Under the pieces are notes generated by a model, which did no database searches, was not told the origin of the DNA, and worked only from the letters and a program-made list of their open reading frames with translations. Shown piece by piece: positions 1-32,000 of a stretch of DNA of 32,000 bases; the stretch's first letter is position 1; every line of letters begins with the position of its first letter. The stretch lies in the NCBI RefSeq assembly GCF_019464535.1, contig NZ_CP080507.1, positions 3,900,001 through 3,932,000 of the forward strand, read 5' to 3'. Origin of the DNA: Horticoccus luteus. Lineage in GTDB: Bacteria; Verrucomicrobiota; Verrucomicrobiia; Opitutales; Opitutaceae. Both the position numbers and the translations under genes were made by a program.

Positions 1-2946
1 CGGAATTTCCTGCGTGAACTTCAAATCGATCGTCTGCTGCCACGGCGAAACTTCCGAATTCCGGGACGGATGGGTGCCCAGGTAGTTCTTCAGGTCGGTG
101 GAGTTGACGTAGGCGAAAAAGGCATCGCGCTCGGTCGTGCTCGCCCACGCGACTTTGGGGTCGTTGGGACCCGTCGGCACGTAGAGTAGATCGTTGAACG
201 TGTAGCCGTCACCGTTGGCGTCACCGCGGAACACCCAAGAATACGGATGGCCCGTGCGGCCTTGATAAACGATCGCCGCGGTCGTTTTGTAGTCACGGAT
301 GAGTTCGAACTGGCGCGTGAGCTGGATGACGATGCGGTCCTTGATGTTCGTGTTGGAAGTGGAGGCCACATCCTCATTCGGATTGAACACCGCGCGATTC
401 GAGTAGTTCGAGCTCGCGGTCGACGAGGTCATCGGACTCACCTCCGTCGCGTGACCACGGGTCCACGAAGCGGACCAGGACCAGTCATTCTTCATCGGCC
501 GATAGAGCGACAACGTAACACCGTGGCTCTCGCCCTTGTTGGTGTTGGTCATGTAGAAGACGTCGGCAAACGAGCTGTTGCGCCGGCGACCGCTGGAGCT
601 GGCACTTGTGCCGGACGTGGGCGTGCCAGCGTAGGCAATGCGTCCGTCGGGCATTGTGCTATTCGCAGTCGCGATCTTGTAGTTGAGGAACTCGACATTC
701 AGCGCATCCTTCACCTCGCTGTAGTATCCTTCTGCAGAGAACGTAATGTTCCCGAAGGGCAACTTGTGGTCGATCGCGAGGTTGGACTTCCACAGACTGG
801 GCTGCCGGAAACCCGGATCCGTGACGTTGATGTTCGGCGCCGGAGGCGAGCCCGCCGGGACCGTTTGGTTGTTAGGATCCGGGTTGAAGGTCAGACCGGG
901 AATGCCACCGGTATTAAATGCACCGACCGCACCCGTGGCACCGGCGTTGGAATAGGCGTTGGAAATCCACACGGCCGGGTTCTTCCCTTGGAAGAGGCCA
1001 ATGCCGCCGCGCAGTTGAGTCTTTCGCTCTGTCTTGAACTCATAGGTGAATCCGATGCGCGGCGCGATGGTCGCGTTGCCGTTGTTGGTCGTGTTGTTTT
1101 GCGTGACCGCCTGGCCGTTGTCGCGCGTGAAGCCCGCAGTAGCAAAGCCAGCGGCAACAGGCGGAGCCTCGGGAACATGAGGATAGTCGTAGCGCAGGCC
1201 GGCCAAAAGTGTCAGCTGAGGGCTTAGTTTCCAGGTATCCTGGACAAACGTCGCGTACGCATCGTAGCGCCAGTTGGCGACCGCATCGTCGATCGAGAAT
1301 CCGGGATTGGCCTTTTGCAGGGTGTAGCCCGTCACTGGCGTGCCCGCAACCCATGCGGCGAGGTTGGGGAAGGTATAGTAACCGTCAGTATATTGAACGT
1401 AGGCGTTCAGATACTTGGTGGAAATATCTTCCACGCCGGCCGTGACCGTGTGGTTGCCGATCGAATAGTCAGCGGAAAACCGCACTTGGGTTTCCTTGGT
1501 GTTGATCGCATTAAGCTGACGGGACGATTCCGTGCCGAGGTAAACCTGGCCGTTCGTGATGGAAGCGCCGGTGTCGTAACGCGTGCCGGAAAGACCGCCC
1601 ACTTGAACTTGGGGAAACGGCACACCGTTGTTGGACGGAGAACCATCGTACTTCGTGTAAGAAACATCGAGCTCGGTACGGAGGTCAGGCGTCCACTGGC
1701 TGAAAAGTTGGCCAATATAGCTATCGGTATTGCGCGGCTGACTGTACCAGTAGTTGCTGAGGGAGGTTGCCGTGCTGCTGGTGTAGTTCGGGAAAATCAC
1801 CTGCGTGCCGTAATTGCGGCGGTAGGTGAAACTCGCGCGGTGGTCGCTGGAGATATTCCAATCGAGCTTGCCGATAACTGTCTTCTGCGTCGAAACGTTG
1901 TCACTCGCGCTCAAGCTGCCGGGATCGTAGCCGAGGGCCTGCGCCCGGGCAATGATGCTGGCCAACTGGGCCGCGTTGGGCTTGAAATTGGCCTGCGGCG
2001 CGGCGGAGGTGCGCTCGTAGTAGTCATAGTCACCGAAGAAGAAGAGCTTGTTTTTGATGATGGGGCCACCGAGCGTGAAGCCGTAGTTCTCTTCCTTGAA
2101 GGCATCGCGCAAACCCGTCACGGGGTTTTTCGCCCGGAAGTCTTCGTTCGTATATTCGTAAAACGCACTGCCGTGGAGTTCGTTCGTGCCGGATTTGGTG
2201 ACGACATTGATCAGCGCACCCGTGAAACCGGCGCGGCGGACGTCATAGGGCTGGAGTTCGACACTCAGATTCTCGACCGCTTCCAGCGGAATCGGGCTGC
2301 GCAGGGAGGTCGCGCCGTTGCCGTTGAGACCGAACTGGTCGTCCGAACGGACGCCATCGATGAGCAGCGAGTTAAAGCGGTAGTTCTGGCCTTGCGCGCT
2401 CAGATTGCCGCCCTGATCGAGCGAACCAAGGAAAAGCCGGGAGTCCATGGCGGCGACGTCCTGAATATCGCGACGGACGGAAGCGACGTTACGCACGGCT
2501 TCTTCGTTATACGAAGTGCCAGAGCCCATTTTGCCGGAATCGAAAGTGGCATCACGGGAACTGGTGACGCTAAACGCTTCCATTTGCACGACATCGGAAT
2601 TCATTGAGAAGTTAACCGTCGCGCTCTCGCCTAGCCCGAGGTAAACGTCCGATCGCTTCTGCGGTGTGAGGTCAGTGCCCGTGACGGTAATCGTATACGG
2701 GCCACCAACCCGCAAACCGGAAGCATTATATTGTCCATTCGCGCGCGTGAGCGCCGTGGCGGTCGTGCCGGATGGTTCGTGGACAATAGTGACGGTCGCA
2801 CCGGATATCGGCGCTCCGCTGCTATTGGTCACGGAGCCATCGATTCCAGCTGTCGTAATACCCTGGCCATAAAGGCCGGTGGCCAAAGCAAGAAGGAGGA
2901 AGGACATTCCCCCGAGCAGGCGTTTGAGGAGCGAGTGTTGATGCAT
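1..2946 (-). CDS. TonB-dependent outer-membrane receptor with N-terminal CarbopepD_reg-like domain; partial, C-terminus lies beyond the window start
   Basis: Missing from the ORF track because it has no stop inside the window. Manual minus-strand translation from the ATG (complement of 2944..2946) gives MHQHSLLKRLLGGMSFLLLALATGLYGQGITTAGIDGSVTNSSGAPISGATVTIVHEPSGTTATALTRANGQYNASGLRVGGPYTITV, a signal peptide followed by a carboxypeptidase-regulatory-like sandwich. Plug-like strings follow (DVVQMEAFSVTSS, NLSAQGQNYRFNSLLIDGV), then barrel strings (WNISSDHRASFTYRR, GLRYDYPH). Every segment I spot-translated stays open down to base 1 (FFAYVNSTDLKNYLGTHPSRNSEVSPWQQTIDLKFTQEIP). No listed minus-strand ORF uses this frame. 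Confidence 0.85.
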   Translation of the reverse strand, partial: MHQHSLLKRLLGGMSFLLLALATGLYGQGITTAGIDGSVTNSSGAPISGATVTIVHEPSGTTATALTRANGQYNASGLRVGGPYTITVTGTDLTPQKRSDVYLGLGESATVNFSMNSDVVQMEAFSVTSSRDATFDSGKMGSGTSYNEEAVRNVASVRRDIQDVAAMDSRLFLGSLDQGGNLSAQGQNYRFNSLLIDGVRSDDQFGLNGNGATSLRSPIPLEAVENLSVELQPYDVRRAGFTGALINVVTKSGTNELHGSAFYEYTNEDFRAKNPVTGLRDAFKEENYGFTLGGPIIKNKLFFFGDYDYYERTSAAPQANFKPNAAQLASIIARAQALGYDPGSLSASDNVSTQKTVIGKLDWNISSDHRASFTYRRNYGTQVIFPNYTSSTATSLSNYWYSQPRNTDSYIGQLFSQWTPDLRTELDVSYTKYDGSPSNNGVPFPQVQVGGLSGTRYDTGASITNGQVYLGTESSRQLNAINTKETQVRFSADYSIGNHTVTAGVEDISTKYLNAYVQYTDGYYTFPNLAAWVAGTPVTGYTLQKANPGFSIDDAVANWRYDAYATFVQDTWKLSPQLTLLAGLRYDYPHVPEAPPVAAGFATAGFTRDNGQAVTQNNTTNNGNATIAPRIGFTYEFKTERKTQLRGGIGLFQGKNPAVWISNAYSNAGATGAVGAFNTGGIPGLTFNPDPNNQTVPAGSPPAPNINVTDPGFRQPSLWKSNLAIDHKLPFGNITFSAEGYYSEVKDALNVEFLNYKIATANSTMPDGRIAYAGTPTSGTSASSSGRRRNSSFADVFYMTNTNKGESHGVTLSLYRPMKNDWSWSASWTRGHATEVSPMTSSTASSNYSNRAVFNPNEDVASTSNTNIKDRIVIQLTRQFELIRDYKTTAAIVYQGRTGHPYSWVFRGDANGDGYTFNDLLYVPTGPNDPKVAWASTTERDAFFAYVNSTDLKNYLGTHPSRNSEVSPWQQTIDLKFTQEIP

Positions 2947-3156
2947 GGTGTAGTCAAACTTGCGCCGGGCACTGCACCCGGTGCTAGATTTCCGCCAGCG
3001 AAGACCGGGGGATTTACCGCGTCAAGCGTGCAACCGCCTCCCTTTGCACCCTTCCGGCGATCTCCGGGGCATCACACAGCTCCCGCGGCCGACCAGAACC
3101 GCGGCAAACTTCTTGCTCCCACGATGCTCCAGCCACGAGTGCCGGCGCCGAACGCC

Positions 3157-4419
3157 TTAGCGATCCTTCGCCCGGTAGCAGCGGATCTCCAAGGGCGGCC
3201 CGATGGAGTAAAAGCCTTCCACCGTCTCCAGATTACCCAGCAGCCACGGCACGGAGAACGCGGCGCCGTTTTTGGTAAATACGATTCCAGCCGCGAGATA
3301 GACGCACGAATGCACTGCTACCCCGTCTGGTTGCACGAAGACAATGACATCGCCAAATGTCGGTTCGCTCGCGACAGGATAATATGACTCCGTGAGCACC
3401 TTCTTCACATATTCTATATCCGTGAAGCGCTCGTCAGGCTGTTCGTTAAAGAAATTGAGCGCCGTCCAATGGCAGTCGTGCGCCTCGTCTTGGGGATTCT
3501 GCGACAATTGCGGGTAGGAATAAAGCAGCGCTCTCGGCAACGGCGGCAAGAGGTGCACGATATCCAGCACGGCGCCTTCCGGCCGACGTACGAGTGATTG
3601 GAGCAACGGCTTCAGGTCTTTGCTGCGGCGGCCCTGACCCCAATAGTGCGCGATCGCATTCACGTCGGTCTGCGGATCGATCACCAGCTGAACGAGCAGC
3701 GTCGATTTGCGGGAAAGCGTTTTTAGGAATCGGATGCGGTCCGCCGAGGACTTCAATCGCGGCAAAACGACGTCATCGTCCGAAAACAGAAGGTTGCCGT
3801 TGCGCGGATAAAGCATGCTGGTCGCGAGCGTGATGATGTCCGGCGGGAGGCCGCTGTCGCGAAACCAGTCTTTTCCAACGTCGGCGCGCAAACGAAAGGG
3901 GGCAAACTGGGTGGCGTTTGCCGGAAACTTGGCCAGGACCGTATAGATGACCGAGCGCGCGGCGGGGGTCAGTTCCGCGACGACATTCCGATTCGGCATG
4001 ACCACGCAACCGCTGCCGTCCGCAGCCGGAGACGTGGCCGCGCTCAACGCCTGCTCTTGAGCGGCGGTGAGGCTCGCGCTGCGCCATAACTCGCGCACGG
4101 CCGCGGCAGAATAGCCCGGGAACGTCCACCGCAGAGGATCCGGCTGAATCTCCGGCAGGGGGATGTAATCTTCTGGTGGTTCGATTTCGATACGGGAGGA
4201 TCGCAAGTGCCCCCATGGTCCGTCGGGCAAACGTGTGAATCCCGACTCCATGACCGCGGACCGAACAATAGCGGGTTGACTAGCCTTCACCGGCTCGGTC
4301 GGGGGCGCCGAGCGGAGTGACCAAGCGACGACGCCCCAGGGGAGCAACAACACAACGCCCAGTCCACACCAGCCCCATGAGGTCAGCCGGATTGAGTTGG
4401 TGCGTTCGGAATTGGCCAT
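3157..4419 (-). CDS. Hypothetical N-terminally membrane-anchored protein with a C-terminal papain-like (NlpC/P60-like) Cys-His signature
   Basis: 420-aa ORF with an ATG start at 4417..4419. One N-terminal hydrophobic helix (WGWCGLGVVLLLPWGVVAWSL). The C-terminal ~110 aa carry DCHWTALNFF (Cys316), and 54 residues later GDVIVFVQPDGVAVHSCVYLAAGIVFTKNG (His370). The spacing and context resemble the NlpC/P60 Cys...GDLVFF...HVGIYLG pattern. The function is inferred from this motif only. Confidence 0.7.
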   Translation of the reverse strand: MANSERTNSIRLTSWGWCGLGVVLLLPWGVVAWSLRSAPPTEPVKASQPAIVRSAVMESGFTRLPDGPWGHLRSSRIEIEPPEDYIPLPEIQPDPLRWTFPGYSAAAVRELWRSASLTAAQEQALSAATSPAADGSGCVVMPNRNVVAELTPAARSVIYTVLAKFPANATQFAPFRLRADVGKDWFRDSGLPPDIITLATSMLYPRNGNLLFSDDDVVLPRLKSSADRIRFLKTLSRKSTLLVQLVIDPQTDVNAIAHYWGQGRRSKDLKPLLQSLVRRPEGAVLDIVHLLPPLPRALLYSYPQLSQNPQDEAHDCHWTALNFFNEQPDERFTDIEYVKKVLTESYYPVASEPTFGDVIVFVQPDGVAVHSCVYLAAGIVFTKNGAAFSVPWLLGNLETVEGFYSIGPPLEIRCYRAKDR

Positions 4420-4523
4420 GGCGAAAAAATCAAACCTCGGTGAAGCCGGCGGTGGGCCAGAGGACAGTGCGACGCGTATTCACGAATTGGCCCTCCTCGC
4501 GCAACCGCGCAAGGTGGCACGAT

Positions 4524-7500
4524 TTAAACCGAGGCCGAGCTGCGCGCGGCGCGGCGGCGCTGGCGGACTCGGCGCCACGTCACCAAAGCAAGGCCTGCGC
4601 CGAGGAAAATGACACCATAGGTCGCCGGTTCAGGCGTAGGGCGGATTTCGTGATCGAACCAGCCATTGTGATTACCCGCGACCCAAGTGGTCGTCATCCC
4701 ATCGTAGTTGGTGAACGTAATCTGGTTAAGAGGGGTGTTACCGAGATGATCCGCGCCGCTCAACGTGCCGCTGTTCACGGTGCTGGTCGCATACCAAACA
4801 GTGCTTTGCGTGACTTGGTTGGCGGTGCTCTTCCAGTTGTTGACCGTGATGTGGACCCCGGCGTCGATGATCAGATTTGCCGACGACAGCACGGTGCCGT
4901 TGGTGCCGTTAAAATCGAGGACGGTGTCCGCGGTAATGTGGATCGTGCCGAAGGTGATGTTCGCCGCGCTGGCGAGTGAAAGGGTGCCGCCGTTCAAGAC
5001 GAGCGTCGAACCCGTGCCTGCGTTGAAACTGTGGTCAAAGACGAGCGTGCCGGCGCCGTCTTTCTGAAAGGTACCACCGCCGGTGCCGTCGATCGCGCCG
5101 GAGAACGTGGTGCTGCCGCTGGCGTAATTGGAGACGACAGTGCCACCGCTGCCGATGATCAACGTGGTGCTGACGGCAGAATCGAAGGCGCCGGTGTTCA
5201 GCGTGGCCCCAGAGGCCACTGAAATCTTGCCGGCATTCAGATGGGTCGCGCCAGCGGTGTTCGTGCCGGTGCCGTTGATCGCGAGGGTGCCCGAGCCCGC
5301 CTTCGTGAGGCTGCCGCTGCCGTTCGTGAGATTGCCTGTGATCGTGATGTTGCCGTTGTTGGCGGTGGTGCCGAAGGTGGCGGCCTGGTTGGCGCTGGTC
5401 ACGCCGCCGCTCAGGGTGAGCGTGGTGCCGGTGTTGGCGGTGAGGAGGGCGGCCGATTGCAGCGTGACTTGGCCGGCAAAGGTGTTGTTGCCGGCGGCAT
5501 TGCGCAGGGCGCCGTTGCCGCTGATGCCGGTGCCGTTCAAGGCGAGGGGTTCGGCGCTGGTGGTGAGGTTGCCGTGTGCGGCGTTGCTGAGTTCGAGCGC
5601 GCCGCCGCTGCCGGAAACGGTGGTGCCGCCGGTGGCGGCGCCGAGGCCGGCGTTGCTTTGCAGGCTGAGGACGCCGGTGTTGATCGTGGTGGCGCCGCCG
5701 TAGGTGTTGGTGCCGGAGACGATGAGGGTGCCGGTGCCGTTCTTGGTGAGGGTGCCGGTGGCGCCGCCGACGGGGCCGCTGATCGTGGTGTTGCCCGAAC
5801 CGGTGACTTCCAACGCGGTGTTGATCGTGACGGTGTTGTTGAGGGTGAGCAGACCGGCGTCGGACTGGGTGCGGGCGTCGTTGACGACGACTTCGCCGTT
5901 CCAGGTGTTGTTGCCGGAGAGGTTGCGCAGAGCGCCGTTATTGCCGTAGCCGGTGTTGTTCAGCGTGAGTTTTTCGTTGGTGACGGTGATGTTGTTGGAG
6001 AGCTGCAGGGTGCCGTTGGTGGTGCCGTTGCCGTTGACGAGGGTGGCGGAGGTGTCGGTGCCGTCGGACTGGCCCAGGGCGCTGTTGTTGGTGATGGCGA
6101 GGGTGCCGTTGTTGATGGTGGTGGTGCCTTCGTAGCCGGCGTGATTATCGGAGGTGATGGTCATCGTGCCCGCGCCGGTCTTCACGATGGAGCCGTTGTA
6201 GATGAGGGCGCCGATGGTGAGGTCGCTGGTGTTGCCGGCGCCGCCGACGAGGTTGAAGGTGCGGGTGGCGTTGGGGACCGGGACGGGGCCTTGGTGGATG
6301 GTGAGGCTCAAGGCGCTGGTGCCGGAGCCGGTGATGGTGGCGGTGTGGCCGGCGGAGGCGTTGACGGTGACGTCGTCGTTGAGAAAGAGGCTGCCGGTGG
6401 TGCCGAGGTCGATATTGCCGCCGTTAAAGGTGAGGGCGCCGATCGTCTGCGCGGCGAGGAGGCTGAACTGGCCGTCGCTTTTGAGCGTGATCGGCGTGGT
6501 GTAGTTCATCATCTCGTCGTAAAGAATCGAGGTGTTGGCCTGGATGGTGAGTTGCGCGGAGTTGGCGGCGCCGGTGCCGTCGCCGATGACGACGGGGCCG
6601 TTGATCGCGAAGAAGTTCGGGTGCGCGGGGTCGGCGGGGTAGGTGTTGTAGAGGGTGGCGAGGCTGAGGATGCCGTTGTTGATCTGCGTGGTGCCGGTGA
6701 AGGTGGGGTTGTAGTTGTTGGTCATGCGCACGGTGTCGGTCGCGTTGGTCATCGCGATGACGAGGTTGCCGGTGCCGGTGACTTGCGCGTTGATATAGGT
6801 GGCGATGTGGTTGGCGGCGGAGGTGGTGCCGGTGAGCGTGAGCGTGTTGGCGCCCAGGCTGAGCGTCGTCGGGTCGGTGGGCGTGCCGCTGGGGTCGGAG
6901 AGCGCGCGGTTGTAGCGCGTGGTCGTCAGGCCGAGGGCGAGGTAGCCGGTGGCGTTGGTGCCGATCGTGGCGTCGCCGGCGAGGGTGATGTTGCTTTCCC
7001 AGCGGTTGTTACCGCCGGTGCCATAAAGCGCGCCGACACCGCTGACCCCGGTGCCGGAGAGCGTGAGCGTGCCGTTGAACGGAGCCAGCACGCTGTCGAG
7101 TTGCAGCGTGGCGCCGGAAGCGACGGTGGTGCCCGCGGTGCCTGCGCCCAGTGCGCCTGCGCTCTGCACCTTTAGTGTGCCTTGATTGACCAACACGGGG
7201 CCACTGTAACCAGAACTCGTGCCTGACAGCGTCAGGGTGCCAGTTCCCTGCTTCACGAGGCGGCCGTTGGCGTTGCCGCTGGAGAAGGTGCCCGCGTAGG
7301 CCGTGCTGGTGGCGTCGCCGACCGTGAAATCGGTGGCGCCGCCGGGAGAACCGAAAGCGATCACCGCGCTGGAATTAGTGCTGGCGATGGAACCGAGCGT
7401 TTGGGCGAAGCCGTTGAGGTTGAGCGTGGGCGTGCCGCCGGCGGTGAACGTGACGGCCGAGGTGCTCGCGATTTGGTTGGCGGCATCAAGCCGCACGGTG

Positions 7501-10385
7501 TCCACATCACTGCCGTCGCCGATCACGAGATTGCCTCCGACCGCGGTGGCGCCGCCAGATTTAGCGAGCACCAAGATACCGCCATTCACCGTCGTGGTGC
7601 CGCTGTAGGTATTAGCGTCACTGCCATTAAACGTAACGGTGCCCGTGCCGCTCTTGATGAACGAACCGCTCCCCGCAATAGTGCCGCCGTAGGTGGATGA
7701 TCCCGAGCTGACCCCGAGAGTCAAAGTGCCGCTTCCCAGTGTGATTTGCCCGGCAGTGCCGGAAATGACATTCAGGCTTTCGTTGAAACCATTGAGATCG
7801 AGGCGGCCGTCCGTATCGAAAGAGATAGAAGGCGCATAATCAGCAATCTGGTCATTCGCGGCCAAGCGGATGATGGCCGAACCTGCACCTCCCGCGCCGT
7901 CACCAATAGTGATCGCGCCTTGGCCGAGCGCATTCAGCGTCGCGGATTTTGCGAGCACGATCGTGCCGTCATTAAGTTTTGTCGCGCCGTAGGAGTTGGC
8001 GCCGGTCCCGGAGAGGGTGAGCGTGCCGCTGCCGTTTTTGATCAGGCTTCCCGTCGAGGTCAGTGACCCGCTGGTGGCAAAATCGCCGGCACCTTCGAAG
8101 GTGAGGTCTGAGCTCAAACTAAGATTGCCGAGCGTCAGCGTGCCGGCCGCGGAGCCGATGGTCGTGGCCCCAGCCAGGTTGAGCGTCGCGTTGAGGGTGT
8201 TGTTGCCGGAAAGATTGTAGATGGCTCCCACTGCACCGGCGCCGGTGCCCTGCACGCTGAAACTCCCCTCGTTGACGGTGATGCCGCCTTGAAGCGCCAG
8301 CGTCGCCCCATTGGCAATGACATTGCCCGAAGTTGAGCCGCCGAGCGCCGCGCTGTTTCCCAGGGTCAGGGTGCCGCCATCGACGTAGGTGAGACCGGTA
8401 AAAGTGTTGGTACCCGTCAGCGTGAGGTTGCCTGTGCCGGCCTTGTGAAAGGTGCCGTAGCTGTCGGTGATCGTGCCCGAAAACGTGGTGTCGGCGGCGG
8501 TCGACGTCGTGAAGTTGCTGCCGCGAATCGAGAGCGTGCCTGAGCCGGAAAGCGCCCCGACGGTTTCACTGTTGGCGCCCCAATCAAACTGGAACGTGCC
8601 CCCAGCGCCGATGATCAGGTCGGAAGCGTCCGCAATGCGGTTGCTGCCGGTGGTCTGAAGAATGCCGCCATTGATGGTCGTAGGTCCCGTGTAAGTATTC
8701 GTCCCGGTTAACAGCCACAGTCCGGCATCGTTTTTGATTAAAGACGTCGTGCCGGTGCCGGGATTGGCGATGATGGAGGCCAACGTATTATTGGCTGTGC
8801 TGGCGCCTCCGAGCGTCAACGTGCGATCTCCACTGCCGCTCATCGCCAGGCTGCCGGTGTTGGTAAAACTCAGCGCGCCGCTCCCCGCGGCTTCGATTGT
8901 CGCGCCGCCCGCGCCCACGGTGAAAAGCCGGTTGGTCGTATCGCTTGTGCCCGCATAGCGCAACGTCCCGCCATCGATCACGAGATTCCCCGCGGCGTTG
9001 GACGAAGCGCCGATGCTGGAATTCGATCCGCCGTTCGCGAGTTTCGAGACCTGCAGCACACCGCCGTCCACGGTCGTGACGCCGGTGTAGCTGCTGGCGG
9101 CGGACGTCAACGCCCACGTGCCGCCGTCGGTTTTCGTCAACGACGTCGCGCCCGTGTTGTTGCCGATGCTGGCCGCGAGGGTGTTGGTGTCCGTATTGGA
9201 ACCGCTGAGCGTAAAGGTGCGCGCATTGGTGCCCGCAAACGTGACGGCATTGGTGCTGTTAAATGTGATGGCGCCGGAGCCGGAAGCATCGAGTGCACCG
9301 CCGCTCGCTCCCAATGTAAACCGCCGGTTAGTCGCATCGCCGCCACCCGTATATTTCAAAGTGCCCCCGTTTATCACCAGATTGCCGGCAGCGTTGGTGG
9401 AATTTCCAATGCTCGATGCCGCGCCACCGGCGGCTAGTTTGCTGACCGAAAGCGTCCCGCCGTTAATAGTGGTCGCCCCGGTGTAAGTATTGGCGGCGTT
9501 GGTTAATACGAGCGTGCCGGCGCCAGTTTTGGTGAGCTTACGACTTCCGCTCGATTGGCTGACGACGCCGCCAATCGTGAGCGAGCTGCCGTTAATCGCG
9601 AAAGTGCGATTAGCCCCTCCAAGACTGAAGGCACCCGTGCCCAAATTGAGATCATTGGTCCCCGCAAAAGTGAGTGTGCCGCCCAGCGTGATCGAAGGAT
9701 TGTTGGTGAGCGTCACCGCGACGCCGCTTGTATTGTCGAGCGTGCCTCCATTGATGGCCATCGCACCCCCGCCATTCGCCGTGGCGCTGTTCAGGTTGAG
9801 CGTGCCGGCGCTTAAGGTCAGCGCGCCCGAAAACGTATTATTGCCCGCGAGCGTTAGCGCGCCATTGCCCGATTTGGTCAAGGTGCGGCCGGAAGCATTC
9901 TGACCGATGCTTTCATTGAAAGTCAGGCTGCCAGTTATGTTATAGGTCGAGTTGGCGGACAGCTGATACGAGCCGGCCCCATCGGAGATGGTGACATCGC
10001 CTTGGCTGACCGTTATGTTGGCCCCCGTTAAGGCTGTGACGGTGTTGAGGCTATAACTGCCGTTTCCCGCGTTGAATACTGCGGCGCTACCGTTGGTCCA
10101 TGCGCCCCAAGTGCCTGCGCCTGAAGAATTATTGTTCCACAACGAGGTCGAAGTATCCCAATTATAGCTCCCGGAGGCAGTGCCGAGACCACTGCCACTC
10201 GTCACGTCGAAATAAAGTTGCGCGCGCGCGCTCGTGGTGAGGCCGACCAAACCTGCGAATAACATCACCGACAGTAGAGCCTTCTGAATTTTCCCTCTCT
10301 CCTTCGCACAGACACGGGTGATCGTCTCAAAGCGACTCTTCGGCCGCGTGAGCGTTAACCCGTGGAGTAAACGAAATGGGACCAT
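4524..10385 (-). CDS. Giant secreted autotransporter-associated beta-strand repeat (PATR) protein with C-terminal PEP-CTERM sorting signal
   Basis: 1953-aa ORF with an ATG at 10383..10385. Signal-peptide-like KIQKALLSVMLFAGLVGLTTSARA/QLYFD. About 1850 aa of Gly/Thr/Asn/Ser-rich repeats of the type GxGTLxLxGxNTYTGxTTINGGTL, the PATR beta-helix pattern. The C-terminus PTPEPATYGVIFLGAGLALVTWRRVRQRRR has the PEP motif, a TM helix and an Arg cluster. There is no autotransporter barrel. The true start may be internal: an AAGGAG Shine-Dalgarno lies 9 nt upstream of codon Ile33 (ATT), and Met41 is another option. Confidence 0.9.
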   Translation of the reverse strand: MVPFRLLHGLTLTRPKSRFETITRVCAKERGKIQKALLSVMLFAGLVGLTTSARAQLYFDVTSGSGLGTASGSYNWDTSTSLWNNNSSGAGTWGAWTNGSAAVFNAGNGSYSLNTVTALTGANITVSQGDVTISDGAGSYQLSANSTYNITGSLTFNESIGQNASGRTLTKSGNGALTLAGNNTFSGALTLSAGTLNLNSATANGGGAMAINGGTLDNTSGVAVTLTNNPSITLGGTLTFAGTNDLNLGTGAFSLGGANRTFAINGSSLTIGGVVSQSSGSRKLTKTGAGTLVLTNAANTYTGATTINGGTLSVSKLAAGGAASSIGNSTNAAGNLVINGGTLKYTGGGDATNRRFTLGASGGALDASGSGAITFNSTNAVTFAGTNARTFTLSGSNTDTNTLAASIGNNTGATSLTKTDGGTWALTSAASSYTGVTTVDGGVLQVSKLANGGSNSSIGASSNAAGNLVIDGGTLRYAGTSDTTNRLFTVGAGGATIEAAGSGALSFTNTGSLAMSGSGDRTLTLGGASTANNTLASIIANPGTGTTSLIKNDAGLWLLTGTNTYTGPTTINGGILQTTGSNRIADASDLIIGAGGTFQFDWGANSETVGALSGSGTLSIRGSNFTTSTAADTTFSGTITDSYGTFHKAGTGNLTLTGTNTFTGLTYVDGGTLTLGNSAALGGSTSGNVIANGATLALQGGITVNEGSFSVQGTGAGAVGAIYNLSGNNTLNATLNLAGATTIGSAAGTLTLGNLSLSSDLTFEGAGDFATSGSLTSTGSLIKNGSGTLTLSGTGANSYGATKLNDGTIVLAKSATLNALGQGAITIGDGAGGAGSAIIRLAANDQIADYAPSISFDTDGRLDLNGFNESLNVISGTAGQITLGSGTLTLGVSSGSSTYGGTIAGSGSFIKSGTGTVTFNGSDANTYSGTTTVNGGILVLAKSGGATAVGGNLVIGDGSDVDTVRLDAANQIASTSAVTFTAGGTPTLNLNGFAQTLGSIASTNSSAVIAFGSPGGATDFTVGDATSTAYAGTFSSGNANGRLVKQGTGTLTLSGTSSGYSGPVLVNQGTLKVQSAGALGAGTAGTTVASGATLQLDSVLAPFNGTLTLSGTGVSGVGALYGTGGNNRWESNITLAGDATIGTNATGYLALGLTTTRYNRALSDPSGTPTDPTTLSLGANTLTLTGTTSAANHIATYINAQVTGTGNLVIAMTNATDTVRMTNNYNPTFTGTTQINNGILSLATLYNTYPADPAHPNFFAINGPVVIGDGTGAANSAQLTIQANTSILYDEMMNYTTPITLKSDGQFSLLAAQTIGALTFNGGNIDLGTTGSLFLNDDVTVNASAGHTATITGSGTSALSLTIHQGPVPVPNATRTFNLVGGAGNTSDLTIGALIYNGSIVKTGAGTMTITSDNHAGYEGTTTINNGTLAITNNSALGQSDGTDTSATLVNGNGTTNGTLQLSNNITVTNEKLTLNNTGYGNNGALRNLSGNNTWNGEVVVNDARTQSDAGLLTLNNTVTINTALEVTGSGNTTISGPVGGATGTLTKNGTGTLIVSGTNTYGGATTINTGVLSLQSNAGLGAATGGTTVSGSGGALELSNAAHGNLTTSAEPLALNGTGISGNGALRNAAGNNTFAGQVTLQSAALLTANTGTTLTLSGGVTSANQAATFGTTANNGNITITGNLTNGSGSLTKAGSGTLAINGTGTNTAGATHLNAGKISVASGATLNTGAFDSAVSTTLIIGSGGTVVSNYASGSTTFSGAIDGTGGGTFQKDGAGTLVFDHSFNAGTGSTLVLNGGTLSLASAANITFGTIHITADTVLDFNGTNGTVLSSANLIIDAGVHITVNNWKSTANQVTQSTVWYATSTVNSGTLSGADHLGNTPLNQITFTNYDGMTTTWVAGNHNGWFDHEIRPTPEPATYGVIFLGAGLALVTWRRVRQRRRAARSSASV
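4527..4640 (-). other. PEP-CTERM sorting domain (exosortase recognition signal) at the C-terminus of the giant protein
   Basis: Reverse complement of 4621..4640 reads cct acg cct gaa ccg = PTPEP. It is followed by the hydrophobic stretch ATYGVIFLGAGLALVTW and the basic tail RRVRQRRRAARSSASV. Confidence 0.8.
8736..9530 (-). repeat. Tandem ~132-aa intragenic duplication inside the PATR protein (aa 286-417 and 418-550)
   Basis: Unit 1 reads KTGAGTLVLTNAANTYTGATTINGGTLSVSKLAAGGAASSIGNSTNAAGNLVINGGTLKYTGGGDATNRRFTLGASGGALDASGSGAITFNSTN... Unit 2 reads KTDGGTWALTSAASSYTGVTTVDGGVLQVSKLANGGSNSSIGASSNAAGNLVIDGGTLRYAGTSDTTNRLFTVGAGGATIEAAGSGALSFTNTG... The two units are colinear over their whole length. 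Confidence 0.7.
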
Positions 10386-10820
10386 GGCCGGGGAGATACC
10401 CCTAGTTATCTGGATCTGAATGGCCCCTTCGTCAATGTCTTTCTTGGGGTCTTAACCCTAGACGCGAGTGGATTTCCGCCCACGACTTAGGCTGGGCCCG
10501 AGCGCGAAGAGGACGCCTCTTCCGTGGGCGTGGCTGCTGCGATCCCACGTCGCGAGACCTCTGCTGCATACAACGACAGTCACTCAAGCAACGGGGCTCC
10601 CCGCAGTCAGATTCGACTTGGACGGTTAAGTCGTTTTTCAGGCTTTCTCGCATCAGACGTTATAACCCAAACGGCATCGTCCACGGCACCGCGAGCGCCC
10701 ACTCTTTCAGTTGTAACTTTGACAAAAACTTTCGATTCAGCGGCATTTTACCGTCGACTTCTGGGGACAACACCCTATCAGGGAACGCAACTTACCCTAG
10801 TCACTACGTCTTTTCGACCC

Positions 10821-13682
10821 ATGAAACTATCCAGCGTGCGCAAGTTTTCATCCTTCAGACTCACCCTGCTCAGCGTCCTCGCATGCGCAGCATGGATACA
10901 AGCAACGCCTGTTGCACGGGCGCAGGATCCCGATCCTACGCCAGTCGTGGGCTACACGCCATCGATCGTTCAGATTCAAGATATGCTGCCGTTCACGCGG
11001 TCGTATACGTTCCAACTTACCTCGCCGTGGAATCATCTCGTCTCCACGCCCGTTCTCTTCGCCGTCACGCCGAACGGAAAGCCCAACGGCGTCACCGATG
11101 CCAAAGCTCTTTCTTACGTCACGGTCTCTCCCGCTCCCCTTGTTTTCACTTCTCCGAATCAGTCGCTGACGGTCACCGTCACCATGCAGTTGCCGGCTGA
11201 CGCCGTGGCCGGTTCTTATGGCTACAAGATCGTCGCAGTGGGTTGGCCGGAAGACCCCTTGCTCGGCTTGAGCAATGTCGGGACCTTCATCAACGCCACC
11301 GTCACCGCCGCAGCCCAGCCTCTCACCCCTCCGCAAGTTTCGATCGCCACGCCGGCGAACAACAGCACCGTGAGCGTCGATATCTCGCAGATGCCGGTCG
11401 CGGTTCCCTTTACGTTCACCGCCATCGGACCGGGCCCGAACCCCAGCCCGGTTGATAGCATCAGCTACGACGTCGACGGCGATGCCGGCTCGGTAACCAT
11501 CAACTCCCTTGCCACCCTGAACACCCTGAGCGTTACGGGCACCGGCAGTATCCTCGTCACGAATCCCGGTCAGCATGTCGTGACCGTGCGCGCCCACAAC
11601 GCCGCCGGCACCGCCACCGCCACCAACACCTTCACGGTTGTTACCACCGGTCAGGACCCGGCCACGCCTCCGGAGGTCGTCATCAATTCGCCCTACGACG
11701 AACAGCAATTCACCGTACCTTACGCGTCCCTCGATGCGCAGGGCCGCGCCAGCATCCCGCTGACGTTCACCGCCACCGCCTCACCGACGTATCCGATTCT
11801 ACATGTCGATGCCGATGTCGACGGCACGCCCGTCAACACCCTGGACAACCTCCGCAGTCCCACCGTGGAGTCCGGTGGCACGATGCTCGTCAAGGTCGGT
11901 TCCCACACGGTCACGGCGCACGCGAACAACTCTGTCGATAGCGCCCAGGACATGAACGACTTCACCGTTATCGTCACCGATGCCCCGCCGCCGGTCGTCG
12001 TGATCGACACCCCGGCCGATGGCACCGTCAAAACCTTCAACGTCGATGATGCGCCGTATATTGTGCCGCTGCACTACACCGCCAACAGTGTCGCCAAAGG
12101 AGGCGCGATTCGTGCCGTCCTCGCCTTCCTCGATGGCTCCGACACCCCGCTCGATGCGACCGTCACCGGTCTCGATACACCGACTGCCACAGGCGCCATC
12201 GATCTCTCGTTCACCGAGGCAGGTCAGCACACCGTGAGCGTTACCACGATGGACGACTACGGCAACGCGAGCGCCACCTCGACGTTCACCATCAATGTCG
12301 TGGATCCGCAACCCACGATTACGATCACCGCTCCGACTAATGGCACGGTCATCACTTTGGGCTGGGGCTGCAACTCGACCAACGTCGCCTTCAAATTCGT
12401 CAGCGGCACCAGCAATGGCTTCACCGTCGACACCGTCACCGGTCTCTTAAACGGCACGACGCCCGTCACGATTTCCACCAACTCCCCCGCCCTCGGCACC
12501 GCACAATCCGTCACGAGCACCGGCACCCTGTACGGTCTCACCGCAGGTTCCTACACCCTCACGGGCACGACCACGAGCTCCGGCAAATCCGCGACCGCGT
12601 CGATTTCCTTCACCATCCAAAGCCGCTACGTCGCCCCGCCGACCGTCGTCATTACAAGCCCCGCGCCGAACACGACGTTCTCGATGACCTCCGGTCAGTG
12701 CCTGAGCATCCCCCTCACCTTCACGGGCACCAGCAACTACAGCGGCGGATTGATCAACCAGCTCACCGCGAAGCTCGACGGCGTTGCCCTGACCGTCAGT
12801 CCCTCCTCCCCGAATCTCAAGGTCGCCAACGGCACTGCCACGATGGTGGTCAAGACCGCCGGCACACACACGATCGTCGTGACCGCCAAAGATGGGGTCG
12901 GCACCGCGACCGCCACCCAGACCTTTAACGTCGTCATCGTTTGCCCGAAGAAAATCACCGGCAACGTGTTTTACGACGTCAACGCCAACGGCAAAGTCGA
13001 TTGTCGCGAGTCCGGTCAGGCGAACGTCACCGTTAAGCTGACCAACGCCTCGAACCAAGTGATCGCGACGACCACGACGGACCGCTGCGGCAACTACACG
13101 TTCGCGAACGTCGCGCCCGGCACCTACACCGTCACGGCCGTTCCCACCAATGGCATGAAGCCGACGCCCTCCGGCGATTCCGGCAGCCGCAAAGTGACCG
13201 TTTCGACCAAGGATGTCTGCGCGCCCGTCATCGGCCTCGGGCTGAACTTCTCGTGTATCCGCACGATGAACGCCTACTGCAACACCCGCGATTACTGGCA
13301 ATGCAACGTGTCCAACGCCGTTTCCGGCCGCGACCGCAATTGCCAGATTCCTTCCAAGACGCTGAACAACTACACGAAGTGGATCGCGTGCGACGACACC
13401 CCGCACCGCAACATCTCGATGAAGACGGCGTGCTCCAACCTGGGCTCGCGCAGCTCGCAGTGCAAAGACGGCCTCTCCCAGGAATTGCTCGCCGCCAAAT
13501 ACAACTTCGCCAACGGCTGCTATTTGAACGGCGACAAGGATCTCACGGCCCGCTTCATCAGCTGGGGCGATGACACCTTGAACAACTGCAACAGCTACTC
13601 GAGCAGCTACGTTTCCAACTGCCGGGATTGGTTCTCGTCCTACAATAAATCACGCGGCTGCCTTAACGGCCCCTCGTCGTAA
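10821..13682 (+). CDS. Secreted multi-domain surface protein: signal peptide, N-terminal beta-sandwich, five tandem Ig-like repeats, SdrD/Cna-B-like domain, Cys-rich C-terminal domain
   Basis: The track ORF starts at GTG 10524. ATG 10821 instead gives MKLSSVRKFSSFRLTLLSVLACAAWIQATPVARA/QDP, a clean signal peptide. Five ~105-aa repeats each begin PPxVxIxxP and end TATATxTFxVV. KITGNVFYDVNANGKVDCRESGQANVTVKLTNASNQVIATTTTDRCGNYTFANVAPGTYTV matches the SdrD B-like/Cna-B pattern. The last ~155 aa contain 12 Cys. An intrinsic terminator follows the gene. Confidence 0.85.
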   Translation: MKLSSVRKFSSFRLTLLSVLACAAWIQATPVARAQDPDPTPVVGYTPSIVQIQDMLPFTRSYTFQLTSPWNHLVSTPVLFAVTPNGKPNGVTDAKALSYVTVSPAPLVFTSPNQSLTVTVTMQLPADAVAGSYGYKIVAVGWPEDPLLGLSNVGTFINATVTAAAQPLTPPQVSIATPANNSTVSVDISQMPVAVPFTFTAIGPGPNPSPVDSISYDVDGDAGSVTINSLATLNTLSVTGTGSILVTNPGQHVVTVRAHNAAGTATATNTFTVVTTGQDPATPPEVVINSPYDEQQFTVPYASLDAQGRASIPLTFTATASPTYPILHVDADVDGTPVNTLDNLRSPTVESGGTMLVKVGSHTVTAHANNSVDSAQDMNDFTVIVTDAPPPVVVIDTPADGTVKTFNVDDAPYIVPLHYTANSVAKGGAIRAVLAFLDGSDTPLDATVTGLDTPTATGAIDLSFTEAGQHTVSVTTMDDYGNASATSTFTINVVDPQPTITITAPTNGTVITLGWGCNSTNVAFKFVSGTSNGFTVDTVTGLLNGTTPVTISTNSPALGTAQSVTSTGTLYGLTAGSYTLTGTTTSSGKSATASISFTIQSRYVAPPTVVITSPAPNTTFSMTSGQCLSIPLTFTGTSNYSGGLINQLTAKLDGVALTVSPSSPNLKVANGTATMVVKTAGTHTIVVTAKDGVGTATATQTFNVVIVCPKKITGNVFYDVNANGKVDCRESGQANVTVKLTNASNQVIATTTTDRCGNYTFANVAPGTYTVTAVPTNGMKPTPSGDSGSRKVTVSTKDVCAPVIGLGLNFSCIRTMNAYCNTRDYWQCNVSNAVSGRDRNCQIPSKTLNNYTKWIACDDTPHRNISMKTACSNLGSRSSQCKDGLSQELLAAKYNFANGCYLNGDKDLTARFISWGDDTLNNCNSYSSSYVSNCRDWFSSYNKSRGCLNGPSS
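11325..12941 (+). repeat. Five tandem Ig-like domain repeats (about 105 aa each) within the secreted protein
   Basis: Repeat starts: TPPQVSIATP, TPPEVVINSP, PPPVVVIDTP, PQPTITITAP, PPTVVITSP. Repeat ends: GTATATNTFTVV, SAQDMNDFTVIV, NASATSTFTINV, SATASISFTIQ, GTATATQTFNVVIV. Each has an internal GxHTVTV/TA motif. Confidence 0.75.
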
Positions 13683-13706
13683 GCCTGTAGCTCTCTCATC
13701 CCTTCC

Positions 13707-13735
13707 AAGGGCGGCCTTTCCGGCCGCCCTTTTTT
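13707..13735 (+). terminator. Rho-independent terminator downstream of the Ig-repeat protein gene
   Basis: aaGGGCGGCCtttccGGCCGCCCtttttt: a perfect 8-bp GC stem (13709..13716 with 13722..13729), a 5-nt loop and a T6 tract (13730..13735), 25 nt after the stop codon. It lies between convergent genes, so it may also stop the minus-strand operon, although the U-tract on that side is poor. Confidence 0.8.
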
Positions 13736-13838
13736 GCGTCCGCGAATCGCCTGCGACCGCGGCCTTCTTCCTTGCGCTCCTCCTCTGCAAATCGCGCAGT
13801 CGCCCGCCCGCTCTCTTCGCCTCTTTGTTTTTCGAGCC

Positions 13839-15341
13839 TTACCGGCGCTCGCTCGCCTGCTGCAACGCGTAGTATTTTTCCAACAGCGCGTAGTTGAGTT
13901 CCAGCGACATCGGCTGCACCAACGGCAGCATCGCTTGCACCGGCCAGTCGACCGCCCGTTGTCGCAGCAATTCCTCCACCCGGTTCAAACTCATCGGATT
14001 TGACCGTTTGGCGTCCACCAAGGCGGCTCTCAATTCCGGCAAATCCTCCTTCGCTCCCGCCAAAATCGCGGCAAAATACAGTGCCTCCGTGGCGTCATCG
14101 CGGCCCTCGGCGGGAGCGCGTGGCAAGCGGCGCCACGCCGTGATGCACAGCGTCAAAAGATCCGGGTCCGGGTAGGCAATGAGATGCAGCGCCAGCACCG
14201 TAACTCCCGTCGCTCCAGCGCCGCGTTCCGGCGCGACGAGCTGCTGGGCCTCCCGCTCCAACGCCGCTCGGTTGTGCCCTACCGCGTGCGCCGCCAGCAC
14301 CAACCGCAGCACGTCCCGTCCCTTCATCGTGTTCCGCAATTCTTCCAACAACGTCAGCGCCTCCGTTGGCGCACCAAGCTCAATCAAACGGTCGATCCGG
14401 TGAAAATTGGCGTAGGCGAAAGCACTCGGCGTGCTCCCGAAAAAGAGCAGATCGCGCGCCGCATCGGGCGGCATGCGTTGCGTGCGCGCCTCCAACGTCA
14501 ACACGCTTTTGACGGCGTCTGGGATCGGGTCCCGGGCCACATCGTCGAGCAGTTCCGGCTTCTCCAGCAGGCGCGACGCCACGATCAAGGCATGCGTCCA
14601 AGGCGAAGGGTCTCCGTCTTGTCGCGCGAGCTCCTGCCGCGCCAGTTTCGCCACGCCCATCAAGTCACCGCGAGCGAGCAGACTGCGCAGCCACACCTGC
14701 GTCGTCTCGTCGTGATGCTCCGGATGTGTTTGCACCAGATGCGCGTAAACTCCGTCAACGAGATCGGGCCGCCACGTCCAATAGAACTGAGCCACGATCA
14801 TCCCGATCGCGTAGCTGTCCGGATTCATTTCGTAGGCGGTCGTCAGCGACAGCGCCGCTTCCTGCGGGTGGCCTTGCGCCAGCAGTGTCTCTGCCTTCTC
14901 GACAAAATACTCCGCCCGCACCTGGCGTAATTCATGCCACGCTGGAGGCCAGAGAATCTGCCGCGGTGATGCGCGCAAACCCACGGCATGCGCGGCACCC
15001 CAGCCGGCCGTTCCGATCACGAGCACCACTCCCAGCGTCGCCCCGCCGTAGTAAACCGCCGCGCGGCCCCAGAAAGGTCGCACGCCGGCCGGGCTGACGC
15101 TGCACACCCACTCCCCGCGCTGATTGCGCGCCAGGAGCGGGCACACCCGGCGTTGAAACCGTTGCGGGTCATTCCAGAATGCCGCGCCTTCGCAGCCCGT
15201 CTCAAAGGGTCGGCCGGAATCCGACGGGTTGTGGCACGGGCATTGCCCCTTCCGGCCGCGCAGCACGAACACGCTCTTGCGCGCGTTCCAATACCAGAGC
15301 GCGCCTGCCGTGCGCGCCAAGTCGCCAAGCCACCCTTTCAT
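13839..15341 (-). CDS. Hypothetical single-pass membrane protein: cytoplasmic Cys-cluster N-terminus, one TM helix, ~380-aa TPR-like helical-repeat domain
   Basis: 500-aa ORF with an ATG at 15339..15341. The N-terminal 85 aa carry C34-x-C36-H37, C50, C67 and C80 (GQCPCHNPSDSGRPFETGCEGAAFWNDPQRFQRRVCPLLARNQRGEWVCSV). A hydrophobic helix AAVYYGGATLGVVLVIGTAGWGAA follows. The remainder is Leu/Ala-rich with helical hairpin-like periodicity (EKAETLLAQGHPQEAALSLTTAYEMNPDSY...). It is the last gene of the glycosyltransferase operon. Confidence 0.75.
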   Translation of the reverse strand: MKGWLGDLARTAGALWYWNARKSVFVLRGRKGQCPCHNPSDSGRPFETGCEGAAFWNDPQRFQRRVCPLLARNQRGEWVCSVSPAGVRPFWGRAAVYYGGATLGVVLVIGTAGWGAAHAVGLRASPRQILWPPAWHELRQVRAEYFVEKAETLLAQGHPQEAALSLTTAYEMNPDSYAIGMIVAQFYWTWRPDLVDGVYAHLVQTHPEHHDETTQVWLRSLLARGDLMGVAKLARQELARQDGDPSPWTHALIVASRLLEKPELLDDVARDPIPDAVKSVLTLEARTQRMPPDAARDLLFFGSTPSAFAYANFHRIDRLIELGAPTEALTLLEELRNTMKGRDVLRLVLAAHAVGHNRAALEREAQQLVAPERGAGATGVTVLALHLIAYPDPDLLTLCITAWRRLPRAPAEGRDDATEALYFAAILAGAKEDLPELRAALVDAKRSNPMSLNRVEELLRQRAVDWPVQAMLPLVQPMSLELNYALLEKYYALQQASERR

Positions 15342-15414
15342 GCCTCAAGCAAGCGCGACCGGCTTGCACGACGCAACGCCGGAGCGTTTCCCTCCCGCAA
15401 CAATCAAGGCCTCC

Positions 15415-16881
15415 TCAATGCCACTTCAATTTGCGCAGGCCGAACCACGTCATTTTCAGCAGCACCCAGCCATGCCGGAAACGCGAGATGTTCGTCTCGC
15501 CGTAGGTGCGATCACGGTAACGCACCGGAATATCGCGGATGCGCAAACCCAGCAGGGCCGAGCCGAAGAGGAAGTTGAAATCGCCAAACGGATCGAAGTC
15601 CCCAAACGGAGCGATGCGGCGACACAGCTTCTCGTAATCCGCGCGCAACATCATCTTGGTGCCGCACAGACTGTCCTTCACCGGCTGCCCGAGCACATAA
15701 CTCAGCGTGAGCGCAAAAAACTTATTCCCCAACAGATTCAGGAAACGCATGGCCTTCTCCTCCCGCGGATAGACCAGCCGGCTGCCATTCGCGAACTCTG
15801 CCCGACCCGACGCCACCGCCGCATAAAACTTCGCCAGGTCTTCCGGCGGCGCGGTGAGGTCGGCATCCTGAATCACCAGCACATCGCCTTGCGCCACCGC
15901 GAGGCCCGTGCGCACCGCATCCCATTTCCCTCTCCCCGGTTGCTGCATCATGCGCACGTGATGCGGTCCATGATACGCAGCGACCTCCCGCTGAATGGCG
16001 GCCCAGGTGTCGTCGCGGCTGTTGCCTTCCACAAAAATAATCTCCGTGCCCCGACCGAGCACCGGGATCCGCGCCAGCGCCGCTGCAATGTTGCCGGATT
16101 CGTTTCGCGCCGGCACCACCACCGAACATGACACCGCGCCGCGCAACTCCGGCGCCCGCCGCGGACGCGCCGTGATCATCAGCGTGATCCCGAAATGCCG
16201 CACAAGCGGCAGACGCACCAGGAAGCGATTGAAAAACGCCGAGAGCAGCGGGACTTGAAACGGCAGCAGTTGCACGCGCTCGAAGCTCACCACTTCCCAA
16301 TCCGCGAGTTCGAGCAGGTTGAACAAATCGGAGTGCGTGAGCCAGTTGCTGGGCGGCTGGCGCATCACCGCCTTCGCCCCCACCGCGAGTCTGAGCGGCC
16401 CGCGCCAGAGCGTATTCAGCGAAGTGACATGCAGCCGCGTGCGGGCGTGCGCCGAGGCTTGGAGATGTTGCAGCACCGCCTGGATGTCGCCCACGTAACC
16501 GGTCAGATAATCGAGCACGATATGGTCGAATGTCTCCGCGATCGGACCGGCCTCGATATCGTGCTCCTGAAATGTCAGCGCCGGTGCCTCCGCGTGCCGC
16601 GCCCGCGCCTTTGCCACCATCGCCGCGCTGAAATCGACGCCCACGCCCCGCGCCGGGCGCAGTGCCGCCAGCAAGTCGCCCGCCCCGCAGCCACACTCCA
16701 GCACACGCTCACCTTCCGGGATACGATGGCGAAACAAAGCCCGGAGCTGCGCGTGAAACCCGCCTTGGATCCGCCGCGCCCGTGCGTCGTGGGTGGCGAC
16801 CCAGTCGAAATGCGCGCGCATGGGCGACGTGGCCGGGGAAGCGGTTTCTGTTACGGAAGACATGGCGAGCGGCGGACTCAA
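15415..16881 (-). CDS. Bifunctional class I SAM-dependent methyltransferase / family 2 glycosyltransferase (Dpm1/ArnC-like polyprenyl-phosphate glycosyltransferase)
   Basis: 488 aa. The TTG start (16879..16881) overlaps the upstream TGA stop. The N-terminal half has SAM motif I VLECGCGAGDLL. The C-terminal half has VVVPARNESGNI, EIIFVEGNSRDDT, the DxD-type VIQDADLTAPPEDL, and IRDIPVRYRDRTYGETNIS, typical of Dpm1/ArnC/GtrB-type GT2 enzymes. Confidence 0.85.
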   Translation of the reverse strand: MSPPLAMSSVTETASPATSPMRAHFDWVATHDARARRIQGGFHAQLRALFRHRIPEGERVLECGCGAGDLLAALRPARGVGVDFSAAMVAKARARHAEAPALTFQEHDIEAGPIAETFDHIVLDYLTGYVGDIQAVLQHLQASAHARTRLHVTSLNTLWRGPLRLAVGAKAVMRQPPSNWLTHSDLFNLLELADWEVVSFERVQLLPFQVPLLSAFFNRFLVRLPLVRHFGITLMITARPRRAPELRGAVSCSVVVPARNESGNIAAALARIPVLGRGTEIIFVEGNSRDDTWAAIQREVAAYHGPHHVRMMQQPGRGKWDAVRTGLAVAQGDVLVIQDADLTAPPEDLAKFYAAVASGRAEFANGSRLVYPREEKAMRFLNLLGNKFFALTLSYVLGQPVKDSLCGTKMMLRADYEKLCRRIAPFGDFDPFGDFNFLFGSALLGLRIRDIPVRYRDRTYGETNISRFRHGWVLLKMTWFGLRKLKWH

Positions 16882-18698
16882 GACGACCCCGCCCCCTTGG
16901 TCGAGACCGCCGACGGAGGTTTCGGCGCGGGGTCAATCGCGACGAGTCGGCTGACGCGGTCGATTTTGGTGCCAAACCGCTTTTCGGCGAGCAACTGCAG
17001 CTTGAAGCTTTCCGGCAGCAGCTCTTCCGGCACCAACTGATGATCGCCGTTCGCCGAAGCGGGGCGCAGTGACTGAATCACCAGTATTTCGTGAAACCTC
17101 GGCCGCTGTAACTGGTAATGCAGCCGATCCGCCACCAACTTGGCTCGATCGATCATGATCGCCGGACGTTCCTCGAGCAGCCAAGGCAACGAAGACTTGT
17201 TCGTGATGATCAACCGCTCTCCTGCCGGCAGGCTGCGCACCAGACGCCGCTCCCACTCGATCTCATCGATCCCCAAGTGTGAGTAATAGTGAAACGCGTA
17301 GCGCGTCGTCGTCACCCCGAGCACGAAACACGCAGCCGCGCCGCACAACCACGTCAGCGCCCGTCCGCGACGTTCGATTCCCGCCACCAGCAACACCGCG
17401 GCAAATGCCAGCAGCAGATTAAGCGGCAGGCTGAAGCGCGACGCCATCCGGTCCGCGAAACTCGACCAGTAATAGCAAAAGACCAGCACCGTGTTGCCCA
17501 CGATCGCCGCGGAAAAGCATAACAACGCCCATTGCGCCCCGCTCCACGGCTGCCCTCCGCGCCGCCGCCGCGAGGCGCGCCATGCCAACCAGACCATCCC
17601 CAATCCACCCAGGACGGACAGCAGGAGCGAGTTCGCGAGTTCCGGACTCGTGTTAAAGAGAAACTTTGCCGCACTGATCGCGTTGTCCTGCAGATAACTC
17701 AGGCTGAACCGCGTCGTGGTTTCCTCCTTCAGCTCCCACAACAGCGGCGAATTCGAGAGCACCTTGTTTTGCAGCGCGCACGGAATGAGCAACAGCGGCG
17801 CCACAATCGCCGCCCACGGCAGAATCACCCGCTGCGCCCGCCACCAACCGAGCAGCACCACGACCGCCACCGGCGCGGCATAAAGAGCCGATTCGTAGCG
17901 CGACTGCGCCAGCAGCACCGCCGTCAACGCCAGCGCCGCCACCGCTTCTTCCGACGGCCGCGCGAGGTAAGCGCCCGCGATCGCGAGCGTCGCCAGGATC
18001 ATCACCACATTCAACAACTCCATTCCCGAGCCCGTCGCGTTCTGCCCCAGCAGCGGCAGTCCGCCCAGCAACAGCACCGCCAGCAATCCGCCGCGCCAAC
18101 CCGTCAGTTGACGCCCCACCACAAAGGCCAGCAGGAGCGCGAGCGGCAGCAGCAGCGAGTTGACGACATAGGCATTCAGCGGCCGATAGCCCGTGAGATC
18201 ATGCGCCAGCGACACGACGAACGGGTAAAAATATGGCCGTTTATCGAGGTAGTTGTTGGTCGAGATGAAAACTCCTTCCACCTCGTAGCCCCGCACCATC
18301 GTCGCGACTTCGCGAAAAAAATGCATGTTGAACGCCGTCGATTGCAGCACGAACTCGTCGTTGAGAATTTTGCTGCGATACGGCTCCGCGTTGATCGCGA
18401 GCAGCGAGAGCCCCGCGATCGTGCCCGCCACCAGCCAGCGTTGCCGCCCCGTCAACCCCTCCCGCACCGCGGAACGGCGCCGCCACCAACGCCACAAGAC
18501 CGCGCCGCAGAGCACGAAGGTCACGAACATCACGTAATAGCCTCCGCGCTTTACGACCGCCTCCGCCGTCATCACCGACAACCCGAGAAACCCCAGATAC
18601 ACCGCGCCAACACCCGCGAGCCCGAAACACGCCAGCCGCACGTCCGCTCGCGCAAGCAAGCGCCGAAGCGATGAGACTGCAGCAGCCGGCTCTGTCAC
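16878..18698 (-). CDS. Polytopic GT-C fold glycosyltransferase (PMT_2/ArnT-like, GT39/GT83-type), paralogue B
   Basis: 606 aa. The GTG start (18696..18698) overlaps the upstream stop, forming GTGA. There are about 11-13 hydrophobic segments and an acidic loop-1 motif KILNDEF. Motifs shared with the neighbouring paralogue are LDKRP, HDLTGYRP, LPLLGQNATGSG, SRYES and GWWR. A soluble C-terminal domain of ~150 aa follows. Confidence 0.8.
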   Translation of the reverse strand: MTEPAAAVSSLRRLLARADVRLACFGLAGVGAVYLGFLGLSVMTAEAVVKRGGYYVMFVTFVLCGAVLWRWWRRRSAVREGLTGRQRWLVAGTIAGLSLLAINAEPYRSKILNDEFVLQSTAFNMHFFREVATMVRGYEVEGVFISTNNYLDKRPYFYPFVVSLAHDLTGYRPLNAYVVNSLLLPLALLLAFVVGRQLTGWRGGLLAVLLLGGLPLLGQNATGSGMELLNVVMILATLAIAGAYLARPSEEAVAALALTAVLLAQSRYESALYAAPVAVVVLLGWWRAQRVILPWAAIVAPLLLIPCALQNKVLSNSPLLWELKEETTTRFSLSYLQDNAISAAKFLFNTSPELANSLLLSVLGGLGMVWLAWRASRRRRGGQPWSGAQWALLCFSAAIVGNTVLVFCYYWSSFADRMASRFSLPLNLLLAFAAVLLVAGIERRGRALTWLCGAAACFVLGVTTTRYAFHYYSHLGIDEIEWERRLVRSLPAGERLIITNKSSLPWLLEERPAIMIDRAKLVADRLHYQLQRPRFHEILVIQSLRPASANGDHQLVPEELLPESFKLQLLAEKRFGTKIDRVSRLVAIDPAPKPPSAVSTKGAGSS

Positions 18699-20551
18699 GG
18701 CAGTTCTTGGATGAAATGCTCGAAATACGCCTGCCGCACTTTCTCGCGTTCTTCGCGCGAAAGTTTTTCGAGCGGCACCGGCTTTTCAGTCGGCGGCGTC
18801 GTCGGGCCGCCGTCGATCGCCGTGACTCGGCTGATCCGACTCAACCGCATCGGCGAAAACTGCCGCTCCTGCACCGTGGCCAGATGGTAGTCCGGCCCGA
18901 TGTCGTCATCCTTCTGCACGGTCAGTGCCCCCGTCTTCGGATCCACGTCGAAGCGCTGGAAAACATAGATGTTGGAAAAGGTGCGATTTTGAAAATTGAA
19001 GATGAGCAGATCCTTGTGCTCCAGCGCCTGCAGCACGGGCGTGCTGGAAACCAGATGCGTGATCCAGATGATCGAGTTCGCATCGATCACGAGATAGTCG
19101 CGCTCCGGGTGCGCCGCGATGAATTCCCGCCGCCACGCCGTCTCGCGGCCCACGTAGTATTCCAACGAATAAGCGTGCCGCGCCATGGCGGGCAGCGAGG
19201 AGAAAAACATGCCCGCCACGACCACCCCGATGAGCACTCTCCACGCCACCGCGCGGCGGGCGAGTTCCGCCACCACGACAATCACCGCCAGCGCGAGAAA
19301 CAGATTCTCCGGCAGGCTGAGGCGCCGGATCACCGGATCGTCGAACTTGCCCCAAAAATAGACCATCATCAGCGCGCCGTGGAGCAGAAAGCCCACCGCC
19401 ATCCACGCAAAGGCCACGCTCACGGCCGGATTGGCCCCGGGCCGGCGCAGGATTTTCACCAACCAGAGCAACAGGAAAGGCAGCGCCAGAAATCCGAGCA
19501 CCGAAAGCACCAGCGAATTGCCTTGGTTGGCGCTCGGATCGAAGAAGAAATTAAGCGCGTGCTGGATGTTGTCCGGCACGTAGCGCAGCGCGAACGGTTT
19601 CGCCGCACCCGGCTGCCCCGCCAGCTCCCACGCGGAGTCGCGCGCCGAAAACACGCGGTTGTGCCACGCCACCGGCAGCAGCAGAAGCGGCGTCGCCCAC
19701 ACCGCCCACGTGAACTGCAGCCGGCGTTGACGCCACCAACCGCACGCGATCACCGCGGCGATCGGCAGCAGAAACAGCACCGATTCGTAACGCGTCAACG
19801 CCAGCAACACCGCCGCGAGGCACAACGCGTTCAACGAATCATCGTCGAGCCGCTCCGCGTAGCGCAGCGCCAGCGCCACATTCACCAGAATCATCACCAA
19901 GTTCAAAATCTCGAACCCACCGCCCGTGGCGTTTTGCGAGAGCAACGGCAGACTGGTGAGCAACAACACCGCCGCCGCGCCCGCGCCCATCCCCCCGAGT
20001 CGTCGGCCGACATGAAACACGAGCCCAAGCAGCGTGAACGTCAGCAGCACATTGAGCACAAATGCATTCTCCGGCCGATAACCCGTGAAATCGTGCAGCA
20101 GCGACAGCAGAAACGGATGAAACAGCGGACGCTTGTCGAGTTGTCCGCTCAAGAGTTGAAACGCCCCCTGGATGTCGTGCCCGCGCGTGGGGACGAGCGC
20201 CGTCTTGTCGAAGTGCAGGCTCATCGACGTGCCGAGCAACATCACCTCGTCCATGAGAATCTTGAAGCCAAAGCTCTCTTGCACGAGCAGCACGAGACCG
20301 CACCCGAGCACCAGGACCGCCGGCCACTTTCTCGCCCCGCGCAGCTCCCGCCAGCGCTCCGCTGCAGGGCGCAGCACCCGCCACAGCGCCCACCCAAACA
20401 ACACCGTGATGAGCAACAAGGCCCAATAGCCGCCGTAGATCACGAGCTGCATACTCTGATCCGGCGTGAACGTCAGAAAACCCAGCACCAGCGCGAGCGC
20501 AGCCGTGCCGGACAAAAGCCACAAGGAGCGGTGGCGAAGAAGCGAATTCAT
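18695..20551 (-). CDS. Polytopic GT-C fold glycosyltransferase (PMT_2/ArnT-like), paralogue A
   Basis: 618 aa with an ATG at 20549..20551. It is multi-TM with the acidic loop motif KILMDEV. It aligns colinearly with paralogue B through LDKRP, HDFTGYRP, LPLLSQNATGGG, TRYES and GWWR. The soluble C-terminal domain ends in EKLSREEREKVRQAYFEHFIQELP. Confidence 0.8.
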   Translation of the reverse strand: MNSLLRHRSLWLLSGTAALALVLGFLTFTPDQSMQLVIYGGYWALLLITVLFGWALWRVLRPAAERWRELRGARKWPAVLVLGCGLVLLVQESFGFKILMDEVMLLGTSMSLHFDKTALVPTRGHDIQGAFQLLSGQLDKRPLFHPFLLSLLHDFTGYRPENAFVLNVLLTFTLLGLVFHVGRRLGGMGAGAAAVLLLTSLPLLSQNATGGGFEILNLVMILVNVALALRYAERLDDDSLNALCLAAVLLALTRYESVLFLLPIAAVIACGWWRQRRLQFTWAVWATPLLLLPVAWHNRVFSARDSAWELAGQPGAAKPFALRYVPDNIQHALNFFFDPSANQGNSLVLSVLGFLALPFLLLWLVKILRRPGANPAVSVAFAWMAVGFLLHGALMMVYFWGKFDDPVIRRLSLPENLFLALAVIVVVAELARRAVAWRVLIGVVVAGMFFSSLPAMARHAYSLEYYVGRETAWRREFIAAHPERDYLVIDANSIIWITHLVSSTPVLQALEHKDLLIFNFQNRTFSNIYVFQRFDVDPKTGALTVQKDDDIGPDYHLATVQERQFSPMRLSRISRVTAIDGGPTTPPTEKPVPLEKLSREEREKVRQAYFEHFIQELP

Positions 20552-20594
20552 CTGGATGACCCGACGAACGCACGCGAACCGCGACGCGTTGTCG

Positions 20595-20625
20595 AAAAAA
20601 AAGCCGTTCGCGGTCGGCGAACGGC
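20595..20625 (-). terminator. Rho-independent terminator downstream of the pseudopilin gene
   Basis: On the minus strand, GCCGTTCGC-cgacc-GCGAACGGC is followed by T8. On the plus strand this is the A8 run at 20595..20602 and the stems at 20603..20611 and 20617..20625. It lies 26 nt after the pilin stop codon. Confidence 0.8.
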
Positions 20626-20650
20626 TTCGTAAATCAAACCGACCGATTTC

Positions 20651-20995
20651 TTACGGGGCGTAAGTGACGGTGCGCTGGCCGGCCACACCCGAGATCGTGA
20701 TGGTCACGCCTTGCGTATAGTTCGCCGGATACGACTCGCTGGCCACCGTGTTGACGGCCTTCACGTATTTGTCCGAACCCACGAGGTCGCTCAACGCCGC
20801 CGTCGAGACACCGTTCTCGAGGAAGTATTGGTCCGCCGCGCCAGAGAGCTGACGGGCATTGTTCAAGACGGCTTTGTCTTGCGAGGACTGGCGAACCTTT
20901 TGGAACGCCGGAATCGCCATGGCGGCCAAGAGGCCGATGATGACGACAACGATCATGATTTCAACGAGGGTGAAGCCCCGATTACCTTTGTTCAT
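20651..20995 (-). CDS. Prepilin-type N-terminal cleavage/methylation domain protein (type II secretion pseudopilin / type IV pilin-like)
   Basis: 114 aa with an ATG start. The N-terminus is MNKGNRG/FTLVEIMIVVVIIGLLAAMAIPAFQKVR: the classic G/F cleavage site with Glu+5, a hydrophobic helix and the AIPAF motif. Confidence 0.9.
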   Translation of the reverse strand: MNKGNRGFTLVEIMIVVVIIGLLAAMAIPAFQKVRQSSQDKAVLNNARQLSGAADQYFLENGVSTAALSDLVGSDKYVKAVNTVASESYPANYTQGVTITISGVAGQRTVTYAP

Positions 20996-21317
20996 AGTGC
21001 TGGGATGATATTATTTATGATATGCGATGCTCAAACGCGAGCAGTGGGCGCTGACATAGCGACATAAGTTCCGACCGGGCAAGGTCAAAACCTTGCTAAT
21101 AATCCTCGCGCCGCCCGCCTTCCCCGCGGCTTGCCCACACCCCGCGGGGAAATTTTCCGCTCTTTTTTCGATCGAGTCTTGCCAACGCCCGGTGACTTTC
21201 TCCCTGTAAGTTTTCGCTGGCCGGAGAACGCGCCGCGGACGCCGTCGCTCATTTTAATCTGGAGAAATTCGGGTGGAGCTTGCGCCCGGGCACGCGCTCG
21301 GCGGCGGCGAGTCTCCT

Positions 21318-22358
21318 ATGAAGCAATCTTTCGACTTTTTCCACCTCGGGCGCGCGCTTTTCTTTCTGCTGCTCGCCGCTGTTCCGCTGCGCGCCGCGGA
21401 ATTGAAACTCGCCAACGGCGACCGCATCACCGGCACGCTGATCAGCCGCGACCGCGGTAAAATCCACTTCTATTCGCCTTTGCTCGGCGACCTCGTCGTC
21501 AGCGAAAAACAAGCGATGGTCGTGGCCGACGACGACAAAGCGGTGGAAGCGCTCGCCGGACTTCCGCCCATTCCCGCCAAACCCGCCGTGAGTTCCGCCA
21601 GCAGTCCCGAGGCCGCCCCGCCGACCGCCGACACCGTGCCCGCGGCCACGGAGACGACCTCTCCGAAATGGAAAGGCAAAATCGAATTCGGCTTCGCCAA
21701 TCAGCAGGGCCGCGCCAACGCCAACAACATCTCGTTGCGTGCCGATGCCGAACACACCGACGGCCCGGACAATCTTCGCCTCTCCGGACGTTACCTCTAC
21801 GGAAAGAGCGAAACGACGGTCACCTCCGACCGCCAGGACGCCAGCTTCCGGTGGCGGCACGAACTCTCCGAAACGATGTTCGGCCAGACCGTCTCCAGCT
21901 ACTCCTCCGACACCATCAAAGGCATCGACTACGACCTCGAGCAAAACGCCGGCATCGGTTACAAGTTCCTCCGCCGTCCCCGCCACACGGCCTCCGTCGG
22001 CGCGGGCGTGACGTTGCAATATCGCGCGGCGACCGATCTCGAACAGAGCCTCGCCTACCTCGGCGAGCTGTTTCAGGATTACACTTACAAAATCAATGGC
22101 CACTTCACGCTGTTGCAGGAAGCAGGCGCACTTTACGCCCCGGAGTCGCGTGGCATCGCCACCTATTCCGGCAACAAATTGATCTCCGAGACCGACACCC
22201 GCAGCTATAAACTGCACTTCAACACCACGTTGCAGGGCAAGTTCAACGAGCGGATCTCGCTCAACATCCGTTACGAATACGAATACGATTCGACGATCGC
22301 CGATCTCACCGCTCGCGCCGACCAGCGCATCACGAGCTCGATCGGCTACGCTTTTTAG
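21318..22358 (+). CDS. DUF481 (YdiY-like) outer-membrane beta-barrel protein
   Basis: Starting at ATG 21318 gives MKQSFDFFHLGRALFFLLLAAVPLRA/AELKLANGD, a signal peptide. The body shows alternating beta-strand patterns (KGKIEFGFANQQGRANANNISLRADAEH, LSGRYLYGKS, ISLNIRYEYEYDS). The protein ends in the OMP-type terminal IGYAF. An alternative start is GTG 21273, which has a GGAG 8 nt upstream and is the start used by the ORF track. Confidence 0.85.
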   Translation: MKQSFDFFHLGRALFFLLLAAVPLRAAELKLANGDRITGTLISRDRGKIHFYSPLLGDLVVSEKQAMVVADDDKAVEALAGLPPIPAKPAVSSASSPEAAPPTADTVPAATETTSPKWKGKIEFGFANQQGRANANNISLRADAEHTDGPDNLRLSGRYLYGKSETTVTSDRQDASFRWRHELSETMFGQTVSSYSSDTIKGIDYDLEQNAGIGYKFLRRPRHTASVGAGVTLQYRAATDLEQSLAYLGELFQDYTYKINGHFTLLQEAGALYAPESRGIATYSGNKLISETDTRSYKLHFNTTLQGKFNERISLNIRYEYEYDSTIADLTARADQRITSSIGYAF

Positions 22359-22424
22359 GTCATCCGCGCCGCGCGTTTTTCAGCCACCGCGCACGCCTCT
22401 CCCCCGCCGCCTCGACGGCCGCGC

Positions 22425-22901
22425 TTACTTCTTGGGCTTTTTCGCGCGCGGCTTCGCTGCCGTCGCACGCGGCTTGGCCGCGGTCGCCGCAGGCTTCGCG
22501 GTGGCTGCACGGCGCTTCGCAGCCGGCTTCGGCGGCGCGAGCAACTTCGCCACCGGCAACTCCGCCGCATCCTTCCACAACCGCTCAAGCCCGTAGTGCT
22601 CGCGCTGCGCCGGCAGGAAAATGTGCACCATCACATCGAAGAGATCGACGACGAGCCAGCCGCTCTCCTGCGCGGTGTCCATGCCGAGAATGTGGGTCTT
22701 CGCCGCATCCACCGCCTTTTCCAGCTCCACGCGCAAGGCTCGCAAGTGCGGTTCCGAGCCACCCGTGGCGATCACGAGATAATCGGTGATCGTCGAAAGC
22801 TCGCTGACATCGAGCACACGCAACGCCTCCGCTTTTTTCCCGTCGAGCGCGCGACAGCACAACGTTACGAGTTCGAGAGAGGAGGATTTCTTGGGTTTCA
22901 T
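22425..22901 (-). CDS. rsfS: Ribosome silencing factor RsfS (iojap-like) with a Lys/Ala/Pro-rich C-terminal tail
   Basis: LDGKKAEALRVLDVSELSTITDYLVIATGGSEPHLRALRVELEKAV...WLVVDLFDVMVHIFLPAQREHYGLERLW is the RsfS core. The gene lies 6 nt downstream of nadD, a conserved gene pair. The tail reads PPKPAAKRRAATAKPAATAAKPRATAAKPRAKKPKK. Confidence 0.9.
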   Translation of the reverse strand: MKPKKSSSLELVTLCCRALDGKKAEALRVLDVSELSTITDYLVIATGGSEPHLRALRVELEKAVDAAKTHILGMDTAQESGWLVVDLFDVMVHIFLPAQREHYGLERLWKDAAELPVAKLLAPPKPAAKRRAATAKPAATAAKPRATAAKPRAKKPKK

Positions 22902-22907
22902 TCCGCG

Positions 22908-23486
22908 TCAGCGATACAGACCGTGTTGCCGGATGTAGACAATCACCTTGTGCGGGACAAAGTAATCGAGCGAGAGATCGCGCTTCACGCGATCACGCAG
23001 CTCGGTGGAGCTGATCGACATGAGATGGCCGTCGCAGCGGTGCAACCGCAGGCCGAGAATGTCGGGCTGCGCACGAATCGGATGCCCCGGACGCTCCAGA
23101 AAGATGAATTGCACCAGCTTCGCCAGCTCCTCCACATCCTTCCACAAATGCATTTTCGGCAGTTGGTCGCCGCCGATGATCCAATAAAGCTCGTCGTCGG
23201 GAAACTGCTCCCGGAAATGGCGCACCGAATCGATAGTGTAACTCACGCCGCCCTTGCGCAGCTCGTAATCAAGGATCTCGAAACGCCCGTCCCACTCCAC
23301 GGCGGCGCGAAGCATCGCGAGCCGATCCTCCGACGACGATTGCACATCGGTCGGCTTCAAGGGCGCCTGCGCTGCCGGCACGAGAAACAGCCGATCCAGC
23401 TTGTATTGCTCGTAGGCATCTTGCGCTGCGCACAAATGCCCGAAATGCACGGGATCGAAACTGCCGCCGAGAAAACCAATTTTCAC
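22908..23486 (-). CDS. nadD: Nicotinate-nucleotide adenylyltransferase
   Basis: 192 aa with a GTG start (23484..23486). MKIGFLGGSFDPVHFGHL carries the (T/H)xGH nucleotidyltransferase motif. ISSTELR lies near the C-terminus. The gene is paired with rsfS. Confidence 0.9.
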   Translation of the reverse strand: MKIGFLGGSFDPVHFGHLCAAQDAYEQYKLDRLFLVPAAQAPLKPTDVQSSSEDRLAMLRAAVEWDGRFEILDYELRKGGVSYTIDSVRHFREQFPDDELYWIIGGDQLPKMHLWKDVEELAKLVQFIFLERPGHPIRAQPDILGLRLHRCDGHLMSISSTELRDRVKRDLSLDYFVPHKVIVYIRQHGLYR

Positions 23487-23706
23487 TCGCGCGGACCGTG
23501 GGCCGCCCTCTTTCCCTCAGCAAGTGCGATTTCCGAACCTCCGCCCGCCACGATCGCCCCCGTCCACTCAACTTCGGCCACGATCAACACCTTCTCGAGG
23601 CACGGACGCGACCGTCTCGGCGGCAACCACGGCGACCGCGCCCGCTCGGCGTGCGCGACGCTGGCATTGACGGCGCTGCGCCTCTGCCCCGAAAGTGCGC
23701 GCCTGC

Positions 23707-23792
23707 GCCCGGGTGATGGAATGGTAGACATTGGGGACTTAAAATCCCCTGCTCGTAAGAGCGTGCGGGTTCGAGTCCCGCCCCGGGCACCA
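23707..23792 (+). tRNA. tRNA-Leu (anticodon UAA), CCA encoded
   Basis: Folded by hand. The acceptor stem GCCCGGG pairs with CCCGGGC. The D stem is ATG/CAT with a GG-containing loop. The anticodon stem GGGGA/TCCCC carries the loop CTTAAAA (anticodon TAA). The long variable arm is GCTC-gtaa-GAGC (class II). The T stem GCGGG/CCCGC carries the loop TTCGAGT. The discriminator is A, followed by CCA. Confidence 0.95.
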
Positions 23793-23920
23793 ATGGCAGA
23801 GGTGCGCTTAGTGTTCCGGACGGAATCCGGACAAATGGGACCGCAGCAGCCCGAGCACGCCCACGGGTGTGATCCCCCGCAAATCGCCGCCGCCATCCCA
23901 CCCGCGCGCACGCCCCGCGA

Positions 23921-24400
23921 TCAACGCTTTCGTTTCGGAGGCGGGATTGCCCCCGGCAGGCTGAGCAACACGTCTTTCCGTCCTTCCAGGCAAAATTTCG
24001 CCAGTGCCGCGACGAGCTCGCGAAAATCATCCAAGTTGGACGGCTTCACCAAATATGAATCCGCTCCTCGCTGATAGGCCATCTCCACATCGATTTCCTG
24101 ACTCGACGACGTGAGCATCACCGCCGGCATGGTTTTCCACGGCTCGTGGGCGCGAATCCACTCCAACGTTTCGATCCCGCCGGCCAACGGCATCTTCACG
24201 TCGAGCAACGCGAGCGTTGGCCGGACGGTCTCCCCCCCGCCCTCGCCCGCCGCGTCGCGCAGAAACTCGATCGCTGCCTGCCCGTGCGGCACGAGTTTCA
24301 GCGTCCCGGGAAACTTCACCTTGTTGAAGGCTCGCTGCATCAGGAAGGCGTCATCTCCCGAGTCTTCCGCATACAGCACGAGAATCGGTTCGCTGCTCAT
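23921..24400 (-). CDS. Single-domain response regulator (CheY-like receiver)
   Basis: 159 aa. The ATG overlaps the kinase stop, forming ATGA. ILVLYAEDSGDD is the acidic pocket, ALLDVKMP contains the phospho-acceptor Asp, and VMLTSS and YLVKP are the conserved Thr/Ser and Lys positions. There is no output domain. Confidence 0.9.
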   Translation of the reverse strand: MSSEPILVLYAEDSGDDAFLMQRAFNKVKFPGTLKLVPHGQAAIEFLRDAAGEGGGETVRPTLALLDVKMPLAGGIETLEWIRAHEPWKTMPAVMLTSSSQEIDVEMAYQRGADSYLVKPSNLDDFRELVAALAKFCLEGRKDVLLSLPGAIPPPKRKR

Positions 24401-26451
24401 GCCGGCGTCGCCGCTGCCAGTTCGAAAGTAAACGTGCTTCCTCGCCCCACCTCCGACTCGACGTGGATCGCGCCCCCCATTCGCTCCACGGCCTTGCGCA
24501 CGATCGCCAGCCCGATTCCCGTGCCTTCGTAACCGGAAGCCAGACGCGAAAACACGCCGAAGATCGACTCATGCCCGCTCGCGGGAATTCCGATGCCGTT
24601 ATCCCGCACCGCCACAAACGCCCGACCGTTCTCCACCCGCCCCGAGATCACCACCTGCGGCCGCACGCCCGGCGCCACAAACTTCGTCGCGTTGCCGATC
24701 AAGTTCGACAGGCATTGCGTCAGTGCCGCGGCGTTCGCCATCACCGTCGGCAGATGCCCTTCGATCGCGATGTCCGCCTTCGCCTCGTGAAACGCCGGAT
24801 AACCCTCCAGCAGACTCGGCACAAACTCCTCCAACGCGATCGGTTCCAACGCCAGATCCGTGCGCGCGATCCGGCTGAACACCAGCACGTCCTGAATCAC
24901 GCGATCCATCCGCGCCGCCGCCGCTACGATCCGGCGGATGTAGTCCTGCCCGACATCGCTCAGCTCCGCGCCACAATCTTCCCGCAACGCCTGCGCGAAG
25001 CTCTGCATCACCCGCAACGGTCCGCGCAAATCGTGCGAAATCGAATAGGAAAACGCCTCCAGCTCGGTGACCGTTTCCCGCAACCGCGCCGTCCGCTCCG
25101 CCACGGTTTCCTCCAGCGCCGCTGCCTGCCGCTCCAACTCCGCCTTCGCCGCCTCCAAGTCGGTGATCGTCGCACGGATTTGGTTCTCCAGCTTCTTCCG
25201 CTCCGTCACGTCCAGCGCCATCCCTGGCAGGCTCACTGCCTCGCCGTTCCCATCGCGTTGCACCGAACCGCGCGCCACGAGCCAGCGCAGCCGGCCGTCC
25301 GTCCCTACCACGCGGTATTCCACCTCGTAGTTCTGCCCATCCTCCAGCGCCTGCGCAATTCGCGCGCTCACCCGCTCGCGGTCCTCCGGATGGATGGCGC
25401 TCACGTATCGCTCCATCGGGCCACCCCGCGCCTCTTCCTCCGAAATTCCAAAAAAACGCGCGAGAATGCGGTCCGCCACCACCACGTTTTTCTTCACATC
25501 GAAGGACCAGGTGCCGATCGCGCCCGCCGACAACGCCGCCTCCATCCGCGTTTGCACGTCCTGCAGTTCCCGCTCCATTCGCTTGCGCGCGGAGATCTCC
25601 CGCGTCGATCCCGCGACCGACATCACCGAGCCATCCGCCCCGAATACCGGGCTGAAGATGTATTCGTAATAGCCCTCCACCCCCGTGGGACTCAGAAACG
25701 GCGTTTCGTCGCGCACCTGCGTCTTCGTCACAAACACCGTCTCGATCTGCTTATGGAGGCGCGCCGCGAGCTCGTCCGGATGTTTCAGTTCGTAGAAATT
25801 CTTCCCGACCGCCTCTTCCCGCGGCAACCCCCACAAGTCCAGCAACGCCTTATTCATATACACAAACCGCCCCTCCCGATCAAAACTGTAGGCGAAATCG
25901 GCGATGGCCGAAAGAATCGTGTCGAATTCTTGCGCGCGCGCCTTTTCCAGGGCGATGCGCTTGGTTGTCTCGACCACCGTCGCAATGAAACCCGCCACCT
26001 CGCCGTTGTCGTGGTAGATCGGACTGTAGCTGCCCGAGAAATAAGCCGGCGCGCTCACGCCCCCGCGGTCCAGCATCAGCGCCATGTCTTCGATGAGCAC
26101 CGCCTCGCCGCGGTAGGCTTGCTCAAAAAGCGGGCGGAGTTCCTCCCACACTTCCGGGAAGATTTCCGGCGCCCGGCTGCCCAGCGAGCGCGGATGCTTG
26201 GCCCCCAGGATCTCACGGTAACGATCGTTATAGAGCATCCGATATTCCGGCCCCCAGATCACCGCCGTCGCCGCCCCTGCGCCCATCGTGAAATTGACGG
26301 CGAAGCGCAACGCCTCCGGCCAGGTCGCCAGCGGCCCAAACGCCGTCTTCGCCCAGTCGAGCGCCTCGATCTCCCGGCCCAGCGCACCCTTGGATTTTAA
26401 CCAATGAGCGGCGGGCCGCGGCGGCGTGGATTCGGAAGCCAGTGGCTGCAT
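24397..26451 (-). CDS. Soluble multi-PAS sensor histidine kinase
   Basis: The start is set at ATG 26449..26451 (MQPLASESTPP...). The longer track ORF (to 26685) would overlap the upstream gene and is Arg-rich junk. Several PAS-like modules are present, then a coiled coil. The kinase motifs are the H-box SISHDLRGPLR, the N-box LSNLIGNATKF and the G-boxes VRDNGIGI and GTGIGLAIV. No TM segment was seen. Confidence 0.9.
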   Translation of the reverse strand: MQPLASESTPPRPAAHWLKSKGALGREIEALDWAKTAFGPLATWPEALRFAVNFTMGAGAATAVIWGPEYRMLYNDRYREILGAKHPRSLGSRAPEIFPEVWEELRPLFEQAYRGEAVLIEDMALMLDRGGVSAPAYFSGSYSPIYHDNGEVAGFIATVVETTKRIALEKARAQEFDTILSAIADFAYSFDREGRFVYMNKALLDLWGLPREEAVGKNFYELKHPDELAARLHKQIETVFVTKTQVRDETPFLSPTGVEGYYEYIFSPVFGADGSVMSVAGSTREISARKRMERELQDVQTRMEAALSAGAIGTWSFDVKKNVVVADRILARFFGISEEEARGGPMERYVSAIHPEDRERVSARIAQALEDGQNYEVEYRVVGTDGRLRWLVARGSVQRDGNGEAVSLPGMALDVTERKKLENQIRATITDLEAAKAELERQAAALEETVAERTARLRETVTELEAFSYSISHDLRGPLRVMQSFAQALREDCGAELSDVGQDYIRRIVAAAARMDRVIQDVLVFSRIARTDLALEPIALEEFVPSLLEGYPAFHEAKADIAIEGHLPTVMANAAALTQCLSNLIGNATKFVAPGVRPQVVISGRVENGRAFVAVRDNGIGIPASGHESIFGVFSRLASGYEGTGIGLAIVRKAVERMGGAIHVESEVGRGSTFTFELAAATPA

Positions 26452-26533
26452 CTTTGATCGTTTTGGCCGGCCGCCGCGGCCGCTGCAAGTCCGCCGACCA
26501 ACGGCCGCCCTTATTCCCTCGCTGGCAGACCCC

Positions 26534-28693
26534 TTAGGGCCTGATGCCGCCGGCGCGCGCCGCCGCGTTGACTGCCGCCCGCATCGCTTCCACTTGCGCC
26601 GCCACCGCCGCGCCATCGCCGAGCTTTTGTGGATCCGCAAAACCCGCCAGCTCCGCCGCGACCGCCGCCGGCAATTTTCCTCCACCCCGCGCGCGTAGCA
26701 ACCGCAGCTTCTCTGCTTCCTCGATGCCGTCGCGCAACAGTTCCCAACGGATCGAGCTGCGCGGCCCCGGATACATCAAAAACGTATCGCCCGCCGGCAG
26801 GTAGCGGATGTGCGGATGCCCCCAGTAACTCGTGTCGCGCAACGGATTCTCCGGCCACGTCGTATACGCCCAGCGCAACAACCCATCGAAGCCGTTCGCC
26901 GCCGCGGAGTAACCCAGCCACACCGCTTCCGCCGGCGGACTCGTCACAAACGTGTTCGGCCGCGGCGGATCCAGGCAGATGTAAAACGTCGTCGTCCGCC
27001 CCGCCGCGCGGCGCGCCGCCAGGTCCCGCACCAGTTCGTCGTTCACGTGGTTGAGGATGATGCTGAAATCCGCCACCTCGAGGCCCGTGTAGTGCGAAGG
27101 CGCCTGGTTTCCCGCGAGCGCCACCCGCAACCGCGGCGCGTGCGTGCGCAACACGTCCATCATCGCTTTCATCATCGGAGCCGGAGCCTCGTCGACCGCG
27201 ATCCGCGTGCGTTCCAGCCAACCTTTCGCGGCGAGATGCTTCTCAAAGTCCGCCAGAAACGGACCCCAATAGTCCGCGTAGGCGGCCTCGCCCGGCTCCG
27301 TCGCCCACGCCCGCTCGTCGCCCGTCACCTCGTCCGTGTAGGCAAATTGTCCGCCCCACGTCAGCAGCGAGTAACAGTGAATCTGCTGCGTGATCCCGCA
27401 CGCCATCGCAAATTTCACATAGTGGTCAAACACCTCGTAATCGAAACGCCACGAACCGTCCGCTCGCCGGATGTGCTGCACCATCGTGCCGTAGTCATCG
27501 TAATCCCTCCGCCCCCACGGCCGCGGCGTGATCGTCGTCGTGATCACCTTTTGTCCCGCTTGGGCCAGCTCGACGAGATACGGACGCATCAACCGGAAGT
27601 GCGCCTCGCTCCACGGCGCCACATCGTGCCAGCGCGCGATCGCCCACGGATGTTGCCACACGTCCAGGTGAAACGCCCATGCGCGCGGCTCCGGCAACGT
27701 CGCCACCAGCACGTCCAGCTCCAGCGGAAACACGCGCGGCTCCGCGCCATCCGCCCGCACCGTCAATTCGCCCCGATAAACGCCCGGCGTCGCGTCGCGT
27801 GGCACCGCCACCGTCAGCCACCAGGCCCGCAGCGTGCCGGCCGGCAAATCCACCCGCTCCGCCGCATCGAGCACATCGCCCGCCGCTGCGCCATCCGCCA
27901 GCACCGGCCGCACGACGCGCACCCGCGCCGCCCGCGGGTCCAGCTTGGCGCCGCCCGCCGTCCGCAAGGCCGACACCTCCGCGCGCAACCCCCGCCGCTC
28001 CGGCGAGCTCCACACCACGAACTGTCCGTGCACCCGCTCGCCGCGCCAACCCGTCGCCCGCCACGCCGTCGGCGCCGCCGGCCCCGGCAGGGAGTTGCCG
28101 TCGTAACGCGTCCCCAAGTCGCCGACCGCGCCCGCGATACGCCCATCATCAGGTGCCGCATACGCGGCGATCTCATGCACCATCGCACCGTCGTCCGCCT
28201 TCGAGTTGCTCACGACGGTCAATCGCACCCATCGCACTTTCACCGGCTGCGGCAGCACAAAGCGAAAGCCCGCCGGCGTCGCCGGTTCCTGATTTTCGCG
28301 CCGGTCGACGAGCGTCGTCCACGTCGCGCCGTCGCTCGAACCTTCGATGAAAAACGTCTGCCGCCGCACTCCGCCGGCCAGCATCCACAAACGCAGCTCC
28401 GCGATCCGCCGGGCCTCCGGCATTTCCAACGCCACCCACGCCGGCAGTTTCTTCGCGCCCCAATGCAGCACCGCATCGTCGTGCTTTCCATCGACGACAT
28501 ACTCCGGCCGCTGCTCCGTGTCGTAACTCGACGCCGTGACCTTCGCGTCGCGCAACACATTGCCAAAATCCGCCCCCCGCACGCGCAACTCCACTGCCTC
28601 CGGCGTGAAGTGCCGCGCCCTCGGAAAGTCAGCCGCCCCCGCCGAAAGCGCCAGCAACCCTGCGCCCAGCCAGACGCCACGAATGGATTTCAC
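26534..28693 (-). CDS. Secreted F5/8 type C (discoidin/CBM32-like) domain protein fused to a DUF4091/GH123-like putative glycoside hydrolase domain
   Basis: The preferred start, GTG 28691..28693, gives (M)KSIRGVWLGAGLLALSAGAADF, a signal peptide; the track uses TTG at 28879. The N-terminal region ASSYDTEQRPEYVVDGKHDDAVLHWGAKKLPAWVALEMPEARRIAELRLWML...GSSDGATWTTL...VRWVRLTV fits the discoidin pattern. The central and C-terminal region (FHLDVWQHPWAIARWHDVAPWSEAHFRLMRPYLVELAQAGQKVITTTI...) resembles DUF4091-type proteins as I recall them. I could not verify the family assignment. Confidence 0.7.
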   Translation of the reverse strand: MKSIRGVWLGAGLLALSAGAADFPRARHFTPEAVELRVRGADFGNVLRDAKVTASSYDTEQRPEYVVDGKHDDAVLHWGAKKLPAWVALEMPEARRIAELRLWMLAGGVRRQTFFIEGSSDGATWTTLVDRRENQEPATPAGFRFVLPQPVKVRWVRLTVVSNSKADDGAMVHEIAAYAAPDDGRIAGAVGDLGTRYDGNSLPGPAAPTAWRATGWRGERVHGQFVVWSSPERRGLRAEVSALRTAGGAKLDPRAARVRVVRPVLADGAAAGDVLDAAERVDLPAGTLRAWWLTVAVPRDATPGVYRGELTVRADGAEPRVFPLELDVLVATLPEPRAWAFHLDVWQHPWAIARWHDVAPWSEAHFRLMRPYLVELAQAGQKVITTTITPRPWGRRDYDDYGTMVQHIRRADGSWRFDYEVFDHYVKFAMACGITQQIHCYSLLTWGGQFAYTDEVTGDERAWATEPGEAAYADYWGPFLADFEKHLAAKGWLERTRIAVDEAPAPMMKAMMDVLRTHAPRLRVALAGNQAPSHYTGLEVADFSIILNHVNDELVRDLAARRAAGRTTTFYICLDPPRPNTFVTSPPAEAVWLGYSAAANGFDGLLRWAYTTWPENPLRDTSYWGHPHIRYLPAGDTFLMYPGPRSSIRWELLRDGIEEAEKLRLLRARGGGKLPAAVAAELAGFADPQKLGDGAAVAAQVEAMRAAVNAAARAGGIRP

Positions 28694-28930
28694 GCCCCCG
28701 AGCGAAGCGCCCCGGCGCCCGCGCGCAACCGGGAAACCGCCTCCCTCCGCAATTCTCTGCCCTCCTCGCACCCCGCCGCCACGTCGCTGATCGCTCCGAT
28801 CGCCGCCACTCTGACTTTCTCTTTTTGCTTCGTGCGCTCCTCCCATCTCCCGTCCGACAGCCAATCGCCCCCGCGCCAACGCGTGAATGCTTTATCGAAA
28901 AGCCGCGGCGCCGCGCCCGCCACGCGTCCT

Positions 28931-29542
28931 TCACCGATCCGGTCTTTTCAGCGCGAATTGCTCCCGGGTGCGCGTATAACTCTCACCACCCAGCCGCCCG
29001 ATCAAATCGAGTTTTTCGGCGTCCGCTTTCCCATCGGTCCCGACCACCGCATCGGCCACATGCGCGAGAAGAATGCGGCCGAACACCACGTTCGCCGCCA
29101 GCGGCCCCTCGCCAATCGGCACGATCGAATGAAGCTCGCACTCGAAACTCACCGGTGCCTCCGCCACCCGCGGCGGCCGCACCTTTTGCGCCGGCAACGA
29201 TGCGATGCCAAACGCCCCGAATTCGCTCTCCCCGTAGGGCAGCAGCGCCGCCGTCGCGTTCATCGCCTCCGCTTGCGCAAAACTCACGAGGTTCACCACG
29301 AATTCGCGCGTCGCCTCGATGTTGCGCAACGTGTCCTTCTTCACCCCGTGGCGCGTGTTCACCGGCACGAACATCAACGTCGGCGGATTCGCCGTCACCC
29401 CTTGAAAAAAGCTGAACGGCGCGAGGTTCGTCCTCCCGTCCGGCGCCACCGTCGACACCCACGCGATCGGCCGCGGCAGAATGGTGCTGGTCATCCATGC
29501 ATACGCTTCGCGCGCCGGGAGAGAGGGGAGATCGATGATCAC
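28931..29542 (-). CDS. Flavin reductase family protein (FMN-binding split-barrel)
   Basis: 203 aa with a GTG start (29540..29542). ILPRPIAWVSTVAPDGRTNLAPFSFFQGVTANPPTLMFV and EFVVNLV are signature strings of the Flavin_Reduct domain. Confidence 0.85.
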   Translation of the reverse strand: MIIDLPSLPAREAYAWMTSTILPRPIAWVSTVAPDGRTNLAPFSFFQGVTANPPTLMFVPVNTRHGVKKDTLRNIEATREFVVNLVSFAQAEAMNATAALLPYGESEFGAFGIASLPAQKVRPPRVAEAPVSFECELHSIVPIGEGPLAANVVFGRILLAHVADAVVGTDGKADAEKLDLIGRLGGESYTRTREQFALKRPDR

Positions 29543-29619
29543 GAGAATAAGTCAACGCCCCGCAGTCACCGCGGCAAACACAGACCGATCGGGTGCGCGC
29601 GAGGCCGGTCGCGGCGTCT

Positions 29620-30804
29620 TCATCCGAGCCAGCTCAACGGATACGCCGCGTCGTCCTGCCCGAGGGCTTCTTCGGTGAGCTGCAGCGGAAATTGCGTGTC
29701 GAACATCACCGCCAGTTCCTCCGTGCGCTGCGCGTTCATGCTCGCCAGCGTCGTTCCCGGATGCGGCCCGTGCGGGATGCCTTGGGGGTGCAACGTGAAT
29801 GACCCCGGCTCGATCCCTTTGCGCGACCCGAAGTTTCCCCGCACGTAGAACAAGACTTCGTCCGCCTCGCTGTTGTCGTGCGCCCACGGCACTCGCACCG
29901 CTTCCGGATGATGATCGAGCCAGCGCGGTGCGAAGGTGCAGACCACATAGCCTTTGATTTCAAACGTCTGATGAATCGGCGGCGGCAGATGCACGGTGCC
30001 CGTGATGGGCTCAAAATCATTCGCATTAAACGTAAACGGATACACGCCGCCATCCCACCCGACCACGTCGAACGGATGACTCGCCAGCACCACGCGCGTG
30101 AGCCGCGCCCGATCCTTGAGCAACACCGCAAAGTCGCCTTCCTCGTCGCGCACCGCGAGCTCCGTCGGGCCATGAAAATCCCTTTCGCTGTAAGGCGCGC
30201 CGAGCCGGATCTGCCCCTCCGGATGCAGATAGCGCGCCGGGATGCGCACGGGGTGCGCCGACTCCAAAATCAAATAGTCCTCATGCGTCACGTCATCCGG
30301 CACGAGGCGATAAATCGCACCGCGCGGAATCACCATGTAATCGTCCTGCCGGTAGCGCAGACGTCCGAAATTGCTCTCCAACCATCCGCCGCCGCGCCAC
30401 ACGAAGATGATGTCGTCGCTCTGCCCGTTGCGGTAGAACTCGTAACCCTCCGCCATCGCCGTCGCCGGCCGGCAACGATGACACGTGATGTCGGCGTTGA
30501 AAAAAATCGGCACGCGTCCCGTGTAAGGATCGCCCCGCCGCGGCAGGTCGGCCGTCTTTATATGATGGTGCCGGAGCGGTGCCGGCCCCGCCGCCCGCGG
30601 CGCCATCTCGCGCAGCAGCTCCACGCTCTTCACCCGTGTCGGCGGTTTGCGGTGATAGAGAATCGAGTAAGCCCGGTCGAAACCCTCCGTCGTGACGATG
30701 TGCTCGTAGTGCAGCCCTTCGCCTTTGAAGCTCTCGCCCGCCGCGCGCGGAAAGCGAATGTGGTGCTTCCGCGGGATCTCTCCCAGTTTTACATAGTGCG
30801 GCAT
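29620..30804 (-). CDS. hmgA: Homogentisate 1,2-dioxygenase
   Basis: The start is set at ATG 30802..30804 (MPHYVKLGEIPRKHHIRF...), giving 394 aa. The track extension to 31041 overlaps hppD and is Arg-rich. The body has cupin-like strings (FYRNGQSDDIIFVWRGGG, HLPPPIHQTFE, FAPRWLDHHPEAVRVPWAHDN, FTLHPQGIPHGPHPG) typical of the short bacterial HGD family. Confidence 0.85.
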   Translation of the reverse strand: MPHYVKLGEIPRKHHIRFPRAAGESFKGEGLHYEHIVTTEGFDRAYSILYHRKPPTRVKSVELLREMAPRAAGPAPLRHHHIKTADLPRRGDPYTGRVPIFFNADITCHRCRPATAMAEGYEFYRNGQSDDIIFVWRGGGWLESNFGRLRYRQDDYMVIPRGAIYRLVPDDVTHEDYLILESAHPVRIPARYLHPEGQIRLGAPYSERDFHGPTELAVRDEEGDFAVLLKDRARLTRVVLASHPFDVVGWDGGVYPFTFNANDFEPITGTVHLPPPIHQTFEIKGYVVCTFAPRWLDHHPEAVRVPWAHDNSEADEVLFYVRGNFGSRKGIEPGSFTLHPQGIPHGPHPGTTLASMNAQRTEELAVMFDTQFPLQLTEEALGQDDAAYPLSWLG

Positions 30805-30905
30805 GGCGTGGTGTCGGTTGGCTAGGTTCCGGTTGTTCGGCGCGTGCTCGGTCGGAGCGCCATGTTCTCTGTCTGGTAAGCGATCGCGGTGCGCATCCTG
30901 CGTCC

Positions 30906-32000
30906 TCAGAGCGCTCCCCGTTTCGCCTGCTCGCGCTCGATCGCCTCGAACAGCGCGCGGAAATTTCCTTCGCCAAAACCCAGCGCCCGCCCCCGCCGCT
31001 GGATCACTTCGAAGAACAACGTCGGCCGCGCGAAGACGCACTTCGTGAACAACTGCAGCAGGTAGCCTTCGTGGTCGCGATCCACCAGAATCTTCAGCCG
31101 CTTCAACTCCTCCTTGTCCTCCTCGATTGTCCCGATCCGTTCGTCAAACGCCGCGTCGTAATAGCTCTCCGGCACGTCGAGAAAATCCTGCCCCATCCGT
31201 CGCATCTCCGCCACCGTCGCCACGATGTTCGGCGTCAGCAGCGCGATGTGCTGCACGCCCGGCCCGTTGTATTTGTCCAGAAACTCCTGGATCTGCGAAT
31301 TCTGCGACGACGGTTCGTTGATCGGCAATTTCACCCACCCGTCCGTCGAGCTCACCACTTTCGACATCAGCGCGCTGCGCCCGGTATTGATGTCGAAGTG
31401 CATGAACAAATCGAACCCGAAGATCTTTTCATAAAACTCCACCCACTCCTCCATGTGCTCCACGTTGGCGACCACGTGGTCGATCATCGCGAAGTGAATA
31501 TCGCCGTCCTCGAAGCCACCCGGCACAGGCCGGTAGCCGGGCGCGAAGTCCGTGTGCGGCTTGCGCTCGATGAAGGTGTGCAACGTGTCCCCATAGGCCG
31601 CGATCGATCCACCGTTGAACGAGTCATGTTCGTCCAGCGGCCGCACCACCTTCGCCCCGCGGCGCGCCGCTTCCGCCAGCGCCGCCCGCGCATCCTTCAC
31701 GCGGAACGCCACGTCGCGCACGCCGTTCCCATGCTCCGCCAGATGCCAGCGCATGAAGTCCGCTTCCGGCCCCGTGCCCTGCGGTTCCGCCAAGAGGAAA
31801 TTGATGCGTCCCTGGCCCACCACGTGCGCCCGCCGGCCCGCCACCCCGCTCGCGGCATCCGCATAAAACCGCCGCGCCATCCCGTATTTGTTGACGAAGA
31901 AATCCGCCCACTGGTCCGCGTCATCGACGATGAACTCGATATGATCAATGCCTTTCAGGCCCAGCGGATTTGAACCGGTTTTGCGTTCGAGCGCGGATTC
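30906..32000 (-). CDS. hppD: 4-hydroxyphenylpyruvate dioxygenase; partial, N-terminus lies beyond the window end
   Basis: The track starts the ORF at 31880, but the frame stays open to base 32000. Manual translation of that stretch gives ESALERKTGSNPLGLKGIDHIEFIVDDADQWADFFVNKYGMARRFY. The typical vicinal-oxygen-chelate HPPD strings are present: GIDHIEF, GVRDVAFRV, IDHVVANV, GPGVQHIALLT, LLQLFT, FFEVIQRRG, FGEGNFRALFEAIEREQ. Confidence 0.9.
   Translation of the reverse strand, partial: ESALERKTGSNPLGLKGIDHIEFIVDDADQWADFFVNKYGMARRFYADAASGVAGRRAHVVGQGRINFLLAEPQGTGPEADFMRWHLAEHGNGVRDVAFRVKDARAALAEAARRGAKVVRPLDEHDSFNGGSIAAYGDTLHTFIERKPHTDFAPGYRPVPGGFEDGDIHFAMIDHVVANVEHMEEWVEFYEKIFGFDLFMHFDINTGRSALMSKVVSSTDGWVKLPINEPSSQNSQIQEFLDKYNGPGVQHIALLTPNIVATVAEMRRMGQDFLDVPESYYDAAFDERIGTIEEDKEELKRLKILVDRDHEGYLLQLFTKCVFARPTLFFEVIQRRGRALGFGEGNFRALFEAIEREQAKRGAL

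Follow-up and report, generated by a model that had tools for sequence, protein, structure and literature searches.

The window, a 32,000-nucleotide stretch of the Horticoccus luteus genome (Opitutaceae, Verrucomicrobiota), contained four tightly packed minus-strand open reading frames of 618, 606, 488 and 500 amino acids, as a first-pass annotation had described. These and the surrounding features were as follows.

20651..20995, minus strand: pilin, 114 aa, matching N_methyl (PF07963) and TIGR02532 above cut-offs; proposed acceptor.
20592..20628, minus strand: intrinsic terminator or attenuator in the interval between the pilin and GT-C A (12-bp stem, 5-nt loop, T8 run).
18695..20551, minus strand: GT-C A, 618 aa, a membrane glycosyltransferase of the GT-C fold by structure model and loop motif.
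16878..18698, minus strand: GT-C B, 606 aa from GTG 18698, paralogue of A.
15415..16881, minus strand: class I SAM methyltransferase-GT2 fusion, 468 to 488 aa depending on start choice, assigned by Pfam domains.
15342..15414, no strand: 73-nt gap, a synteny breakpoint from the placement of gene 4 in other loci.
13839..15341, minus strand: gene 4, 500 aa, a TPR-like neighbour by AF2 model and weak TPR matches.
13707..13741, plus strand: terminator of the convergent Ig-repeat gene, with a T-run on the plus strand only.
10821..13682, plus strand: exported protein with Ig/PKD/SdrD_B repeats by Pfam matches, 953 aa counted from the Met preceding a signal-peptide-like stretch.
4524..10385, minus strand: PATR-repeat giant protein, 1953 aa (PATR 2.3e-52), with a borderline PEP-CTERM score (20.6 against a cut-off of 20.7).

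The stop codon of GT-C A had been reported to overlap the start of GT-C B (GTGA, 18695-18698), and that of GT-C B the start of the fusion (TTGA, 16878-16881). Both tetranucleotides are present in the DNA, but the overlaps hold only if the longest open reading frames are assumed. In the public annotation GT-C B starts at TTG 18659 (593 aa), leaving a 35-nt gap after GT-C A, and the fusion at ATG 16863 (482 aa), leaving a 14-nt gap after GT-C B. Another gene call placed the fusion start at ATG 16821 (468 aa), which gave the best fit to orthologue N-termini. Overlaps of 4 nt between A and B do occur in gene calls of related contigs. Tight packing of the genes is independent of the start codon chosen.

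GT-C A and GT-C B were paralogues (37% identity over 572 residues), and the PMT-like Asp-Glu loop motifs noted earlier were confirmed as KILMDEV in A (K97-V103, acidic pair D101-E102) and KILNDEF in B (K110-F116). All family-invariant residues, including the loop Asp-Glu, were kept in both proteins; in GT-C B these were D114, E115, D152-KRP, H166-D167 and R267-Y-E269. The family of GT-C A comprised 1437 50%-identity clusters, and a sequence search of solved structures returned no PDB match to it. The AF2 model of GT-C A (pLDDT 93.1) was matched best by Foldseek to ArnT (5f15; TM 0.44/0.49). The other best solved folds for the GT-C proteins were ALG12/ALG9, STT3/PglB, Emb and Pmt4, with Pmt4 ranked 20th and Pmt1/Pmt2 35th to 37th. 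Model confidence, matches to solved folds and the conserved Asp-Glu together bear out a GT-C fold with an acidic loop, and A and B each look catalytically competent. The label "split PMT/TMTC-like" was not upheld. A Pfam profile search found no PF02366 (PMT), MIR domain or TPR fusion in either GT-C, and PMT_2 scored 25.9 for A and 21.5 for B against a gathering cut-off of 26.1. Relative to PMT, the family has two additional TM helices at the N-terminus and a C-terminal alpha/beta domain of its own.

The third gene combines a GT2 domain (Glycos_transf_2, 5e-21) with a methyltransferase domain matching Pfam Methyltransf_31/25/23/12/11. Its proposed Dpm1/ArnC/GtrB-type GT2 identity was supported by PDB profile matches to P. 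furiosus DPMS (5mlz, E = 2.4e-16), then ArnC and GtrB. The top NCBIfam matches were AglJ and dolichyl-phosphate hexose transferase, both under cut-off (78.6 vs 325 bits). The SAM motif VLECGCGAGD and the DXD motif D339-A-D341 were invariant in 12 fusion orthologues. A sequence scan of the fusion found no TM helix or hydrophobic segment; its C-terminal end is an amphipathic helix.

The gene upstream of GT-C A encodes a prepilin-type protein with the cleavage motif G^FTLVE. Its N-terminal 60 residues were nearly invariant among orthologues, and Ser/Thr residues were conserved at positions 64, 65, 83, 88, 94, 98, 100, 109 and 111. A pilin orthologue lay directly upstream of GT-C A, with a terminator hairpin also ahead of A, at every assessable Opitutaceae genome locus (67/67); counting all loci, the pilin had this position at 86 (+2) of 91. 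Intrinsic terminators had been proposed to bracket the four-gene block, and this holds for the upstream end only. There, a strong hairpin (20628-20592) lies between the pilin stop at 20651 and the GT-C A start at 20551; a hairpin and T-run occupied the same interval at 84 of 86 related loci, with differing stem sequences. Because only about 40 nt separate this terminator from the GT-C A ATG, and a consensus scan of those nucleotides found no sigma-70-like site, it resembles an attenuator set between pilin and GT-C genes more than the edge of an operon. It could equally be a true transcriptional boundary parting the pilin from the GT-C genes. The downstream hairpin (13707-13731), which on the minus strand has an A-run before it and GGAAGG after it, is the terminator of the Ig-repeat gene ending at 13682 and does not terminate the block.

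Conservation was surveyed at 80 species-level Opitutaceae loci and at 39 metagenome loci anchored on the fusion. GT-C B followed A at 62 of 66 assessable Opitutaceae loci, and this order was kept wherever A identity was at least 38%. The fusion followed GT-C B at 13 of 58 Opitutaceae genome loci and was not at the locus in the other 45. Among the fusion-anchored metagenome loci, the same GT-C family was encoded upstream in 23/39, with GT-C identity down to 25-33%, and the fusion stood alone amid unrelated genes in 16/39. Further PMT/PMT_2 proteins and methyltransferases were encoded in variable combinations downstream in related loci, as expected of a diversifying surface glycan. Co-conservation of the gene set fails for the four-gene version, whereas the three-gene version (A, B and fusion) survives as an operon conserved between H. 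luteus and its relatives, and it recurs in distant lineages.

Gene 4 encodes an N-terminal helix, a Cys4 mini-domain (C36, C50, C67 and C80, invariant in homologues), a single TM helix at about 94-122 and a TPR-like solenoid. Its AF2 model (pLDDT 89.5) matched only generic TPR proteins in Foldseek (TM <= 0.35), and all of its TPR Pfam matches were sub-threshold. The 73-nt gap preceding it contains only a weak 6-bp hairpin, in agreement with the first-pass annotation, which had found no U-tract terminator there. Gene 4 was at the GT-C locus in 0/53 assessable Opitutaceae loci, and adjoined the GT-C/fusion genes only in two Horticoccus-like contigs (L087 and L088), with a gap of 50 nt. It lay away from GT-C genes, adjoined by PATR genes, in L002, L003 and L089, and Ig-repeat homologues were convergent to it in L087, L088 and L089. 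In the H. luteus window, too, gene 4 is flanked by these Ig and PATR genes. Because gene 4 elsewhere sits by Ig-like/PATR giants and meets the glycosylation genes only in Horticoccus-like contigs, the 73-nt gap marks where synteny breaks between the glycosylation genes and a gene 4/Ig/PATR block. Gene 4 is a neighbour via rearrangement, outside the glycosylation unit, and its proposed role as a module subunit is not supported.

The GT-C and fusion genes probably carry out donor synthesis and extracytoplasmic transfer, a logic which is sound because A, B and the fusion are found side by side again in distant lineages. Of the self-contained glycosylation module first proposed, the donor synthase and the GT-Cs are retained, and gene 4 as acceptor-recognition subunit is not. 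The favoured functional unit, rated at slightly under an even chance, runs from the pilin through the attenuating terminator and the GT-C A and GT-C B genes to the fusion, with gene 4 excluded and the pilin as likeliest acceptor. Among the acceptors originally suggested, only the pseudopilin, always directly upstream of the GT-C genes, has comparative backing; the PATR and Ig proteins go with gene 4, and nothing ties them to the glycosyltransferases. Gene order makes the upstream pilin the best current guess, a tentative one. Inherited synteny is a real confounder for this adjacency, because NadD and RsfS lay upstream nearly as constantly within Opitutaceae (54/56). Counted in favour of the pilin-centred unit were persistence of the pilin-GT-C link where NadD-RsfS synteny was lost or rearranged (L146, L148, L167, L169, L140 and L084), and the insertion of a Wzy_C protein between a pilin-linked GT-C and the fusion in L127. 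Wzy_C is a domain of the PglL/TfpO pilin O-oligosaccharyltransferases. Counted against it, besides NadD/RsfS constancy and the loci lacking the fusion, were L085/L086 (a lone GT-C family member without pilin) and L126 (GT-C, GT-C and fusion, the 3.2 kb upstream lacking a pilin), the block's lack of a flippase gene, a GT2 without membrane anchor, and a lipid A transferase, ArnT, as closest fold.

Under the pilin-centred reading, homology suggests that a sugar would be loaded onto a membrane lipid to give a lipid-phosphate-sugar donor. The fused SAM methyltransferase probably methylates the sugar or its precursor, as suggested solely by the fusion and by the additional methyltransferase genes that recur at related loci. 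A flippase would turn the lipid-linked sugar across the membrane, and the paralogous GT-Cs would use it in the periplasm via the loop Asp-Glu, either together as an A/B heteromer (cf. Pmt1-Pmt2, EmbA-EmbB) or separately, each specific to a site or linkage. By analogy with P. aeruginosa pilA-tfpW, the sugar would pass to conserved Ser/Thr residues of the upstream pilin.

An ArnT/Rgt-like role, in which lipid A, LPS core or another envelope glycan receives the lipid-linked sugar at a separate position from each GT-C and the pilin is a mere syntenic neighbour, is rather unlikely. Rhizobium RgtA and RgtB add sugar to different Kdo positions, and ArnT acts on lipid A (PMC4402001). This role would fit the best solved fold match, PMT_2 as the sole Pfam family approached, the terminator parting pilin from GT-C genes, the pilin-less L126 and L085, and the Arn-like cluster (PMT_2, aminotransferase, GT2 and acyltransferase genes) that abuts the module in Lacunisphaera. 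The similar constancy of NadD-RsfS also means that adjacency here need not imply function. Yet the ArnT match is weak, leading OST, PglB and Pmt4 by E-value within a similar TM range; the window contains no Arn or Rgt sugar-nucleotide genes, and the pilin-GT-C adjacency outlasts rearrangements that remove NadD-RsfS. General PMT-like O-glycosylation, in which the pilin would be one of many exported Ser/Thr-rich targets that include the PATR, Ig and PEP-CTERM adhesins, is improbable. The loop-1 Asp-Glu, a paralogue pair recalling Pmt1-Pmt2, Thr/Ser-rich giant proteins encoded nearby in the window and many further PMT/PMT_2 genes in Opitutaceae loci are consistent with it, but PF02366 and MIR are not matched, and the adhesin genes, absent from the other 80 loci, are linked to the GT-Cs solely by proximity in one genus. 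Very unlikely is a split TMTC-like enzyme of A, B and fusion with gene 4 as TPR acceptor-recognition subunit: the shared strand and terminator-free gap, the membrane-anchored solenoid and a membrane protein with C-terminal TPR directly 3' of the fusion in the distant L142 speak for it, against the 0/53 count, 219 gene 4 homologues (the taxon-named ones almost all Opitutae-like) vs >1000 for GT-C A, and a PEPCK ... SSF, gene 4, Ig-like, PATR context in three other genera.

The preferred pilin-centred unit was compared with known systems. TfpW is a GT-C enzyme glycosylating P. aeruginosa pilin; in group IV strains, polyprenyl-phosphate-linked D-Araf is made in the cytoplasm and transferred in the periplasm to pilin Ser/Thr (bioRxiv 10.1101/2020.04.19.049825). 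As in pilA-tfpW, a GT-C gene lies directly downstream of the gene for a candidate pilin acceptor. H. luteus differs in having two paralogous GT-Cs rather than one, a Dpm1-type GT2-methyltransferase fusion as donor synthase rather than a PRPP/DprE1/DprE2 pathway, and no TfpX or GtrA-like partner seen. Three-component systems of GT2, flippase and GT-C are known, including pentofuranose systems (PMC11127046). Like these, GtrA/GtrB/Gtr* and ArnC/ArnEF/ArnT, the locus pairs a probable GT2 polyprenyl-phosphate sugar synthase with a GT-C transferase that would use a flipped lipid-linked monosaccharide. In H. luteus, unlike three-component systems, the block lacks a flippase gene, the GT-C is duplicated and the GT2 carries a fused methyltransferase; GtrB, ArnC and archaeal DPMS have C-terminal TM helices, which the H. 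luteus GT2 lacks. The H. luteus genes are tied to a gene for a pilin, not to an O-antigen or lipid A locus.

Eukaryotic and actinobacterial PMT (GT39) with Dpm1/Ppm1 share the Dpm1-like donor synthase, loop-1 Asp-Glu and paralogue pair, but the H. luteus GT-Cs lack PF02366 and MIR and match the Pmt fold distantly. TMTC enzymes fuse a GT-C to TPR; H. luteus encodes a GT-C and a TPR-like protein in one gene row, but these are unfused and not co-conserved. The fusion GT2 resembles Haloferax AglJ and dolichyl-phosphate hexose synthases in its best NCBIfam matches. Unlike AglJ/AglP, the H. luteus protein is bacterial, carries its methyltransferase fused rather than separate, and scores far under equivalog cut-offs. 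AglP performs SAM-dependent methylation of a lipid-linked glycan in Haloferax, a precedent for methylating a sugar on its lipid carrier.

The block of minus-strand genes at 13839-20551 of the window is best read as a variant of lipid-linked periplasmic glycosylation that is probably directed at a pilin and employs a GT-C family not described before. The first-pass annotation had proposed a four-gene split PMT/TMTC-like module in which the last gene was a possible acceptor-recognition subunit. The gene cluster is real and the donor/transfer logic of a GT-C pair plus a Dpm1-type fusion was correct; the fourth gene is one too many. All four ORFs were found where they had been placed and are listed here with the pilin gene.

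20651-20995 (-): pilin, a short prepilin-type protein (WP_220161868.1)
18695-20551 (-): gene 1, GT-C A
16878-18698 (-): gene 2, GT-C B
15415-16881 (-): gene 3, methyltransferase-GT2 fusion ("the fusion")
13839-15341 (-): gene 4, TPR-like membrane protein

The GTGA and TTGA overlaps described for the first two gene junctions are present in the DNA but hold only if the longest ORFs are taken. In the public annotation (RefSeq), GT-C B begins at TTG 18659 and the fusion begins at ATG 16863, giving gaps of 35 and 14 nt. The Logan gene call starts the fusion at ATG 16821, which agrees best with orthologue N-termini in the orthologue alignment, and the gene calls of three related contigs contain a 4-nt A/B overlap. 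Packing of the block is tight under any start choice. The 73-nt gap 5' of gene 4 was confirmed and lacks a U-tract. Two terminators had been said to bracket the block. The upstream one is strong (20628-20592, between the pilin gene and GT-C A), but the downstream hairpin does not belong to the block: its T-run is on the plus strand and it terminates the convergent Ig-repeat gene. The upstream terminator lies approximately 40 nt from the GT-C A ATG, and a consensus scan of this interval found no sigma-70-like site.

Genes flanking the block encode PATR and PEP-CTERM giant proteins, prepilin-type proteins, a GH123 hydrolase, RsfS and NadD, and fit an Opitutaceae verrucomicrobium. Horizontal acquisition of the block was considered and rejected, since the window shows an even GC content (0.59-0.68) throughout. 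Rfam returned no regulatory RNA in the block; the sole Rfam or ARAGORN match in the window was a single tRNA-Leu (anticodon UAA) at 23707-23792 (+). Three ORFs of 326, 430 and 420 aa upstream of the PATR giant gene (247-4419) had no Pfam match.

To assess co-conservation, GTDB species genomes were scanned with the GT-C A alignment, yielding 80 Opitutaceae loci at 49-66% identity onto which the window proteins were mapped.

Conservation of window genes around GT-C A, as the fraction of assessable loci
Pilin orthologue (1-3 copies, 68-87% identity) directly 5' of A: 67/67
GT-C B directly 3' of A: 62/66
RsfS upstream of A: 54/56
Methyltransferase-GT2 fusion directly 3' of B: 13/58
Gene 4 anywhere in the locus: 0/53

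Judged by co-conservation, the proposed four-gene module survives for GT-C A, GT-C B and the fusion, which recur together, but not for gene 4. The complete four-gene row was reproduced only in two Horticoccus-like contigs (79% GT-C A identity).

The gene 4 protein starts with a helix, followed by a small domain whose four cysteines are invariant, a single TM helix and an alpha-solenoid of 370 residues; AF2 shows 22 helices in the solenoid. Its TPR Pfam matches are all below cut-off (best TPR_19, 20.6 vs 25 bits), and Foldseek returned only generic TPR proteins (TM <= 0.35) and no functional lead. The cysteines (C36, C50, C67 and C80, within residues 30-90 and N-terminal to the TM helix) are accompanied by a conserved CPCHNPSDSG motif. 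No family match was found for this mini-domain, which may bind metal. Gene 4 has only 219 detectable homologues, and nearly all of those assigned to a named taxon are Opitutae-like. Its setting in Oleiharenicola, Didemnitutus and a third MAG is PEPCK ... SSF transporter, gene 4, Ig-like, PATR, and Ig-like and PATR genes also lie on its other side in the window. The simplest reading of the 73-nt gap is a rearrangement junction at which a NadD-RsfS-pilin-GT-C block was joined to a gene 4/Ig/PATR block. DPM3 is the membrane tether for DPM1; an equivalent role of gene 4 for the TM-less GT2 was rejected as a general mechanism, since gene 4 is confined to a few lineages and is not co-located with the GT2.

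GT-C A, which matches a Horticoccus luteus protein at 100% identity and is publicly annotated as a glycosyltransferase family 39 protein, is 37% identical to GT-C B over 572 residues. Its AF2 model (pLDDT 93.1, pTM 0.93) has the polytopic membrane core of a GT-C enzyme, and the top 37 Foldseek matches in the PDB were all GT-C enzymes. ArnT was first (TM 0.44/0.49), followed by ALG12/9, STT3, PglB, AglB, Emb and AftA, with Pmt4 later; ALG3, AftD and PimE were also within this set. The acidic loop motif noted in both paralogues was borne out: D101-E102 (A) and D114-E115 (B) are conserved in 43/44 family members and are located C-terminal to the third hydrophobic segment, after a positively charged loop. 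From the positive-inside rule, we infer that the Asp-Glu loop is periplasmic. Near-invariant residues in the 44-sequence alignment are K97, D101, E102, H113, D139-K-R-P142, H153-D154, G157-Y158 and R254-Y-E256, and every one is retained in GT-C B. The C-terminus of A-type proteins (window 18695-18760 in GT-C A) consists of an amphipathic helix (residues 599-615), tied to the remainder by a low-confidence linker, and a closing '...LP' that is nearly invariant; this tail is missing in B-type proteins.

A phmmer search of 1.84 billion cluster representatives returned 1437 GT-C A family members, 587 of them with E <= 1e-30; most are approximately 600 aa and match over their full length. The specific family labels in the first-pass annotation were not upheld. 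PMT (GT39) identity fails, with no PF02366, MIR or PMT_4TMC match to A or B at E <= 0.1, and the TMTC-type label fails with TPRs found in neither protein and the TPR-like gene 4 missing from the related loci. The sole Pfam match was PMT_2 (PF13231), at 25.9 bits (A) and 21.5 bits (B) against a gathering cut-off of 26.1. Some GT-C A orthologues carry a precomputed PF13231 match, and by these scores the family sits at the edge of that model. No NCBIfam family was found for either protein, and the GT-C A family profile had no sequence relative in the PDB, ArnT included. We conclude that A and B belong to a distinct GT-C family that is not PMT and not demonstrably ArnT.

In the fusion, a class I methyltransferase domain whose SAM motif is intact makes up the N-terminal part and precedes a GT2 domain (PF00535, 5e-21) in which D339-A-D341 is invariant. 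PDB sequence matches of the fusion were led by Pyrococcus furiosus DPMS (5mlz, 2.4e-16), followed by ArnC (three sequences) and GtrB sll0501. By sequence, the closest characterised relatives of the GT2 domain are polyprenyl-phosphate sugar synthases (P. furiosus DPMS, ArnC, GtrB and haloarchaeal AglJ). The GT-A GT2 domain, DXD motif and nearest similarities all agree with the original Dpm1/GtrB/ArnC-type assignment. In NCBIfam, no equivalog-level match to a named enzyme was reached (AglJ 78.6 vs 325 bits, dolichyl-phosphate hexose transferase 58.1 vs 375, ArnC 36.1 vs 529). A Kyte-Doolittle scan of the fusion found no transmembrane segment, and an amphipathic helix is present at the C-terminal end. 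In this it differs from GtrB, ArnC and archaeal DPMS, which have C-terminal transmembrane helices, and resembles human DPM1, which is TM-less.

A metagenome scan anchored on the fusion yielded 80 loci (62-76% identity), and the 39 with at least 4 kb of upstream sequence were counted. A member of the GT-C A/B family was encoded on the same strand no more than 2.8 kb upstream in 22 of the 39, and locus L127, at 3.4 kb, brings this to 23. The fusion stood alone among unrelated genes in 16/39, for example beside gluconolactonase and penicillin amidase, or ArgRS and an ECF sigma factor. Given these two counts, the GT-C genes and the fusion are, as judged from gene neighbourhoods, a recurrent, deeply conserved yet separable association. 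The fusion is much better conserved than the adjoining GT-Cs, whose identity to A falls to 25-33% in seven fusion-linked loci (L138, L140, L142, L146, L148, L167 and L169). The A-then-B order is kept wherever A identity is at least 38%; in more distant lineages there is either a single GT-C or a pair that is poorly differentiated. A scan with a remote GT-C subfamily against metagenome contigs was negative. In two low-GC marine-type loci (L151 and L155, 9450-11390 (-)), a 646-aa multipass membrane protein with no Pfam or NCBIfam match is convergent with a stand-alone fusion and may be another glycosyltransferase partner of it.

The order of pilin followed by GT-C A is of the TfpW type. A pilin ORF was located just 5' of the first GT-C in 86 related loci, plus two by tblastn only, and was missing in three with adequate sequence (L085/L086 and L126). 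Pilin residues 1-60 are essentially invariant, and nine positions in the short C-terminal part are conserved as Ser/Thr. A GC-rich hairpin with a T-run follows the last pilin copy in 84/86 loci; since stem sequences differ between loci, this suggests that the structure itself is under selection. Pilin-GT-C adjacency persists in contexts with no NadD/RsfS upstream, for example beside FGE-sulfatase-like and PIN-TRAM genes (L146/L167), VWA genes (L084) or another gene (L140). L127 encodes an 871-aa Wzy_C protein (2803-5418) that has the pilin-linked GT-C on one side and a methyltransferase and the fusion on the other. Wzy_C is a domain of O-antigen ligases and of PglL/TfpO pilin O-oligosaccharyltransferases. 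A DUF481 gene is divergent from the pilin gene in the window (21273-22358 (+)) and lies between RsfS and pilin in a subset of related loci.

In other Opitutaceae, GT-C B is followed by a variable set of PMT/PMT_2 membrane proteins, unclassified multipass proteins and methyltransferases, none of which is encoded in the H. luteus window. Such islands were seen in L001 (13659-16114), L020 (13586-15064), L057, L066, L025, L043 and L044. Paralogous multipass proteins of approximately 400 aa occur in 43/58 loci and match nothing in Pfam, NCBIfam or the PDB; further members are PMT/PMT_2 proteins of approximately 500 aa and 680-760 aa and class I methyltransferases of 241-253 aa. These recurrent approximately 400-aa proteins (memX/memY) were rejected as diverged GT-C A family members on an hhalign probability of 1% and the lack of any PDB match; the window contains no homologue of them. 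Distant loci repeatedly carry additional free-standing methyltransferases in the interval from the GT-C genes to the fusion. In the distant lineage of L142, the gene immediately following the fusion (4809-6641) encodes a 610-aa membrane protein whose C-terminal part matches TPR; it may be a fused GT-C-TPR enzyme. In Lacunisphaera (L001, 16111-21842, opposite strand), PMT_2, DegT-type aminotransferase, GT2, hexapeptide acyltransferase, GFO/IDH oxidoreductase and PMT genes abut the module; this cluster resembles an Arn-like amino-sugar modification system in its own right.

Taken together, the sequences, predicted structures and comparisons show that both GT-C paralogues look catalytically intact, that the fusion joins a Dpm1-type GT2 to a methyltransferase that also looks intact, and that the gene order with pilin and terminator is conserved; the functional roles given to pilin, GT-C A/B and fusion are predictions. 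The fusion would produce a polyprenyl-phosphate sugar, possibly methylated. A flippase, not among the block's genes, would expose the lipid-linked sugar to the periplasm: 13839-20551 has no further genes and hence no GtrA/ArnEF-type flippase gene, and none of the Pfam-identified neighbours in the window is GtrA-like. GT-C A and B would then transfer the sugar, acting either as a heteromer or each with its own specificity. The pilin would be the acceptor, an assignment that is quite possible but tentative.

The main rival, which we consider unlikely, is that A and B are two site-specific transferases acting on lipid A, LPS core or another glycan, as ArnT and RgtA/RgtB modify lipid A/LPS core (PMC4402001). 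In its favour, ArnT is the top fold match of GT-C A and the housekeeping genes show nearly the degree of synteny seen for the pilin; ArnT similarity at sequence or equivalog level was not found, nor were arn-type genes in the window. Returning to the pilin as acceptor, the most complete form of this proposal is somewhat doubtful. It would be an undescribed pilin glycosylation system, widespread among Opitutaceae and related Verrucomicrobiota, in which a heteromeric GT-C pair of a new family puts a methylated sugar on the unusually conserved 107-residue mature pilin. An anchor-less methyltransferase-Dpm1 fusion would provide the sugar on polyprenyl phosphate, and the hypervariable 3' GT-C/methyltransferase island would make the glycan on the pilus differ from one species to the next, for instance as protection from phage.

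A literature search found no description of such a system in Verrucomicrobia, and to our knowledge protein glycosylation and pili of Verrucomicrobiota are essentially unstudied. If true, this would be the second independent case, after TfpW, of a GT-C enzyme dedicated to pilin, in another phylum and with another donor pathway. It would also define a GT-C family barely detected by Pfam/NCBIfam (approximately 1400 clusters at 50% identity, no solved sequence relative) and give a function to the very common 'SAM-dependent methyltransferase / glycosyltransferase' fusion. For annotation, a real three-gene module is told apart from a fourth gene adjacent only via lineage-specific rearrangement.

The block matches the general scheme of three-component systems of GT2, flippase and GT-C (PMC11127046), differing in that a flippase gene is missing from it. 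TfpW of Pseudomonas is a GT-C enzyme that arabinosylates the pilin with a lipid-linked sugar as donor (bioRxiv 10.1101/2020.04.19.049825). The D-Araf donor genes of that system (DprE1/DprE2) have no DprE-like counterpart in the window. The arrangement of pilA with a 3' pilin-modifying accessory gene is similar to the pilin-then-GT-C order here. By analogy, the variable region together with the pilin pattern resembles surface-glycan diversification loci.
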